The translations under genes were made by a program, and so were the position numbers. A stretch of DNA of 57,601 nucleotides from Candidatus Omnitrophota bacterium (GTDB lineage Bacteria > Omnitrophota > Gorgyraeia > JABMRG01). The first letter of the stretch is position 1. Each line of letters opens with the position of its first letter. Shown here one piece after another: positions 1-57,601 of the stretch. The notes beneath the pieces were generated by a model that searched no databases, was not told the DNA's origin, and saw only the letters and a program-made list of their open reading frames with translations. Location of the stretch: positions 1-57,601 of the forward strand of contig JAQUQI010000010.1 in NCBI GenBank assembly GCA_028716165.1. The letters are read 5' to 3'.

Positions 1-146
1 TCGCCCTCTATCTTGATTACCTCGGCCTTAAGCCTGCTATCCCGTCTCAAGACATAACCTACTTCATTTTGTGAAATATCGCCGGTGAAGCGGACCTGAA
101 TCATATTACCGGTGACCGCTGTTATATTGCCAATACGCTTACTCAT
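1..146 (-). CDS. ntpA: V/A-type ATP synthase subunit A (5' fragment, runs off window)
   Basis: Manual minus-strand translation from ATG at 146 gives MSKRIGNITAVTGNMIQVRFTGDISQNEVGYV...LKAEVIKIEG, a typical subunit A N-terminal beta-barrel. It follows subunit E and DUF2764. Confidence 0.85.
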   Translation of the reverse strand, partial: MSKRIGNITAVTGNMIQVRFTGDISQNEVGYVLRRDSRLKAEVIKIEG

Positions 147-639
147 ATTTTACCTCGCACATATCCTGGAATACCCCTTCTCCGATTTCTTTATTAAAAT
201 GGCTTAGTCTTTCTATTATTTGCAACTTTATATAATACAATATTAAAAAATTAATATCAAAAAAATTCCCTGCTTCCAGGCTGTCTAAATATTCCCACCT
301 AAACCTCTCAAATGCCTGCTCTATAAGGAGGGGATCGGGCTGCTCCCAGATACCTTTTATAGACAAGGCCGGCCTGTCACGCCTATTGCTTTTAGCTAAA
401 ATACGCGCCTCGGCTAATTCAGAACGCAGGTTTTTGTCAAATTCCCTCCACGCCCTTAAAACCGGCGTGCCGTCGGAACCCGCGGCATTGCCCAGGGCGG
501 CGCCTTCTATCCTTTTTATGTCGCCATCGCTTAACCACTTACGACACTCTGATAAAAATCCCTGTCTATCCACGGGGCCCTGCTGGGTGAGCCTCAAGGC
601 AGGCAATGACGCGATAAGATAATAATATTTATTTGCCAT
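139..639 (-). CDS. DUF2764-family protein (V-type ATPase subunit C-like)
   Basis: YYYLIASLPAL start and F.INFLILYYIKLQIIER motif; position between subunit E and subunit A. Confidence 0.8.
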   Translation of the reverse strand: MANKYYYLIASLPALRLTQQGPVDRQGFLSECRKWLSDGDIKRIEGAALGNAAGSDGTPVLRAWREFDKNLRSELAEARILAKSNRRDRPALSIKGIWEQPDPLLIEQAFERFRWEYLDSLEAGNFFDINFLILYYIKLQIIERLSHFNKEIGEGVFQDMCEVKYE

Positions 640-1264
640 TGGGCGTATTTTGTTTTAATCCTAAATCAATATCAAGCGCGTCAACAAGCTTAGGATTAAG
701 ATAGCGCCTGAAGCCTTCGGCAATCGCCTGATCGGTAAAATCAACATAAGAACCCATGCCTTTTGCTCCTATGCGGAATCCGCCGTCTATGCCGGGTTTT
801 TCCTGTAGAGACAGCTTTGCTCGCGCCTCTTTTCTTAACGCCTCAAACAATACCTTCTCAAGGGCCTTTTTGTCGTTTTCATTCAACACAACTTCTATAT
901 CCGTAATACCCTGCTTAATGGAGTGTTCAACCGCCTTCAGGATAATGTCTTTTAAGCTGTCGGGCTTAAGCTCCTGGACCACCTGATTTTTTACGACACG
1001 GGCAAAAAATTCGCTAACCCTTACGCGCAGCATCAGAAGAGCGTCTCTTGCCGCCTGCTTTAAGGCCGTCTCCGATGACCGCCTGAAATTCTCCGCTTCC
1101 TTTTTGGCGCTTGCTATAATTTCCTCGCTTTTTTTTGCCGCTTGGCCAAGGATCTCATCGGCTTGTGTTTTCGCCGCATCCGTTATCCTGGCAGACTCCG
1201 CAAGGGCCCGGTCAATACCATCCTGTTTGATCTTTTCTATCAGGTATTTTAAATCCGTTTCCAT
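629..1264 (-). CDS. ntpE: V/A-type ATP synthase subunit E
   Basis: LIEKIKQDGIDRA start, Ala/Lys-rich coiled coil, GIDGGFRIG...VDFTDQAIAE C-terminal domain. Confidence 0.88.
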   Translation of the reverse strand: METDLKYLIEKIKQDGIDRALAESARITDAAKTQADEILGQAAKKSEEIIASAKKEAENFRRSSETALKQAARDALLMLRVRVSEFFARVVKNQVVQELKPDSLKDIILKAVEHSIKQGITDIEVVLNENDKKALEKVLFEALRKEARAKLSLQEKPGIDGGFRIGAKGMGSYVDFTDQAIAEGFRRYLNPKLVDALDIDLGLKQNTPNGK

Positions 1265-1320
1265 CTCAAACCTCTTTTGTTTTAAGCATTTTTAAAAGGC
1301 GGGCCTTTTTTAATATTGCC

Positions 1321-1902
1321 TTATCGGGGCATCTGGCGAGAGCCCGGCTTAGCAATAGGAACATTTGCCTTGCATAAAGGACATTTATCCGCAGTATATG
1401 TTTTGATGTTCAGCGTTTTAACGCTGTAAAACGGGATACGGCCAAACGGTTTATTCTTTGCGCTGCGGTTTATCAACGAAACAACCCCGATTATACGAGG
1501 AGAATACGGCCTGATCGCTACCATGACTTCTTTAACCGATCTGCCTGTGGTAATAACGTCTTCCGCTATCAGCACACGCTCGCCTTTTTTTATAGTAAAA
1601 CCCCGGCGAAGCTGCATTACCGAATCTTTTCTTTCCGCGAACATCGCCCTTGCGTGAAGAGCCCGGGCCAATTCATAAGCCACAAGAATACCGCCATATG
1701 CAGGGCCGATGACGATATCGGCTTTCATCTTTTTCAGTTTTACCGCTATGTCCCGGCACATAGCTGCCGCGTATTCGGGCCTGCTCAAAAACAGGGCGCA
1801 TTGCAGGTAACCGCCGCTATGCAAACCGCTTGATAATAAAAAATGGCCGGACAAGAAAGCCCCTGTTGCGCTAAGCATTTGCTGAAAAACAGACTCTCGC
1901 AT
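1321..1902 (-). CDS. pyrE: Orotate phosphoribosyltransferase
   Basis: GHFLLSSGLHS and PRPP-binding VLIAEDVITTGRS motifs. Confidence 0.97.
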   Translation of the reverse strand: MRESVFQQMLSATGAFLSGHFLLSSGLHSGGYLQCALFLSRPEYAAAMCRDIAVKLKKMKADIVIGPAYGGILVAYELARALHARAMFAERKDSVMQLRRGFTIKKGERVLIAEDVITTGRSVKEVMVAIRPYSPRIIGVVSLINRSAKNKPFGRIPFYSVKTLNIKTYTADKCPLCKANVPIAKPGSRQMPR

Positions 1903-1927
1903 AAGCCGTAAACCTTTTTTGCCCTAT

Positions 1928-1956
1928 AGCATAAACCCTTGGTAGTTTTTTGTCAA
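1928..1956 (-). promoter_or_regulatory. Putative sigma70 promoter for pyrE
   Basis: Minus strand reads TTGACA-17 nt-TATGCT in the pyrF-pyrE gap. Confidence 0.6.
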
Positions 1957-1994
1957 GACCAATCGTGGTTACGGTACGGTGGAATGAAATCGGA

Positions 1995-2726
1995 TTAAGC
2001 CAAATCCGATAATATATCTCTTGCGGATTTTAAAGGATTTTTAGATTTGGCGATAGGCCTTCCGACAACTATGTAATCAGCGCCTTTATTAGATGCCTGG
2101 TGCGGCGTAACAACCCTCTTTTGGTCCTGGTCAGAAACCCAGTATGGGGGCCGTATGCCGGGAGTAAGTACAATAAAATCTTTACCGCACGCCTGGCGTA
2201 TTACATCTATTTCCCGCCCGGAGCAAACGACTCCGTCCATGCCGCAGTCTTTAGCTAATAAAGCAAGTTTTTTAATTTGCGACCTGGGCGCGCGAGCAAT
2301 ACCGACGTTTTCCAATTCTCCCCTGTCCATGCTTGTAAGCATGGTAACGGCTAATAATAAGGGTTTTTTTTGCCGTCCTCTTGCCTGAAAAGCCGCCTCC
2401 ATCATAGCCCTGCCGCCCAAAGCATGCACGTTAGTTATCAGGACGCCCATGGAACAGGCCTGCCGCACGGCGCCCGCCACAGTATTGGGTATATCATGAA
2501 ATTTTAAATCCAAAAAAACATCGGCGCCTTTTTTGCGGACCATGGCAACAGAGTCGCGGCCTGATCCGGTAAAAAGCTGACTGCCTACTTTAAATATTGA
2601 CACATCCGGATACAGCATGTCAACCAATCTCCGCGCCTGGGCCAGGGTATCAACATCTAAAGCGACGATAAGTTGTGTTTTGTCCGCGCCCTTTGCGCCT
2701 TTACCTTTGCTGTTTGGCACCTTCAT
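1995..2726 (-). CDS. pyrF: Orotidine-5'-phosphate decarboxylase
   Basis: IVALD, FKVG, FLDLKFHDIPNTV and TPGIR motifs. Confidence 0.98.
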   Translation of the reverse strand: MKVPNSKGKGAKGADKTQLIVALDVDTLAQARRLVDMLYPDVSIFKVGSQLFTGSGRDSVAMVRKKGADVFLDLKFHDIPNTVAGAVRQACSMGVLITNVHALGGRAMMEAAFQARGRQKKPLLLAVTMLTSMDRGELENVGIARAPRSQIKKLALLAKDCGMDGVVCSGREIDVIRQACGKDFIVLTPGIRPPYWVSDQDQKRVVTPHQASNKGADYIVVGRPIAKSKNPLKSARDILSDLA

Positions 2727-3655
2727 ACCTTAAGTTGTCCTATAAGTTCCCTGATATTTTTCATGCCACGGTTTTTCAAATAGAGCCTTAGCCCTCTGAT
2801 GATGTTGCTGGCAGCGGCGGGGTCAACAAAATTTGCCGTGCCTATCTGCACGGCTGATGCTCCGCATAAAAAAAATGCTATGGCATCTTCAGTGCTCATA
2901 ATACCGCCTATGCCGATAATGGGTATCTTAACACGATGATAGGCCTGCCATACCATTGCAAGGGCAACCGGTTTTATCGCAGGCCCGCTCAAACCTCCTG
3001 TTATATTACCCAAACGGGGTTTCCCGCGCGCGATATCAACGTCCATACCAATCAGGGTATTGATCATTGAGACCGCGTCAGCCCCTGCTTTTTCAGCAGC
3101 GCGCGCGATAAGTCCGATATCGGTAACGTTTGGCGAAAGCTTAGCGATAACAGGTTTGTCCGTCTGTTTTTTTACCGACCTGATAATGCATGATGTGGTG
3201 TAAGGATCCTGGGCAAACAACGTAGTCGGACTTTTATGCTCTATGTTCGGACAGGATATGTTCACTTCTATAGCATCAACGTCCGTAGCATCAAGCGCCT
3301 TGGCAAGAGCCTCATAATCCTGCCGGCAAACGCCCGCAATGCTTGCTACAATTCGCGTGCCGGCTGATTTAAGAAGAGGGAGTTTGCTGTGGACAAAATC
3401 ATCAAGGCCTTCATTTTGTATTCCTATCGCATTCAACAGGCCTGCCGTCGTTTCCCACAAACGCGGAGGCCGGTTACCCGGGCTGGGCTGCAGGGTTATG
3501 GATTTGGTAATAACAGCGCCTAATTCAGAGACACTTATAAGCTCTCTGCATTCCTGGGTATAACCAAAGGTGCCGGAAGCTGTCATAACCGGATTGGCTA
3601 ATTTGAGGCCTCCTATATCTATTTCCAAGGCATTATTCGTATTTATCTTTTTCAT
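2723..3655 (-). CDS. pyrD: Dihydroorotate dehydrogenase (family 1B) catalytic subunit
   Basis: NPVMTASGTFG, EVNISCPN, KLSPNVTDI and GGLSGPAIKP motifs. Confidence 0.97.
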   Translation of the reverse strand: MKKINTNNALEIDIGGLKLANPVMTASGTFGYTQECRELISVSELGAVITKSITLQPSPGNRPPRLWETTAGLLNAIGIQNEGLDDFVHSKLPLLKSAGTRIVASIAGVCRQDYEALAKALDATDVDAIEVNISCPNIEHKSPTTLFAQDPYTTSCIIRSVKKQTDKPVIAKLSPNVTDIGLIARAAEKAGADAVSMINTLIGMDVDIARGKPRLGNITGGLSGPAIKPVALAMVWQAYHRVKIPIIGIGGIMSTEDAIAFFLCGASAVQIGTANFVDPAAASNIIRGLRLYLKNRGMKNIRELIGQLKV

Positions 3656-3658
3656 AAG

Positions 3659-4510
3659 CTAATCCCAGACTATATCCGCCAGATCAAACACCGGACCTTC
3701 TTTGCATACACGTTCATAGCCGCGTTGTGTTTTTATGGCACAACCAAAGCAAGCGCCGACGCCGCAACCCATACGCTCTTCAAAAGACCCCTGCGTTTTT
3801 ATTTTGTACGGCTTGACTATTTTTGCTACAGAGGCAAGCATGCCCATTGGGCCGCAGGCATACAGGCCTACTTCCGGCGCATAATCGCCTATGGTCACAT
3901 CCGAGACGGAACGGGGCCCGGCCCGTAACGATGCCTTGCGTATGTCAAAATCTCCTATTATCTTTTCCAGCATGGCGGTTGCTAAACCGCGGTCTCCCCG
4001 TGACCCGTCTTCAGTGACAACAATGACCTTAGCACCTATTTCCTGGAATTCTTTAACGCACACGACAGAGGCGGCGTCTTTAGCGCCTATAATTACGGTT
4101 ATGGCTTTTTTTCTATATGTAGCCAGTCGGTCGGCCAGAGCTACCAAAGGCGCCACTCCCATACCCCCCGCTATAAGAACAAAATTTGACTGGCCCTTGG
4201 GCACTTTGAAACCATTGCCCAGCGGACCTATAACATCAAGAAAAGTACCTTTTGAGCGGCGCGACATAAGCTGTGTACCTTTACCATTTACTTTGTACAA
4301 AAGCTCAACGATATCCTGCCGATCACTTATACGATGCACACTTATAGGCCTCCTCAAAAGGGGCTCGTATCCCGCGCCGGCTCTTATATGCAAAAACTGG
4401 CCGGGCCTGGCTTTGCCGGCAAACCCTTCAATGCAAAGTGCCATTTTAAAATGCCCCGGGGCTATTTCTTTGTTTATCAGAATTTCAGCCTTAGTCTGCA
4501 ACTTTTGCAT
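3659..4510 (-). CDS. pyrK: Dihydroorotate dehydrogenase electron-transfer subunit
   Basis: PGQFLHI, LLRRPIS, GPLGNGF and ACGP motifs plus the [2Fe-2S] motif MGCGVGACFGC...VC. Start moved to ATG 4510, which has a GGAGG SD. Confidence 0.95.
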   Translation of the reverse strand: MQKLQTKAEILINKEIAPGHFKMALCIEGFAGKARPGQFLHIRAGAGYEPLLRRPISVHRISDRQDIVELLYKVNGKGTQLMSRRSKGTFLDVIGPLGNGFKVPKGQSNFVLIAGGMGVAPLVALADRLATYRKKAITVIIGAKDAASVVCVKEFQEIGAKVIVVTEDGSRGDRGLATAMLEKIIGDFDIRKASLRAGPRSVSDVTIGDYAPEVGLYACGPMGMLASVAKIVKPYKIKTQGSFEERMGCGVGACFGCAIKTQRGYERVCKEGPVFDLADIVWD

Positions 4511-5744
4511 GATTTCCTCCGCAAGCATAATCCGTGCGTTTAACAGATGCGGGATTTAAATCAATAGTCCCATAAACACCATCATAGCCCGCCCTTACGC
4601 CCACGTTACCTTGCCTTACATTCAACACGGCATCCGCCGTTTTGCACGACAGGCCCTTGTAAAGAACACTGCTATCGGCAAAAAGCAAGGCGTTGAATTC
4701 AGAACCAAAAAAATTTATAGCAGCCTTATACTCACTTATAACTGTTTTTGAGCAAATACCCTTTTTTTGAGTTGCCGCGATCAATTCAAGCAAAGGAACA
4801 AGGCGCCTGAAAGGTATCGCATCCTTGGGCATAAAATTCTCGGGTCTGTCCGACAACGCTTCAACCCTGCTCATTACGCCTATAGTCAATTTTTTCCCGC
4901 AGACAGGGCATATGCCGGCGCACATCCTGGTCTGGCTGGGGCTATAACAAACCCCGCACGAGCGGTGGCCGTCATAATGATATTTGCCTTCCTGGGGAAA
5001 AAATTCTATCGTGTACAGAAAGCGTTTGCTGTCTTTTTCTTTTAAGGCGGATAGTATATGCTCATATCCAAGCCCGGTATCAAACACATTGGCCTCTCTT
5101 CCTATCTTACCTGGCGAATGAGAATCTGAATTTGAAATAAGGCTATATTTATCAAGCGAGCTCACCCGCCAGCACATATCAGGGGAGGCGCTTAATCCTG
5201 TTTCCAGGGCATAAATATTTTCCGACTGTTCTTCAAAACACTCTTCTATTGAATCAAAACCCGACATGGACCCAAGCACGCTGAACCACGGGGTCCATAC
5301 GTGCGCCGGCACAATCATGGCCTGCGGCGAAGCGTCAAGGGCGATCTTTACCAAGTCCTTGGCGTCAAAGCCAAATATCGGTCTGCCATCCGAAGAGATA
5401 TTGCCGCGCTTTTCAAGTTCTTTGCTTACACGGTCGGCTGTTTTAAAGTCGGGTACAAACAAAATGGTATGCACGCGTCTGCCCTTGCCATTCTTTTTAT
5501 AGATATTGCTTATTTCGGCGGTTAATATGAATTTAACTTTATCGTATTCATATAAACCGTTTGTATGCCGGCCCAAGTTTTTTTTAAGCTCCTTACGCCA
5601 TAAGGGATGGGTAAAATCCCCTGTCCCGACAACCGCTATTCCCTTTGTCGCGGCCCATGCGGTTATGTTTTTCACACCCATATCAGGGCTTGTTGCCCGG
5701 CTATATCGTGAATGTATATGAAAATCCGCTATAAATTGCCCCAT
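4491..5744 (-). CDS. Endonuclease Q-family PHP-domain protein
   Basis: ADFHIHSRYS, GTGDFTHP, PAHVWTPW, SNSDSHS and GKYH motifs; Zn ribbon C..C...CPVCG. Confidence 0.88.
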   Translation of the reverse strand: MGQFIADFHIHSRYSRATSPDMGVKNITAWAATKGIAVVGTGDFTHPLWRKELKKNLGRHTNGLYEYDKVKFILTAEISNIYKKNGKGRRVHTILFVPDFKTADRVSKELEKRGNISSDGRPIFGFDAKDLVKIALDASPQAMIVPAHVWTPWFSVLGSMSGFDSIEECFEEQSENIYALETGLSASPDMCWRVSSLDKYSLISNSDSHSPGKIGREANVFDTGLGYEHILSALKEKDSKRFLYTIEFFPQEGKYHYDGHRSCGVCYSPSQTRMCAGICPVCGKKLTIGVMSRVEALSDRPENFMPKDAIPFRRLVPLLELIAATQKKGICSKTVISEYKAAINFFGSEFNALLFADSSVLYKGLSCKTADAVLNVRQGNVGVRAGYDGVYGTIDLNPASVKRTDYACGGNHAKVAD

Positions 5745-5750
5745 AAATTC

Positions 5751-7025
5751 TTAAGCCTGGTACGCAACCGCACCGTTTAATATTGTAAAAATAACTTTAC
5801 CTTTTAAGCGCATTCCTAAAAAGGCGGAATTTTTTGACTTGGAAACAATGCCGCGTTTTTCAACCATCCATTCGCGCTCCGGGTCAAATATTACCACGTC
5901 TGCGTCGCTGCCGGCGGAAAGAGTGCCCTTTTTCAGGCCGAGAATGCGCGCTGGTCCTGTTGAGCATATCTGGGCAATCTTTGTCAAATCGGTGCTGTCA
6001 TTGCCGTATAAAGCGGTAAGTGTTACCGGCAGCATGGTCTCAAGCCCAATCACGCCAAAAGCGGCCCGCTCAAACTCTATGTCTTTTTCATTCTCGGTGT
6101 GCGGGGCGTGATCCGTGGAGACAATATCTATAACGCCATCTATTACCGCCCGCTTCAAGGAGTTACGATCGTCGCAGCTTCTTAACGGAGGATTCATCTT
6201 CTTGTTGGTATCAAAACCCCTTACATCGTCCTCGCAAAGCATAAGATAATGAGGACACGTTTCGGCCGTAACCTTAACACCTTTTGCTTTCGCCTGGCGT
6301 ATTACGTCCACGCTTTCGGCACAACTTACGTGGGCAATGTGTATTCTAGCCTGCGCTGATTCAGCAATGTTTATATCGCGTTCAACCCTTTTGTATTCCG
6401 ATTCCTTGGAAATCCCGCGCAGACCCATGCTGGTTGAAATAAAACCCCTGTTTACCGTACCTCCGGCGGAAAGCGCGGTATCTTCACAGTGGCATACTAT
6501 AAGAACACCTGTTTTCCGGCATATATCAAAGGCGCTTGAAAGGAGTTTTTCATCGTCAACAGACGAACCGTCATCAGTAAATGCCAATACGGATTTATTG
6601 CAAAGCCCCTCAATATCCGTCAAGGCGTGGCCTTTTCTGTTCTTGGTTAGAGCTCCGGCGACAAACACATTGGCCTTGGCTGACTTTTGAATACGCTTTT
6701 GTAAAAGCCCCGCCGCCTGCGCGGAATCAATGCATGGAGTGGTATTGGGCATGGCAAGAACGGATGTAATGCCGCCGGCAAGCGCGGCCATGGTGGCTGT
6801 TTCTATGGTTTCCTTGTCTTCGCGGCCCGGTTCGCGCAGGTGCGCGTGCATATCAACCAGTCCGGGCATAACCACAAGCCCTTTCGCGTTTATCGCCTGC
6901 GATGTGCCGGGTATTATACAATCCGCAATCCGAACGATTTTACCGTTTTCTATTAATACATCTTTTATCGCGCGCAATCCTTGAGAAGGATCTACCACGA
7001 GCCCCTGTTTGATGATAATACTCAT
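5751..7025 (-). CDS. pyrC: Dihydroorotase (type I)
   Basis: DMHAHLREPG, MPNT, HCED, HIAHVS and TDHAPH motifs. Start set at ATG 7025 (ATGA overlap with pyrB stop). Confidence 0.97.
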   Translation of the reverse strand: MSIIIKQGLVVDPSQGLRAIKDVLIENGKIVRIADCIIPGTSQAINAKGLVVMPGLVDMHAHLREPGREDKETIETATMAALAGGITSVLAMPNTTPCIDSAQAAGLLQKRIQKSAKANVFVAGALTKNRKGHALTDIEGLCNKSVLAFTDDGSSVDDEKLLSSAFDICRKTGVLIVCHCEDTALSAGGTVNRGFISTSMGLRGISKESEYKRVERDINIAESAQARIHIAHVSCAESVDVIRQAKAKGVKVTAETCPHYLMLCEDDVRGFDTNKKMNPPLRSCDDRNSLKRAVIDGVIDIVSTDHAPHTENEKDIEFERAAFGVIGLETMLPVTLTALYGNDSTDLTKIAQICSTGPARILGLKKGTLSAGSDADVVIFDPEREWMVEKRGIVSKSKNSAFLGMRLKGKVIFTILNGAVAYQA

Positions 7026-7957
7026 AATCCCCGCCTGCCTTGCCAGGCCAAAAACAGGACCGCCATACGAACCGCTATCCCGTTTGTGACCTGTTCCAAT
7101 ATCACCGAACGGCACCCGTCAGCAACTTCGCTTGATATCTCTATACCTCTATTAATAGGGCCGGGGTGCATGACGATAATATCCTTCTTCGCCCGTTTAA
7201 GCCGCTCCTCGGTAACTGCAAAATTCTTGAAATACTCAAGCTGTTTTGGAAACGCCGTTGTTTTATCGCGCTCAAACTGCATGCGCAGGACATTGATTGC
7301 GTCCGCTTCCTGTATAGCATTGTCTATTTTATCCGTAATCCTTACCCCCATTTTTTCAATCCCAGGGGGGATAAGCATCTTCGGCGCGCATACGGTAACC
7401 CGAGCGCCAAGCTTTGTCAAGCCCCATATGTTTGACCTGGCCACCCGCGAATGCGCTATGTCGCCGACAATACTTATGTTAAGCCCTTGTATGCGGCCCA
7501 AACGCTGCCTAATCGTGAAAATATCCAGCAGGGCCTGTGTCGGGTGTTCATGCCAACCGTCCCCGGCATTAATCACGCTTATATCAACCCGCCGGGCCAG
7601 CATTGCCGCGGCGCCGGACGCGTTATGCCGCACCACAATAATATCAGCCTTCAACGCCTGTATGTTTAAGCCCGTGTCAATCAGGGTCTCGCCCTTGCGT
7701 ATGCTTGATGTCTCTGTTTCAATGTTGATTACATCGGCGGAAAGGCGTTTTGCCGCTATTTCAAAGGATATCCTTGTGCGCGTAGACGGCTCATAAAACA
7801 AATTCACCACTGTTTTACCGCGCAAGGCCGGGACTTTTTTTACGCCTCTTGTGGAAACTTCTTTGAATGAATCTGCGGTCAGCAGGATATGCTCTATCTG
7901 TTCCCCTGTCAGATACTCCAGCCCTAAAAGATCTTTTTGGCCCCACCTGCTCATCAC
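7022..7957 (-). CDS. pyrB: Aspartate carbamoyltransferase catalytic subunit
   Basis: FYEPSTRTRISF, HPTQALLD, GDIAHSRVARS and MHPGPINRG motifs. Confidence 0.98.
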   Translation of the reverse strand: MMSRWGQKDLLGLEYLTGEQIEHILLTADSFKEVSTRGVKKVPALRGKTVVNLFYEPSTRTRISFEIAAKRLSADVINIETETSSIRKGETLIDTGLNIQALKADIIVVRHNASGAAAMLARRVDISVINAGDGWHEHPTQALLDIFTIRQRLGRIQGLNISIVGDIAHSRVARSNIWGLTKLGARVTVCAPKMLIPPGIEKMGVRITDKIDNAIQEADAINVLRMQFERDKTTAFPKQLEYFKNFAVTEERLKRAKKDIIVMHPGPINRGIEISSEVADGCRSVILEQVTNGIAVRMAVLFLAWQGRRGL

Positions 7958-8508
7958 GCTAAGTCTCCATCAAAAACGCACACCTCATCAACGCCATCTT
8001 TCTCTTTTAATTTTACCCTGACCACCTGGGTCGCGGATGTGGGTATGTTCTTGCCGACATAATCCGCTCTGATAGGCAATTCTCTGTGCCCGCGGTCCAC
8101 CAAAATAGCCAACTGTATTGATTTGGGCCTGCCAAAATCAATAAAAGCATCCAATGCCGCTCGTATAGTACGGCCGGTATACAGGACATCGTCAACAAGC
8201 ACTATATGCTTGGTTGACACGTCAAAGCTTAGGTCTGTTTCGCGCACAACGGGCTGGGAATCGGAAATCATTAAATCATCGCGGTAAAGCGTTATATCAA
8301 GTACACCACGGGTCAGTGTATTGCCGGTTATCCGTTCCAGAGCCAAGGACAAGCGCTCGGCGAGATATTCGCCCCGGGTACGTATGCCCACTATCGCTAT
8401 CGCGCTGGCATCCTGATTGCGCTCAACAATTTCATGTGCCATTCGCTTTAGGGCATTATCAACGGCCTGGGCATCCATAACCTGTATTTTGGTATTATTA
8501 TTTTTCAT
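7954..8508 (-). CDS. pyrR: Bifunctional pyr operon attenuation protein / uracil PRTase
   Basis: RMAHEIVE, GIRTRG, LDITLYRDD, VLVDDVLYTGRT and RELPIRAD motifs. Start set at ATG 8508. Confidence 0.96.
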   Translation of the reverse strand: MKNNNTKIQVMDAQAVDNALKRMAHEIVERNQDASAIAIVGIRTRGEYLAERLSLALERITGNTLTRGVLDITLYRDDLMISDSQPVVRETDLSFDVSTKHIVLVDDVLYTGRTIRAALDAFIDFGRPKSIQLAILVDRGHRELPIRADYVGKNIPTSATQVVRVKLKEKDGVDEVCVFDGDLA

Positions 8509-8531
8509 ATATTTCACAAAAAAGGGCTGAT

Positions 8532-8559
8532 AAAAAAATACCCGCATATTTAATGCGGG
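8532..8559 (-). terminator. Intrinsic terminator of the pyr leader
   Basis: Minus-strand stem CCCGCAT/ATGCGGG with a 5-nt loop, followed by UA and U7. Confidence 0.85.
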
Positions 8560-8583
8560 ATACGTCTAATTTTACCATTTACG

Positions 8584-8620
8584 CCCCTTTCCGGCCTCGC
8601 GGAGCCTGATTAAAAGGTTT
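8584..8620 (-). promoter_or_regulatory. PyrR-binding loop (anti-antiterminator)
   Basis: Minus strand reads AACCUUUUAAUCAGGCUCCGCGAGGCCGGAAAGGGG, matching the CUUUAA...UCC.GNGAGG...AAG pattern of PyrR sites. It lies between the promoter and the terminator. Confidence 0.85.
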
Positions 8621-8631
8621 ATATTGTTAAT

Positions 8632-8660
8632 ATTTTATCACCATAAGAGGCGCATGTCAA
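8632..8660 (-). promoter_or_regulatory. sigma70 promoter of the pyr operon
   Basis: TTGACA-17 nt-TAAAAT with TGn extension on the minus strand. Confidence 0.75.
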
Positions 8661-8742
8661 GACCGAATACATATTGGCCTGATCGGAACATGCAAATACA
8701 TTACATTATGACCGCAAAAACCGGCGCGGCAGGCAAAAGACA

Positions 8743-9531
8743 TTAGTGCTTATCGCGATTAGAGTGCGCGGCACACACGCCCCTTTTAGACTCTTTTATA
8801 AAATCGGCCAAATGCTTTATTTCCTCTCCGGCCAGCGCGGATTCCAGCTTGCTTAAAGCATTGCCCATATTAAGGCCTTGCCGGTATAGGATTTTATAAG
8901 CTTGCTTTATTTTGTCGCGGATAACAGGGCTTATGCCGGCACGCCTTAGGCCTATAATATTATACGCCGTAACCACATTGTCATCGCCTGTGCTCATGTA
9001 GGGGGGGAAATCTTTATTTAGCCTGACCCCGCCGCCTATAATAGATAGTTTCCCAATCCTGACAAACTGATGAATAAGACAGTTGGCAGAGACAAACGCC
9101 ATGTCTTCCACCTCCACATGGCCCGCCAGAAGGCTGTTATTACATATAATCACTTTATTGCCAATCTTGCAGTTATGGGCAATATGTGATAAGCACATAA
9201 AATAATTATTGTCACCAATAACGGTTGACGAACCATCTTCTGTGCCGCGATGCACAGTAACGTGCTCTCTAAAAACATTATGAGCGCCGATGATAACATA
9301 TGACTTGGTTCCTTTAAAAGCTATATCCTGCGGCTCACCGCCAAGGCAAGCGCCTGTGTGCACAATGCAACCGGCGCCGAGCCTGGAGCCTTTTAACACA
9401 TAAGCTCCGGCATGCAGTTTGCAGTTGGGGCCTATAATAACGTCGTCCTCTACCACCGCATAGGGGCCTATGTCGGCGCTTTTATCAATCTCGCTGTTCT
9501 TTGAAACTATTGCTGTTGGATGTATGCTCAC
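8743..9531 (-). CDS. lpxA: Acyl-ACP--UDP-N-acetylglucosamine O-acyltransferase
   Basis: Hexapeptide repeats; REHVTVHRGT, HIAHNC, LAGHV and IHQF motifs. Confidence 0.93.
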   Translation of the reverse strand: MSIHPTAIVSKNSEIDKSADIGPYAVVEDDVIIGPNCKLHAGAYVLKGSRLGAGCIVHTGACLGGEPQDIAFKGTKSYVIIGAHNVFREHVTVHRGTEDGSSTVIGDNNYFMCLSHIAHNCKIGNKVIICNNSLLAGHVEVEDMAFVSANCLIHQFVRIGKLSIIGGGVRLNKDFPPYMSTGDDNVVTAYNIIGLRRAGISPVIRDKIKQAYKILYRQGLNMGNALSKLESALAGEEIKHLADFIKESKRGVCAAHSNRDKH

Positions 9532-10223
9532 GGCGATAACTCCCTTTGCGTTCTTAAGTTAAACAACAAAACAAATTCCCCTCGTGCAGGCGTTTCTTCA
9601 AAATGCGCGATAAGCGCCGATACCTTCTGCCTGCGGATTTCCTGGAATTTTTTTGTAAGTTCTCTCGCGCATACCATAAATATATCGCCAAAAACAGCTT
9701 GGATGTCCCGCAGAGCCCGGCACAGCCGGTGAGGCGATTCATAAAGTATTATTGTGCGTGTTTCCTGCGTTAATTCAGCAAGGCGTTTTGTCCGTGCCGC
9801 TGTTTTCGGAGGCAAAAACCCCTCAAACACAAACCGATCGGTGGGCAGTCCCGAAACCGATAATGCCGCGGCCGCCGCGCTGGCACCGGGAACAGGCACA
9901 ACCTCAATACCCGCGTCAATGGCATCATGAATCACCCTGTAGCCAGGGTCGCTGATACCGGGCGTGCCCGCGTCGCTTACCAAGGCAACATCTTCACCGC
10001 GCGTGAGCCTGTTTATTATGCCCCTGGATTTGAAGTGTTTGTTGTGTTCAAAATAACTGGTCAACGGTTTATCAATACCGTAATGCGACAGCAAGATACC
10101 GGTATGCCGCGTGTCTTCGCACGCTATCACAGCAACAGATTTAAGCGTTTCAACAGCGCGATATGTCATGTCCGCCAAATGGCCTATTGGAGTTGAGACG
10201 ATAAATAATTTACCAAAACCCAT
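9528..10223 (-). CDS. rsmI: 16S rRNA C1402 2'-O-methyltransferase
   Basis: VSTPIGHLADMT, ACEDTRHT, SDAGTPGISDPG and YESPHR motifs. Confidence 0.97.
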   Translation of the reverse strand: MGFGKLFIVSTPIGHLADMTYRAVETLKSVAVIACEDTRHTGILLSHYGIDKPLTSYFEHNKHFKSRGIINRLTRGEDVALVSDAGTPGISDPGYRVIHDAIDAGIEVVPVPGASAAAAALSVSGLPTDRFVFEGFLPPKTAARTKRLAELTQETRTIILYESPHRLCRALRDIQAVFGDIFMVCARELTKKFQEIRRQKVSALIAHFEETPARGEFVLLFNLRTQRELSP

Positions 10224-10258
10224 ACCCGCTCCAGTGTTAAAAAATCGCGCCCATAAAA

Positions 10259-12082
10259 TTATTCCACCGTTACGGATTTAGCCAGATTGCGCGGCCGGTC
10301 CACGTCGCGACCGTTAGCAAGCGCGATATAATAGGCCAAAAGCTGTAAAGGCAGTACCGTAAGCATGGGGGAAAATAATTCGTTAGTACCAGGTATATAT
10401 ATGGTATGATCCGAATACCTGCCTATGTGGGGGTCTGCTTCAGTAGCGATACTGATAACAATACCCTTACGCGCCTTTATTTCCTGTATATTAGAAACCA
10501 TCTTGTCATAGGTAGCGGATTTTGGCACAATGCAAACAACCGGCATAGTTTTGTCAATCAACGCGATGGGCCCATGCTTCATTTCGCCCGCGCTGTAGCC
10601 TTCCGCGTGCACATAGGATATCTCCTTGAGTTTCAGCGCCCCCTCAAGCGCGTTGGGATAATTCAGGTTTCTGCCTAAATACAAGAAACAATTCTTGTCT
10701 TTGTGCTTCTTGCATACATTTTTTATGGCTCTAGTGTCACGTAAAATATCGCCCATACAGCGGGGTAGGCGCCGAATTTCATCAATCATTTTGGCCGTGG
10801 CCTGCCTGGCCAAAGCGCCGGAAATCGTGCCGGCATAAATGCCAAAAAGATACAGAACGCATAACTGCGCCGTATATGCTTTTGTTGAAGCCACTCCTAT
10901 TTCAGGGCCCGCGTGGGTATAAATAACGCTGTCCGATTCCCTTGTCATGGTAGCGCCTACTACATTGACTATTGAAAGCACCTTGGCGGATTGCTTTCGG
11001 GCCTGCCTGATGCCTGCCAGCGTATCGGCAGTTTCGCCCGACTGGCTTATCGCTACAACCAGCGTGTTTTTGCCCAATATGGGATTTCTGTAACGGAATT
11101 CGCTTGATACATCAACCTCCACGGGTATTCCTGTCAAGCGCTCTAAAATATACTTACCCACAAGGCCGGCATGATATGCCGTCCCGCACGCGACAATACA
11201 TATCTTTTTAACGCTTTTTATATACCGTTCCGGCAAGGTAAGCTCTTTAAAAAAAACTCCGCTTCCGCGGAGCCTGTGTTGCAAAATATTGCTTATCACG
11301 GCAGGCTGCTCATGAATCTCTTTTAGCATAAAGTGCTGATAGCCGCCTTTTTGCGCCTGCTTAATGTCCCAGGCAACGCGCGTCTGGGTCTTTTTGATTC
11401 TTCTCCCTTTGAAATCCGTAATACAAATACTATCTTTGGAAATAACGGCAAGCTCATTATCCTCTATATATATCACATCACTCGTATATTCTAAAAGCGC
11501 GGGTATATCGCTTGCCACATAATTTTCTTCCTTGCCAATGCCCACCACAAGCGGGCTGCCGCGCCTTGCCGCGAACAAGACTCCGGGAGTATAATTTGAA
11601 ATAATGCCGAGCGCGAAAGAGCCTTTCAACTGCCCTAAAGCCGCTCGGACCGCGGCGGCAAAATCGCCTTTATAGAATTTCTCAATCAGGTGGGGTATGA
11701 CTTCCGTGTCCGTATCGGAAAGAAATCGGTGGCCTTCAGCGGCAAGAGCGGTTTTCAGGTCTTCATAGTTTTCAATTATGCCATTGTGGACTACTGCTAT
11801 ATTTCCCAAACAGTCTAAGTGCGGATGAGCGTTGGCATGGCTGGGGATGCCATGCGTAGCCCACCTTGAATGGCTTATGCCGGTGCTCCCCGCCAATGGC
11901 CTTGCCGCAAGCAATGCCTCCAACCGGGACACCCTGCCTCTTTGTTTGCGCGCAATAATCTTGCCATCATGCATCACGGCCATCCCCGCCGAGTCATAAC
12001 CGCGGTATTCAAGCTTCTTAAGCCCGTTGAGCAAAAACGGTTGAGCCGGACGCCTGCCTATATAACCTACTATGCCGCACAT
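10259..12082 (-). CDS. glmS: Glutamine--fructose-6-phosphate transaminase
   Basis: N-terminal MCGIVG, EYRGYDSAG, SQSGETADT and C-terminal PRNLAKSVTVE. Confidence 0.99.
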   Translation of the reverse strand: MCGIVGYIGRRPAQPFLLNGLKKLEYRGYDSAGMAVMHDGKIIARKQRGRVSRLEALLAARPLAGSTGISHSRWATHGIPSHANAHPHLDCLGNIAVVHNGIIENYEDLKTALAAEGHRFLSDTDTEVIPHLIEKFYKGDFAAAVRAALGQLKGSFALGIISNYTPGVLFAARRGSPLVVGIGKEENYVASDIPALLEYTSDVIYIEDNELAVISKDSICITDFKGRRIKKTQTRVAWDIKQAQKGGYQHFMLKEIHEQPAVISNILQHRLRGSGVFFKELTLPERYIKSVKKICIVACGTAYHAGLVGKYILERLTGIPVEVDVSSEFRYRNPILGKNTLVVAISQSGETADTLAGIRQARKQSAKVLSIVNVVGATMTRESDSVIYTHAGPEIGVASTKAYTAQLCVLYLFGIYAGTISGALARQATAKMIDEIRRLPRCMGDILRDTRAIKNVCKKHKDKNCFLYLGRNLNYPNALEGALKLKEISYVHAEGYSAGEMKHGPIALIDKTMPVVCIVPKSATYDKMVSNIQEIKARKGIVISIATEADPHIGRYSDHTIYIPGTNELFSPMLTVLPLQLLAYYIALANGRDVDRPRNLAKSVTVE

Positions 12083-12172
12083 AAATTTAATGTATCAGAT
12101 AAACCTTTGCCGTTTGAGGTAATTACAAATAAGATTTTCGGGGCCAGGACAGGGATAATATTCAGTCACCGA

Positions 12173-13789
12173 TTATTCTTCTTTCCCGGATTTATAGCGC
12201 AATATATACCTATACTGCTCCATGTCCGTCTGCTGACTTGTATACGGCGCGACCACAATATAAGATAAAGAGTGTTCTTTAAATTTTTGTTTTATATTCG
12301 GAGTATGGAAACCGCCGGCGATTAGGACAGCAACCGGAGCTTCCTCATCCTTCATGAGCCGCAATGTATGGCGCATAAATGCGTCGTCTCTGTCGTTAGC
12401 CAAGTCGTAAAACTTAACAAGGGTGGACAGATTTTTGTCAAGCACATACGCGGCTTTTATGGTATCCACGTCTATCTTGCTGCGTTGCGCCTGTTGCTGC
12501 AGGAACTCAATCCAGCCGGCCGTAATAAAATCATTACGGTTATTCTTGTAATAAGAAAAATCATCGGGCACAAGCTTAAGATGCAAAAAGTTGTCTAACA
12601 CCTGCGCACTTCTGGCAATACTATACAAACGCTGCTGGCGGGGTTCATGTATCCGGGCAGTTTCAACAGCGCGCAAAACGGCATTGGCCTCTTCAAATAC
12701 GGCCGCTGTATTAATACTGTCGTGGGCTTTTATATAAACGATATATTTTTCAAGGTTTGTGAATGCCTGCAAGGATAGGCCCGACTGGCGGGCAACATCC
12801 ATAAGATAATCGTGATACTGGACCGGGGTAAGTTTATTAAGCTTAAACTCCAATGATTTTGTAACAAGCTCAGCCAATTCCTGCTTGGACAGGATTTTAG
12901 ACAACCGCTCAATAAGTTCCGTGCGCTCTTTTTCCGCTAATGTAAACTTGATGGTTGATTCAGACTCCACCACAGACATAAAACGCAAGAAATTAGGGTA
13001 TAAAGAAAGATCCCGCTTCTCCTTGGCCGCCGCAGCGTGCAAATATTTATAATATTCAGCTAAAGATATCTTTTCATTGTCATAATCGGACTTTACGCGC
13101 TCAAGCTCTGAAAGCTGTGGCGTATAGATGCTTTGCTTCAACTTCTCAATGACATTTTTAAGAGCATTAAGTTCCGATGCCGCCTGCTGCCTGAAAGCAT
13201 CTATGGCAAAAAACGTGTCAAGATTGGCCCTGTATAAGCTCTCGTCTTCGGCGCCCTCAATCTTGATATCGTAATCGGATACTATGTCTAAATATTCTTC
13301 GCCGGATATTTTGCCTTCTTTTAAATAGTCTTCGGCAACGCTCTGCCTGCGTTCACTACCCGCGTAGGAACGCAGATATGAAAGATTAACATTGCCCCAG
13401 CCGCCTTCCACCATAATCAGCTTCAGTTGGTTTTCATTAATAAGCGATTCCAGAATTTTGCTTAAGTTTTTCTGCGCCTCATAGTTTGTGTGTATGTCCT
13501 GTATGTGGATTACGGTCCCGGCCGACGCGCCAGCAGCCGTATAGCTTTCAACTATATGGCCAGCGCCCTCTGGTATAACTATCGGGATAGGCATGGGCTT
13601 AACCCCGGAGGGGTCTTGCGCTCCGGTGGGAACAGCCTGCGGAAGGTCCGTCACGGAAGCCCGCGGCCGGTCCGCGTTATTTTTGTGACCTGGTCCGGAA
13701 AAACGTCCGGCAATCACCCATGCTATAACAACAAAAACGACAAACACAGCCAACCCGATAATGCCCGCCCGCTTATATTGTCTATTCAT
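12173..13789 (-). CDS. Membrane-anchored hypothetical protein with ChaN/TIKI(TraB)/EreA-like motifs
   Basis: 538-aa ORF with an N-terminal hydrophobic helix and a Pro-rich linker. Motifs IHIQDIH, MVEG, IEGAED, RDDAF and VLIAGGFH flank a long helical insert. The family assignment is by eye. Confidence 0.6.
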   Translation of the reverse strand: MNRQYKRAGIIGLAVFVVFVVIAWVIAGRFSGPGHKNNADRPRASVTDLPQAVPTGAQDPSGVKPMPIPIVIPEGAGHIVESYTAAGASAGTVIHIQDIHTNYEAQKNLSKILESLINENQLKLIMVEGGWGNVNLSYLRSYAGSERRQSVAEDYLKEGKISGEEYLDIVSDYDIKIEGAEDESLYRANLDTFFAIDAFRQQAASELNALKNVIEKLKQSIYTPQLSELERVKSDYDNEKISLAEYYKYLHAAAAKEKRDLSLYPNFLRFMSVVESESTIKFTLAEKERTELIERLSKILSKQELAELVTKSLEFKLNKLTPVQYHDYLMDVARQSGLSLQAFTNLEKYIVYIKAHDSINTAAVFEEANAVLRAVETARIHEPRQQRLYSIARSAQVLDNFLHLKLVPDDFSYYKNNRNDFITAGWIEFLQQQAQRSKIDVDTIKAAYVLDKNLSTLVKFYDLANDRDDAFMRHTLRLMKDEEAPVAVLIAGGFHTPNIKQKFKEHSLSYIVVAPYTSQQTDMEQYRYILRYKSGKEE

Positions 13790-13811
13790 TTTTTAACCCT
13801 ATAAAAGTATA

Positions 13812-13886
13812 TGGTGACCCCAGCGGGACTCGAACCCGCGTAAACGGCTCGAAAAGCCGTTGTCCTAACCGCTAGACGATAGGGCC
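13812..13886 (-). tRNA. tRNA-Glu(UUC)
   Basis: Cloverleaf GGCCCTA...ACGGC-TTTTCGA-GCCGT...GGTTCGAGTCC...TGGGGTCACCA; CCA is encoded. Confidence 0.95.
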
Positions 13887-13902
13887 ACACATGTCTTGTA
13901 AA

Positions 13903-16338
13903 TTATTCACCATCTTCGGCAACCACAGAGGCCACGGCCGACACCTTGTCCTTGCCGCCCTTTAGTGATATAACGCACACCCCCTGCGTTGAGCGCCCGC
14001 TCAACCTTATACCCTGCACGGGGGTCCTTACAATCGCTCCGCTTTCGGTAATTAACATGACCTCATCTTTATCGGTCACCGCGCGCACAACCACGGCAAG
14101 ACCGGTCTTGTCTGTTGTTTTGATATTGATAATACCTTTCCCGCCGCGCGCTTGCAACCTGTATTCTCCAAGGGGCGTCCTTTTGCCAAAACCTTTTTCT
14201 GAAATTGTCAAAAGGGCCGCTCCCGCGCGCGCAACCGCCATGCCGATAACAATGTCTTTACCCTCCAGAGATATGCCGCGCACGCCCTGTGCAGACCGGC
14301 CCATGTTCCTTATAGAACTGGATTTAAACCTAATGGCCTTGCCGTCTCTGGTGGCTAATATGATGTCGTCTTTGTCTTCCGTGCAAGCCGCTTCAATCAA
14401 ATGATCCCCTTTTTCAATCGTTATACCTATAATCCCGCCCTTACGGGTATTGGCATACGCTGCGAGTTCGGTCTTTTTGACCACACCATGTTCTGTGGCC
14501 ATAAAAATATAACCGCCCTTGTTAAAATCTTTTACGCGGACAAAAGCGCTGACAGATTCACCGGGAGCGAGCTGTAAAACGTTGACAATCGCCTTGCCTT
14601 TAGACGCTCTGCCCGACTGCGGAATTTCGTGTACCTTTAACATATAGGCCTTGCCTATATTGCTAAAAAATAATATATACTCATGCGTGGTAGCAATAAA
14701 CAGGTGTTCAGCAAAGTCTTCTTCTTTTAATTCCGCGCCTACCACGCCCTTGCCTCCGCGTTTTTGACGCCGGTAAGCGCTGACCGGTAAGCGTTTGATG
14801 TAGCCGCCGTGGCTGATTGTTATAACCACGTCTTCATCAGCTATCAGATCTTCTATTTTGAGATCATCTAACTCCGCGACAATATCAGTGCGCCTGTCAT
14901 CGCCATACTTTTTTTGCATTTCCAACAATTCGGTTTTTATAATAGAGAGAACCTTGGTATCGCTGGCTAATATCGCTTCGTACTCCTGTATTTTTTTCAG
15001 TAGTTCTACATACTCCGCTTCTATTTTGCCCCGCTCAAGAGCTGTCAGGCGCTGTAATTGCATTTCAAGTATGGCCTGCGCCTGCCTGGGGCTTAATTCA
15101 AAATTGTCTATAAGGGCCTGTTTAGCGGTGTGGGTGTCTTTGGCAGAGCGGATTGTTTTAATAATCTTTTCTATGTGATCAAGCGCTATCTTTAATCCTT
15201 CAAGTATATGAGCCCTGTCCTGGGCCCTGCGCAATAAGAAGTCTGTCCTCCTCCTGATAATATCCTTGCGATGCTCAATATAAAGGTCAAGCATCTGGCG
15301 CAGGTTCAAAACCCTCGGCTGGTTATTCACCAGGGCTAACATAATAATACCGAATGTTGAAGCAAGCTGGGTATGTTTATACAGTTGGTTCAATATCACC
15401 TGTGCGGGATAATCGCGCTTTAATTCTATCACAATCCTGATGCCTTCCTTGTCTGATTCATCGCGTATGTCCGATATACCGTCAATACGCTTATCGGATA
15501 CAAGGTTGGCGATGGATTCTATCAGGTTTGTTTTATTCACCTGGTACGGCAACTCTGTCACAATGATAGCGCTTTTGCCGGATTTTTGTTCTTCTATTTG
15601 GGCCCTGGCGTGCAACTTAATAATACCGCGGCCGGTCTCATAAGCGCTTTTTATACCGCTTCTGCCGCAGATGGTAGCTCCCGTAGGAAAATCAGGGCCT
15701 TTTATGATTTTCATAAGCCCGCTTAAATCAACCTGCGGCTCATCAATTACCTTGATCAGGGCGTTTACCGTTTCGCTAAGATTATGCGGAGGCATATTCG
15801 TCGCCATGCCGACAGCTATTCCGCTACAGCCGTTAACCAGCAGTGTCGGCAAAGCGGACGGCAAGATAACCGGCTCAGTCAGCGATTCATCAAAATTTGG
15901 GACAAAATTAACCGTTTCCTTGTCTATGTCGGCGAGCAATTCATCGGCTATAGATGCCATGCGTGCTTCAGTATATCGCATGGCCGCGGCGGGATCTCCG
16001 TCAATAGAGCCCCAGTTGCCCTGGCCATCCACAAGCGGATAGCGCAAAGAAAAATTCTGGACCATGCGCACCAGCGCGTCATATACGGAAGCATCGCCGT
16101 GAGGATGATACCTGCCCAGGCAATCGCCCACTATACGCGCGCTTTTTTTATAAGGCTTGGACCTTTGCAGATTCAGACCATGCATAGCATAAAGTATTCT
16201 GCGTTGGACAGGCTTCAAACCGTCCCTGGCGTCCGGTAAGGCGCGGCCCACGATAACGCTCATAGCGTAATTAATATAAGAATCCTTTATCTCGTCTTCA
16301 ACATAACGCTTTGTTATCTTTTCGCCCTGCGTATACAT
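13903..16338 (-). CDS. gyrA: DNA gyrase subunit A
   Basis: [23 protein letters not shown] (catalytic Tyr) and the GyrA-box QKRGGKG. Confidence 0.99.
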
Positions 16339-16389
16339 TTGAATACCCTTCGATTGGCGCGTTTGCGCCGCGCCTCTTAAATCCTGCTG

Positions 16390-19219
<2,830 letters not shown>

Positions 19220-19224
19220 TGTGG

Positions 19225-20319
19225 TTACACTATTTGCATAGGCAAAACAATATACACATACTCATCTCTTATTCGTAACACGGCGGGTTTTTCAGGGCCC
19301 GTGAATTCAATCTCAACCCTTTCCTCTTCAATGTTTTTTAATACATCCAATAAATACGCGGGATTAAAACCTATTTGCATTTCAGACCCCGAATAAACCA
19401 CCTCAATATCTTCAACAGCCTCGCCAACCTCTGGTGTTGTTTTACTGATAATAAGCCTGTTTTTTGCTAAATGTAATTTTATCGCCTGTGATTCCGCCGT
19501 TGTTAATAGGCTGGCTCGCTTGATGGCGGGTATCAACAATGACTTGTCGGCGACAAGGGTATTATCTGATTTTTTCGGTATCGCCTGTTTATAGTTAGGG
19601 TATTCCCCTTCAATTAATCTTGATATAATATTAGTGTTGTTAATCTGAAACACCACCTGGTTGGGTGTCAGGCGTATCTCCACACCGCCATCATCTTTTA
19701 AGGTCTTAAACACCTCTTGGATGGTTTTAGATGGGATAATAATTGTTGCGGTTTCTTTAATTTCGGATTTATGGGGTTTTTTGATAATAGCCAGCCGCCT
19801 GCCGTCTGTTGCGATTGCCTGTATCGCTCCAGGGGCTATTTCAATACAAACACCATTAAGAACATATCTCGTCTCCTCCTTACTCATCGCGAAAACCGTG
19901 TATACCAGCATTTGTTTGAATGTTTTTTGATCTATTATAAGGGTTTGCGCGTTTTGTTTTGTTGGTATATTAGGAAACTCTTCTTTTGGTGTTGTTAGAA
20001 TTTTATATGTAGCGTGTTTTGCGGTAATTAATATTGTGTTATTTTTTTTGGTTGCTATTTGAATTTCCTCATTAGGAAATTCTTTTATAATATCCTGAAA
20101 CCTTTTGGCCGGTATGGTTGTTGAGCCTTGTTCAGTGATATTAGCTTCTTGTGTATGTGTAATACCAATATCCAAGTCTGTTGCGGTTATGTTAATATTA
20201 TTATTACCCGCTTCAAATAAAATATTAGATAGAATAGGTAATGTGTTTTTTGTGGTAACCGCGCCCATAACAGCTTGTAATGATTCTAATAATGATTGTT
20301 TTGAAATAGTTATCCTCAT
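19225..20319 (-). CDS. dnaN: DNA polymerase III beta clamp
   Basis: LPILSNIL, ATDLD, TRYVLNGV, ATDGRRLA, RLIEGEYPNY and GFNPAYLLD motifs. ATG 20319 is preferred over GTG 20325. Confidence 0.98.
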   Translation of the reverse strand: MRITISKQSLLESLQAVMGAVTTKNTLPILSNILFEAGNNNINITATDLDIGITHTQEANITEQGSTTIPAKRFQDIIKEFPNEEIQIATKKNNTILITAKHATYKILTTPKEEFPNIPTKQNAQTLIIDQKTFKQMLVYTVFAMSKEETRYVLNGVCIEIAPGAIQAIATDGRRLAIIKKPHKSEIKETATIIIPSKTIQEVFKTLKDDGGVEIRLTPNQVVFQINNTNIISRLIEGEYPNYKQAIPKKSDNTLVADKSLLIPAIKRASLLTTAESQAIKLHLAKNRLIISKTTPEVGEAVEDIEVVYSGSEMQIGFNPAYLLDVLKNIEEERVEIEFTGPEKPAVLRIRDEYVYIVLPMQIV

Positions 20320-20400
20320 ATCCACAAGTCCTATTACAGCTTTTAATATTTAATTAAATAAAATAGTATTTATAGTAATATGTGTTGATAAGTTAGTATC
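20318..20400. other. Putative oriC unwinding region (DnaA box, DnaA-trio run, AT-rich DUE)
   Basis: On the minus strand, TTATCAACA (20383-20391) is followed by ca-TAT-TAC-TAT-AAA-TAC-TAT and an almost pure A/T tract. A second 1-mismatch box, ATATCCACA (plus, 20318-20326), overlaps the dnaN start. Confidence 0.75.
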
Positions 20401-20403
20401 TTT

Positions 20404-21777
20404 TTAACTACCCGATTTAATTTGATTTATAAGGTTTTCTATAATCTGTTTAAATTGTGGGTTGTTTTCCATCTCTTTTCCAACCTTATTGCAGGCATGT
20501 AATATTGTTGTATGGTCTCTACCACCAAAAAAACCACCTATTTCGGTTAATGGTGTTTTTGTAAGTTCCCTAGCCAAATACATTGCAACCTGCCTTGGAA
20601 ACGCTAATTGTTTTGTCCTTTTTTTTGCGCGCATTGAGTTGGCGCCAACAACAAAATATTCTGCCACAACCCGTTGTATTTTATCAATAGAAATTTCTGA
20701 AATTTTTTTATTTTCCGACTCCTGTAAAACCTCCTTTACAGAGCTGATTGATATTTCGCGGCCCAATAAAGACGCGTAAGCTATCACACGAATCAAGGCC
20801 CCCTCTAATTCGCGTATATTGCTTTTTATGTTTTCAGCTATATATAACAATACATCATCTTGGACGCGCGCGCTGGAGCGCTCTAATTTTTTTCTTAATA
20901 TCGCCACCCTGGTTTCTATGTCAGGGGGTTGGATGTCTGTAACCAGGCCCCACTCAAAACGGGATACAAGCCTGTTTTCTAATGAAGGTATTTCTTTTGG
21001 GGGCCGGTCACTTGATATAATAATCTGCTTATGGGAATCGTAAAGCGCGTTAAATGTGTGAAAAAACTCTTCTTGGGTTGATTCTTTCCCTGAAAGAAAT
21101 TGTATATCGTCCACCATTAGTATGTCAAGATGCCGATATTGGTCTTTAAATTTTTGAGTACTCCTGTTCTGTATGGCGCTGATGAGTTGGTTGGTAAATT
21201 TTTCACAGGACATATAGGTGATTTTTAGTTTTGGGTATTTTAATAAAGTATGCTGGCCTATGGCCTGCATTAAATGTGTTTTGCCGAGGCCAACGCCCCC
21301 ATATATAAATAAGGGATTATAAGATTTAGCGGGCGATTCGGCAACCGCGAACGCGGCCGCGTGCGCAAACTTATTACAGCCTCCGATTACAAAACTACCA
21401 AACGTGTAACGCGGGTTGAAACAAGATTCTCTTTGCGCCGCGTTGCGCTCAAAAGGGTTTGGGAATAAACGGAATCCTCCACGCTTGTCCTGATCGGTTG
21501 CCGCGGGTTGTTTAATGCTGTCTTGCGCGGGCTGGGTTTGGTAAGTGATGTTAATGTGTGTTTTATCAAGAACTTTAAGAGCATTGCTTATGTGGTCGGA
21601 ATAATGCTCCACCAGCCAATCTTTGAAAAACGCGTTCGGCACTTCCACGACGACAAAATCGGTTCCGGATGACACCTGTTTTGTCGGGGCGAACCATGTT
21701 TCGTAACTCTGCGGGCTTACTTGGTTACGCAGGCAACGCAAGATATCATCCCACGAGTTATTAAGAAGTTGGGACAT
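20404..21777 (-). CDS. dnaA: Chromosomal replication initiator
   Basis: YNPLFIYGGVGLGKTHL, DDIQF and SRFEWGL motifs; domain IV FGGRDHTTILHA. Confidence 0.99.
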   Translation of the reverse strand: MSQLLNNSWDDILRCLRNQVSPQSYETWFAPTKQVSSGTDFVVVEVPNAFFKDWLVEHYSDHISNALKVLDKTHINITYQTQPAQDSIKQPAATDQDKRGGFRLFPNPFERNAAQRESCFNPRYTFGSFVIGGCNKFAHAAAFAVAESPAKSYNPLFIYGGVGLGKTHLMQAIGQHTLLKYPKLKITYMSCEKFTNQLISAIQNRSTQKFKDQYRHLDILMVDDIQFLSGKESTQEEFFHTFNALYDSHKQIIISSDRPPKEIPSLENRLVSRFEWGLVTDIQPPDIETRVAILRKKLERSSARVQDDVLLYIAENIKSNIRELEGALIRVIAYASLLGREISISSVKEVLQESENKKISEISIDKIQRVVAEYFVVGANSMRAKKRTKQLAFPRQVAMYLARELTKTPLTEIGGFFGGRDHTTILHACNKVGKEMENNPQFKQIIENLINQIKSGS

Positions 21778-21868
21778 ATTTTAAAAATCCTATCTCTATT
21801 GCTAAGCAGGGCTCAAAAACTCCCTTAATTGTAATGGTTGTTGATAGCTGGACAAAAAATACGGATTC

Positions 21869-21896
21869 ATTATAACAGAACGGCGCTTGTTTGCAA
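21869..21896 (-). promoter_or_regulatory. dnaA promoter
   Basis: Minus strand reads TTGCAA-16 nt-TATAAT with TGn extension. Confidence 0.65.
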
Positions 21897-21912
21897 GCAA
21901 AAAGTTTTTACC

Positions 21913-21940
21913 TTGACTTGGGTGTGAGTTGTGTTATACT
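21913..21940 (+). promoter_or_regulatory. rpmH operon promoter
   Basis: TTGACT-16 nt-TATACT with TGn extension. Confidence 0.7.
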
Positions 21941-21949
21941 TGTTGCATT

Positions 21950-22087
21950 ATGAAAAAACATCTTACGCTGAAATCAAATCTAAAGCGCAAGCGCAAGCAC
22001 GGGTTTAAAAAACGTATGAGTACGGCCAGCGGTAGAAAAGTGCTGAAAAGCCGCAGGCGCAAGGGAAGAAAAATCCTGACAGCATGA
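21950..22087 (+). CDS. rpmH: 50S ribosomal protein L34 (missed by ORF track)
   Basis: Manual translation gives [45 protein letters not shown]; ATGA overlap with rnpA. Confidence 0.97.
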
Positions 22088-22464
22088 AACAGCGCCCGTC
22101 TGCCGTGCGCCGCGCCGTTAATTTTAGCGCGGTCAAGCGAATTACCAGGCCCGGTGACTATAAGCGCGTTTACGCAACAGGGGTTAAGTATTTCGGCCGC
22201 TCGCTCAAGGTGTATATCGTTGTAAATAATCTCCATTACACACGGATAGGGGTTGTTGTTGGCAGGCGCGTTAGCCTGTCAGCTGTTGCACGTAACAGGG
22301 TCAAGCGGATTTTGCGCCACGAGGCAAGCCGACGCATACAGGCATTAAGTCCGCGCGGGCCTCTGGATGTGGTAGTTGTAGCGCGCCCGAAACCCGACGG
22401 TGTTTGGGATTCCAAAACACTAAGAGAAGACCTTTTGCTCCTGTCTAATCGGTGGCCGCAATGA
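22084..22464 (+). CDS. rnpA: RNase P protein component
   Basis: [10 protein letters not shown].. and the RNR motif AVARNRVKR; canonical position. Confidence 0.95.
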
Positions 22465-22682
22465 ATAAGTTTTTGTGTTTTTGCGCGCAGTCTATCATAC
22501 TTTTTTACCAGGCGGTATTTATTACGCAAAGAAGGCACCCGCATTGCAAATTTTTTCCAAGCTGTTCCGATTATACAATAATGGCTTTAAAAAAACACGG
22601 TTTTTTAACAGGTATTTGCTTTGGATTATGGCGCATCCTGCGGTGCAATCCCTTTACAAAGGGCGGCGTTGATTTGCCGTAA
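22461..22682 (+). CDS. yidD: Membrane protein insertion efficiency factor
   Basis: CKFFPSCSDY and RILRCNPF..GGVD motifs. Start set at ATG 22461 (ATGA overlap). Confidence 0.93.
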   Translation: MNKFLCFCAQSIILFYQAVFITQRRHPHCKFFPSCSDYTIMALKKHGFLTGICFGLWRILRCNPFTKGGVDLP

Positions 22683-22727
22683 GCGCTTAGGAAAATCACT
22701 TAACACCCATTAAATAAAGGATTTATA

Positions 22728-24344
22728 ATGAATAGTGAAAAACGTTTACTTTTAGCGGTTTCCATTTCAATGTTGATTATTATCGCGTATCAATTCTATG
22801 CCAAACAATATACCGGTTATGGCCAGCCTCACAAGGGCCCGGTTGTATCAGCAGAGTGTGTACCAGATGTGCCCAGCTCTTTAGGTGGAGATGTGACGGC
22901 AAGCGAGATCAAGCAAGTCTATGAAACAAAAACATTGGTTAATAATAATTTGCGCGTTGAGCTGACTACTGACGGCGCCAGGGCTATCGCCGTGGATTTA
23001 TTGGATTATTTTGATAAAAGCGGCTCCGCACAGCCGCTTATAGAACATAACTTAAAAGCGCCGAGCCTTTTCAGTATTACTTTTTTGCCTGATAGCGCTG
23101 TTGCGCGCTGGGATCTCGTTGAAGCAAGTGCAATAAGCGCGGTGTTTAAAAGTCGTTTCAGCGGTGTTGATATTACAAAAACCATTATTTTATCGCAAGA
23201 TAGCAATCAAATGGAAATGGTTTTAAGGTTTGCTAATCACGCAAAACACGCAAGTACTTTTCAATATCAGCTTTATAATGGAATATTGGCGGCAGGCAAG
23301 GGTTCTATGGATAGCCGATATATAGGCGCGGATATATGCTTTGATAATCAGATCATAAGGCGCGGCATATCAGGCAAAACGCTCAAGGGCAAAGAGTCGT
23401 TTTTTGGTAGTCCTGCATGGGTGACAACGCGCGGACGGTATTTTTCTTTCATTATGAAACCAAAACAACCTGCTCAATCTGTGAGCGTGCAAAGCAAAAC
23501 AAAAAACGATTTATTCACCTCTGTGGTATCAGAGCCGATCGCGCTTATGCCAGACAGCACTATTGAACATCGGTTTCTTGTGTATGCCGGACCCAATGAT
23601 ATCCAGAAAATGCTATTGTTTGACCCCTCGGCCCATTCTATTATTCATTATGGATTTTTTAATGTGATAGGCAAAATTCTTTTTGATGGATTGAAAATTT
23701 TATATCATATAACGCATAATTATGGTATTGCTATTATTTTATTATCTTTACTTATTAGCATAATCATGTTTCCGCTTTCGCGTAAAAGCTTGCAATCAAT
23801 GAAGGAAATGCAAAAAATCCAACCAGAAACAGAAGCAATACGCAAGCAATTTAGTGATAATCCGCAAAAGATGAACAAGGAAATCATGGAATTATATAAA
23901 AGGCACAAAATTAATCCTCTTGGCGGATGCCTGCCGATGCTTTTACAAATCCCCATATTTTTCTCATTATACCAGGTACTTTTAAGGAGTGTTGAACTCA
24001 AAGGAGCTGGATTTTTATGGATTAAAGATTTAGCGGAGCCGGATGCAGCTTTTCAGTTACCCACTGCTGTGCGCTCGCTACCAGTGATTGGAACGTCTGT
24101 AAATATATTGCCTATTTTAATGGCTCTTGCGATGGTGTTTCAGCAGAAATTATCTTGCGGCGGGAGCAAACAATTATCTGAGCAACAGCGCATTATGGCA
24201 GTTATAATGCCGATAATGTTTGGGTTGATATTTTATAATATGCCATCAGGGCTTGTTCTGTACTGGTTTACAAACACAATGTTTATGCTTTTTTTGCAGG
24301 AAGTGATTTTAAAACTGCCAGCCTTTGCGAGCGATAAGTGTTAA
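22728..24344 (+). CDS. yidC: Membrane protein insertase
   Basis: N-terminal TM, periplasmic domain, NYGIAIILL, GGCLPMLLQIPIF, WIKDLAEPD and PSGLVLYW motifs. Confidence 0.97.
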   Translation: MNSEKRLLLAVSISMLIIIAYQFYAKQYTGYGQPHKGPVVSAECVPDVPSSLGGDVTASEIKQVYETKTLVNNNLRVELTTDGARAIAVDLLDYFDKSGSAQPLIEHNLKAPSLFSITFLPDSAVARWDLVEASAISAVFKSRFSGVDITKTIILSQDSNQMEMVLRFANHAKHASTFQYQLYNGILAAGKGSMDSRYIGADICFDNQIIRRGISGKTLKGKESFFGSPAWVTTRGRYFSFIMKPKQPAQSVSVQSKTKNDLFTSVVSEPIALMPDSTIEHRFLVYAGPNDIQKMLLFDPSAHSIIHYGFFNVIGKILFDGLKILYHITHNYGIAIILLSLLISIIMFPLSRKSLQSMKEMQKIQPETEAIRKQFSDNPQKMNKEIMELYKRHKINPLGGCLPMLLQIPIFFSLYQVLLRSVELKGAGFLWIKDLAEPDAAFQLPTAVRSLPVIGTSVNILPILMALAMVFQQKLSCGGSKQLSEQQRIMAVIMPIMFGLIFYNMPSGLVLYWFTNTMFMLFLQEVILKLPAFASDKC

Positions 24345-24359
24345 TTGGAATAATTTTTA

Positions 24360-24387
24360 TTGACTATCTTGAAAATTATTATATAAT
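24360..24387 (+). promoter_or_regulatory. parAB promoter
   Basis: TTGACT-16 nt-TATAAT. Confidence 0.7.
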
Positions 24388-24423
24388 TAGCTTATAAAAC
24401 GATATTATTAAATAGGCAGTACG

Positions 24424-24439
24424 TGTTCCACGTGGAACA
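24424..24439. promoter_or_regulatory. parS centromere site
   Basis: Perfect 16-bp palindrome TGTTCCACGTGGAACA fitting the chromosomal parS consensus, 12 nt upstream of parA. Confidence 0.93.
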
Positions 24440-24451
24440 TCAGGAGTTTAT

Positions 24452-25390
24452 GTGGGCAAAATAATAGCTGTATGTAATCAAAAAGGCGGCGTTGGTAAAA
24501 CCACCACGTCCGTTAATTTAACAGCCTCATTAGGTGCTTCTGGAGCTAAAATCTTGCTTATAGATCTTGACCCTCAAGCAAATGCCACAAGCGGCCTTGG
24601 TATTGATAAAAAAAATATTAAATATAATGTTTATCATGTGCTTATTGAATCGCAACAACTGTGCGATGTTATACTGGATTCCGGGTTTGCTAATTTGTTT
24701 ATTGCCCCATCTGATACACATCTTACAGGCGCACAGCTTGAGCTGGTTAATGCGTTTAACCGTGAACATAGATTAAAAAACAGCTTAGCTTCTATTAGCC
24801 ACAATTATGACTTTATTTTTATTGATTGTCCTCCAAGCCTTGGTTTACTGACTATAAACGCGCTTACAGCAGCAAACACTATACTTATTCCATTACAATG
24901 CGAGTTTTATGCCATGGAAGGCCTTAGCCAATTATTGCAAACCGTAAAACTTGTGCAGGATCATTTGAACCCCACTCTTGATATTGAAGGGGTTGTATTG
25001 ACTATGGCAGATTATAGAACTAATCTGACAAATGAAGTAGTTGCTGAAGCCAAAAACTTTTTTAAAAATAAAATTTACGATACGGTGATACCTCGTTCAA
25101 TACGCTTAAGCGAAGCGCCCGGACACGGCAAACCGGCTATTGTCTATGATAAGAATTCTAATGGCGCTATGGCTTATCAACAGTTAGCCACAGAATTTCT
25201 AAATCGTAACAACTTTAATAATAATAAGATGCAAGAAATAAATGAATCAATCCACATTAAATCAACAACAGAGAGTGTGGGTATGGATAGTCAAAACCAG
25301 GATACTTGCCAAGGGGTTAATACGACAGCAGATATGCCGGTAGAGGCAGTACCCGATAAGGCAGAGAGTGACGGAGGCGGTAATGGATAA
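24452..25390 (+). CDS. parA: ParA/Soj ATPase with C-terminal extension
   Basis: NQKGGVGKTT, DLDPQANAT, DCPPSLG and IPRSIRLSEAP motifs. Confidence 0.97.
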   Translation: MGKIIAVCNQKGGVGKTTTSVNLTASLGASGAKILLIDLDPQANATSGLGIDKKNIKYNVYHVLIESQQLCDVILDSGFANLFIAPSDTHLTGAQLELVNAFNREHRLKNSLASISHNYDFIFIDCPPSLGLLTINALTAANTILIPLQCEFYAMEGLSQLLQTVKLVQDHLNPTLDIEGVVLTMADYRTNLTNEVVAEAKNFFKNKIYDTVIPRSIRLSEAPGHGKPAIVYDKNSNGAMAYQQLATEFLNRNNFNNNKMQEINESIHIKSTTESVGMDSQNQDTCQGVNTTADMPVEAVPDKAESDGGGNG

Positions 25391-26270
25391 GCGAAAGGCC
25401 TTAGGCAGGGGCTTTGATGCCCTTATGCCGGAGAAGACCACGGACAATAATAATCTTGGCTTATTGGCAACAGATAATAACACTAATGTTCATATGTTGA
25501 ACATAACTGATATCGTGCCCGGTAAATACCAGCCGCGGTCGGTTTTTAAGCAAGATAAGCTTAACGAGCTTGTCTTGTCTATCAAGGAAAAAGGGGTTGT
25601 CCAGCCTCTTTTGGTCAGGCGGGCTGTTACGGGTTATGAATTAATAGCAGGCGAGAGACGCTTAAGAGCGGCAAAAGAGTTGGGTATGACAACAATACCG
25701 GCTATTATCAAAGATGTTGACGATCTCAACGCGATGGAAATGGCTTTGATAGAGAATCTACAAAGGGAAGATCTGAACCCTATTGAAGAAGCTCTTGCTT
25801 ATCAAAAATTAAGCAGCGAATTTAATTTCACCCAGGAACAGATTGCTCAAGCTGTCGGGAGGGACAGGGCGTCTATAGCCAATACACTACGCTTGCTCCA
25901 TTTGCCCGAAACCGTTCAACGCCTGCTTGCTGAAGATATGATACAAATGGGGCACGCGCGGGCACTGCTTGCGATAGCCGATAAAAATAAACAGGCAAGG
26001 ATATGCGAAAAGATTATCCAGAAAGGGTTGTCTGTCCGCGAAGTTGAATTTTTAGCCAGACCTCATGCCGCTTTGCGCAAACAACAGCCCTATCACGGCA
26101 CCGGAGATCCGCACACACAGGCCATACAGGACGCGCTTGAAAAAATTTTAGGCACAAAGGTTATGATACAACACAGAAAAAAGCGCGGTAAGATTGTTAT
26201 AGATTACTATTCGCTGGATGACCTGGACCGTATTCTCGGCGTCATGCAATTAAAAATCAATTCTTTTTAA
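25383..26270 (+). CDS. parB: ParB/Spo0J
   Basis: KALGRG, QPR, the GERRLRA CTP-binding motif, ENLQREDLNPIEEA and an HTH. Start set at ATG 25383. Confidence 0.97.
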   Translation: MDKRKALGRGFDALMPEKTTDNNNLGLLATDNNTNVHMLNITDIVPGKYQPRSVFKQDKLNELVLSIKEKGVVQPLLVRRAVTGYELIAGERRLRAAKELGMTTIPAIIKDVDDLNAMEMALIENLQREDLNPIEEALAYQKLSSEFNFTQEQIAQAVGRDRASIANTLRLLHLPETVQRLLAEDMIQMGHARALLAIADKNKQARICEKIIQKGLSVREVEFLARPHAALRKQQPYHGTGDPHTQAIQDALEKILGTKVMIQHRKKRGKIVIDYYSLDDLDRILGVMQLKINSF

Positions 26271-26486
26271 GGCTGATTTTTAGACGCGGTCTTTATCAGG
26301 GTAATGTGCCTGCGCGCGTCCGACGGAATATAGCATACAATGACCGCCGCCAAACGGCTAAATTGGTTGGCCCGGTTTGCCGTGTTTACATGCCGCTTAC
26401 AGTATTTTTTATGAGATGTCTTTTATTTTACTCAAGAGAACCTTTTGGTTTTATTTTGGCAGCCGCAACTTTGGTAAAAATACTCA

Positions 26487-26514
26487 TTGACAATTTAACC
26501 GACGTAACTATAAT
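26487..26514 (+). promoter_or_regulatory. ndk operon promoter
   Basis: TTGACA-16 nt-TATAAT. Confidence 0.75.
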
Positions 26515-26539
26515 ATAACAATACAAGATAGGATATCGC

Positions 26540-27040
26540 ATGGTTGAAGCTACACTGGTTTTAATTAAACCGGATGGCCTGAAAAAATCTCTCACAGGTA
26601 ACATCCTTACGCGCCTTTCCGAGACAAAGCTTGATATCGTTGCCGCTCGCATGACTAATGTCAGCATGGATCTGGCTAAGGCCCACTACAATGCGTTGTC
26701 GGAGAAACCTTTTTTCCCCGAGCTGATTAAATATCTACAAGGCGAATTCCACGGCAAGCGCAAGGTGATGGCTATGGTGTATTACGGTGAGGGGGCCATT
26801 GAAAAGATCCGCAAGATAGCCGGCGCCACCAACCCCGAAGAGGCTGATTCTGTCACCATTCGCGGTCAATACGGCCGCATTACCACCAAGGGTGTTTATG
26901 AGAATGTTATCCACGCTTCCGCGAATCAGACTGACGCGGAGCGGGAAATCAAGTTATGGTTTAGCCCTTCAGAAATTATCGTAGACCTGTATCCCACGCG
27001 GCAGGCAGAATTAGTAAAATGCGAACGGGTTTGGGCCTAA
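26540..27040 (+). CDS. ndk: Nucleoside diphosphate kinase
   Basis: TLVLIKPDG, GATNP and TIRG motifs; catalytic NVIHAS. Confidence 0.95.
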   Translation: MVEATLVLIKPDGLKKSLTGNILTRLSETKLDIVAARMTNVSMDLAKAHYNALSEKPFFPELIKYLQGEFHGKRKVMAMVYYGEGAIEKIRKIAGATNPEEADSVTIRGQYGRITTKGVYENVIHASANQTDAEREIKLWFSPSEIIVDLYPTRQAELVKCERVWA

Positions 27041-27086
27041 TCGCGTATCCCGCATTCACAGGCAATTCAAAATAAAGGCAAGGTAC

Positions 27087-27968
27087 ATGTTACTTAGCAT
27101 GACAGGTTTTGGCAGAGGCGAAGCCTTTGGCTCTCCCGGTTCGGTCAAGATAGAGATTAAAAGCGTAAATTATAAATTTCTTGAAGTCACAAGCAAAATG
27201 CCGCCCAATCTTTCCGTGTTTGAAGACAGGGTGCGCGAGATACTTCAAAAAAGAGTGGCCCGGGGCAGGTTAAATCTTTTTTTAACCTATACGACCCGCG
27301 CCAAGCATCCCGATGAAGTACACATCAACAAAACATTGGCCAGGCAGTATTATAACAGAATTGTTTCGTTAAAGCGGTTTTTGGGCGCCCAGGGCGCGAT
27401 AGAGATCAGCCAGATTATAGGCCTGCCCGGCGTTGTGGAGTATAAGCCGCAAGAAGAGCAAATAAACGGCCTCTGGCCCGTAGTGCGACGCGCGGCAATA
27501 CTTGCTGTTGAGGACTTGCGCAAGGCGAAAGCGCGTGAAGGCAGAATACTGAAAAAGGCTGTCCGGGGTATGGTTAAGGATATAGAAAGCTCTCTTGATA
27601 AAATCAGGTCCCGCATGCCTCAGGTTATTGATGATTATAAAAAGAGATTAATAAAAAATGTGAAAGAAATATCGGGCAGCAGGCGTTCTTTAAACAGGCA
27701 GCGGATTGAAGAAGATGCGGCGGTATTTGCCAGAAATTGCGATATTACGGAAGAAACGCACAGGCTCTCCGCCCACATAATAGGTTTTAGAAAAGTCCTG
27801 CTTAATAACGGAGAAGCCGGCAGGCGGCTGGATTTTATAGCGCAAGAAATGCATAGGGAAATCAACACGATCGGAGCCAAGGCCAATGATTTTCCTATAG
27901 CGAAAGAGGTAATAAAGATCAAGAGCAACATTGATAAAATCAGGGAACAGGTGCAGAATGTTGAATAA
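27087..27968 (+). CDS. yicC: YicC/YloC family endoribonuclease
   Basis: SMTGFGR, EIKSVN, DITEE and [21 protein letters not shown] motifs. Confidence 0.95.
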
Positions 27969-28209
27969 GAAAAATTTTCTAACTTTGATTAATTTAGGCT
28001 TTAACAACGCTGTTGTAAAAGAAAAAATAGTGGCTATAGTATCCCCCGAAGCCGCGCCGATAAAACGCTTGAAAGAAGAAGCAAGGCAGAACAGGAAATT
28101 AATTGACGCAACAAGCGGACGTCGGACGCGGTCGGTTATCATTATGGAAAGCGACCACGTGGTATTGGCCAGCGTCCAGCCCGGTACAATAGCCCAGAGG
28201 TTTAAGTGA
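27958..28209 (+). CDS. remA: DUF370/RemA family protein
   Basis: [18 protein letters not shown] and [15 protein letters not shown] motifs. Start set at ATG 27958. Confidence 0.92.
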
Positions 28210-28820
28210 ATAAGGAAAACCGCCTCCCCGTGTCGGTAAAAGATGTGATGCGCAAAAAGGGAAGGTTGTTTGTGGTTTCAGGGCCGTCCGGATGCGGGAA
28301 AACAACATTATGCGACGCGCTGCTTAGACAGCGTATGGGGCTTGCCCGGTCAGTGTCTGTTACAACACGCCAGCCTCGCGGCAAAGAAAAAAACAAAAAG
28401 GATTATTTTTTTACCAGTATGCGGGCGTTTAAAAAGATGTTGGCCCGGCAAGGATTTTTAGAGCACGCCGAGGTCTTCGGTAATTATTACGGCACTCCGA
28501 AACAATTTGTTGAAAAGAACCTTAAAAGCGGGCGTGATATCCTATTGAATATAGACGTGCGCGGAGCCGCGCAGATAAGGCGCGCACACAAGGATGCCGT
28601 ATTGATTTTTATCCTGCCCCCGTCTATGGCTGATTTGCGGAACCGGCTTTTGGGCCGGCTGACCGATACGGATCAGCAGATACGCCAGCGGCTTTTTATC
28701 GCCAAAAAAGAATTAGAGGCTGTAGGTTTATATGATTATTACGTTGTTAACAACAAAATAGGCGCAGCGGTTAACGAACTGAAGCACATAATATCAGCCT
28801 CTCGCCGTAAGATCTCATAG
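28206..28820 (+). CDS. gmk: Guanylate kinase
   Basis: [26 protein letters not shown] and IFILPPS motifs. Confidence 0.97.
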
Positions 28821-28832
28821 GAGGGATACGAG

Positions 28833-29060
28833 GTGGTGCCAAATATCGGTTTGGAAGTATTATACGCCAAAACAGGCAGTATTTATAAATTGGTTGTAAT
28901 GGCTGCCAAGCGCGCGATAGAAATCAATGCGGCCGCGGCGCAGACAGTTCAAAATCCGGTAGATAACGCGATGGGCGCGGCCCTTGATGAAATCGCGGCG
29001 GGCAAGCTTTCATTCAAGAAACAAAAAGGTAAAGCGCAAGATGCGGCACAACAGAAGTAG
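28833..29060 (+). CDS. rpoZ: RNA polymerase omega subunit
   Basis: SIYKLVVMAAKRA...ALDEIAAG motif; position after gmk. Confidence 0.9.
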   Translation: MVPNIGLEVLYAKTGSIYKLVVMAAKRAIEINAAAAQTVQNPVDNAMGAALDEIAAGKLSFKKQKGKAQDAAQQK

Positions 29061-29592
29061 GCGCACAATTTTGATAGGCGTATGCGCTGGCATAGCGGCA
29101 TATAAAGTTTGCGATGCTATAACTGCTTTGAGAAAATTGGATTACGATGTTGTGGTTTGCATGAGCGCGCGCGCGCGTTTTTTTATTACACCGCTTACCC
29201 TGCAAACGCTGTCGGGCAATAAGATATTTGAGGACATGTTTGTGCCCGCGCAAGATTATGGGCTCGCGCATATTTCGCTTGCGGAAAGAGCGGACCTGGT
29301 GGTTGTGATACCGGCAACGGCTGATATTATAGCGAAGACAGCACACGGTATCTGCGATGAATTGTTAACCTGCGTTATAGCTTCCACAAAAGCGCCGGTA
29401 TTATTTGCGCCGGCGATGAACCAGGCTATGTATGCCAATCCGGTATTGCAGTCCAATATCAGCGCTTTAAAGAAACTGAAATATCACTTTATTGGCCCTG
29501 TCACAGGGCACCTTGCCTGCGGGGCAACCGGTATCGGCCATATTGCCGATACCCAAGATATAATCCGCAAGGCCCAGGCCCTTCTAAAATGA
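29041..29592 (+). CDS. coaC: Phosphopantothenoylcysteine decarboxylase (stand-alone)
   Basis: GIAAYK, HISLAE, PAMN..M and GHLACG..GIG motifs. Start set at ATG 29041. Confidence 0.92.
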   Translation: MRHNRSRRTILIGVCAGIAAYKVCDAITALRKLDYDVVVCMSARARFFITPLTLQTLSGNKIFEDMFVPAQDYGLAHISLAERADLVVVIPATADIIAKTAHGICDELLTCVIASTKAPVLFAPAMNQAMYANPVLQSNISALKKLKYHFIGPVTGHLACGATGIGHIADTQDIIRKAQALLK

Positions 29593-30260
29593 TTCCCTTA
29601 AAAATACTGGTTACAGCAGGCCCTACTTGTGAAGCAATAGACCCTGTCCGTTTTATTACCAATCGCTCAACGGGTTGTATGGGCTATGCTATAGCCGCCA
29701 GAGGAGCGCGGGCCGGGCATAAGCTTACTTTAATAAGCGGGCCTGTATGCTTAAAACCTCCCGACGGTGTAAAAACGGTTTATATTACTACAGCCAGGGA
29801 GATGTTTGCCGAGGTGAAACGCCACATCAAAGGCAAGCATTGCCTTATTATGGCCGCGGCTGTAGCTGATTTTCGCCCCGCATTTTGCGCGCGGCAAAAA
29901 ATCAAAAAAACTAATATGCCCAGGACTATTTCCTTGCGCCGTAACCCCGATATTCTGGCATGGGCAGGCGCTCACAAAAGTAAGATGATTTTAGCCGGTT
30001 TCTGTATGGAGACACAAAACCTTTTGACCCGGGCGAAAAGAAAACAAATCTTAAAAAATGTTGATTTTATGGTGGCCAATAAAATAGAGGCCGACGGAGT
30101 TCCTTTTGGGCATAAGCCGGCAAGCTTTGTTCTTTTTGGGCCTGACGGCAGGAAGGTTTTTTTACAGAATGCCAGTAAGGAAAAAATAGCAGGTATCCTG
30201 CTTGATAAAATCCAAGGAATGTGGTATAAGAGAAATCCCGGCCGCAACGCGGCCGTGTGA
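29589..30260 (+). CDS. coaB: Phosphopantothenate--cysteine ligase (stand-alone)
   Basis: LVTAGPT.E.IDPVRFITN, AAAVADF, KIKK, NPDIL and GFCMET motifs. Confidence 0.92.
   Translation: MIPLKILVTAGPTCEAIDPVRFITNRSTGCMGYAIAARGARAGHKLTLISGPVCLKPPDGVKTVYITTAREMFAEVKRHIKGKHCLIMAAAVADFRPAFCARQKIKKTNMPRTISLRRNPDILAWAGAHKSKMILAGFCMETQNLLTRAKRKQILKNVDFMVANKIEADGVPFGHKPASFVLFGPDGRKVFLQNASKEKIAGILLDKIQGMWYKRNPGRNAAV
30202..30230 (+). promoter_or_regulatory. Putative promoter for tRNA-Cys inside the coaB 3' end
   Basis: TTGATA-17 nt-TATAAG with TGn extension. Confidence 0.5.
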
Positions 30261-30289
30261 ATATTAACGCCTATTTTAAGTATAATTAT

Positions 30290-30364
30290 GGCGGCATAGC
30301 CAAGTGGTAAGGCAGTGGTCTGCAAAACCACTATTCAGCGGTTCGAATCCGCTTGCCGCCTCCA
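30290..30364 (+). tRNA. tRNA-Cys(GCA)
   Basis: GGCGGCA...GTGGT-CTGCAAA-ACCAC...GGTTCGAATCC...TGCCGCCTCCA. Confidence 0.96.
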
Positions 30365-30379
30365 TTTTTATGATCTTTT

Positions 30380-31626
30380 ATGACATATGTAAGGCTATTC
30401 TTAGATAATAAGCGTATTATATCGTTTGGTTTTTTATTAACGCTTTTTTCAAGTGCGGGACAAACTTTTTTTCTTTCTTTATATGTAAATTCCATTCTTT
30501 TGGATTTTCATCTGACAAACGCGTCTTTCGGAGCCCTTTATAGCGCGGCAACAATATTAAGCGCGATAGCCTTGGCATGTGCCGGTCGATTTATAGATTA
30601 TTATAATCTGCGCACCTATGCCATGGTATCATCCGGACTGCTCGCCGCATCATGTCTTGTTACCGCTTTATCTCGGAATATCATATTATTGTTTATAGGG
30701 CTTTGGGGGCTTAGATTTGCAGGGCAAGGTTTATTGAGCCACATCTCAAGCACGTCAATGGCGAAATTTTTTACCGACAAACGCGGCAAGGCTTTGAGCG
30801 TTTCGGTGCTTGGTTACGCGCTCGGTGAAGGCCTTTTGCCTGTTATCATAACAGGGGTCATTTTGCTGGCAGGTTGGCGGCAATCAATGCTGATATGCTC
30901 CGTTTTTATATGCGGCAGTCTTATGCCGTTTATTTGGTTTACGCTTGGCAAAAAGCATCTGCAATATTTTCCGGATAACGCTGATACCGGACCGATGGAG
31001 GCCGGGTTTGATGCCCGGGCGCTCTTAAAAAGCAGGGGCTTTTTACTAATAGCGGCTAATTTCAGCATATTACCCTGCGTGATAACAGGGCTGTTTGTTT
31101 ATCAGCAGGCCCTTGCTGCTGAAAAGATGTGGCCTATGGGGTGGTTGGCGCGACCTGTTTCATGGGTTACGCGGGATGCAGGGCCGTGTTTTGCGTAATA
31201 AGCGGACGGCTTGTTGACAAGTTTTCTGCCACAACGCTTTTGCCTGTTTTCCTTCTTCCATTCGCTTTTGCTTTATTGATTATAACGTTTTTTAGGCATC
31301 CGCTCGCGGCGCTTGTGTATTTAGCGCTGGCAGGTGTGGCTATAGGTATGAGTAATATCATTAATACGGCTTTTCTCGCTGAAGTATACGGCCAAAGGCA
31401 TATTGGCGGTATCAGGGCGATTTTATCCACGATTATAGTTATAGCGACAGCAGTAGGGCCTTTGTTGTTTGGTTTTTTATTGGATAGAGGTGCCAGCTTT
31501 AGCGCGGTTGCCGCATTATCTGCCGTGTTTGTTCTATGGACCGCGGTAAGCAGTTACAGACATGCCCCGTATTTTAAAACGCAAAGCGCAAAAAAAATCT
31601 TGACAAATAAAGGCAATAATGTATAA
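30380..31626 (+). pseudogene. MFS transporter, frameshifted
   Basis: Two overlapping ORFs (30380-31198 and 31129-31626) encode the N- and C-halves, each with an MFS motif A-like GRFID/GRLVD. The frame breaks at GCGCG 31148-31152. Confidence 0.8.
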
Positions 31627-31627
31627 T
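31600..31627 (+). promoter_or_regulatory. Promoter of the Fur-family gene cluster
   Basis: TTGACA-16 nt-TATAAT; the MFS stop codon lies inside the -10 hexamer. Confidence 0.75.
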
Positions 31628-31629
31628 TG

Positions 31630-31651
31630 CTAATGATAACCATTATTATTA
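31630..31651. promoter_or_regulatory. Fur-type operator 1
   Basis: CTAATGATAACCATTATTATTA, a near-perfect 7-1-7 TAATGAT-A-ACCATTA, just downstream of the -10. Confidence 0.75.
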
Positions 31652-31670
31652 ATAAATTTTTGGAAATATT

Positions 31671-32141
31671 ATGAAAACGAGAGGTTGCAGCGGCCCGCTT
31701 TGGTGGCACGGCAGATTCAGGGGCTGCGGTTATAGGATAACCGCGGGCAGAGAAGCTGTTTTGGATGTTTTGTCTGAATCAGGCAAGCATCTTAGCGCCG
31801 AAGACATATATATGAAGGTGTATTCAAGGTATGCCAATATAGGGTTGGCAACAGTTTACAGAACGCTGGATGTCCTTGTCCATTTGGGCCTTGTTTTTAA
31901 ATTTGATTTCGGCGATAAAAAAGCCCGTTATGAGTTAGCGGAAGGGCCGAAAGGCCTGCGGCACCATCATCACTTGATATGCACCCGCTGTAGGCGGATC
32001 ATTGATTACACGGATTTTATTGATGAAGAAATAGAACTGCTTAGCCGGACGGAAAAAGGGCTTTCAAAAAAATATGAATTTAAAATTACAAATCATCTGA
32101 TCCAGTTTTATGGCCTCTGCGCCGCTTGTGCCAAGGAGTAG
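31671..32141 (+). CDS. Fur-family transcriptional regulator
   Basis: HLSAEDIY, GLATVYRTL, RYE, HHHHLICTRC and CAAC motifs. Confidence 0.93.
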   Translation: MKTRGCSGPLWWHGRFRGCGYRITAGREAVLDVLSESGKHLSAEDIYMKVYSRYANIGLATVYRTLDVLVHLGLVFKFDFGDKKARYELAEGPKGLRHHHHLICTRCRRIIDYTDFIDEEIELLSRTEKGLSKKYEFKITNHLIQFYGLCAACAKE

Positions 32142-32158
32142 GACATATTTTTTTTGCG

Positions 32159-32183
32159 TAATAATGAAAATGGTTATCAATAG
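32159..32183. promoter_or_regulatory. Fur-type operator 2
   Basis: TAATAATGAAAATGGTTATCAATAG. Its reverse complement CTATTGATAACCATTTTCATTA shares TGATAACCATT with operator 1. Confidence 0.7.
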
Positions 32184-32243
32184 TAAGAAAGCGGTGGCGG
32201 AGGACGAAGGCTGTATTTGGTTTTATAAAAAAGGAGGTGTAAT

Positions 32244-32585
32244 ATGCCGGCAGGAGACGGGACGGGGCCTATGGGATTAGGTCCAATGACAGGAAGGGCG
32301 GCGGGTTTTTGCGCAGGCTATTCTCTGCCTGGTTGCGCAAATGCTGTTTATGGAAGAGCGTATGGGGCGGGTAGAGGTTTTGGGATGGCTTACCGTGCGA
32401 TTGGGCCGAGGAGACGGTTTTGCGCGGCAGGTTATTATGACGGATATCCGTACGGCGCTGAAATAGCGCCACAGGATGAGGCGGATACCCTTAAACGCGA
32501 ATCAGGATTTTTGAAGGGGCGTCTTGAAGAGATCTATCAGCGTATCGCGGTTTTGGAAAAGATGCGTTCGCAAGAAAGCGATTAG
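32244..32585 (+). CDS. DUF5320-family protein
   Basis: MPAGDGTGPMGLGPMTGRAAGFCAG start, Gly/Arg/Tyr-rich middle and C-terminal coiled coil. Confidence 0.88.
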   Translation: MPAGDGTGPMGLGPMTGRAAGFCAGYSLPGCANAVYGRAYGAGRGFGMAYRAIGPRRRFCAAGYYDGYPYGAEIAPQDEADTLKRESGFLKGRLEEIYQRIAVLEKMRSQESD

Positions 32586-32635
32586 AAAAATATTCCCACT
32601 GTTTTTAATAACCGCATTACCGGAAGGGAGTTGTT

Positions 32636-33028
32636 ATGCGTGTAGCGATATCTACGGACGGGGATTTTGTTTCAGCTCATTTTGGCAGGTGTCCGGTTTT
32701 TACAATAGTTGATATTGAAAACGGTAAAGTGACAAAACGACAAGAGGTTTTAAATCCCGGGCATGAGCCTGGAGCTATACCGCAGTTTTTACATCAAAAA
32801 GAAATAGACTGCATAGTTGCCGGCGGCATGGGCGCCAGGGCGGAATCCTTTTTCCAAGGCTTTGGAATAAAGACCATTGCCGGGATAAGCGGCACAATAA
32901 GCTCGGTCATTGAAAAGCTTGAAAAAGGCAGCCTTGAGCCCGGAGATAGTTTTTGCAGGCCCGGCGCCGGCAAGGGGTATGGTCTTGATAAAAAGATATG
33001 CGATCACCCCGGCGAAAACAAGCGTTAA
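32636..33028 (+). CDS. NifB/NifX-family (FeMo-cofactor-binding-like) protein
   Basis: SAHFGRCPVF, NPGH and AGGMG motifs. Confidence 0.9.
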   Translation: MRVAISTDGDFVSAHFGRCPVFTIVDIENGKVTKRQEVLNPGHEPGAIPQFLHQKEIDCIVAGGMGARAESFFQGFGIKTIAGISGTISSVIEKLEKGSLEPGDSFCRPGAGKGYGLDKKICDHPGENKR

Positions 33029-33046
33029 GCATTTTAAGGAGAATTT

Positions 33047-33412
33047 ATGAAGATATGCGTGACCTCGCAAGGAAAGGATTTAGACGCCAAGGTAGACCCG
33101 CGTTTTGGCAGGTGCCGGTATTTTGTGTTTGTTGATATGGACACACTGGAATTTGAATGTGTTGAAAATTCAAATATGCAATCAAGCGGCGGTGCCGGCA
33201 TAAAATCAGCCCAGCTTGTGGCGGCTAAAGGCGTAAAAGCCGTTGTGACGGGCAATGTCGGACCGAACGCCTATCAGACGTTAGGGGCGGCAGGTATTGG
33301 TATTTTTGTCGGCGCGTCCGGGACAATAAAAGACGCTATTGGGGAATACAAAACAGGCGGCCTGCAAACGGCATCCGGCCCAAGTGTCGGATCAAAATCC
33401 GGCATGCCTTAA
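33047..33412 (+). CDS. NifB/NifX-family protein
   Basis: DPRFGRCRYF, GGAGIKSAQ and VTGNVGPNA motifs. Confidence 0.9.
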   Translation: MKICVTSQGKDLDAKVDPRFGRCRYFVFVDMDTLEFECVENSNMQSSGGAGIKSAQLVAAKGVKAVVTGNVGPNAYQTLGAAGIGIFVGASGTIKDAIGEYKTGGLQTASGPSVGSKSGMP

Positions 33413-33479
33413 AAAGACCAATTTTGCCGGCTTCATTTAAGATGAAACAAGAAAAGGTGTTTACCGAAAGGCGGTTAGC

Positions 33480-33680
33480 ATGCCATCAAAAGACGGGACA
33501 GGGCCTCGGGGCTTGGAACAGATAAGGCAAAAGGGCGCAGGCAGGGGGAGCCGTTACGGCGCGGGCCCTGGCGGATATTGCGTTTGCCCCATATGCAAAA
33601 CGAAAACACCTCATCAGGCAGGCTTGCCGTGCGCTTTATTATCATGTCCAAAATGCGGCACGAAAATGTCCAGAGGATGA
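33480..33680 (+). CDS. Small DUF5320-like protein with Zn-ribbon
   Basis: MPSKDGTGPRG start; GPGGYCVCPIC...PC....CPKCG. Confidence 0.8.
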   Translation: MPSKDGTGPRGLEQIRQKGAGRGSRYGAGPGGYCVCPICKTKTPHQAGLPCALLSCPKCGTKMSRG

Positions 33681-33687
33681 TACTGAT

Positions 33688-34308
33688 TTGAAGCAGGATA
33701 TTGTTGAAAATCATAAGCACTACTTAAAAAGGCTGGATTTTTATAAGAGTTTTGGTTATGACTTGGAAAAAGAAAGAGATTTTGTTTACAGGATGGCCCT
33801 GCCGTTTACCGGAAGAATACTTGAGATCGGCACAGGTAAAGGACATTTTACGCTTGCGCTTGCCGCGCAAGGCTTCCGCTTTACTACTATAGATATCTCC
33901 GACCAAGACCAGATAACAGCGAAACTTAATCTTAGGTATTTTGGATTGGAAAAACAGGTCAAGATGATTATTGCTGACGCGCAAAAAACCGGTTTTCCGG
34001 ACAAACATTTTGACACAATATTTTCTGTTAATGTTTTGCACCATCTTCGCAATCCCAAAGCGGTTTTAAGTGAGATAACCCGGATTTTGGGCCCTTGCGG
34101 TAAAGTGGTATTATGTGATTTTAATAAAAAGGGAATGGATATCATCAATAGGTGCCACGCCCATGAAGGCAAGAAGCACGATTCTTACGGGTGCTGTTTG
34201 GATGATGCGGAAAAATATTTTTTAAAAAAAAGTTTTACCGTGAGCAGGTTTCATGGCGGCACCCAAGAAGGTGTAATTGCAGTTCCACGGCAGAGAGTAG
34301 AGACATGA
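33688..34308 (+). CDS. Class I SAM-dependent methyltransferase
   Basis: Motif I ILEIGTGKG; IDIS and FDTIFSVNVLHH. Confidence 0.9.
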   Translation: MKQDIVENHKHYLKRLDFYKSFGYDLEKERDFVYRMALPFTGRILEIGTGKGHFTLALAAQGFRFTTIDISDQDQITAKLNLRYFGLEKQVKMIIADAQKTGFPDKHFDTIFSVNVLHHLRNPKAVLSEITRILGPCGKVVLCDFNKKGMDIINRCHAHEGKKHDSYGCCLDDAEKYFLKKSFTVSRFHGGTQEGVIAVPRQRVET

Positions 34309-35150
34309 TTATTGCGGTTGCCAGCGGTAAAGGCGGAACGGGCAAGACAACAGTGGCAGTTAATATTGCCCTATCCTTGGATAATGTGCAATTTCTTGAT
34401 TGTGACGTTGAAGAACCTAACGCGCATATTTTTTTAAAACCCCGGATAGAAAAAACAATCTTATCAAGTATCCCCGTGCCCGAGATTGACACGAAAAAAT
34501 GCGTTTATTGCGGTAAATGCGCCGAGGTCTGTGTTTATAACGCGATAGCTATAGTGCCGCCAACCAACAATAACGCGGGAGTGGCTTTGACCCTGACGAA
34601 TCTATGCCACGGCTGCCAAGCGTGCAGTTTTTTTTGCCCAAAAGGTGCGATAAGAGAGAGAAAAAAGGAAATCGGGGTCGTAGAGTTTGGTTCAAAAAAA
34701 GACATTGAATTTATACATGGCAGGTTGAATATCGGTGAAGCAATGGCGCCTCCGGTCATACGCCAGGTAAAGGGGCATATCAATCCGCGAAAGACCGTAA
34801 TAATTGACGCCCCTCCGGGCGTGTCGTGCCCTGTTATCGCTGCGGTCAAAGACAGTGATTTCTGCCTGCTGGTTACGGAACCGACGCCTTTTGGGTTAAG
34901 CGATTTATCGCTGGCAGTAGAGCTCTTACACAAACTGCGCGTTCCGTTCGGGGTGATAATAAACAGGGCCGATCTCGGGGACAAGGAAACCGAACGATAT
35001 TGCGAAAAAGAGAAGATAGAGATATTGATGAAGATACCGTTTAATAAAGAAATAGCGCTGGCCTATTCCAGAGGAGAAGCGGTGGTAAACGTATTGCCGG
35101 AATACAAAACGAAATTCAAGGATCTTTTTCAAAAAATAGCGCACAGATAA
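34305..35150 (+). CDS. MinD-superfamily P-loop ATPase with inserted 2x[4Fe-4S] ferredoxin (COG1149-like)
   Basis: SGKGGTGKTT, DCDVEEPN, CVYCGKCAEVC, CHGCQACSFFC, DAPPGVSCP and VTEPT motifs. Confidence 0.92.
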   Translation: MIIAVASGKGGTGKTTVAVNIALSLDNVQFLDCDVEEPNAHIFLKPRIEKTILSSIPVPEIDTKKCVYCGKCAEVCVYNAIAIVPPTNNNAGVALTLTNLCHGCQACSFFCPKGAIRERKKEIGVVEFGSKKDIEFIHGRLNIGEAMAPPVIRQVKGHINPRKTVIIDAPPGVSCPVIAAVKDSDFCLLVTEPTPFGLSDLSLAVELLHKLRVPFGVIINRADLGDKETERYCEKEKIEILMKIPFNKEIALAYSRGEAVVNVLPEYKTKFKDLFQKIAHR

Positions 35151-35163
35151 GGTTAAAGCGGCG

Positions 35164-36033
35164 ATGAAACAGATTGTTATTATAAGCGGCAAAGGCGGCA
35201 CGGGCAAGACTGTAATCACGGGAGCCTTCGCGGCTCTGGCAAAGAATAAAGTTATGGCCGATTGCGATGTTGATGCCGCCGATCTTCACCTGCTTTTGCG
35301 GCCGGAAATTAAAGAGCGCCATGATTTTAAAAGCGGACTTAGTTTCAGGATAAAAAAAAGGGCATGCACGCAGTGCGGGGAATGTAAAAAGGTATGCAGA
35401 TTCAACGCCATAAGCGATAAATTTATAATTGATCCTATATCTTGCGAAGGATGCGGTTTCTGTGCCCGTGTCTGCCCGGCAGATGCTATAAGCATGGAGG
35501 AAAATCTTGCGGGCGAATGGTTTATTTCCGAGACGCGTTTTGGGCCCATGGTGCATGCCAAGTTAGGCGTGGCTGAAGAAAACTCAGGCAAACTTGTCGC
35601 GCTTGTCAGGGAGCAAGCAAAAGGGCTTGCGGAAAACACAGGCGCCGAATGGGTTATTGTTGACGGGGCCCCGGGCATAGGTTGTCCTGTTATCGCTTCG
35701 CTTTCAGGCATAGATTGCGCCGTAGTAGTGACGGAACCCACCCTGTCGGGCCTGCATGACGCATCAAGGGTTATAGAGGTTGCCAGGCATTTTAACGTAT
35801 TTTCAAGTCTTATAATCAATAAATATGATTTAAACCCTGATATGACCCGGCGCATAGAAATATACTGTAAAACAAACGGTATCCCTGTTATGGGCAGGAT
35901 TGCGTTTGATAAATCGGTCGTTGAGGCTGTGTCTAAAGCAAAGACGGTAATGGAATCCGCTCAAAACGCGGTTAAACGCTCTCTTCGCGATATCTGGCAG
36001 AGGTTGAGTGTTGGCAACTTTAAAACCGCCTAA
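35164..36033 (+). CDS. MinD-superfamily P-loop ATPase with inserted 2x[4Fe-4S] ferredoxin (paralog)
   Basis: SGKGGTGKT, DCDVDAADL, CTQCGECKKVC, CEGCGFCARVC and DGAPGIGCP motifs. Confidence 0.92.
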   Translation: MKQIVIISGKGGTGKTVITGAFAALAKNKVMADCDVDAADLHLLLRPEIKERHDFKSGLSFRIKKRACTQCGECKKVCRFNAISDKFIIDPISCEGCGFCARVCPADAISMEENLAGEWFISETRFGPMVHAKLGVAEENSGKLVALVREQAKGLAENTGAEWVIVDGAPGIGCPVIASLSGIDCAVVVTEPTLSGLHDASRVIEVARHFNVFSSLIINKYDLNPDMTRRIEIYCKTNGIPVMGRIAFDKSVVEAVSKAKTVMESAQNAVKRSLRDIWQRLSVGNFKTA

Positions 36034-36096
36034 GCCGCATCAGAGGCATAACTGCCGCATCGCGTCTGTTCAGGAGACGGCGGGAAAAAGGCGGAA

Positions 36097-36810
36097 ATGA
36101 AGATCAAGATAATATTTGATAAAGGTGCTTTGAATAAAAAATTATGTACAGGTTGGGGTGTTTCTATTTTAATAAACGATAAAGTGCTGTTTGATACAGG
36201 CGGTAACGGAGAATGCCTGCTCAAGAATATGCGCTTGCTGAAAGTGGACACAAAAAAAATAGAAGCGTTTATTATATCCCACGATCATTGGGACCACTGG
36301 GGCGGGTTATGGCACGCTATAGGGGGCCGAAAAGGCGTAAAGGTGTATATATGCCAAGGTTTTAGCGATGAGTTCAAGACCAGGGCGGAAGCTTTTAAGG
36401 TTAAGCTCATTGAGCTTGACGGGCCCGTGCAGATATTTAAGAATATTTTTATTACAGGTGGAATGCCCGGTACGTATGGCAGGATGCGCCTGTTTGAACA
36501 AGCGGTATTGTTAAGGACAAAAAACGGCATAACCATTATTACGGGTTGCGCGCATCCTGGAATAGATACTATGCTCCGGACGGTAAAAAGATATTACCCG
36601 GACGAATCCTTATATCTTGCTTTGGGCGGATTTCATCTTAAAAATACCGATGCCGAAACGATTGAAGAAATTATCCGCAAATGCAGGGAGTTGGGTGTCA
36701 AAAAAGTCGGCCCTATCCATTGCTCCGGGGAAATAGCGGAGAACGCGTTTAAAAAGCATTATGGAAATAATTTTTTGGCTGCACAGGCAGGTTGGGAGAT
36801 AGCGGTTTGA
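36097..36810 (+). CDS. Metallo-beta-lactamase-fold hydrolase (COG1237-like)
   Basis: WGVS, LFDTG, SHDHWDHWGG, TGCAHPG, GGFHL and PIHCSG motifs. Confidence 0.9.
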   Translation: MKIKIIFDKGALNKKLCTGWGVSILINDKVLFDTGGNGECLLKNMRLLKVDTKKIEAFIISHDHWDHWGGLWHAIGGRKGVKVYICQGFSDEFKTRAEAFKVKLIELDGPVQIFKNIFITGGMPGTYGRMRLFEQAVLLRTKNGITIITGCAHPGIDTMLRTVKRYYPDESLYLALGGFHLKNTDAETIEEIIRKCRELGVKKVGPIHCSGEIAENAFKKHYGNNFLAAQAGWEIAV

Positions 36811-36848
36811 TTAGAGGCTATGAGCTTAACCGATAGGAGGCGTAAGAG

Positions 36849-37205
36849 ATGGAGAAAACATTTGGTTATGAGTTGATTCTTGATCTTTATGATTGCGATT
36901 TAGATGTCATGAGGTCAAAAGATAAACTTACCGAATATGTGGACACGCTTTGTCCGCTGATTAAAATGGAGAAATACGGCAATACCATGCTTGAGTATTT
37001 TGGTACCAAAAAGCCGCACACTAAAGGTTATTCCCTTCTGCAATTTATAGAAACAAGTTCCATTACGGGTCATTTTAGCGAACATTGGCGGATAGCGTAT
37101 ATAAATATTTTTTCCTGTAAAAACTTTGACCCGAAAAAAGCAAAGGAGTTTACAAAGTTTTTTTTCAAAGCGTCAAAGGTCAAGGCAAGGTTTATAAAAA
37201 GGTAA
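36849..37205 (+). CDS. S-adenosylmethionine decarboxylase-like proenzyme
   Basis: FGYELILDLYDC start, QFIETSSITGHF cleavage-like motif, and YINIFSCKNFD. Confidence 0.8.
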   Translation: MEKTFGYELILDLYDCDLDVMRSKDKLTEYVDTLCPLIKMEKYGNTMLEYFGTKKPHTKGYSLLQFIETSSITGHFSEHWRIAYINIFSCKNFDPKKAKEFTKFFFKASKVKARFIKR

Positions 37206-37434
37206 GAGCGGGTTTTATATAATAGAAATTTTTTAGGCGAATTAACACGGGCATTATATGCCGCGCAGTTTTACTTTTTTGAGGATTCGTGTTATTTCAC
37301 AGGCGCGGCCTGTTTTTTGCAAGGCGTCAAATCAGACCGTATTTTTTGGATAATGTCAAACCAGTAAACCCTTTGAATTCGTTCAAGGGCGTATTTTATT
37401 TCATATTAAGCATAAACGCGGTATAAAAACGTGC

Positions 37435-37463
37435 TTTACAGCTTAGGGCAAATCTGGTATAGT
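37435..37463 (+). promoter_or_regulatory. Putative tRNA-Val promoter
   Basis: TTTACA-17 nt-TATAGT with TGn extension. Confidence 0.6.
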
Positions 37464-37487
37464 TAATATTACAGCGGATTGAGCGAA

Positions 37488-37566
<79 letters not shown>

Positions 37567-37590
37567 CAAACCCTTAAAAATGTGGTCTTG

Positions 37591-38052
37591 ATGAGACAGA
37601 TTTGTTATACGAAAAAATACCAGGCAGCGGTAAAAGGCATATTATTTTTAGCGTGTGTGTTTTTTTGTCCCCTGCCGTGCGCTTATTCGGCGGTAGAAAC
37701 AAATACCGATATTGTCACTGAGGAACTGGCAAAAGCGCAAACCAGTTGGGATGGCAGCCAGTTACCCGTTTATCCTAAGGGCGTGCCGGAAGTGACTATT
37801 CTGCGTATCACCATTCCGCAGGGCGCACAATTGCCGCTTCATAAACACCCTGTTATTAATGCAGGCGTAATGCTTAAGGGCGAGCTTGCTGTTATAACGG
37901 AGAATAATAAGCTGTTGCGCCTGAAAGAAGGTGATGCAATCGTTGAGGTTGTGGACAAGTGGCATTATGGTAAAAATGAAGGTGATGGGCCTGCGGAGAT
38001 TATTGTTTTTTACGCGGGGGAGCGTAATAGTTCTATCACGGTTACCCCTTAA
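37591..38052 (+). CDS. Secreted cupin-domain protein
   Basis: Signal-peptide-like start ending AYS-A; LPLHKHP, GVMLKGEL, EGDAIVE and HYGKN motifs. Start moved past the tRNA to ATG 37591. Confidence 0.82.
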   Translation: MRQICYTKKYQAAVKGILFLACVFFCPLPCAYSAVETNTDIVTEELAKAQTSWDGSQLPVYPKGVPEVTILRITIPQGAQLPLHKHPVINAGVMLKGELAVITENNKLLRLKEGDAIVEVVDKWHYGKNEGDGPAEIIVFYAGERNSSITVTP

Positions 38053-38383
38053 TTCAGGGTGAAATTTAATATGCAGGCAATGCTATGGACAGCCTTAAGT
38101 CAGCAGGGGCCACAGGCCTTATAATGACTTTTGGCTGTTTTTATTTTCCGGTAGTATTATTATGTTTAGTTATAAAACATAAATTGATTACACTAATTAT
38201 TACACAAAATATATAATAGAAGCATCAACTAACAGGTAGTTGCTATTGACAGGAAAAGTGTTTTTTGATATATTATTAACATATAAAATGTGTAAAACGG
38301 ACTTTTGTTGCGTATAAATAGATACCTGCCCATAGTGGGCACATTTTTTTCTGTATACTAGTAACATAAGCAAGGTGTGAAAT

Positions 38384-38472
38384 GCCGGGATGGCGGAATT
38401 GGCAGACGCCTTGGACTTAAAATCCAATGGGTAGTAATACCCGTGCCGGTTCAAGTCCGGCTCCCGGCACCA
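38384..38472 (+). tRNA. tRNA-Leu(UAA)
   Basis: GCCGGGA...TTGGA-CTTAAAA-TCCAA, long variable arm, GGTTCAAGTCC...TCCCGGCACCA. Confidence 0.96.
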
Positions 38473-38487
38473 CCGTATAGGTACAAA

Positions 38488-40194
38488 ATGGACCTGGATG
38501 TGTTAAGGCATAGCGCCGCGCATATTATGGCGCAAGCAGTAAAAGCGATATGGCCGGATACAAAGATAGCTATAGGCCCGGCCATAGCCGATGGTTTCTA
38601 TTATGATTTTGATAAAAAAACCCCGTTTTTACCCGAGGATTTTGCTGCTATAGAGGCAAAGATGGGAGAAATAATAATGCAGGACCATAAGTTTGTTGCC
38701 TCTGGCATGGATAAAACGCAAGCCAGGCAATTATTCAAAGATGAGCCCTATAAACTGGAACTAATAAACGATATACCCGGAGATGAAGTAACTATTTATG
38801 AAGATGGTGGATTTTTTGATTTATGCAAAGGCCCTCATACCAGGTCAACAGGAGCTGTCAAAGCCTTCAAATTATTGAGTATAGCGGGCGCCTATTGGAG
38901 AGGGGATGAAAAAAACCCGATGCTTCAACGAATCTATGGGACGGCTTTTAACAGCAAGAAGGAATTAGACCAATATTTAAATACGCTTGAAGAGGCAAAG
39001 AAGCGCGATCACAGAAAATTAGGCCGGGAACTTGAATTGTATATTACCGATAATACTGCCGGAGCCGGGCTGATAATTTACCAGCCCAAGGGCGCTATCT
39101 TGCGCAGTATAATTGAGGATTGGGAGAAGAAAGAGCACCTTATAAGGGGTTATGAGCTTATTGTAAGCCCCCATATTTATAAATCGGATTTATGGATAAG
39201 GTCCGGACATTATGGTTTTTATAAAGATAATATGTACATTTTTGACATAGAAGGAGATGAGTATGCCGTAAAGCCCATGAATTGTCCGGGGCATATATTG
39301 GTATACGGCTCAAAAACAAGAAGTTATCGGGATTTACCGTTAAGATTTTTTGAACTGGGGACCGTGTACCGCAATGAAAAAAGCGGCGTATTGCACGGCC
39401 TATTGCGCGTAAGGGGCTTTACGCAGGACGATGCCCATATATTCTGCCTGCCGGAACAATTGAAGGCCGAGATTAAGGGTGTATTGGATTTTGTTGTTTA
39501 CGCGTTGAAGATTTTTGGTTTTCCCGATTTTACCGTTGAATTGAGCACAAGGCCGGAAAAATCCATAGGCACAGACCTTGATTGGCAGCAAGCTACTTCC
39601 GCGCTGTCGGAATCTCTTGACGAAAAAAACATGCCTTATACCATCAACAAAGCGGACGGGGCTTTTTACGGCCCCAAGATAGACATAAAATTAAAAGACG
39701 CTCTTAACAGATCTTGGCAGTGCGCTACAATACAATGCGATTTTGCCCTGCCTGAACGTTTTGAGCTTGAATATAGCGCGCATGATGGCAGTAGAAAAAG
39801 GCCTGTTATGATACATAGGGTGGTATTGGGCTCTATGGAACGTTTTATAGGCGCTCTTATTGAACATTATGCCGGGGCATTTCCCTTATGGCTTTCGCCC
39901 GAACAGATAAGAATAGCCCCTATAACTAATAACCAGCATGAGTACGCGAAAACAGTAGAAGCCAACTTATCCGCCGCGGGGTTCAGGGTGAAAACAGATT
40001 GTCGCAACGAAACTATAGGTTACAAGATACGTGACGCGAGGGCAAATAAGTTACCATACATGTTGATTGTCGGGCAGAAAGAAGAAATGGCATCAACTGT
40101 TGCCGTCTGGAGCAGGCAAAATGGCGACGAAGGCCCGGTAAAGCTCGAACAGTTTATAGAAAAGATAAAGAAGGAAACCAATAGCAGGATTTAG
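38488..40194 (+). CDS. thrS: Threonyl-tRNA synthetase (no N-terminal TGS domain)
   Basis: LRHSAAH, DLCKGPH, KPMNCPGH, RVRGFTQDDAH and HRVVLGSMERF motifs. The true start is ATG 38488; the ORF-track extension runs through the tRNA. Confidence 0.98.
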   Translation: MDLDVLRHSAAHIMAQAVKAIWPDTKIAIGPAIADGFYYDFDKKTPFLPEDFAAIEAKMGEIIMQDHKFVASGMDKTQARQLFKDEPYKLELINDIPGDEVTIYEDGGFFDLCKGPHTRSTGAVKAFKLLSIAGAYWRGDEKNPMLQRIYGTAFNSKKELDQYLNTLEEAKKRDHRKLGRELELYITDNTAGAGLIIYQPKGAILRSIIEDWEKKEHLIRGYELIVSPHIYKSDLWIRSGHYGFYKDNMYIFDIEGDEYAVKPMNCPGHILVYGSKTRSYRDLPLRFFELGTVYRNEKSGVLHGLLRVRGFTQDDAHIFCLPEQLKAEIKGVLDFVVYALKIFGFPDFTVELSTRPEKSIGTDLDWQQATSALSESLDEKNMPYTINKADGAFYGPKIDIKLKDALNRSWQCATIQCDFALPERFELEYSAHDGSRKRPVMIHRVVLGSMERFIGALIEHYAGAFPLWLSPEQIRIAPITNNQHEYAKTVEANLSAAGFRVKTDCRNETIGYKIRDARANKLPYMLIVGQKEEMASTVAVWSRQNGDEGPVKLEQFIEKIKKETNSRI

Positions 40195-40274
40195 GCCGGC
40201 GCAATAGCCGATAATATTGCGCCAAACAACGCGCAGGGTAACACCCACGCGTTTATTGAAGGGAGGGGATTGTT

Positions 40275-40781
40275 ATACAAAATCGTTTGAGAATAAACGA
40301 ACAGATAAGGATAAGTGAGATACGAGTAATCGGAGCAGAGGGCGAACAACTTGGTGTAATGAGTCCGCAAGCCGCCTTGGCAAAAGCCCGCGAAACAGAC
40401 CTTGACCTTGTTGAAGTAGCGCCCATGTCAAGGCCGCCTGTTTGCAGGATAATGGACTACAGCAAATTTAAATACGATCAGGGCAAGAAAGAAAAAGAGG
40501 CGAGAAAGCACCAGCACGTAATTAAAATAAAAGAGGTTAGGTATAAGGTAACGATAGAAGAACATGATTACCAGACCAAACTCAAGCACATGCAGGATTT
40601 CCTGCAAAAGGGCAATAAGGTTAAGGTAAGTTTGCGCTTTAGGGGTAGGGAAGCGGCGCATCAGGAAACAGGCAGGGCTCTTATGCAGAGGATAATTAGT
40701 GACGTGGCAGGCTGCGGGGAGGCAGAAAAACCACCCAGGAAAGAGGGTGCCTTCATGAATATGGTGCTGATGCCCAAATAG
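40275..40781 (+). CDS. infC: Translation initiation factor IF-3
   Basis: RINEQIR, DLVEVAP, VCRIMDYSKFKY and RFRGRE motifs. Probable ATA start at 40275, 8 nt after the GGAGG SD. Confidence 0.96.
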   Translation: MQNRLRINEQIRISEIRVIGAEGEQLGVMSPQAALAKARETDLDLVEVAPMSRPPVCRIMDYSKFKYDQGKKEKEARKHQHVIKIKEVRYKVTIEEHDYQTKLKHMQDFLQKGNKVKVSLRFRGREAAHQETGRALMQRIISDVAGCGEAEKPPRKEGAFMNMVLMPK

Positions 40782-40882
40782 AAACACGCTTGTCGCCGGT
40801 GTTCAGGCGCGCTTCCAGCGCGGCGCATAAAAGATTTCAGGCCTGCAGGAGACGTTTACGTGATAATCCGAGGAGAATGGCA

Positions 40883-41074
40883 ATGTCTAAATTAAAAACA
40901 AGAAAGTCTGCTGCAAAACGCATAAAGATCAGCAAAAAAGGCAAGGTGAAAGTGAAAAAGCCCTTTTCGGGCCACTTATTGTCATGCAAGAACAGAAAAA
41001 GAAAGCGCCATTTTAAAAATAAGACTGTTTTAACGAAAACAGAATCCGCGAAATTGAGGTCAATGATCCATTAA
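40883..41074 (+). CDS. rpmI: 50S ribosomal protein L35
   Basis: MSKLKTRKSAAKR...GHLL; AGGAG SD before ATG 40883. Confidence 0.95.
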   Translation: MSKLKTRKSAAKRIKISKKGKVKVKKPFSGHLLSCKNRKRKRHFKNKTVLTKTESAKLRSMIH

Positions 41075-41119
41075 ATTTATTGGCAGGCGGTGTTTTTGAT
41101 CAAAATAAGGAGATAGTAT

Positions 41120-41473
41120 ATGGCAAGGGTAACGCATGGTGTTTCATCAAGGAAACGCAGAAAGAAGGTCTTAAAGGCCGCGAAAGGGTATAGGGCTGGA
41201 CGGGGTAAATTATATAGAACGGCCAAAGAAACCGTAGCCAGAGCCAGGGCCTATTCTTATAGAGACAGGAAGGTCAAAAAGCGGGATTTCCGTTCATTGT
41301 GGGTAGTCAGGATAAACGCGGCATGCAAGCTCAATGGGATAAAATATTCTGAATTTATAGCCGGCCTGGCAAAAGCGAAAGTACTTATAAACAGAAAATC
41401 TTTGGCGGAACTGGCTGTATCACATAAAGCCGCTTTTGGCAAATTGGTTGATATAGCAAAACATAAGAAATAA
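41120..41473 (+). CDS. rplT: 50S ribosomal protein L20
   Basis: MARV, AKGYR, YRDRK.KKRDFRSLW..RINAA and INRKSLAELA motifs. Confidence 0.98.
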   Translation: MARVTHGVSSRKRRKKVLKAAKGYRAGRGKLYRTAKETVARARAYSYRDRKVKKRDFRSLWVVRINAACKLNGIKYSEFIAGLAKAKVLINRKSLAELAVSHKAAFGKLVDIAKHKK

Positions 41474-41493
41474 CAGGTTTTTTATTTGCTTAT

Positions 41494-42858
41494 ATGAACA
41501 AAATAAAATTGCAGCCTTCACAGGTTATAGTAATAAGCTTTTTTTTTGCCATTGTCTTGGGAGCGGCCTTGTTGAGCCTGCCCATCTCTACGGCAACAGG
41601 ATGCAGGGTAAGCCTGATTGACAGTTTTTTTGTGGCAACAAGCGCTGTGTGCGTGACCGGCCTTGTTCCGTATGATATAGGCGCTTATTTTTCTCAATTC
41701 GGGAAACTTGTGATTTTGTGTTTAATGCAGGCAGGGGGGCTCGGCATAATGACATTTTCAGCCATGTTTGCCATTTTGCTGGGAAAAAAGTTTTCCATGT
41801 CGGAGAATATCACAATAAGAAGCGCCTTAAGCTACGCGCAGATAGAAGACCTGCGCAGGCTCATATTATATATAATTTTGTTCACTTTTGCCGTAGAAGC
41901 GGCCGGCGCCCTATTGTTATATACCAGATGGTTGTATCTTTTTGACTGGGGCGTTATTACGACCCTGAAGCGCGCGGCGTTTCATTCGGTATCCGCATTT
42001 TGCAACGCGGGGTTTTCATTGTTTCCGCACAGTATAAAGCTTTTCTCCGGAGACATCTTTACCATGTCCGTTTTTTCTTTTTTAATTATTACCGGCGGTT
42101 TGGGTTTTGTTGTGTTTACGGATATACCAAAATTAAAATTTTGGAGAAAAGACAGAAAGCTTATTTTTTCGCGCATAAGCCTCCAGACCAAGATCGTGGT
42201 CCTGGTTTCTTTATTTCTTATTATTGCGGGCACGCTCGCGGTTTATTGTTTTGAAAATGGTTATGCCTTACGAGGCATGACATTGGACAAAAAGCTGATC
42301 TCGTGTATTTTTACTTCTGTAACAGCCAGGACGGCCGGATTTAACGTGCTTGGAACGGACTCTTTGAGGCCCGTAACGTTGTTTACTATTATAATGCTTA
42401 TGTTTATCGGGGCGTCCCCGGGCTCAACCGGCGGGGGTATCAAGACAGTAAACTTCGGTATTATCTTAGCGTCGTTTTATTCTATGTTCCGGAACAGAGA
42501 TAGGATTACTATTTTCAAAAAAACAATACCGAAAGAAACGTATAGGCGTGTTTTTGTCACTTTTTTTCTATCCATCGGCGTTGTTTTGTTGTCTACTTTT
42601 TTACTTTCCGCTACCGAAAGAGTGCCTTCGCATAGCAGCCATTATTTCTTGAGTATGTTATTTGAATCAACATCCGCTTTTGGAACCGTAGGCTTGTCTA
42701 TGGGTATTACACCCGAGCTGACGTTTTTAGGCAAGATCGTAATTATATTTACCATGCTAATAGGCAGGGTTGGCCCGCTGACATTAGCGCTTGCCATAGC
42801 GATGAAAAACGAAAAAATTGATTATCGTTACCCGGAAGAAAGGCTTATAATTGGTTAA
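41494..42858 (+). CDS. trkH: TrkH/KtrB potassium uptake membrane subunit
   Basis: Four pore-loop motifs: SAVCVTGL, SAFCNAGF, TARTAGF and SAFGTVGL; also GASPGSTGGGIK. Confidence 0.95.
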   Translation: MNKIKLQPSQVIVISFFFAIVLGAALLSLPISTATGCRVSLIDSFFVATSAVCVTGLVPYDIGAYFSQFGKLVILCLMQAGGLGIMTFSAMFAILLGKKFSMSENITIRSALSYAQIEDLRRLILYIILFTFAVEAAGALLLYTRWLYLFDWGVITTLKRAAFHSVSAFCNAGFSLFPHSIKLFSGDIFTMSVFSFLIITGGLGFVVFTDIPKLKFWRKDRKLIFSRISLQTKIVVLVSLFLIIAGTLAVYCFENGYALRGMTLDKKLISCIFTSVTARTAGFNVLGTDSLRPVTLFTIIMLMFIGASPGSTGGGIKTVNFGIILASFYSMFRNRDRITIFKKTIPKETYRRVFVTFFLSIGVVLLSTFLLSATERVPSHSSHYFLSMLFESTSAFGTVGLSMGITPELTFLGKIVIIFTMLIGRVGPLTLALAIAMKNEKIDYRYPEERLIIG

Positions 42859-42916
42859 TGCCCGCAGCTGAACGGCATTCCCGGGCGGTGGTCGTATAAA
42901 TGAATGGGGTGTGGAT

Positions 42917-43582
42917 ATGAGACAGTTTGCCGTGATAGGATTGGACAGGTTTGGCGCCAGCGTAGCAAAGACGTTGAGTGAAAAAGGTTATCAGGTATTG
43001 GCTATTGATATTGAAGACGATAAGGTGCAGGATTTCTCTGAAATTGTTACGCAGGCGGTATGCGCGGACGCTACGGACGAGAAGGCTTTAAAAGCGATAG
43101 GCGTTAATTCCGTTGACGTCGCTGTTGTAAGCGTCGGTGGCAATATTGAGGCATCCGTGCTTATTACCCTGGTTCTTAAGGAAATAGGGATCAAGGAAGT
43201 TGTCGCAAAGGCCGTGACAGAGGAGCAGGGCAAGGTTTTGGAAAGGATAGGCGCCAACAGGATAGTGTTTCCGGAAAGGGATATGGGTATACGTATTGCT
43301 AATTCGCTTATTTCGCCCAAAGTAAGCGAACACATAGACCTTTCATCCGCGTGCAGTATTATAGAGATAAAAGCGCCGAAAGAATTTATCGGCAAAAGCC
43401 TTAAACAATTAAGCGTCCGGGCCAGATATGGATTAAATATCGCGGCCATAAAGAGTGTTGATGAATCCGGTGTTGAAACGGTAAATTCCATGCCGGAGGC
43501 GGATTATAAAATAAAGGCCGTGGATAAGCTTATGGTGATTGGCTCAAACGAGAATATTGAGAGGCTGAAAGAGAAAGAATAG
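42917..43582 (+). CDS. trkA: TrkA/KtrA RCK regulatory subunit
   Basis: QFAVIGL.RFG, VVAKA and FPERDMG motifs, plus an RCK_C domain. ATG 42917 or GTG 42911. Confidence 0.93.
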   Translation: MRQFAVIGLDRFGASVAKTLSEKGYQVLAIDIEDDKVQDFSEIVTQAVCADATDEKALKAIGVNSVDVAVVSVGGNIEASVLITLVLKEIGIKEVVAKAVTEEQGKVLERIGANRIVFPERDMGIRIANSLISPKVSEHIDLSSACSIIEIKAPKEFIGKSLKQLSVRARYGLNIAAIKSVDESGVETVNSMPEADYKIKAVDKLMVIGSNENIERLKEKE

Positions 43583-43584
43583 CC

Positions 43585-44625
43585 GTGGAGAATCGTTTAA
43601 GAGAATTGGAAAAGCTGGCACTGCTTGATATAAAAGCGGTTTCTACACAGCAAGAATTTGAGATGGCGCGCGCGAAATATTTAGGCAGAAAAGGGGCCTT
43701 TTCAGTTCTTTATAAAGAGCTTGCCGCTTGCAGTCCGCAGGAGAGGCCGGCGCTTGGCCAAAAATTAAACAAGCTTAAGTCCGTATTGGAAGAGGAGTTT
43801 AAAAATAAAGCGAATGTTCTTTCGCGCGGTTCTTGCCAGGCCCGGCAGGATACGTTTGACGCAACCATGCCGGGCATTTGCCCGCTTGTCGGCAAAACTC
43901 ATCTTATAACAAAAACAATAGACGATATATGCGGGATTTTTTCTTGTATGGGGTTCGGTATAGTTGAGGGCCCGGAGATAGAAAACGAGTTCAATAATTT
44001 TGAGGCTCTTAACATACCGCTTGACCATCCGTCAAGGGAGGCCTTTGACACGTTTTATCTTGACACGGAAAATTTTGGGTCAAATCCGCAGGCAAGGCGC
44101 CTGCTTAGAAGCCACACATCTCCTATGCAAATACGGTATATGTTAGAACACAAACCGCCTTTTTCAATAGCCGTGCCCGGTAAGGTATTCAGGCCTGATG
44201 CCACCGACGCCAGCCACTCTTTTATGTTTCATCAGGTTGAGGGGTTGATGGTGGCTGACAACATAAATTTCGCCAATCTTAAATGGATCTTGTTTGAGTT
44301 CGCCCGTAAATGTTTTGGAAGCGCGGTCCAGGTAAGATTCAGGCCGCATTTTTTTCCGTTTACAGAACCAAGCGCCGAGGTAGACGTATCTTGTATTATT
44401 TGCCAGGGCAGAGGGTGCAGGGTATGTTCGCAAAGCGGCTGGCTTGAAATACTCGGGTCCGGCATGGTTGACCCTAACGTGTTCAAGGCAGTCGGTATAG
44501 ATTCCGATAAATTCAGCGGTTTTGCCTTTGGAATGGGCGTTGAGAGAATAGCGATGCTAAAACACGGTATTGACGATATAAGGCTTTTTTATGAAAATGA
44601 TTTAAGATTTTTAGGACAATTTTAA
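43585..44625 (+). CDS. pheS: Phenylalanyl-tRNA synthetase alpha
   Basis: DHPSR, LRSHTSPMQ, FHQVEG, FPFTEPS and GFAFGMGVER motifs. Confidence 0.99.
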   Translation: MENRLRELEKLALLDIKAVSTQQEFEMARAKYLGRKGAFSVLYKELAACSPQERPALGQKLNKLKSVLEEEFKNKANVLSRGSCQARQDTFDATMPGICPLVGKTHLITKTIDDICGIFSCMGFGIVEGPEIENEFNNFEALNIPLDHPSREAFDTFYLDTENFGSNPQARRLLRSHTSPMQIRYMLEHKPPFSIAVPGKVFRPDATDASHSFMFHQVEGLMVADNINFANLKWILFEFARKCFGSAVQVRFRPHFFPFTEPSAEVDVSCIICQGRGCRVCSQSGWLEILGSGMVDPNVFKAVGIDSDKFSGFAFGMGVERIAMLKHGIDDIRLFYENDLRFLGQF

Positions 44626-44627
44626 CT

Positions 44628-46661
44628 ATGAAAATATCATATAAATGGCTTAGAGGATATATTAGTATTAAGGTCCGCCCAAAGACGCTTGCGCACTGGC
44701 TGACTATGGCAGGCCATGAGGTTTCTTCTATAGAACAAAAAAACGGGGATTTTATTTTTGATATAGAAGTGACCCCAAATAGGCCCGACTGCCTTTCGCA
44801 TATAGGCATAGCCCGTGAATTATCAGCTATTATAGGTAAACCGCTTAAAATGCCGCGGAATGCAAAAGTAAGTTCGGTGGGCCAGAAGCAAGATTTTAAG
44901 ATTACCAGGCGCGATGAAAGCGACTGCTCTTTTTATACGGCCCGTATTTTAAAGAATGTGCAAATCGGGCCTTCGCCGCAATGGCTGGTGGCCAGATTAA
45001 ACGCCATAGGGCTTCATTCCGTTAATAATGTGGTTGATATAACGAATTTTGTGCTTTTTGAAACAGGCCAACCCCTGCACGCTTTTGATATGGACAAGCT
45101 ATCGGGCAATGAGATTATTGTCCGTTCCGCCGGTGTTGATGAGAAGCTGGTGACGATAGACGGTATACAGAGAACGCTTAATCCCGGAGTCATGGTAATA
45201 AGCGACGGGGATAAGGCCTGCGCTATAGCAGGCATTATCGGGGGCGCGAATTCCGCGATATCACCGTTAACTAAAAATGTGCTTTTGGAAAGCGCCTGTT
45301 TTAATCCTGTAAGGATAAGGCGTTCGTCCCTTTCTCTGGGGGTATCAACGGATTCAAGTTATCGTTTTGAGCGGGGTATTGGCTGTTATGGTGTTATTCA
45401 CGCTTCGGACAGGGCGGCATGCCTTATAAGAGATATTGCCAAGGCCCAGATAGGCGCGTTTTTATCGTCGGGCAGGCAGACCCTTTCTGCCGCAAAAGTT
45501 ATCCTGCGCGTTGCTTATCTTAACAAAATACTTGGGACAGCCCTAAAGCCCGCGCAGATAAAACAAATACTTACACGATTAGGATATAAGGCCCGCGGCA
45601 GCGGCGTTTTAGAAGTTTCTGTGCCTTTGTACCGTCACGATACGGCGCGGGAGGCAGATCTTATAGAAGAGGTTGCCAGGATATACGGGTATGAGCGTAT
45701 CACAGCCGCCGCACCGTCAATTATTATAGCAAAGCCTAATGATAGCGGGAAAGATTTTGCCGTTAAACGTGATACGGCCAAAAACGTGCTTGTTTCTGGA
45801 GGCTTCAATGAGATTGTATCTTACAGTCTGATTGGCAGGGAAATGATAGAAGGCATGCCATGGGATGAGGACGATTGTGCTGTGGTGAAGAATCCGCAAA
45901 ATAAAGAACAGGAAATAATGAGGCCTTCATTACTCCCCGGGATTCTGAAGGCGGTAGCCTATAATATAAGCAGGCAGTTGTATGATATAAGATTATTTGA
46001 GCTGTCCCGAACATATGCCAGAGACCGGGACAAATACTTAGAAGAAAACCGCCTGGCTATTGCGTTATATGCGAATCCGCATGCGGAGGGAAAATGCGTT
46101 GTTGAAAACGGTTTTTTTCAGCTTAAAGGCGCTATAATGTGCCTTATGGATTCGCTTGGGTTAAGGGAGCCAAATTTTGAAAACACAATGTCCCAATTAT
46201 TTGATGAGTATTCTTGTATGGCAGTTCTGTCGGACAGTATTATGCTGGGTTGTTTTGGCAGGCTAAGAGACGGTATCGCGAGCAATTTTGGCATAACGGG
46301 CGCTGTATATGCCGGTGAAATTAATTTTGACCAAATTTGCGCCCTGGCCCGGACACACCGTTCTTATAAGCCTCTGCCGCGTTTCCCGTATACTTATAGA
46401 GATATCTCATTCGCGGTAGATATGTCTATAGGATACCAGCAGATAGCCGGCCTGATAAGACACATAGGCGGGCATACCGTTGAAAATATAAGATTGTTAA
46501 ATGAATACCGCGGCAAGCAAATAGAAGAAGGCCGCAGGGGAATTGCTATGCGCGTGATATTCAGATCCAGGGAAAAGACATTGACGGAAGAAGAGATCAA
46601 CGCGTTAGACGCGTCAATACGGTCCGGCATCAAGGAGTTTTTTGGAGCAATCTTGCGTTAG
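44628..46661 (+). CDS. pheT: Phenylalanyl-tRNA synthetase beta (short form)
   Basis: EVTPNRPDCLS, GQPLHAFD, SYRFERG and EEVARIYGY motifs, plus the B8 domain RDISF. Confidence 0.97.
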   Translation: MKISYKWLRGYISIKVRPKTLAHWLTMAGHEVSSIEQKNGDFIFDIEVTPNRPDCLSHIGIARELSAIIGKPLKMPRNAKVSSVGQKQDFKITRRDESDCSFYTARILKNVQIGPSPQWLVARLNAIGLHSVNNVVDITNFVLFETGQPLHAFDMDKLSGNEIIVRSAGVDEKLVTIDGIQRTLNPGVMVISDGDKACAIAGIIGGANSAISPLTKNVLLESACFNPVRIRRSSLSLGVSTDSSYRFERGIGCYGVIHASDRAACLIRDIAKAQIGAFLSSGRQTLSAAKVILRVAYLNKILGTALKPAQIKQILTRLGYKARGSGVLEVSVPLYRHDTAREADLIEEVARIYGYERITAAAPSIIIAKPNDSGKDFAVKRDTAKNVLVSGGFNEIVSYSLIGREMIEGMPWDEDDCAVVKNPQNKEQEIMRPSLLPGILKAVAYNISRQLYDIRLFELSRTYARDRDKYLEENRLAIALYANPHAEGKCVVENGFFQLKGAIMCLMDSLGLREPNFENTMSQLFDEYSCMAVLSDSIMLGCFGRLRDGIASNFGITGAVYAGEINFDQICALARTHRSYKPLPRFPYTYRDISFAVDMSIGYQQIAGLIRHIGGHTVENIRLLNEYRGKQIEEGRRGIAMRVIFRSREKTLTEEEINALDASIRSGIKEFFGAILR

Positions 46662-46665
46662 GATC

Positions 46666-46694
46666 TTGATTTGGCCCGGAAATCGTGCTATATT
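46666..46694 (+). promoter_or_regulatory. 6S RNA promoter
   Basis: TTGATT-17 nt-TATATT with TGn extension. Confidence 0.65.
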
Positions 46695-46701
46695 TATCCT
46701 A

Positions 46702-46885
46702 TCCCTGCTGTGTGCGTGGCTTGTTGACGATACTTTGAGCCAACACCTTTATATCGGGAGCCTGACTTCAGGGGCGGAAGGCACGCTCTCTTAACAGAGA
46801 GAAACCACGGAAACCTTTGAGAGGGCACCCACTTTACTATAAGGGTTCAAAGTGCGTTACTCGCCCGGCACGTGCGGGGTTTTTT
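46702..46885 (+). ncRNA. ssrS: 6S RNA
   Basis: About 180-nt rod: CCCTGC pairs with GCGGGG and ACTTTGAGCC pairs with GGGTTCAAAGT. GGGAGC and GGGCACCCAC motifs flank a central bubble; it ends in a T-tract and lies downstream of pheT. Confidence 0.85.
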
Positions 46886-46958
46886 AATTGTATCTAACCG
46901 CGCAGCAAGCAAGTGCCGCAGAGAACAAAACCGTTAAACTGCCCTCCGCCATAAAACA

Positions 46959-48284
46959 ATGGATTTATTTGATAGACCCAAAATGGATGTAGAGAAAGAA
47001 TTCCCGCTGGCATTGCGCATGCGCCCGCGCAATTTAGACGAATTTATTGGGCAATCGCATATCGCAGGCAAAGGAAAATTGCTAAGACGCGCTATTGAAT
47101 CAGACAGAGCGCATTCCTTTATTTTTTACGGCCCCAGCGGCGTGGGCAAAAATTGCCTTGCCCACGTAATTAACAATACTACCAAAAGCTGTTTTTGCCA
47201 GATAAACGCTGTGTCTTCAAATGTTGCACAGATACGTAAAGCAATTGAAACGGCAAAGAAAACGCGCTCGGTATCCGGCAAGGGGACGATACTTTTTGTG
47301 GATGAAATACACCGGTTTAACAAGTCCCAGCAGGACGTGCTAATGCCCTGCATTGAAAAGGCCGACATAATGTTCATCGGCGCTACGACGCATAATCCAT
47401 TTTTCTATATTATACCCGCCCTTATATCGCGTTCACTTGTATTTGAGCTTAGGCCTTTGACGGAGGATGATATAAAGACGATTTTGGGTAATGCTGTTCG
47501 AGATGAAGAAAGAGGGCTCGGGTCAATGAAAATTAATATAGATAGCGATGCCCTTGATTTTCTTGCCAGAGTATCCGATGGGGACGCGCGTAAGGCCCTA
47601 AACGCTTTAGAGATAGGCGCTCTGACAACTCCGCCGGAAAAAGACGGGATTGTGCGTTATAGCCTGCAGGTGGCAGAAGAGTCCATACAGAAAAAAGCTG
47701 TTATGTATGACAAGAACGAGGACGGCCACTACGATACCATATCGGCTTTTATTAAATCCATGCGCGGTTCCGATCCCGACGCTGCTTTATACTGGCTTGC
47801 GAAAATGCTTTATGCCGGGGAAGACCCGCGTTTTATAGCGAGAAGGATTGTTATATGCGCCTCGGAAGATGTGGGGAATGCTGACCCCCAGGCCATTGTT
47901 GTTGCTAATACCGCGCTAAATATTGCTGAATTTGTCGGCATGCCGGAGGCCCGGATTCCGCTGGCCCAGGCGGTGGTTTATATCGCAACCGCACCGAAAT
48001 CAAACGCTTCATATCTTGGCATAGAAAAGGCTTTGTCGGATATTAAAAGCGGACGCACCCTTGATGTTCCAGACAGCCTTAAAGACGCCAGTTATAAAGG
48101 GGCCAAACAGCTTGGCCGCGGCATGGGTTATAAATATGCCCATGATTACGAAGGCCATTATGTGAAGCAGGATTATTTACCCCAAACCAGGCGGTATTAT
48201 GAGCCTTCTGATATGGGTTATGAGAAGCGTATAAAAGAGTATCTTTCCGAATTGAAGAAAAAGATAGCTTACCCGCGGGGCTAG
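46959..48284 (+). CDS. rarA: Replication-associated recombination protein A
   Basis: PLALRMRP, DEIHRFNKSQQD, GATTHNP, SAFIKSMRGSD and SEDVGNADP motifs. Confidence 0.96.
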   Translation: MDLFDRPKMDVEKEFPLALRMRPRNLDEFIGQSHIAGKGKLLRRAIESDRAHSFIFYGPSGVGKNCLAHVINNTTKSCFCQINAVSSNVAQIRKAIETAKKTRSVSGKGTILFVDEIHRFNKSQQDVLMPCIEKADIMFIGATTHNPFFYIIPALISRSLVFELRPLTEDDIKTILGNAVRDEERGLGSMKINIDSDALDFLARVSDGDARKALNALEIGALTTPPEKDGIVRYSLQVAEESIQKKAVMYDKNEDGHYDTISAFIKSMRGSDPDAALYWLAKMLYAGEDPRFIARRIVICASEDVGNADPQAIVVANTALNIAEFVGMPEARIPLAQAVVYIATAPKSNASYLGIEKALSDIKSGRTLDVPDSLKDASYKGAKQLGRGMGYKYAHDYEGHYVKQDYLPQTRRYYEPSDMGYEKRIKEYLSELKKKIAYPRG

Positions 48285-48307
48285 GACTCTGCCGGGCGGG
48301 TTCTTTT
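48283..48307 (+). terminator. Possible intrinsic terminator after rarA
   Basis: Imperfect GC stem followed by TTTT. Confidence 0.4.
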
Positions 48308-48376
48308 CCTTGATAAAGCAATAAGAATATGATACATTAGTTTTATATGTTAGCGCGTTTTTGAACAGGTCATGAC

Positions 48377-49297
48377 ATGCCACGCATATACTCAGACATT
48401 ACAAAGACCATAGGCCGGACGCCGTTAATCAGGGTAAACAGGATAGGGACACGCGGCGCCGAAGTTCTTTTGAAACTTGAGAGTTTCAATCCTCTTTCAA
48501 GCGTTAAAGACAGGGCCGCTCTGTATATGATAGAGGATGCCAGAAAGAAAGGGTTGTTAAAGCCGGGTTTTACCATAATTGAGGCTACCAGCGGCAATAC
48601 CGGGATAGCCCTTGCTTTTATAGCGGCTGTTTATGGGTATAAACTGATTCTTGTTATGCCAGATACGATGAGCGTTGAAAGACGCAATCTTTTAAAGGCC
48701 TTTGGCGCTAAAATTATTCTTACGCCTGGCAAAAACGGTATGCAGACTGCTTTAAAAAAAGCGCGCCAGATATTAAGCAGAACGCCGCGAGCTTTTATGC
48801 CGGAGCAATTTGCCAATCCTGCTAACGCGCGGGCTCATCGTGAAACGACGGCCCGGGAGCTGATACGCGACACTGACGGCAAGATTGATTTTTTTATCGC
48901 GGGCGTAGGCACAGGCGGTACTCTGACAGGGGCCGGACAGGCGCTTAAAAAACGATTGGACAATGTAAAGATTATTGCCGTAGAACCACAGTCTTCGGCT
49001 GTGCTGTCAGGTAAGCGCGCGGGCTCGCACAAGATACAGGGTATCGGCGCCGGTTTTATACCACAGATACTTGACAGAGCTTTGATAGATGAGATTATTG
49101 AGGTGAGTTACCGCCAGGCAAAAGTTGCCGCAAAAAGACTCGCGCGCGAAGAAGGTGTTCTGACAGGAGTATCCGGCGGCGCCGTGTTTTTTGCAGGCTT
49201 GAAAATCGCTAAAACCGCCCGCGCCCGCGGCAAGCGCATAGTCGTTCTTTTGCCTGATACGGGGGAAAGGTATTTAAGCACGGATTTGTTTGATTAA
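48377..49297 (+). CDS. cysK: Cysteine synthase A
   Basis: KLESFNPLSSVKDR (PLP Lys), EATSGNTG, GVGTGGT and HKIQGIG motifs. Confidence 0.96.
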   Translation: MPRIYSDITKTIGRTPLIRVNRIGTRGAEVLLKLESFNPLSSVKDRAALYMIEDARKKGLLKPGFTIIEATSGNTGIALAFIAAVYGYKLILVMPDTMSVERRNLLKAFGAKIILTPGKNGMQTALKKARQILSRTPRAFMPEQFANPANARAHRETTARELIRDTDGKIDFFIAGVGTGGTLTGAGQALKKRLDNVKIIAVEPQSSAVLSGKRAGSHKIQGIGAGFIPQILDRALIDEIIEVSYRQAKVAAKRLAREEGVLTGVSGGAVFFAGLKIAKTARARGKRIVVLLPDTGERYLSTDLFD

Positions 49298-49339
49298 TTT
49301 TTTTCTTTTTAGACGGATCGTGATTTTTAGGAGATACAG

Positions 49340-50554
49340 ATGCCAAAGACATACGCGCAGATAAATGAAAAAATTAAGCAGGGAAAAGTTGTTGTTGCTA
49401 CCGCAGAAGAAATAATAGATATAGTTGAAAAAGAGGGCCTAAGAAATGCCGCCCAGCAAGTAGACGTGATAACTACGGGTACCTTTGGGCCCATGTGCTC
49501 AAGCGGCGCTTATTTTAATATTGGGCACACAAAGCCCAAGATAAAGATAGGAGGCGGCAGGGCTACGCTTAACGACATACCCGCTTATGCCGGTTTCGCG
49601 GCCTCCGATCTTTATATGGGTGCCGCGGCCATCTCGGAAGACGACCCCAAGAACAGGGTTTTTCCCGGCAGGTTTGAGTATGGAGGCGGACATGTTATAG
49701 AAGACCTTGTTTCAGGCAGAGATGTCAGGCTTTCAGCGATAACCTATGGCACGGATTGTTACCCGAGGAAAAAGCTTGATACTTTTATCAATATAAAAGA
49801 CCTCAATGAAGCGGTATTGTTTAATCCGAGAAATTGCTATCAGAACTACAATGTCGCGGTTAATATGGGTAAGGAAAAGACAATATATACTTATATGGGC
49901 ATATTAAAACCCGAGGCCGGAAACGCGAATTATTGCTCGGCAGGCCAGTTATCCCCGCTCTTAAACGACCCTTATTACATGACTATAGGTATAGGAACAA
50001 GGATATTTTTGGCAGGCGGACAAGGCTATGTGGTATGGCATGGCACACAGCACAATCCTTGCGTGAAGAGAAAGGCTAACGGCGTGCCTCAATGCCCGGC
50101 AGGGACATTGGCTGTTATGGGTGATTTGAAACAGATGAAGCCCGAATGGCTGCGCGGGATATCGCTTGAAGGTTATGGCGTCAGCCTCGCTGTAGGCATT
50201 GGCATACCGATACCTGTGCTGAATGAGGACGTATTAAAATACGCCGCTGTAAAAGATGAAGATATATATGCGCAAATAGTTGATTATTCCAATGACTATC
50301 CCAATGCCATATCCAATTCCCTTGGAGAGGTAAATTATAAGCAATTAAAATCGGGCAGTATTTTGTTTAGAGGTAAAGAAACTCCAACAGTCTCTCTTTC
50401 AAGCTATGCGAAGGCAAGAGCAATAGCGGAAGAATTAAAAGACTCTATAATGAAAGGGAGATTCCTTCTTACAGAGCCTGTTGCGCTTTTGCCGTCAGCT
50501 GATTCAGGGGCAGGTTATAAAGCTCTTAAGGAAAGGCCTGTGCCGGGGTTATGA
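49340..50554 (+). CDS. Homocysteine biosynthesis protein (DUF39/COG1900, aspartate-semialdehyde sulfurtransferase-like)
   Basis: VDVITTGTFGPMCSSG, YGGGHVIEDL, NPRNCYQNY and GAGTQHNP-like WHGTQHNP motifs. Confidence 0.88.
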   Translation: MPKTYAQINEKIKQGKVVVATAEEIIDIVEKEGLRNAAQQVDVITTGTFGPMCSSGAYFNIGHTKPKIKIGGGRATLNDIPAYAGFAASDLYMGAAAISEDDPKNRVFPGRFEYGGGHVIEDLVSGRDVRLSAITYGTDCYPRKKLDTFINIKDLNEAVLFNPRNCYQNYNVAVNMGKEKTIYTYMGILKPEAGNANYCSAGQLSPLLNDPYYMTIGIGTRIFLAGGQGYVVWHGTQHNPCVKRKANGVPQCPAGTLAVMGDLKQMKPEWLRGISLEGYGVSLAVGIGIPIPVLNEDVLKYAAVKDEDIYAQIVDYSNDYPNAISNSLGEVNYKQLKSGSILFRGKETPTVSLSSYAKARAIAEELKDSIMKGRFLLTEPVALLPSADSGAGYKALKERPVPGL

Positions 50555-50633
50555 CCTGTTTTACGCCTCTTGAAAAAGAGTGTTTTAATATATTTTAAAC
50601 TGCGGCCAAACAGCTTGACCTGTTGAGGGGTTT

Positions 50634-51212
50634 GTGGTAAAATTAGATGATTTACGGGAACACAAAAAAGACACGATTAGAAGAGAAATTTTAGCGAGAT
50701 TGCGCTTACAAACAAGGCAAGATCGTATTATTAAAAGTGATAAGATAAAAAGGAGGCTTCTAAAAGAGAAGTGCTTTAGGGATGCTTCACTTATCATGTT
50801 TTATGTGTCAAAATCGTATGAAGTTGATACAACCGGCATGATAGAAGAGGCGCTCAAAAGAGGCAAACGGGTAGTAGTTCCGGTGACACAAACCAAGGAG
50901 AAACAATTGATCCCTTCAGAAATTACATGCCCAGCAAGAGATCTTGTTAAGGGCCCTTTCGGAGTAATGGAACCAAGAAAGGAATGTATAAAGGCCGTCA
51001 ACATTGAAGATATTGATTTAGTGATAGTTCCAGGCATTGCTTTTGACAGCAAAGGCAACCGCATAGGACACGGCCAAGGTTATTTTGATAGATTCCTAAG
51101 ACGCCTGCCAAATAAGATACCTACCATAGGGCTGGCATTCAAACTCCAGCTTACAAGAAGGATCAAGGCTTTACCCTGGGACATACCTGTCACCAAACTT
51201 ATTGCCGCATAA
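50634..51212 (+). CDS. fau: 5-formyltetrahydrofolate cyclo-ligase
   Basis: EVDT, GPFGVMEP and VPGIAFD.KGNRIGHGQGYFDRFL motifs. Confidence 0.94.
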   Translation: MVKLDDLREHKKDTIRREILARLRLQTRQDRIIKSDKIKRRLLKEKCFRDASLIMFYVSKSYEVDTTGMIEEALKRGKRVVVPVTQTKEKQLIPSEITCPARDLVKGPFGVMEPRKECIKAVNIEDIDLVIVPGIAFDSKGNRIGHGQGYFDRFLRRLPNKIPTIGLAFKLQLTRRIKALPWDIPVTKLIAA

Positions 51213-51361
51213 TTAAAAAAGGCCCCTTCAGGGGCGATTGACGGCATGGCACTTGTCTAATTATGCCAAGACCATGTTCTCGGGGCGTGTTAATATACGC
51301 CCGGGCTGCCTTTATTTGCGAAAAAGGGCAGGTTTAAACATAGAAAGGATAGAGGTGTTTT

Positions 51362-52936
51362 ATGCTTAATGGTACTGGACAGGTAATATTGTCTTTTCCT
51401 GTGTTTTTAGCAGGCATATTGTTTTTTGTGATAGGTTTTTTCATAAGCAATTTAATATCATCAAAGAAAAATAAATCTGCGGGCGAAAAAGCGAAACAAA
51501 TAATTGGAGAAGCGCAAAAAGAAGCGCAGACTCTTAGAAAAGAGATAGAGCTTGAGGCAAAAGATCTTAAGCTTAAATTGAGGTCTGATTTTGACCAGGA
51601 GACGAAAGACGCGCGGCAGGAATTGAAAGAACTGGAAAAGCGCCTTACGCAAAGAGAAGAGAACATTGAAAGGAAATCAGATCTGATTGACAGGAAAGAA
51701 AAAGATATAACCCAAAAAGAGCAGGTTGTTATACAAAAACAGGAAGCCATAACGAACAAAGAGGCCGAGCTTGACAGGGTATTGGCTGAAGAAAAACAGA
51801 AACTGCAAAGAGTTGCCGGCATGTCATCCGAAGAAGCGAAGAAATTGCTTGTCTTAAGGATGCAGGATGAAGCCAAGCAGGAAGCGGCGATAACGCTTAA
51901 ACGCTTGGAGGAGCAGGTAAAGGAATCGGCTGACAAAAAGGCGCGCGAAATAATAAGTCTTTCCATACAGCGTTATGCCGCGGACCACACCGTTGAATCA
52001 ACGATAAGCGTTGTGAGCCTGCCGAATGACGATATGAAAGGCAGGATAATAGGGCGTGAAGGTAGAAATATACGGGCGCTTGAAGTGGCAACAGGCGTGG
52101 ATGTTATTGTTGATGATACGCCTGAAGCCGTTACCCTTTCAAGCTTTGACATAGTAAGGCGTGAGATCGCCAGGCGCACACTTGAAAAACTTATTGAAGA
52201 CGGCAGGATACACCCGGGCAGAATAGAAGAGGTTGTTGAAAAAGTTAAGAAAGAGATGGACGTCAATATAAGGGAAGAGGGTGAAAAAGCCGCTTTTGAC
52301 GTTAATATACACGGCCTGCATCCTGAATTGATCAAACTGCTCGGCAGGTTGAAATACAGGACAAGTTACGGCCAGAATGCCCTGCAGCATTCAAAAGAAG
52401 TCGCTTATATTATGGGTGTAATGGCGGGCGAATTAAACATTGATTTTAATCTTTCCAAGAGAATAGGGCTTTTGCACGATATCGGTAAGGCCGTAAGCCA
52501 TGAGGTTGAAGGCGGCCATGCCAAGATAGGCGCCGATCTGGCCCGTAAATACGGCGAAACAGAGGCGGTTATCCACGCGATTGAGGCCCACCACCAGGAT
52601 ATTGAGGCCAATTCCGTTATGGCTGTTTTGGTGCAGGCCGCTGATGCCATAAGCGCGACGCGTCCGGGCGCGCGCCGTGAAACCCTTGAGACATATGTTA
52701 AAAGGCTTGAAAAACTTGAAGGTATAGCCGATGGTTTCAAGGGCGTTGAAAAATCCTTTGCCATACAGGCAGGCAGAGAGGTGCGCGTGATCGTTCAGCC
52801 TGACAAGATAAACGATTTGCAGGCAATAAGCATGGCCAAGGACATGGCGAAAAAGATAGAAGAAAACCTTGATTATCCCGGTGAAATAAAAGTGACTATT
52901 ATACGGGAAACACGCGCCATGGAATACGCCAGATAA
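51362..52936 (+). CDS. rny: Ribonuclease Y
   Basis: N-terminal TM and coiled coil; KH motif [13 protein letters not shown]; HD motif LLHDIGK. Confidence 0.98.
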
Positions 52937-52948
52937 CAGGTATAGAGT

Positions 52949-53722
52949 ATGAATGTATTGTTGATTGGAGACATAACAGGCGCTCCGGGAAGAAATATTC
53001 TTAAGCGCGAATTAAAAAATATCCAGAAGAGGCAAGTGATAGGTTTTACCATTGCCAATGCTGAAAATTCCGCCGGCGGCAGCGGCGTTACCGAAAGTGT
53101 TGCCAATGAGCTTTTTGACTGCGGTATAGATGTCCTGACGTCCGGAGACCACATATGGAAAAAGAAGGAAACGGCAGAATATATAGCCGGAGAGAAAAGG
53201 CTTTTACGGCCGGCGAATTATCCCGATTCTGCTCCCGGGTGCGGGTGCGGCATATTCAAGGCCCGCAGCGGGGAAAGCATAGGTGTTATTAACCTGATAG
53301 GCCGCGTATTTATGCAGGCGGTTGATTGCCCGTTTAAGAAAGCGCGCGCCTGCGTTGACGCGTTAAAAAAAGAAACCAATAGCATATTTGTTGATATCCA
53401 CGCCGAGGCGACAAGCGAAAAAGTCGCCTTAGGCTGGTTTTTAGACGGTGCTGTCTCATGCGTGTTCGGGACACATACCCATATCCAAACGTCTGATGAA
53501 AGATTGCTGTATAAACACACGGCTTATATTACGGACATAGGCATGACAGGCCCCATGGATTCCGTTATCGGCAGGAAAAAAGAGCATGTATTAGAAAGGT
53601 TTATAACGCAAATGCCCGTTAAGTTTGAAATGGCCGAAGACGATGTCCATATACATGGCGCCGTGGTTGAGATAGAGCCGCAAACAGGCCATGCCCTGTC
53701 AATAAGGCGGTTTGTTTTTTAA
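52949..53722 (+). CDS. ymdB: YmdB-like calcineurin-type phosphoesterase (TIGR00282)
   Basis: GDITG, NAENSAGG, DIHAEATSEK, GTHTHIQT and TDIGMTGP motifs. Confidence 0.94.
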   Translation: MNVLLIGDITGAPGRNILKRELKNIQKRQVIGFTIANAENSAGGSGVTESVANELFDCGIDVLTSGDHIWKKKETAEYIAGEKRLLRPANYPDSAPGCGCGIFKARSGESIGVINLIGRVFMQAVDCPFKKARACVDALKKETNSIFVDIHAEATSEKVALGWFLDGAVSCVFGTHTHIQTSDERLLYKHTAYITDIGMTGPMDSVIGRKKEHVLERFITQMPVKFEMAEDDVHIHGAVVEIEPQTGHALSIRRFVF

Positions 53723-53807
53723 GCGTAAATTAAGAAATTTTCTGATATTTTATAAAAGGCCCCCTGCGCACACTGCATTTGCAAATAAAACCAGACGCGT
53801 ATTTATT

Positions 53808-55022
53808 ATGACTGATATTGGTTTAGCCCCTGAAAACAAGGTTTACTCTATTACCGAACTTACCAGAGATATAAGCCTTATACTTGAAAACTCTTTTAAA
53901 AATATATGGGTTGAAGGAGAGGTATCAAATCTTGTTCTGCATTCTTCGGGGCACTGCTATTTGAGTTTAAAGGACGCGGATAGTGTTCTTGGCTGCGTAA
54001 TATTCAAACATCAGCTTGCCAGGTTAAAGTTTACCATAGAGAATGGTTTAGGCTTGATATGTTCGGGCAGGATAGGTGTTTACGGAAAACGAGGCCAGTA
54101 TCAGCTTTATATTGACAAGGCAGAGCCCAAAGGCATAGGGAGTTTGCAGGCGGCTTATGAACAGCTTAAGAAAAAACTTTATAACGAAGGCCTGTTTGAC
54201 GAATCCGCCAAAAAACCTATCCCGAAACTGGCCGGCGCCATAGGCGTAATCACATCCCCGACAGGCGCGGCAATAAGGGACATACTTAACATTATAAACA
54301 GGCGGTACGAGAACACGCATATTATAATTTTACCTGTTAAAGTCCAGGGCCAGGGCGCGGCAAATGAAATAGTCCGGGCCTTGTCGGATTTTAACAGGCT
54401 GAAGAATGTTGACGTTATCATATTGGCCAGGGGAGGAGGCAGTATAGAAGACCTGTGGGCATTTAATGAAGAATTGGTAGCCAGGGCCATTTATGATTCC
54501 AGTATCCCGGTTATATCAGCTGTCGGCCACGAGATTGATTACACGATATCCGATTTTGTATCCGACCTGCGCGCGCCAACACCGTCGGCCGCCGCGGAGC
54601 TTGTAATCGGTAGAAAAGAGGACATGATTTCTGATATAGAAAAACTTAAAGACAGGCTTAAACGAGCGGCCATATCCCGTGTGCGAATAATGCAGGACCG
54701 CCTGGATGGTGTCAAAAAAAGTTACGCCTTCAGACAGCCGCTTTTTATGGCAGAACAATATCAGCAGAGGTTTGATGAAACGCTTAAACGTATGATCCAG
54801 GCGCTGGTTTTTTTTACTCGTTCAAAACACCAGTCGTTTACGGCTTTAAAAAACAGGCTTGAGGCATTAAGCCCTGACGCGATATTGCGTAGAGGGTTTA
54901 GCATAACCATGCGTGCGCATAACGGCAGTATTATCAAAGACGCTTCGGATTTGGCATCCGGCGCGCTTATCAGAACCAGATTTTTGGCAGGTGAAATTAT
55001 CAGCAGGGTGGAGAAACCTTAA
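53808..55022 (+). CDS. xseA: Exodeoxyribonuclease VII large subunit
   Basis: WVEGEVSN, SGHCYLSLKD, ITSPTGAAIRD, RGGGSIEDLWAFN and APTPSAAAE motifs. Start set at ATG 53808. Confidence 0.97.
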   Translation: MTDIGLAPENKVYSITELTRDISLILENSFKNIWVEGEVSNLVLHSSGHCYLSLKDADSVLGCVIFKHQLARLKFTIENGLGLICSGRIGVYGKRGQYQLYIDKAEPKGIGSLQAAYEQLKKKLYNEGLFDESAKKPIPKLAGAIGVITSPTGAAIRDILNIINRRYENTHIIILPVKVQGQGAANEIVRALSDFNRLKNVDVIILARGGGSIEDLWAFNEELVARAIYDSSIPVISAVGHEIDYTISDFVSDLRAPTPSAAAELVIGRKEDMISDIEKLKDRLKRAAISRVRIMQDRLDGVKKSYAFRQPLFMAEQYQQRFDETLKRMIQALVFFTRSKHQSFTALKNRLEALSPDAILRRGFSITMRAHNGSIIKDASDLASGALIRTRFLAGEIISRVEKP

Positions 55023-55061
55023 ATCGCGAAGAAACCTGGGTAAAAAAACACGGAGATAAAA

Positions 55062-55367
55062 ATGGCAGAGGGCAGGTTTGAAGAAGCGCTTAACAGGCTT
55101 GAACAGATTGCGGGTGATTTGGAAACAGGTCAGGTTGACCTTGATGAGGCCATAAAAAAATATGAAGAGGGAATGAAACTGGCATCTTTTTGTGAAAAAA
55201 AACTTAACGAGATAAAAAAGAAAGTAGAGATGCTGGTAAGGGACGGGTCGGGAGAATTATCCGCTAAAGATTTTGACGGTGAATTCCCGAATGAAGCGTC
55301 CGCGGCCGTCAGGCCAAAAAGCGCGGGCAGGAAAAAGCGGCCAAAAGGCGAAAGCCTTTTGTTCTAA
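55062..55367 (+). CDS. xseB: Exodeoxyribonuclease VII small subunit
   Basis: FEEALNRLEQI...LDEAIKKYEEG motif; follows xseA. Confidence 0.93.
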   Translation: MAEGRFEEALNRLEQIAGDLETGQVDLDEAIKKYEEGMKLASFCEKKLNEIKKKVEMLVRDGSGELSAKDFDGEFPNEASAAVRPKSAGRKKRPKGESLLF

Positions 55368-55395
55368 AAATTCGCTTTTGTCGGACAAGCGGGAT

Positions 55396-56211
55396 ATGGA
55401 TATAAAAAAATATTTTGACAGAAAAAAAACGGTAATTGAAAAACAGCTGGCCTTGCTTTTGCCTGTTCCCGGAGGCAGGAACAGGCAGGTATGCAATGCT
55501 ATGGCGTATGCCTTAAAAGGCGGCAAGAGGATACGTCCTATACTTTGCCTGGCATGCGCCGAAGTAATATCAAAATCAGGGTATACGCGCGCGCTTAAAC
55601 CCGCCTGCGCCATTGAAATGGTGCACGCCTATTCTCTGGTGCACGATGACCTGCCGTGCATGGACGATGATGATTTTCGCAGAGGCCGCCTTACTGTGCA
55701 TAAAAAATTTGGCATTGCCGCGGCAGTCCTTGCCGGGGACGCTTTATTAACAGAGTCGTTTAATGTGCTTGCGGGCGCCTCGGCTGACTGCACGATTAAT
55801 ATGGAGATGGTAAAAATACTTTCTTATGCCGCGGGGATACACGGTATGGTAGCGGGCCAGGCCGCCGATATCGCGCCGCAGGCAAAAGGCCCAGCGGATT
55901 TAGAATATATCAATACGCATAAGACAGGGGCCTTGATAGCGGCCTCGTGCAAGATCGGGGGCGTATCAGCCGGCGGACGCAAGAAAGACATTGAGGCATT
56001 ATTCAAATTCGGTGAATACTTAGGTCTTGTATTCCAAATAACGGACGACATTATTGATAATGAGGCATTCGCTTTACCTGCCGGCAGAAGAGACGCGTTT
56101 GAGTACGCGCGGGAATTGACCGGGAAAGCAAAAGATATAATATTATGTTTTGGCAAGAGGTCTGACTGCCTTTGCCGCATAGCCGATTATATCCTTAACA
56201 GAAAAACGTAA
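55396..56211 (+). CDS. ispA: Polyprenyl (farnesyl) diphosphate synthase
   Basis: GGKRIRP, FARM HDDLPCMD, KTGALI and SARM FQITDD motifs. Start set at ATG 55396. Confidence 0.93.
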   Translation: MDIKKYFDRKKTVIEKQLALLLPVPGGRNRQVCNAMAYALKGGKRIRPILCLACAEVISKSGYTRALKPACAIEMVHAYSLVHDDLPCMDDDDFRRGRLTVHKKFGIAAAVLAGDALLTESFNVLAGASADCTINMEMVKILSYAAGIHGMVAGQAADIAPQAKGPADLEYINTHKTGALIAASCKIGGVSAGGRKKDIEALFKFGEYLGLVFQITDDIIDNEAFALPAGRRDAFEYARELTGKAKDIILCFGKRSDCLCRIADYILNRKT

Positions 56212-56217
56212 AAAATC

Positions 56218-57601
56218 ATGGGTATACTTGATTCAATACAATCTCCCCAAGATCTTAAAGGGTTAAGCTGGAATGAGCTGGCACAACTTGCAGGCGAGAT
56301 AAGGGGTTTTATGGTTGATACTGTTTCAAAAACAGGCGGGCATCTTGCTCCAAGCCTTGGCGCCGTTGATCTTATATTGGCCCTGCATTATTGTCTGGAT
56401 ACCCCCAAAGATAAGATTGTTTTTGATGTAGGCCACCAGGCATACGCGCACAAAATTATTACCGGAAGAAAGAATAGCTTTCATACTTTAAGACAAAAAG
56501 GCGGCATAAGCGGTTTCCCCAACGCGGATGAAAGCGAATATGATGTGTTTACCGTAGGCCATGGCTCCACGTCAATATCAACAGCCTTAGGCCTTTGCTG
56601 CGCTCGCGACATCAAATCTTCCGGAGAAAAGATAGTAGCTGTTATTGGAGACGGGTCATTAGGCGGCGGTATGGCATTTGAAGGGCTTAACCATGCCGGC
56701 CAGCTGAAGAAAGATATAGTAATTATTTTGAACGATAATGAGTTCTCTATATCCCCAAGCGTGGGTGCCTTTAGCAGGTATCTTAACCGCGTGATAACCA
56801 ATCCCATGTACAATAGGATTAGAAGCGACATGGAAAGGCTTATCAGGCGCGTGCCCAGGTTGGGATTCAGGCTGGCGAAAGCGGCCCAAAAACTTGAAGA
56901 AGGGCTGAAAAATCTGCTTGTTCCAGGTATCATCTTTGAAGAAATGGGTATAAGATATTTCGGGCCTGTGGACGGACATAATATAAAAGCCATGGCAGAA
57001 GTAATGAATAATGTCATGTCCTTTAAGGAACCCAGAATGATACATGTCGTTACTAAAAAAGGCAAGGGTTTTAAATTCGCGGAAAACGCGCCCGCGAAAT
57101 ATCACGGTATAGTGCCGTTTGATACCGAGGATGGTACGTCTCTTGTCCAAAGCGGAGATAGTTTTACCACGGGTTTTGGCGAAAAAATAGTTGAATTGGC
57201 GTCCAAAGACAAGAGGATAGCCGCTGTTACGGCGGCCATGACAGAGGGGACGGGGCTTAGCAAATTTGAAAAAATATTTCCGGACAGGTTTTTTAATGTG
57301 GGAATGGCAGAAGGCCATGCCGTAGGTTTTGCCGCCGGCCTTGCCAAAAAAGGTTTGATACCTGTTGTGGCGGTATATTCCACATTTTTGCAAAGAGCGT
57401 ATGACCAAATTATACATGATGTGGCCTTGCAGGGCCTGCATGTCGTGTTTTGCTTAGACAGGGCAGGCGTTGTGGGAGAAGATGGCGCTACCCATCACGG
57501 GGTGTTTGATATATCTTATTTGCGCCATATACCTAATATTGTTTTAATGGCTCCGAAAGACATACCGGAACTTAAACTTATGCTTGAATACGCCGTAGGT
57601 T
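56218..57601 (+). CDS. dxs: 1-deoxy-D-xylulose-5-phosphate synthase (truncated by window end; absent from ORF track)
   Basis: Manual translation from ATG 56218 gives MGILDSIQSPQDLK...GGHLAPSLGAV, DVGHQAY, GDGSLGGGMAFEGLN and YSTFLQRAYDQ. Confidence 0.97.
   Translation, partial: MGILDSIQSPQDLKGLSWNELAQLAGEIRGFMVDTVSKTGGHLAPSLGAVDLILALHYCLDTPKDKIVFDVGHQAYAHKIITGRKNSFHTLRQKGGISGFPNADESEYDVFTVGHGSTSISTALGLCCARDIKSSGEKIVAVIGDGSLGGGMAFEGLNHAGQLKKDIVIILNDNEFSISPSVGAFSRYLNRVITNPMYNRIRSDMERLIRRVPRLGFRLAKAAQKLEEGLKNLLVPGIIFEEMGIRYFGPVDGHNIKAMAEVMNNVMSFKEPRMIHVVTKKGKGFKFAENAPAKYHGIVPFDTEDGTSLVQSGDSFTTGFGEKIVELASKDKRIAAVTAAMTEGTGLSKFEKIFPDRFFNVGMAEGHAVGFAAGLAKKGLIPVVAVYSTFLQRAYDQIIHDVALQGLHVVFCLDRAGVVGEDGATHHGVFDISYLRHIPNIVLMAPKDIPELKLMLEYAVG

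Follow-up and report, generated by a model that had tools for sequence, protein, structure and literature searches.

What do ten genes headed by a Fur-type regulator do together in an Omnitrophota bacterium, and is their arrangement new? The original prediction took positions 31671-37205 of the window (the whole 57,601-nucleotide stretch of DNA analysed) for an uncharacterised system that handles an Fe-S or other metallocofactor under metal control. As it had claimed, all ten co-oriented ORFs are present on the plus strand, and they are listed here with the putative signals around them.

31600..31627, plus strand: sigma-70-type promoter TTGACA-16-TATAAT upstream of fur, 12/12 consensus positions
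31634..31648, plus strand: Fur box 1, 7-1-7 type, TGATAACCATTATTA, beginning 6 nt past the -10 hexamer
31671..32141, plus strand: gene 1, Fur-family repressor (PF01475, E 1.7e-31)
32165..32179, plus strand: Fur box 2, TGAAAATGGTTATCA, in the fur-DUF5320 gap
32244..32585, plus strand: gene 2, DUF5320 protein (PF17253, E 5.8e-24)
32636..33028, plus strand: gene 3, HFGxC-type NifX-like "Di-Nase" protein (PF02579, E 3.7e-20)
33047..33412, plus strand: gene 4, orange protein (ORP/Orp8-type) homologue (PF02579, E 1.7e-25; RFGRC motif)
33480..33680, plus strand: gene 5, 66-aa protein, DUF5320-like Gly/Arg N-terminus plus a six-Cys and His module
33688..34308, plus strand: gene 6, class I SAM-dependent methyltransferase (Methyltransf_11, E 6.8e-21)
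34305..35150, plus strand: gene 7, ATPase A (Orp3/Orp4-type), MinD-fold CbiA/ParA-type P-loop ATPase into which a 2x[4Fe-4S] ferredoxin domain is inserted
35164..36033, plus strand: gene 8, ATPase B, CbiA/ParA-type paralogue of ATPase A with two CxxCxxCxxxC motifs
36097..36810, plus strand: gene 9, MBL-fold metallo-hydrolase (PDB matches 7DCK, E 6.2e-42, and TM1679, E 2.9e-30)
36849..37205, plus strand: gene 10, divergent AdoMetDC-family protein (PF02675, E 9.9e-18, 64.9 bits)
37287..37320, plus strand: terminator-like hairpin and T-run, ACAGGCGCGGCCTGT then TTTTTT, closing the unit before tRNA-Val
37488-37564: tRNA-Val, downstream of the terminator-like hairpin

The genes are as tightly spaced as predicted, with gaps of -4 to 102 nt (the methyltransferase stop and the ATPase A start overlap by 4 nt), and most have a Shine-Dalgarno-like sequence upstream. 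We infer that they are co-transcribed as one apparent operon. The remainder of the window holds origin-region housekeeping genes. No nitrogenase or hydrogenase gene occurs among window ORFs of at least 90 aa, again as claimed; there is no Mrp or IscU gene within the window and no cysteine desulfurase in the cluster, and no client enzyme of the ORP-type cluster was identified.

The simplest alternative is that these are unrelated neighbors, co-oriented by accident, and the cargo that lies among and behind the core genes does differ among relatives. However, eight other loci, from related candidate phyla, show the same gene order, as expected of the co-conserved set that had been proposed. Although the flanks differ, all nine contexts, from three candidate phyla, preserve the core succession Fur, DUF5320, NifX, ORP, ATPase A, ATPase B. 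Moreover, when 80 Desulfobacterota loci were collected with ORP as the seed, the prevailing order was ORP, ATPase A, ATPase B, NifX-like, seen in 50 of the 52 loci that span at least 12 kb. The arrangement is far beyond chance, and the ATPase pair and NifX-type carriers do form a real recurrent unit. Accidental adjacency is already contradicted by these data, and we give it almost no credence.

Regulation of the unit can be read from its upstream region. The promoter is the top promoter-like match within 30200-38400, and five related loci have TTGACA-N17-TATAWT in the corresponding place. A search for TGATAATNATTATCA with at most two mismatches hit just two sites in the 57.6-kb window (chance expectation 0.47), namely Fur boxes 1 and 2; the box has the TG...CA ends typical of Fur. 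The position of box 1 is kept in 6/6 related loci compared (L001, L082, L084, L085, L086 and L087) and box 2 in 5/6; the 28-nt fur-DUF5320 gap of L086 is without a Fur box, and box 2 of L087 is a perfect TGATAATGATTATCA. Because of these two conserved boxes, and not adjacency alone, the predicted Fur control of the unit gains real support. The Fur protein carries an HHHH motif and two CxxC pairs, and its gene heads the cluster in 9/9 contexts examined (Omnitrophota, WOR-3 and Ratteibacteria). Its closest solved structures are Fur proteins (9IRE, 101 bits) rather than PerR (73 bits). The regulator is thus closer to Fur than to PerR, and is a putative iron-type Fur. Related gene strings also include iron and Fe-S genes: NifU_N, Mrp-type ParA, ferredoxin, EncFtn-like, FeoAB, thioredoxin and peroxiredoxin.

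By sequence, the core is homologous, indeed orthologous, to the Desulfovibrio ORP (orange protein) cluster, which was reported from Desulfovibrio vulgaris in 2011 and has been under study since then. In that species Orp3, Orp4 and Orp8 co-purify as a physical, Fe-S-containing complex whose clusters are loaded by the Mrp-type carrier MrpORP (PMC6345978), and orp regulation involves OrpR, sigma-54 and IHF (PMC3897727, PMC8359166). The description "uncharacterised" is therefore wrong for the core. The pathway has a name and part of its biochemistry has been worked out, yet it is not fully assigned, as the literature gives its physiological function only as "putatively cell division".

Genes 3 and 4 are indeed the two NifB/NifX-family proteins with FGRC motifs that had been noticed. 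Gene 3 has HFGRC, HxPGxxP and a C-terminal CDH, and motifs of the HFGxC, HxPGxxP and CDH types are named for MrpORP (PMC6345978). It scores 88 bits against the MrpORP model NF041136 over model positions 265-359, and is a stand-alone equivalent of the C-terminal (second) domain of MrpORP. The top PDB match of gene 4 is D. gigas ORP (2WFB, E 2.8e-21, 44% identity). Since the D. gigas protein was isolated with a Mo-Cu cluster, [S2MoS2CuS2MoS2]3-, and not Fe-S, the homology of gene 4 raises the possibility of a role in the detoxification or trafficking of thiomolybdate and copper in sulfidic habitats; ORP genes of D. alaskensis G20 also respond on copper surfaces. Nevertheless, Mo/W transport, Moco and copper genes are absent from the window and the nine contexts, no Moco riboswitch was found, and the regulator is of the Fur type rather than ModE- or CsoR-type. 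The G20 response itself, in RNA-seq of Dde_3197-3199, follows feoA and flavodoxin, which are iron-limitation markers (PMC10533852). This covariation is an independent hint in favor of iron-linked Fe-S handling, and we consider a Mo/Cu role improbable.

The ATPases were correctly described as two paralogous MinD-type proteins with two ferredoxin motifs each (CxxCxxCxxxC in both; 31% pairwise identity). Each has an ortholog of its own beside ORP in 50 of 52 Desulfobacterota loci: the ortholog of ATPase A is the first ATPase past ORP (about 44% identity, versus 28% for the other), and that of ATPase B is the second (46-50%; 50% versus 32%). ATPase A has a deviant Walker A, GKGGTGKT. The Walker A, the eight ferredoxin Cys and one further Cys are invariant in each protein, this last being switch-II Cys175 in ATPase A (n=76) and Cys174 in ATPase B (n=73). 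An AF2 model of ATPase A (pLDDT 89) has a MinD/SIMIBI fold, ferredoxin insert included, and its closest folds are MinD, FlhG, ApbC, HypB and NifH. Archaeal MinD comes first, so a role in positioning, of the septum or of some other structure in the cell, must be weighed, as has been put forward for the D. vulgaris ORP complex. Loss of OrpR is reported to cause morphological defects there, and MrpORP localizes to the pole. Yet the ATPases score far under the MinD model cut-offs (65.7 versus 201.75 bits), nine Cys are invariant in each, and MinC/MinE or division genes were not found in any of the nine contexts. Fur control and Fe-S neighbors favor metal metabolism, and the literature consistently calls the division role putative. 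A positioning function is thus hard to credit.

The remaining core component, DUF5320, brings to mind iron-sulfur storage. The N-terminal 72 residues of this protein are Gly/Arg/aromatic-rich, with 18 Gly (25%), 11 aromatic (15%) and 7 cationic residues and a pI of 9.5, while its C-terminus is acidic and helical; about 14 Desulfobacterota loci also have DUF5320 ORFs, roughly 1 kb or less upstream of ORP. The tail of IssA, the thioferrate storage protein, has 15 Gly, 7 cationic and 14 aromatic residues in 70, with a pI of 10.7. In addition, gene 4 matches MTH1175 (E 5.9e-21), a member of the IssA clade (PMC5524996), as well as it matches ORP, and EncFtn-like, DsrE and Pyr_redox_2 genes occur in related strings. 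It is conceivable that the NifX-like proteins serve as the scaffold for an inorganic, anionic polymer of iron sulfide, which the DUF5320 "tail" would wrap in trans and the ATPase-ferredoxin pair would load or reductively mobilise. However, the NifX-like proteins of the window lack this tail on the same chain, and compositional likeness is not homology. One would expect a store to be built when iron abounds, but the location of the operator points to Fe-Fur repression. We therefore think storage unlikely, if still worth serious thought. The EncFtn-like (iron storage) genes in a Fur-repressed string are not expected under classical Fur logic, which counts against our preferred reading. Gene 5 had been called a DUF5320/Zn-ribbon mini-protein. 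No significant Pfam match was found for it, its N-terminal DUF5320 match being sub-threshold (E 0.049), but its six-Cys module is conserved: a pattern search recovered CxCPxC...H..GxPC...CPxC in 6/7 Omnitrophota-type loci and eight Desulfobacterota ORP loci.

Three further genes appear to be lineage-specific additions, as had been suggested for the methyltransferase and AdoMetDC. The methyltransferase lies directly upstream of ATPase A in 7/7 Omnitrophota-type loci (51-55% identity). The WOR-3 and Ratteibacteria loci lack it, as do nearly all of about 50 Desulfobacterota ORP loci, and it is apparently specific to Omnitrophota loci among those compared. The MBL hydrolase occurs in 4/7 Omnitrophota-type loci, and homologs with 51-55% identity lie farther downstream in L082, L084 and L085. 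The AdoMetDC-like gene is present in 3/7 (the copy in L082 is 82% identical, that in L001 31%) and absent from the roughly 50 Desulfobacterota loci. Its product falls under the NCBIfam equivalog cut-off (30 versus 75.65 bits needed), and in alignment with T. maritima AdoMetDC the Ser, His and Cys are kept, with T-S replacing the E-S cleavage site. Both genes are optional cargo.

We favor, at a probability of about 0.55, the view that this locus is a Fur-governed ORP variant that uses ATP and electrons to handle Fe-S or metal-sulfide clusters and is derepressed under iron scarcity. The two ATPases would form an ATP-dependent heterodimer, like other deviant-Walker-A ATPases, with one invariant switch-II Cys from each at the interface, where a metal or cluster could bridge the two, and the ferredoxin inserts delivering electrons. 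The NifX-like and DUF5320 proteins may hold anionic Fe-S or metal-sulfide species or pass them on. Fe-Fur would repress the unit when iron is plentiful and release it when scarce, and the system could then help an anaerobe to supply, salvage or mobilise its Fe-S clusters, with the methyltransferase, hydrolase and AdoMetDC-like protein as lineage-specific cargo. Much of the original interpretation survives in this scheme (co-conservation, the recurrent ATPase/NifX unit, Fur control and the add-ons), but not its claim of an uncharacterised system. The published division proposal for Desulfovibrio and the Mo-Cu cluster of the isolated orange protein both weigh against the favored view.

The closest known system is the ORP cluster of D. 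vulgaris Hildenborough and D. alaskensis G20 (Orp3, Orp4, Orp5, Orp7, Orp8 and Orp9/MrpORP, with regulator OrpR). Common to both are an orange-protein-type NifX-like carrier, two adjacent paralogous MinD-like ATPases with two [4Fe-4S] motifs each, a second, HFGxC/CDH-type Di-Nase protein, and an anaerobic source (a landfill metagenome for the window). The window differs in having a single co-linear unit rather than two divergent operons, a stand-alone Di-Nase half rather than the Mrp-Di-Nase fusion of MrpORP, and Fur, a sigma-70 promoter and Fur boxes rather than sigma-54, OrpR and IHF. It also has DUF5320 and a six-Cys mini-protein and adds the SAM methyltransferase, MBL hydrolase and AdoMetDC-like genes. 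The novelty is thus that of a variant, with a dedicated Fur and conserved operators instead of OrpR (D. vulgaris) or of DUF134, whose gene lies upstream of ORP in other Desulfobacterota. Such a Fur-headed, SAM-gene-bearing form from a candidate phylum is a fresh clue to the job of the ORP complex.

With the SIMIBI metallocentre ATPases (NifH/BchL, CooC, HypB, Mrp/NBP35/ApbC) the window ATPases share a MinD-like fold and deviant Walker A, and their conserved switch-II Cys could sit at the dimer interface like the cluster or metal ligands of NifH and CooC. Unlike these, they carry the 2x[4Fe-4S] ferredoxin domain inserted past the first beta-alpha unit, an architecture not found in any solved structure, and identity to any solved SIMIBI member is at most 21%. 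IssA of Pyrococcus furiosus shares its globular domain (IPR003731/PF02579) with the NifX-like proteins, but no ferredoxin-ATPase pair is described with it (PMC5524996), whereas the window has one. The cationic Gly/Arg/aromatic-rich segment, similar in size and composition, forms the tail of IssA but in the window belongs to the separate DUF5320 protein. Finally, the suf operon of E. coli is a Fur-repressed, stress-responsive Fe-S assembly operon. Its proteins (SufBCD/SufSE) are unrelated to the MinD-type ATPase pair and NifX-like carriers, but the logic is the same: an ATPase system for Fe-S handling, placed under Fur and made when iron is scarce.

The core genes of the cluster at 31671-37205 are homologous to those of the Desulfovibrio ORP (orange protein) cluster. 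The ten genes are thus no new kind of system; they are an ORP variant from poorly studied candidate phyla that has a different regulator and lineage-specific SAM-related genes. All ten ORFs lie on the plus strand with gaps of -4 to 102 nt, and most have a Shine-Dalgarno-like sequence 5' of them. Families were assigned with Pfam and NCBIfam, and the window was annotated by hand.

Gene content of the cluster, in order
Gene 1, plus strand: Fur (PF01475, E 1.7e-31)
Gene 2, plus strand: DUF5320 protein (Pfam, E 5.8e-24)
Genes 3 and 4, plus strand: NifX-like proteins (PF02579) with HFGRC (gene 3) and RFGRC (gene 4) motifs
Gene 5, plus strand: 66-aa mini-protein with a six-Cys module; resemblance to the DUF5320 N-terminus is sub-threshold (E 0.049), and the Pfam search gave no significant match
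Gene 6, plus strand: class I SAM methyltransferase (Pfam/NCBIfam)
Genes 7 and 8, plus strand: CbiA/ParA-type P-loop ATPases (A and B), with two CxxCxxCxxxC motifs apiece
Gene 9, plus strand: MBL-fold protein (Pfam/NCBIfam)
Gene 10, plus strand: divergent AdoMet_dc-family protein (Pfam/NCBIfam)

It was gene 3 that pointed to the Desulfovibrio ORP literature, by aligning with the C-terminal half (positions 265-359) of NF041136, 'iron-sulfur cluster carrier protein MrpORP', at 88 bits against a cut-off of 450. The motifs described for the MrpORP Di-Nase domain (HFGxC, HxPGxxP and a terminal CDH; PMC6345978) are present in the gene 3 product. Gene 4 encodes a single-domain PF02579 protein; among solved structures, the D. 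gigas orange protein 2WFB matches it best (E 2.8e-21, 44% identity over 112 residues). Genes 7 and 8 are adjacent paralogues (31% identical), as expected of Orp3 and Orp4. The D. vulgaris ORP complex is made up of Orp3, Orp4, Orp5, Orp8 and Orp9/MrpORP; its paralogous ATPases Orp3 and Orp4 have two [4Fe-4S] motifs apiece, and Orp8 is homologous to the Mo-Cu 'orange protein' (PMC6345978, PMC4672049). Both Orp4 and Orp8 co-purify with His-tagged Orp3, and MrpORP passes Fe-S clusters to all three proteins (PMC6345978). The original prediction called this system uncharacterised, a label that has to be withdrawn, since the core is that of a named cluster whose complex and Fe-S loading are published (PMC6345978). 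An ORP core is also found in Archaeoglobus (AF2378-2380; PMC3949148).

Two components of the Desulfovibrio system are missing. There is no Mrp gene, and hence no Mrp/NBP35 ATPase-Di-Nase fusion of the MrpORP kind, in the cluster or the window; separate Mrp-type ParA genes are present in two related loci, L084 and L087. Control of the D. vulgaris orp operons lies with sigma-54, IHF and OrpR, a redox-sensing activator (PMC3897727, PMC8359166). No enhancer-binding protein is encoded in the cluster, which instead has a promoter of the sigma-70 type, a fur gene and Fur boxes.

A genome scan seeded on the D. gigas ORP alone, and confined to Desulfobacterota, gave 80 loci. Among the 52 loci that are 12 kb or longer, 50 have two ATPase genes and a NifX-like gene after ORP. 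For Orp3, Orp4 and Orp5, orthology was judged from these ORP-adjacent genes of other Desulfobacterota, which stood in for the D. vulgaris and G20 sequences. The first ATPase after ORP is the orthologue of gene 7 (~44% identity, vs ~28-31% to gene 8), and the second is that of gene 8 (46-50% vs ~28-32%). Because each ATPase has its own Desulfobacterota orthologue, the duplication must be older than the split of these phyla. Directly 5' of ORP, 31 of 51 loci encode a DUF134 HTH protein, a gene that the window lacks. The DUF134 protein, which may be the small Fe-S protein Dde_3197/Orp5, often has a Cys-rich tail (for example L044 6809-7246, L049 6987-7511 and L057 7662-7931, with 28 further loci). 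Depending on lineage, therefore, the same core is joined to different regulator or putative-regulator genes: OrpR, the DUF134 protein or Fur. DUF5320 and the six-Cys mini-protein, each a possible counterpart of Orp5, also recur near ORP in Desulfobacterota; the mini-protein occurs in eight of these ORP loci and in 6/7 Omnitrophota-type loci.

The signals that surround the Omnitrophota genes are as follows.

Predicted regulatory features
31600-31627, plus strand: sigma-70-type promoter, TTGACA-16-TATAAT, a perfect consensus match
31634-31648, plus strand: Fur box 1, TGATAACCATTATTA, of the 7-1-7 type, beginning 6 nt past the -10 hexamer, with 2 mismatches
32165-32179, plus strand: Fur box 2, TGAAAATGGTTATCA, between fur and the DUF5320 gene
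37287-37320, plus strand: terminator-like hairpin 3' of gene 10

An Rfam search of the cluster found no riboswitch or other RNA element. The two boxes are the only matches in the window to TGATAATNATTATCA with two or fewer mismatches (chance expectation 0.47). The promoter, with box 1 right after the -10 hexamer, is kept in all six related Omnitrophota-type loci compared (L001, L082 and L084-L087), of which L086 lies on a contig that ends before the -35 hexamer. Box 2 is kept in five of the six and is a perfect consensus in L087; the 28-nt fur-DUF5320 gap of L086 is without it. Control by Fur, as originally proposed, is thus borne out at the sequence level by conserved predicted operators. The gene 1 protein scores higher against Fur (9IRE, 101 bits) than against PerR (73 bits), and its metal-site HHHH motif and the two CxxC pairs of the structural Cys4 site are conserved. 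Judging from this likeness to Fur over PerR or Zur and from the type of box, Fe(II) would be the co-repressor. In transcriptomes of D. alaskensis G20, the ORP genes Dde_3197-3199 share the top-ten lists of increased and decreased transcripts with feoA and flavodoxin (PMC10533852), a co-listing that is consistent with a link to iron.

In the Fur subfamily linked to the cluster, the N-terminus is extended by a conserved segment, PxWWHG[KR]F[RQ]Gx-GYR[IL]T (31671-31740 in the window), that lies outside Fur models; a second Fur paralogue in L085 is without it. We considered whether two Cys residues in this extension form an extra Fe-S or redox sensor site, an idea that was dropped because three subfamily members (P0196, P0134 and P0238) lack one or both. 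Elsewhere in the window, a third Fur-box-like 19-mer (7011-7029; 15/19 matches to GATAATGATAATCATTATC) inside a minus-strand dihydroorotase-like gene, in its 5' part, is probably due to chance.

The six related loci keep the order Fur, DUF5320, NifX, ORP, methyltransferase, ATPase A and ATPase B, with other genes before the methyltransferase and between the ATPases. Core proteins are 51-82% identical, the low-complexity DUF5320 excepted, and the flanks of these loci are unrelated to one another. Between and after the core genes lies variable cargo: a 55-aa ferredoxin, EncFtn-like, MetK, peroxiredoxin, Pyr_redox_2, NifU_N, Mrp-type ParA, radical SAM, ARMT1-like, HypA, DnaJ, thioredoxin and FeoAB genes. 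A homology search with the Fur protein revealed the same subfamily (~72-75% identity) in two further genomes, one of WOR-3 and one labelled Ratteibacteria, where it heads DUF5320, two NifX and ATPase genes without the methyltransferase. The expectation that the genes are co-conserved was therefore upheld, both by the order kept in the six loci and by the Fur-headed core in these two genomes.

The methyltransferase abuts ATPase A in 7/7 Omnitrophota-type loci, while the MBL hydrolase is found in four and the AdoMetDC-like gene in three of the seven; all three are essentially absent from Desulfobacterota ORP loci. This distribution agrees with the earlier suggestion that the methyltransferase and the AdoMetDC-like gene are lineage-specific additions. 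Relatives of gene 6 in the PDB and NCBIfam are generic class I enzymes only, so no substrate can be named. The gene 9 protein resembles 7DCK and TM1679. Gene 10 matches its Pfam domain at 64.9 bits and the NCBIfam equivalog at 30.3 (cut-off 75.65); compared with the T. maritima AdoMetDC, its Ser, His and Cys are kept and the cleavage site is T-S in place of E-S. Within the ORP gene string of two loci are MetK and a 483-aa radical SAM + BATS enzyme (L086 2169-3347 and 7676-9127; L087 4680-5858 and 10031-11482). With these, the methyltransferase and the AdoMetDC-like gene, SAM chemistry becomes a recurrent theme.

The DNA originates from a landfill metagenome and is contained in no RNA run; its closest homologues (~70% identity) are from Candidatus Omnitrophota MAGs. 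The cluster is flanked by tRNA-Cys and an MFS gene on one side and by tRNA-Val on the other, and the remaining genes of the window are chromosomal-origin housekeeping genes.

Housekeeping genes around the cluster
Minus strand, origin region: dnaA, dnaN, dciA, gyrB, gyrA
Plus strand, upstream of the cluster: rnpA, yidC, parA, parB, ndk, gmk, rpoZ, coaBC
Plus strand, downstream of the cluster: thrS, infC, rpmI, rplT, trkHA, pheST

The origin region spans 13900-26300, with dnaA at 20404-21777 (minus strand) and a GC-skew sign change at ~20-22 kb. CoaC (Flavoprotein) and CoaB (DFP) are two ORFs with a 4-nt overlap (28984-30260), not a fused coaBC. Just 5' of fur, the MFS transporter is split into two overlapping ORFs that both match MFS_1 (30380-31198 and 31129-31626), which may reflect a frameshift, a pseudogene or misassembly. 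The longest thrS ORF (GTG at 38377) overlaps tRNA-Leu at 38384-38472, so the true start must be further downstream. A 6S RNA gene lies at 46699-46884 (Rfam RF00013, 86 bits). At 48377-50554, a PLP-dependent enzyme adjoins an HcyBio (COG1900-type) sulfur-incorporation protein, a pairing typical of homocysteine biosynthesis in anaerobes.

We consider it slightly better than even, at roughly 55%, that the cluster encodes an ORP-type complex, repressed by Fur and made under iron scarcity, that uses ATP and electrons to handle Fe-S or metal-sulfide clusters. The ORP-core homology, conserved Fur operators, gene order and invariant residues were obtained in this analysis, and the physical complex and its Fe-S content are known only from D. 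vulgaris (PMC6345978); from these we infer how the heterodimer would work, that iron is the signal and in which direction clusters flow. In the literature, the ORP proteins are described only as 'putatively involved in cell division' (PMC6345978, PMC4672049). Such a role, as put forward for D. vulgaris, is very improbable here, as the gene contexts contain no division genes, and the handling of Mo or Cu, with a Mo-Cu protein among the homologues, is just as doubtful given contexts without Mo or Cu genes. These contexts do contain NifU_N, Mrp, ferredoxin, Feo, EncFtn and thiol-redox genes, which favours iron-sulfur metabolism. A part in nitrogenase cofactor maturation (NifX/NafY/NifB) or hydrogenase maturation was rejected because such genes occur in no context: the annotation confirmed, for ORFs of at least 90 aa, the earlier statement that the window has neither nitrogenase nor hydrogenase genes, and nif genes are absent from the window, the six related loci and the WOR-3 and Ratteibacteria loci.

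A rival reading is storage of iron and sulfur in the manner of IssA. The gene 4 protein matches MTH1175 (E 5.9e-21), which has been assigned to the IssA clade (PMC5524996). The thioferrate-binding tail of IssA, 70 residues long, counts 15 Gly, 7 cationic and 14 aromatic residues (pI 10.7; PMC5524996); for residues 1-72 of the gene 2 protein, which are followed by an acidic helical end, the corresponding counts are 18, 7 and 11 (pI 9.5). The two are alike in composition but not homologous, an analogy by which DUF5320 proteins may bind anionic metal-sulfide species. However, IssA carries its tail on the same chain as its IPR003731 domain, whereas the tails of genes 3 and 4 are short or Cys/His-containing and the matching composition resides on the separate DUF5320 protein. 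Genes 3 and 4 thus do not have the IssA architecture of an IPR003731 domain with its own cationic, Gly/aromatic-rich C-terminal tail, and we regard a storage role as unlikely.

A more speculative extension of the Fur-repressed ORP reading, and a long shot, is that the Fur-led module is an anaerobe-specific, iron-starvation-inducible route of Fe-S supply apart from ISC, SUF and NIF. The ferredoxin-ATPase heterodimer would assemble or mobilise clusters, using ATP and low-potential electrons, from an anionic inorganic iron-sulfide pool held by the NifX-like proteins, with DUF5320 acting in trans like the IssA tail. If this were true, the link to Fur would account for the purpose of the ORP complex, which is conserved in strict anaerobes among bacteria and archaea and has been purified holding Fe-S clusters.

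A dedicated Fur with conserved operators on an ORP core points to iron status as the controlling signal, and in relatives the core adjoins IscU-, Mrp-, ferredoxin-, Feo- and ferritin-like genes. The value of the variant lies in this lead on ORP function, which makes iron-response tests in tractable Desulfovibrio simple. It also draws DUF5320, the six-Cys mini-protein and the tightly coupled methyltransferase into the discussion of ORP; the ORP literature found here mentions none of these, and searches for DUF5320, and for COG1149 with COG1433, yielded nothing relevant.

Across aligned orthologues (76 of ATPase A, 73 of ATPase B), a deviant Walker A motif (GKGGxGKT), eight ferredoxin Cys and a further switch-II Cys in PGxSCP (Cys175 in A, Cys174 in B) are invariant. 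By analogy with the structural relatives given below, ATP-driven dimerisation would bring these two switch-II Cys together. In an AlphaFold model (pLDDT 89.2), ATPase A folds as a MinD-type core into which a ferredoxin domain is inserted at ~residues 47-131. Membership among the MinD cell-division ATPases was rejected (minD_arch 65.7 bits vs a cut-off of 201.75; minD_bact 55 vs 212.9); no minC or minE lies near the cluster, and only the fold and Walker A are common to MinD. The best structural matches to the model are MinD, FlhG/FleN, ApbC, Cfd1, ATPase-type HypB, BchL, NifH and CooC, none of them more than 21% identical and none with the ferredoxin insert. ATPase A has the fold and deviant Walker A motif common to SIMIBI-class ATPases such as MinD, NifH and CooC.
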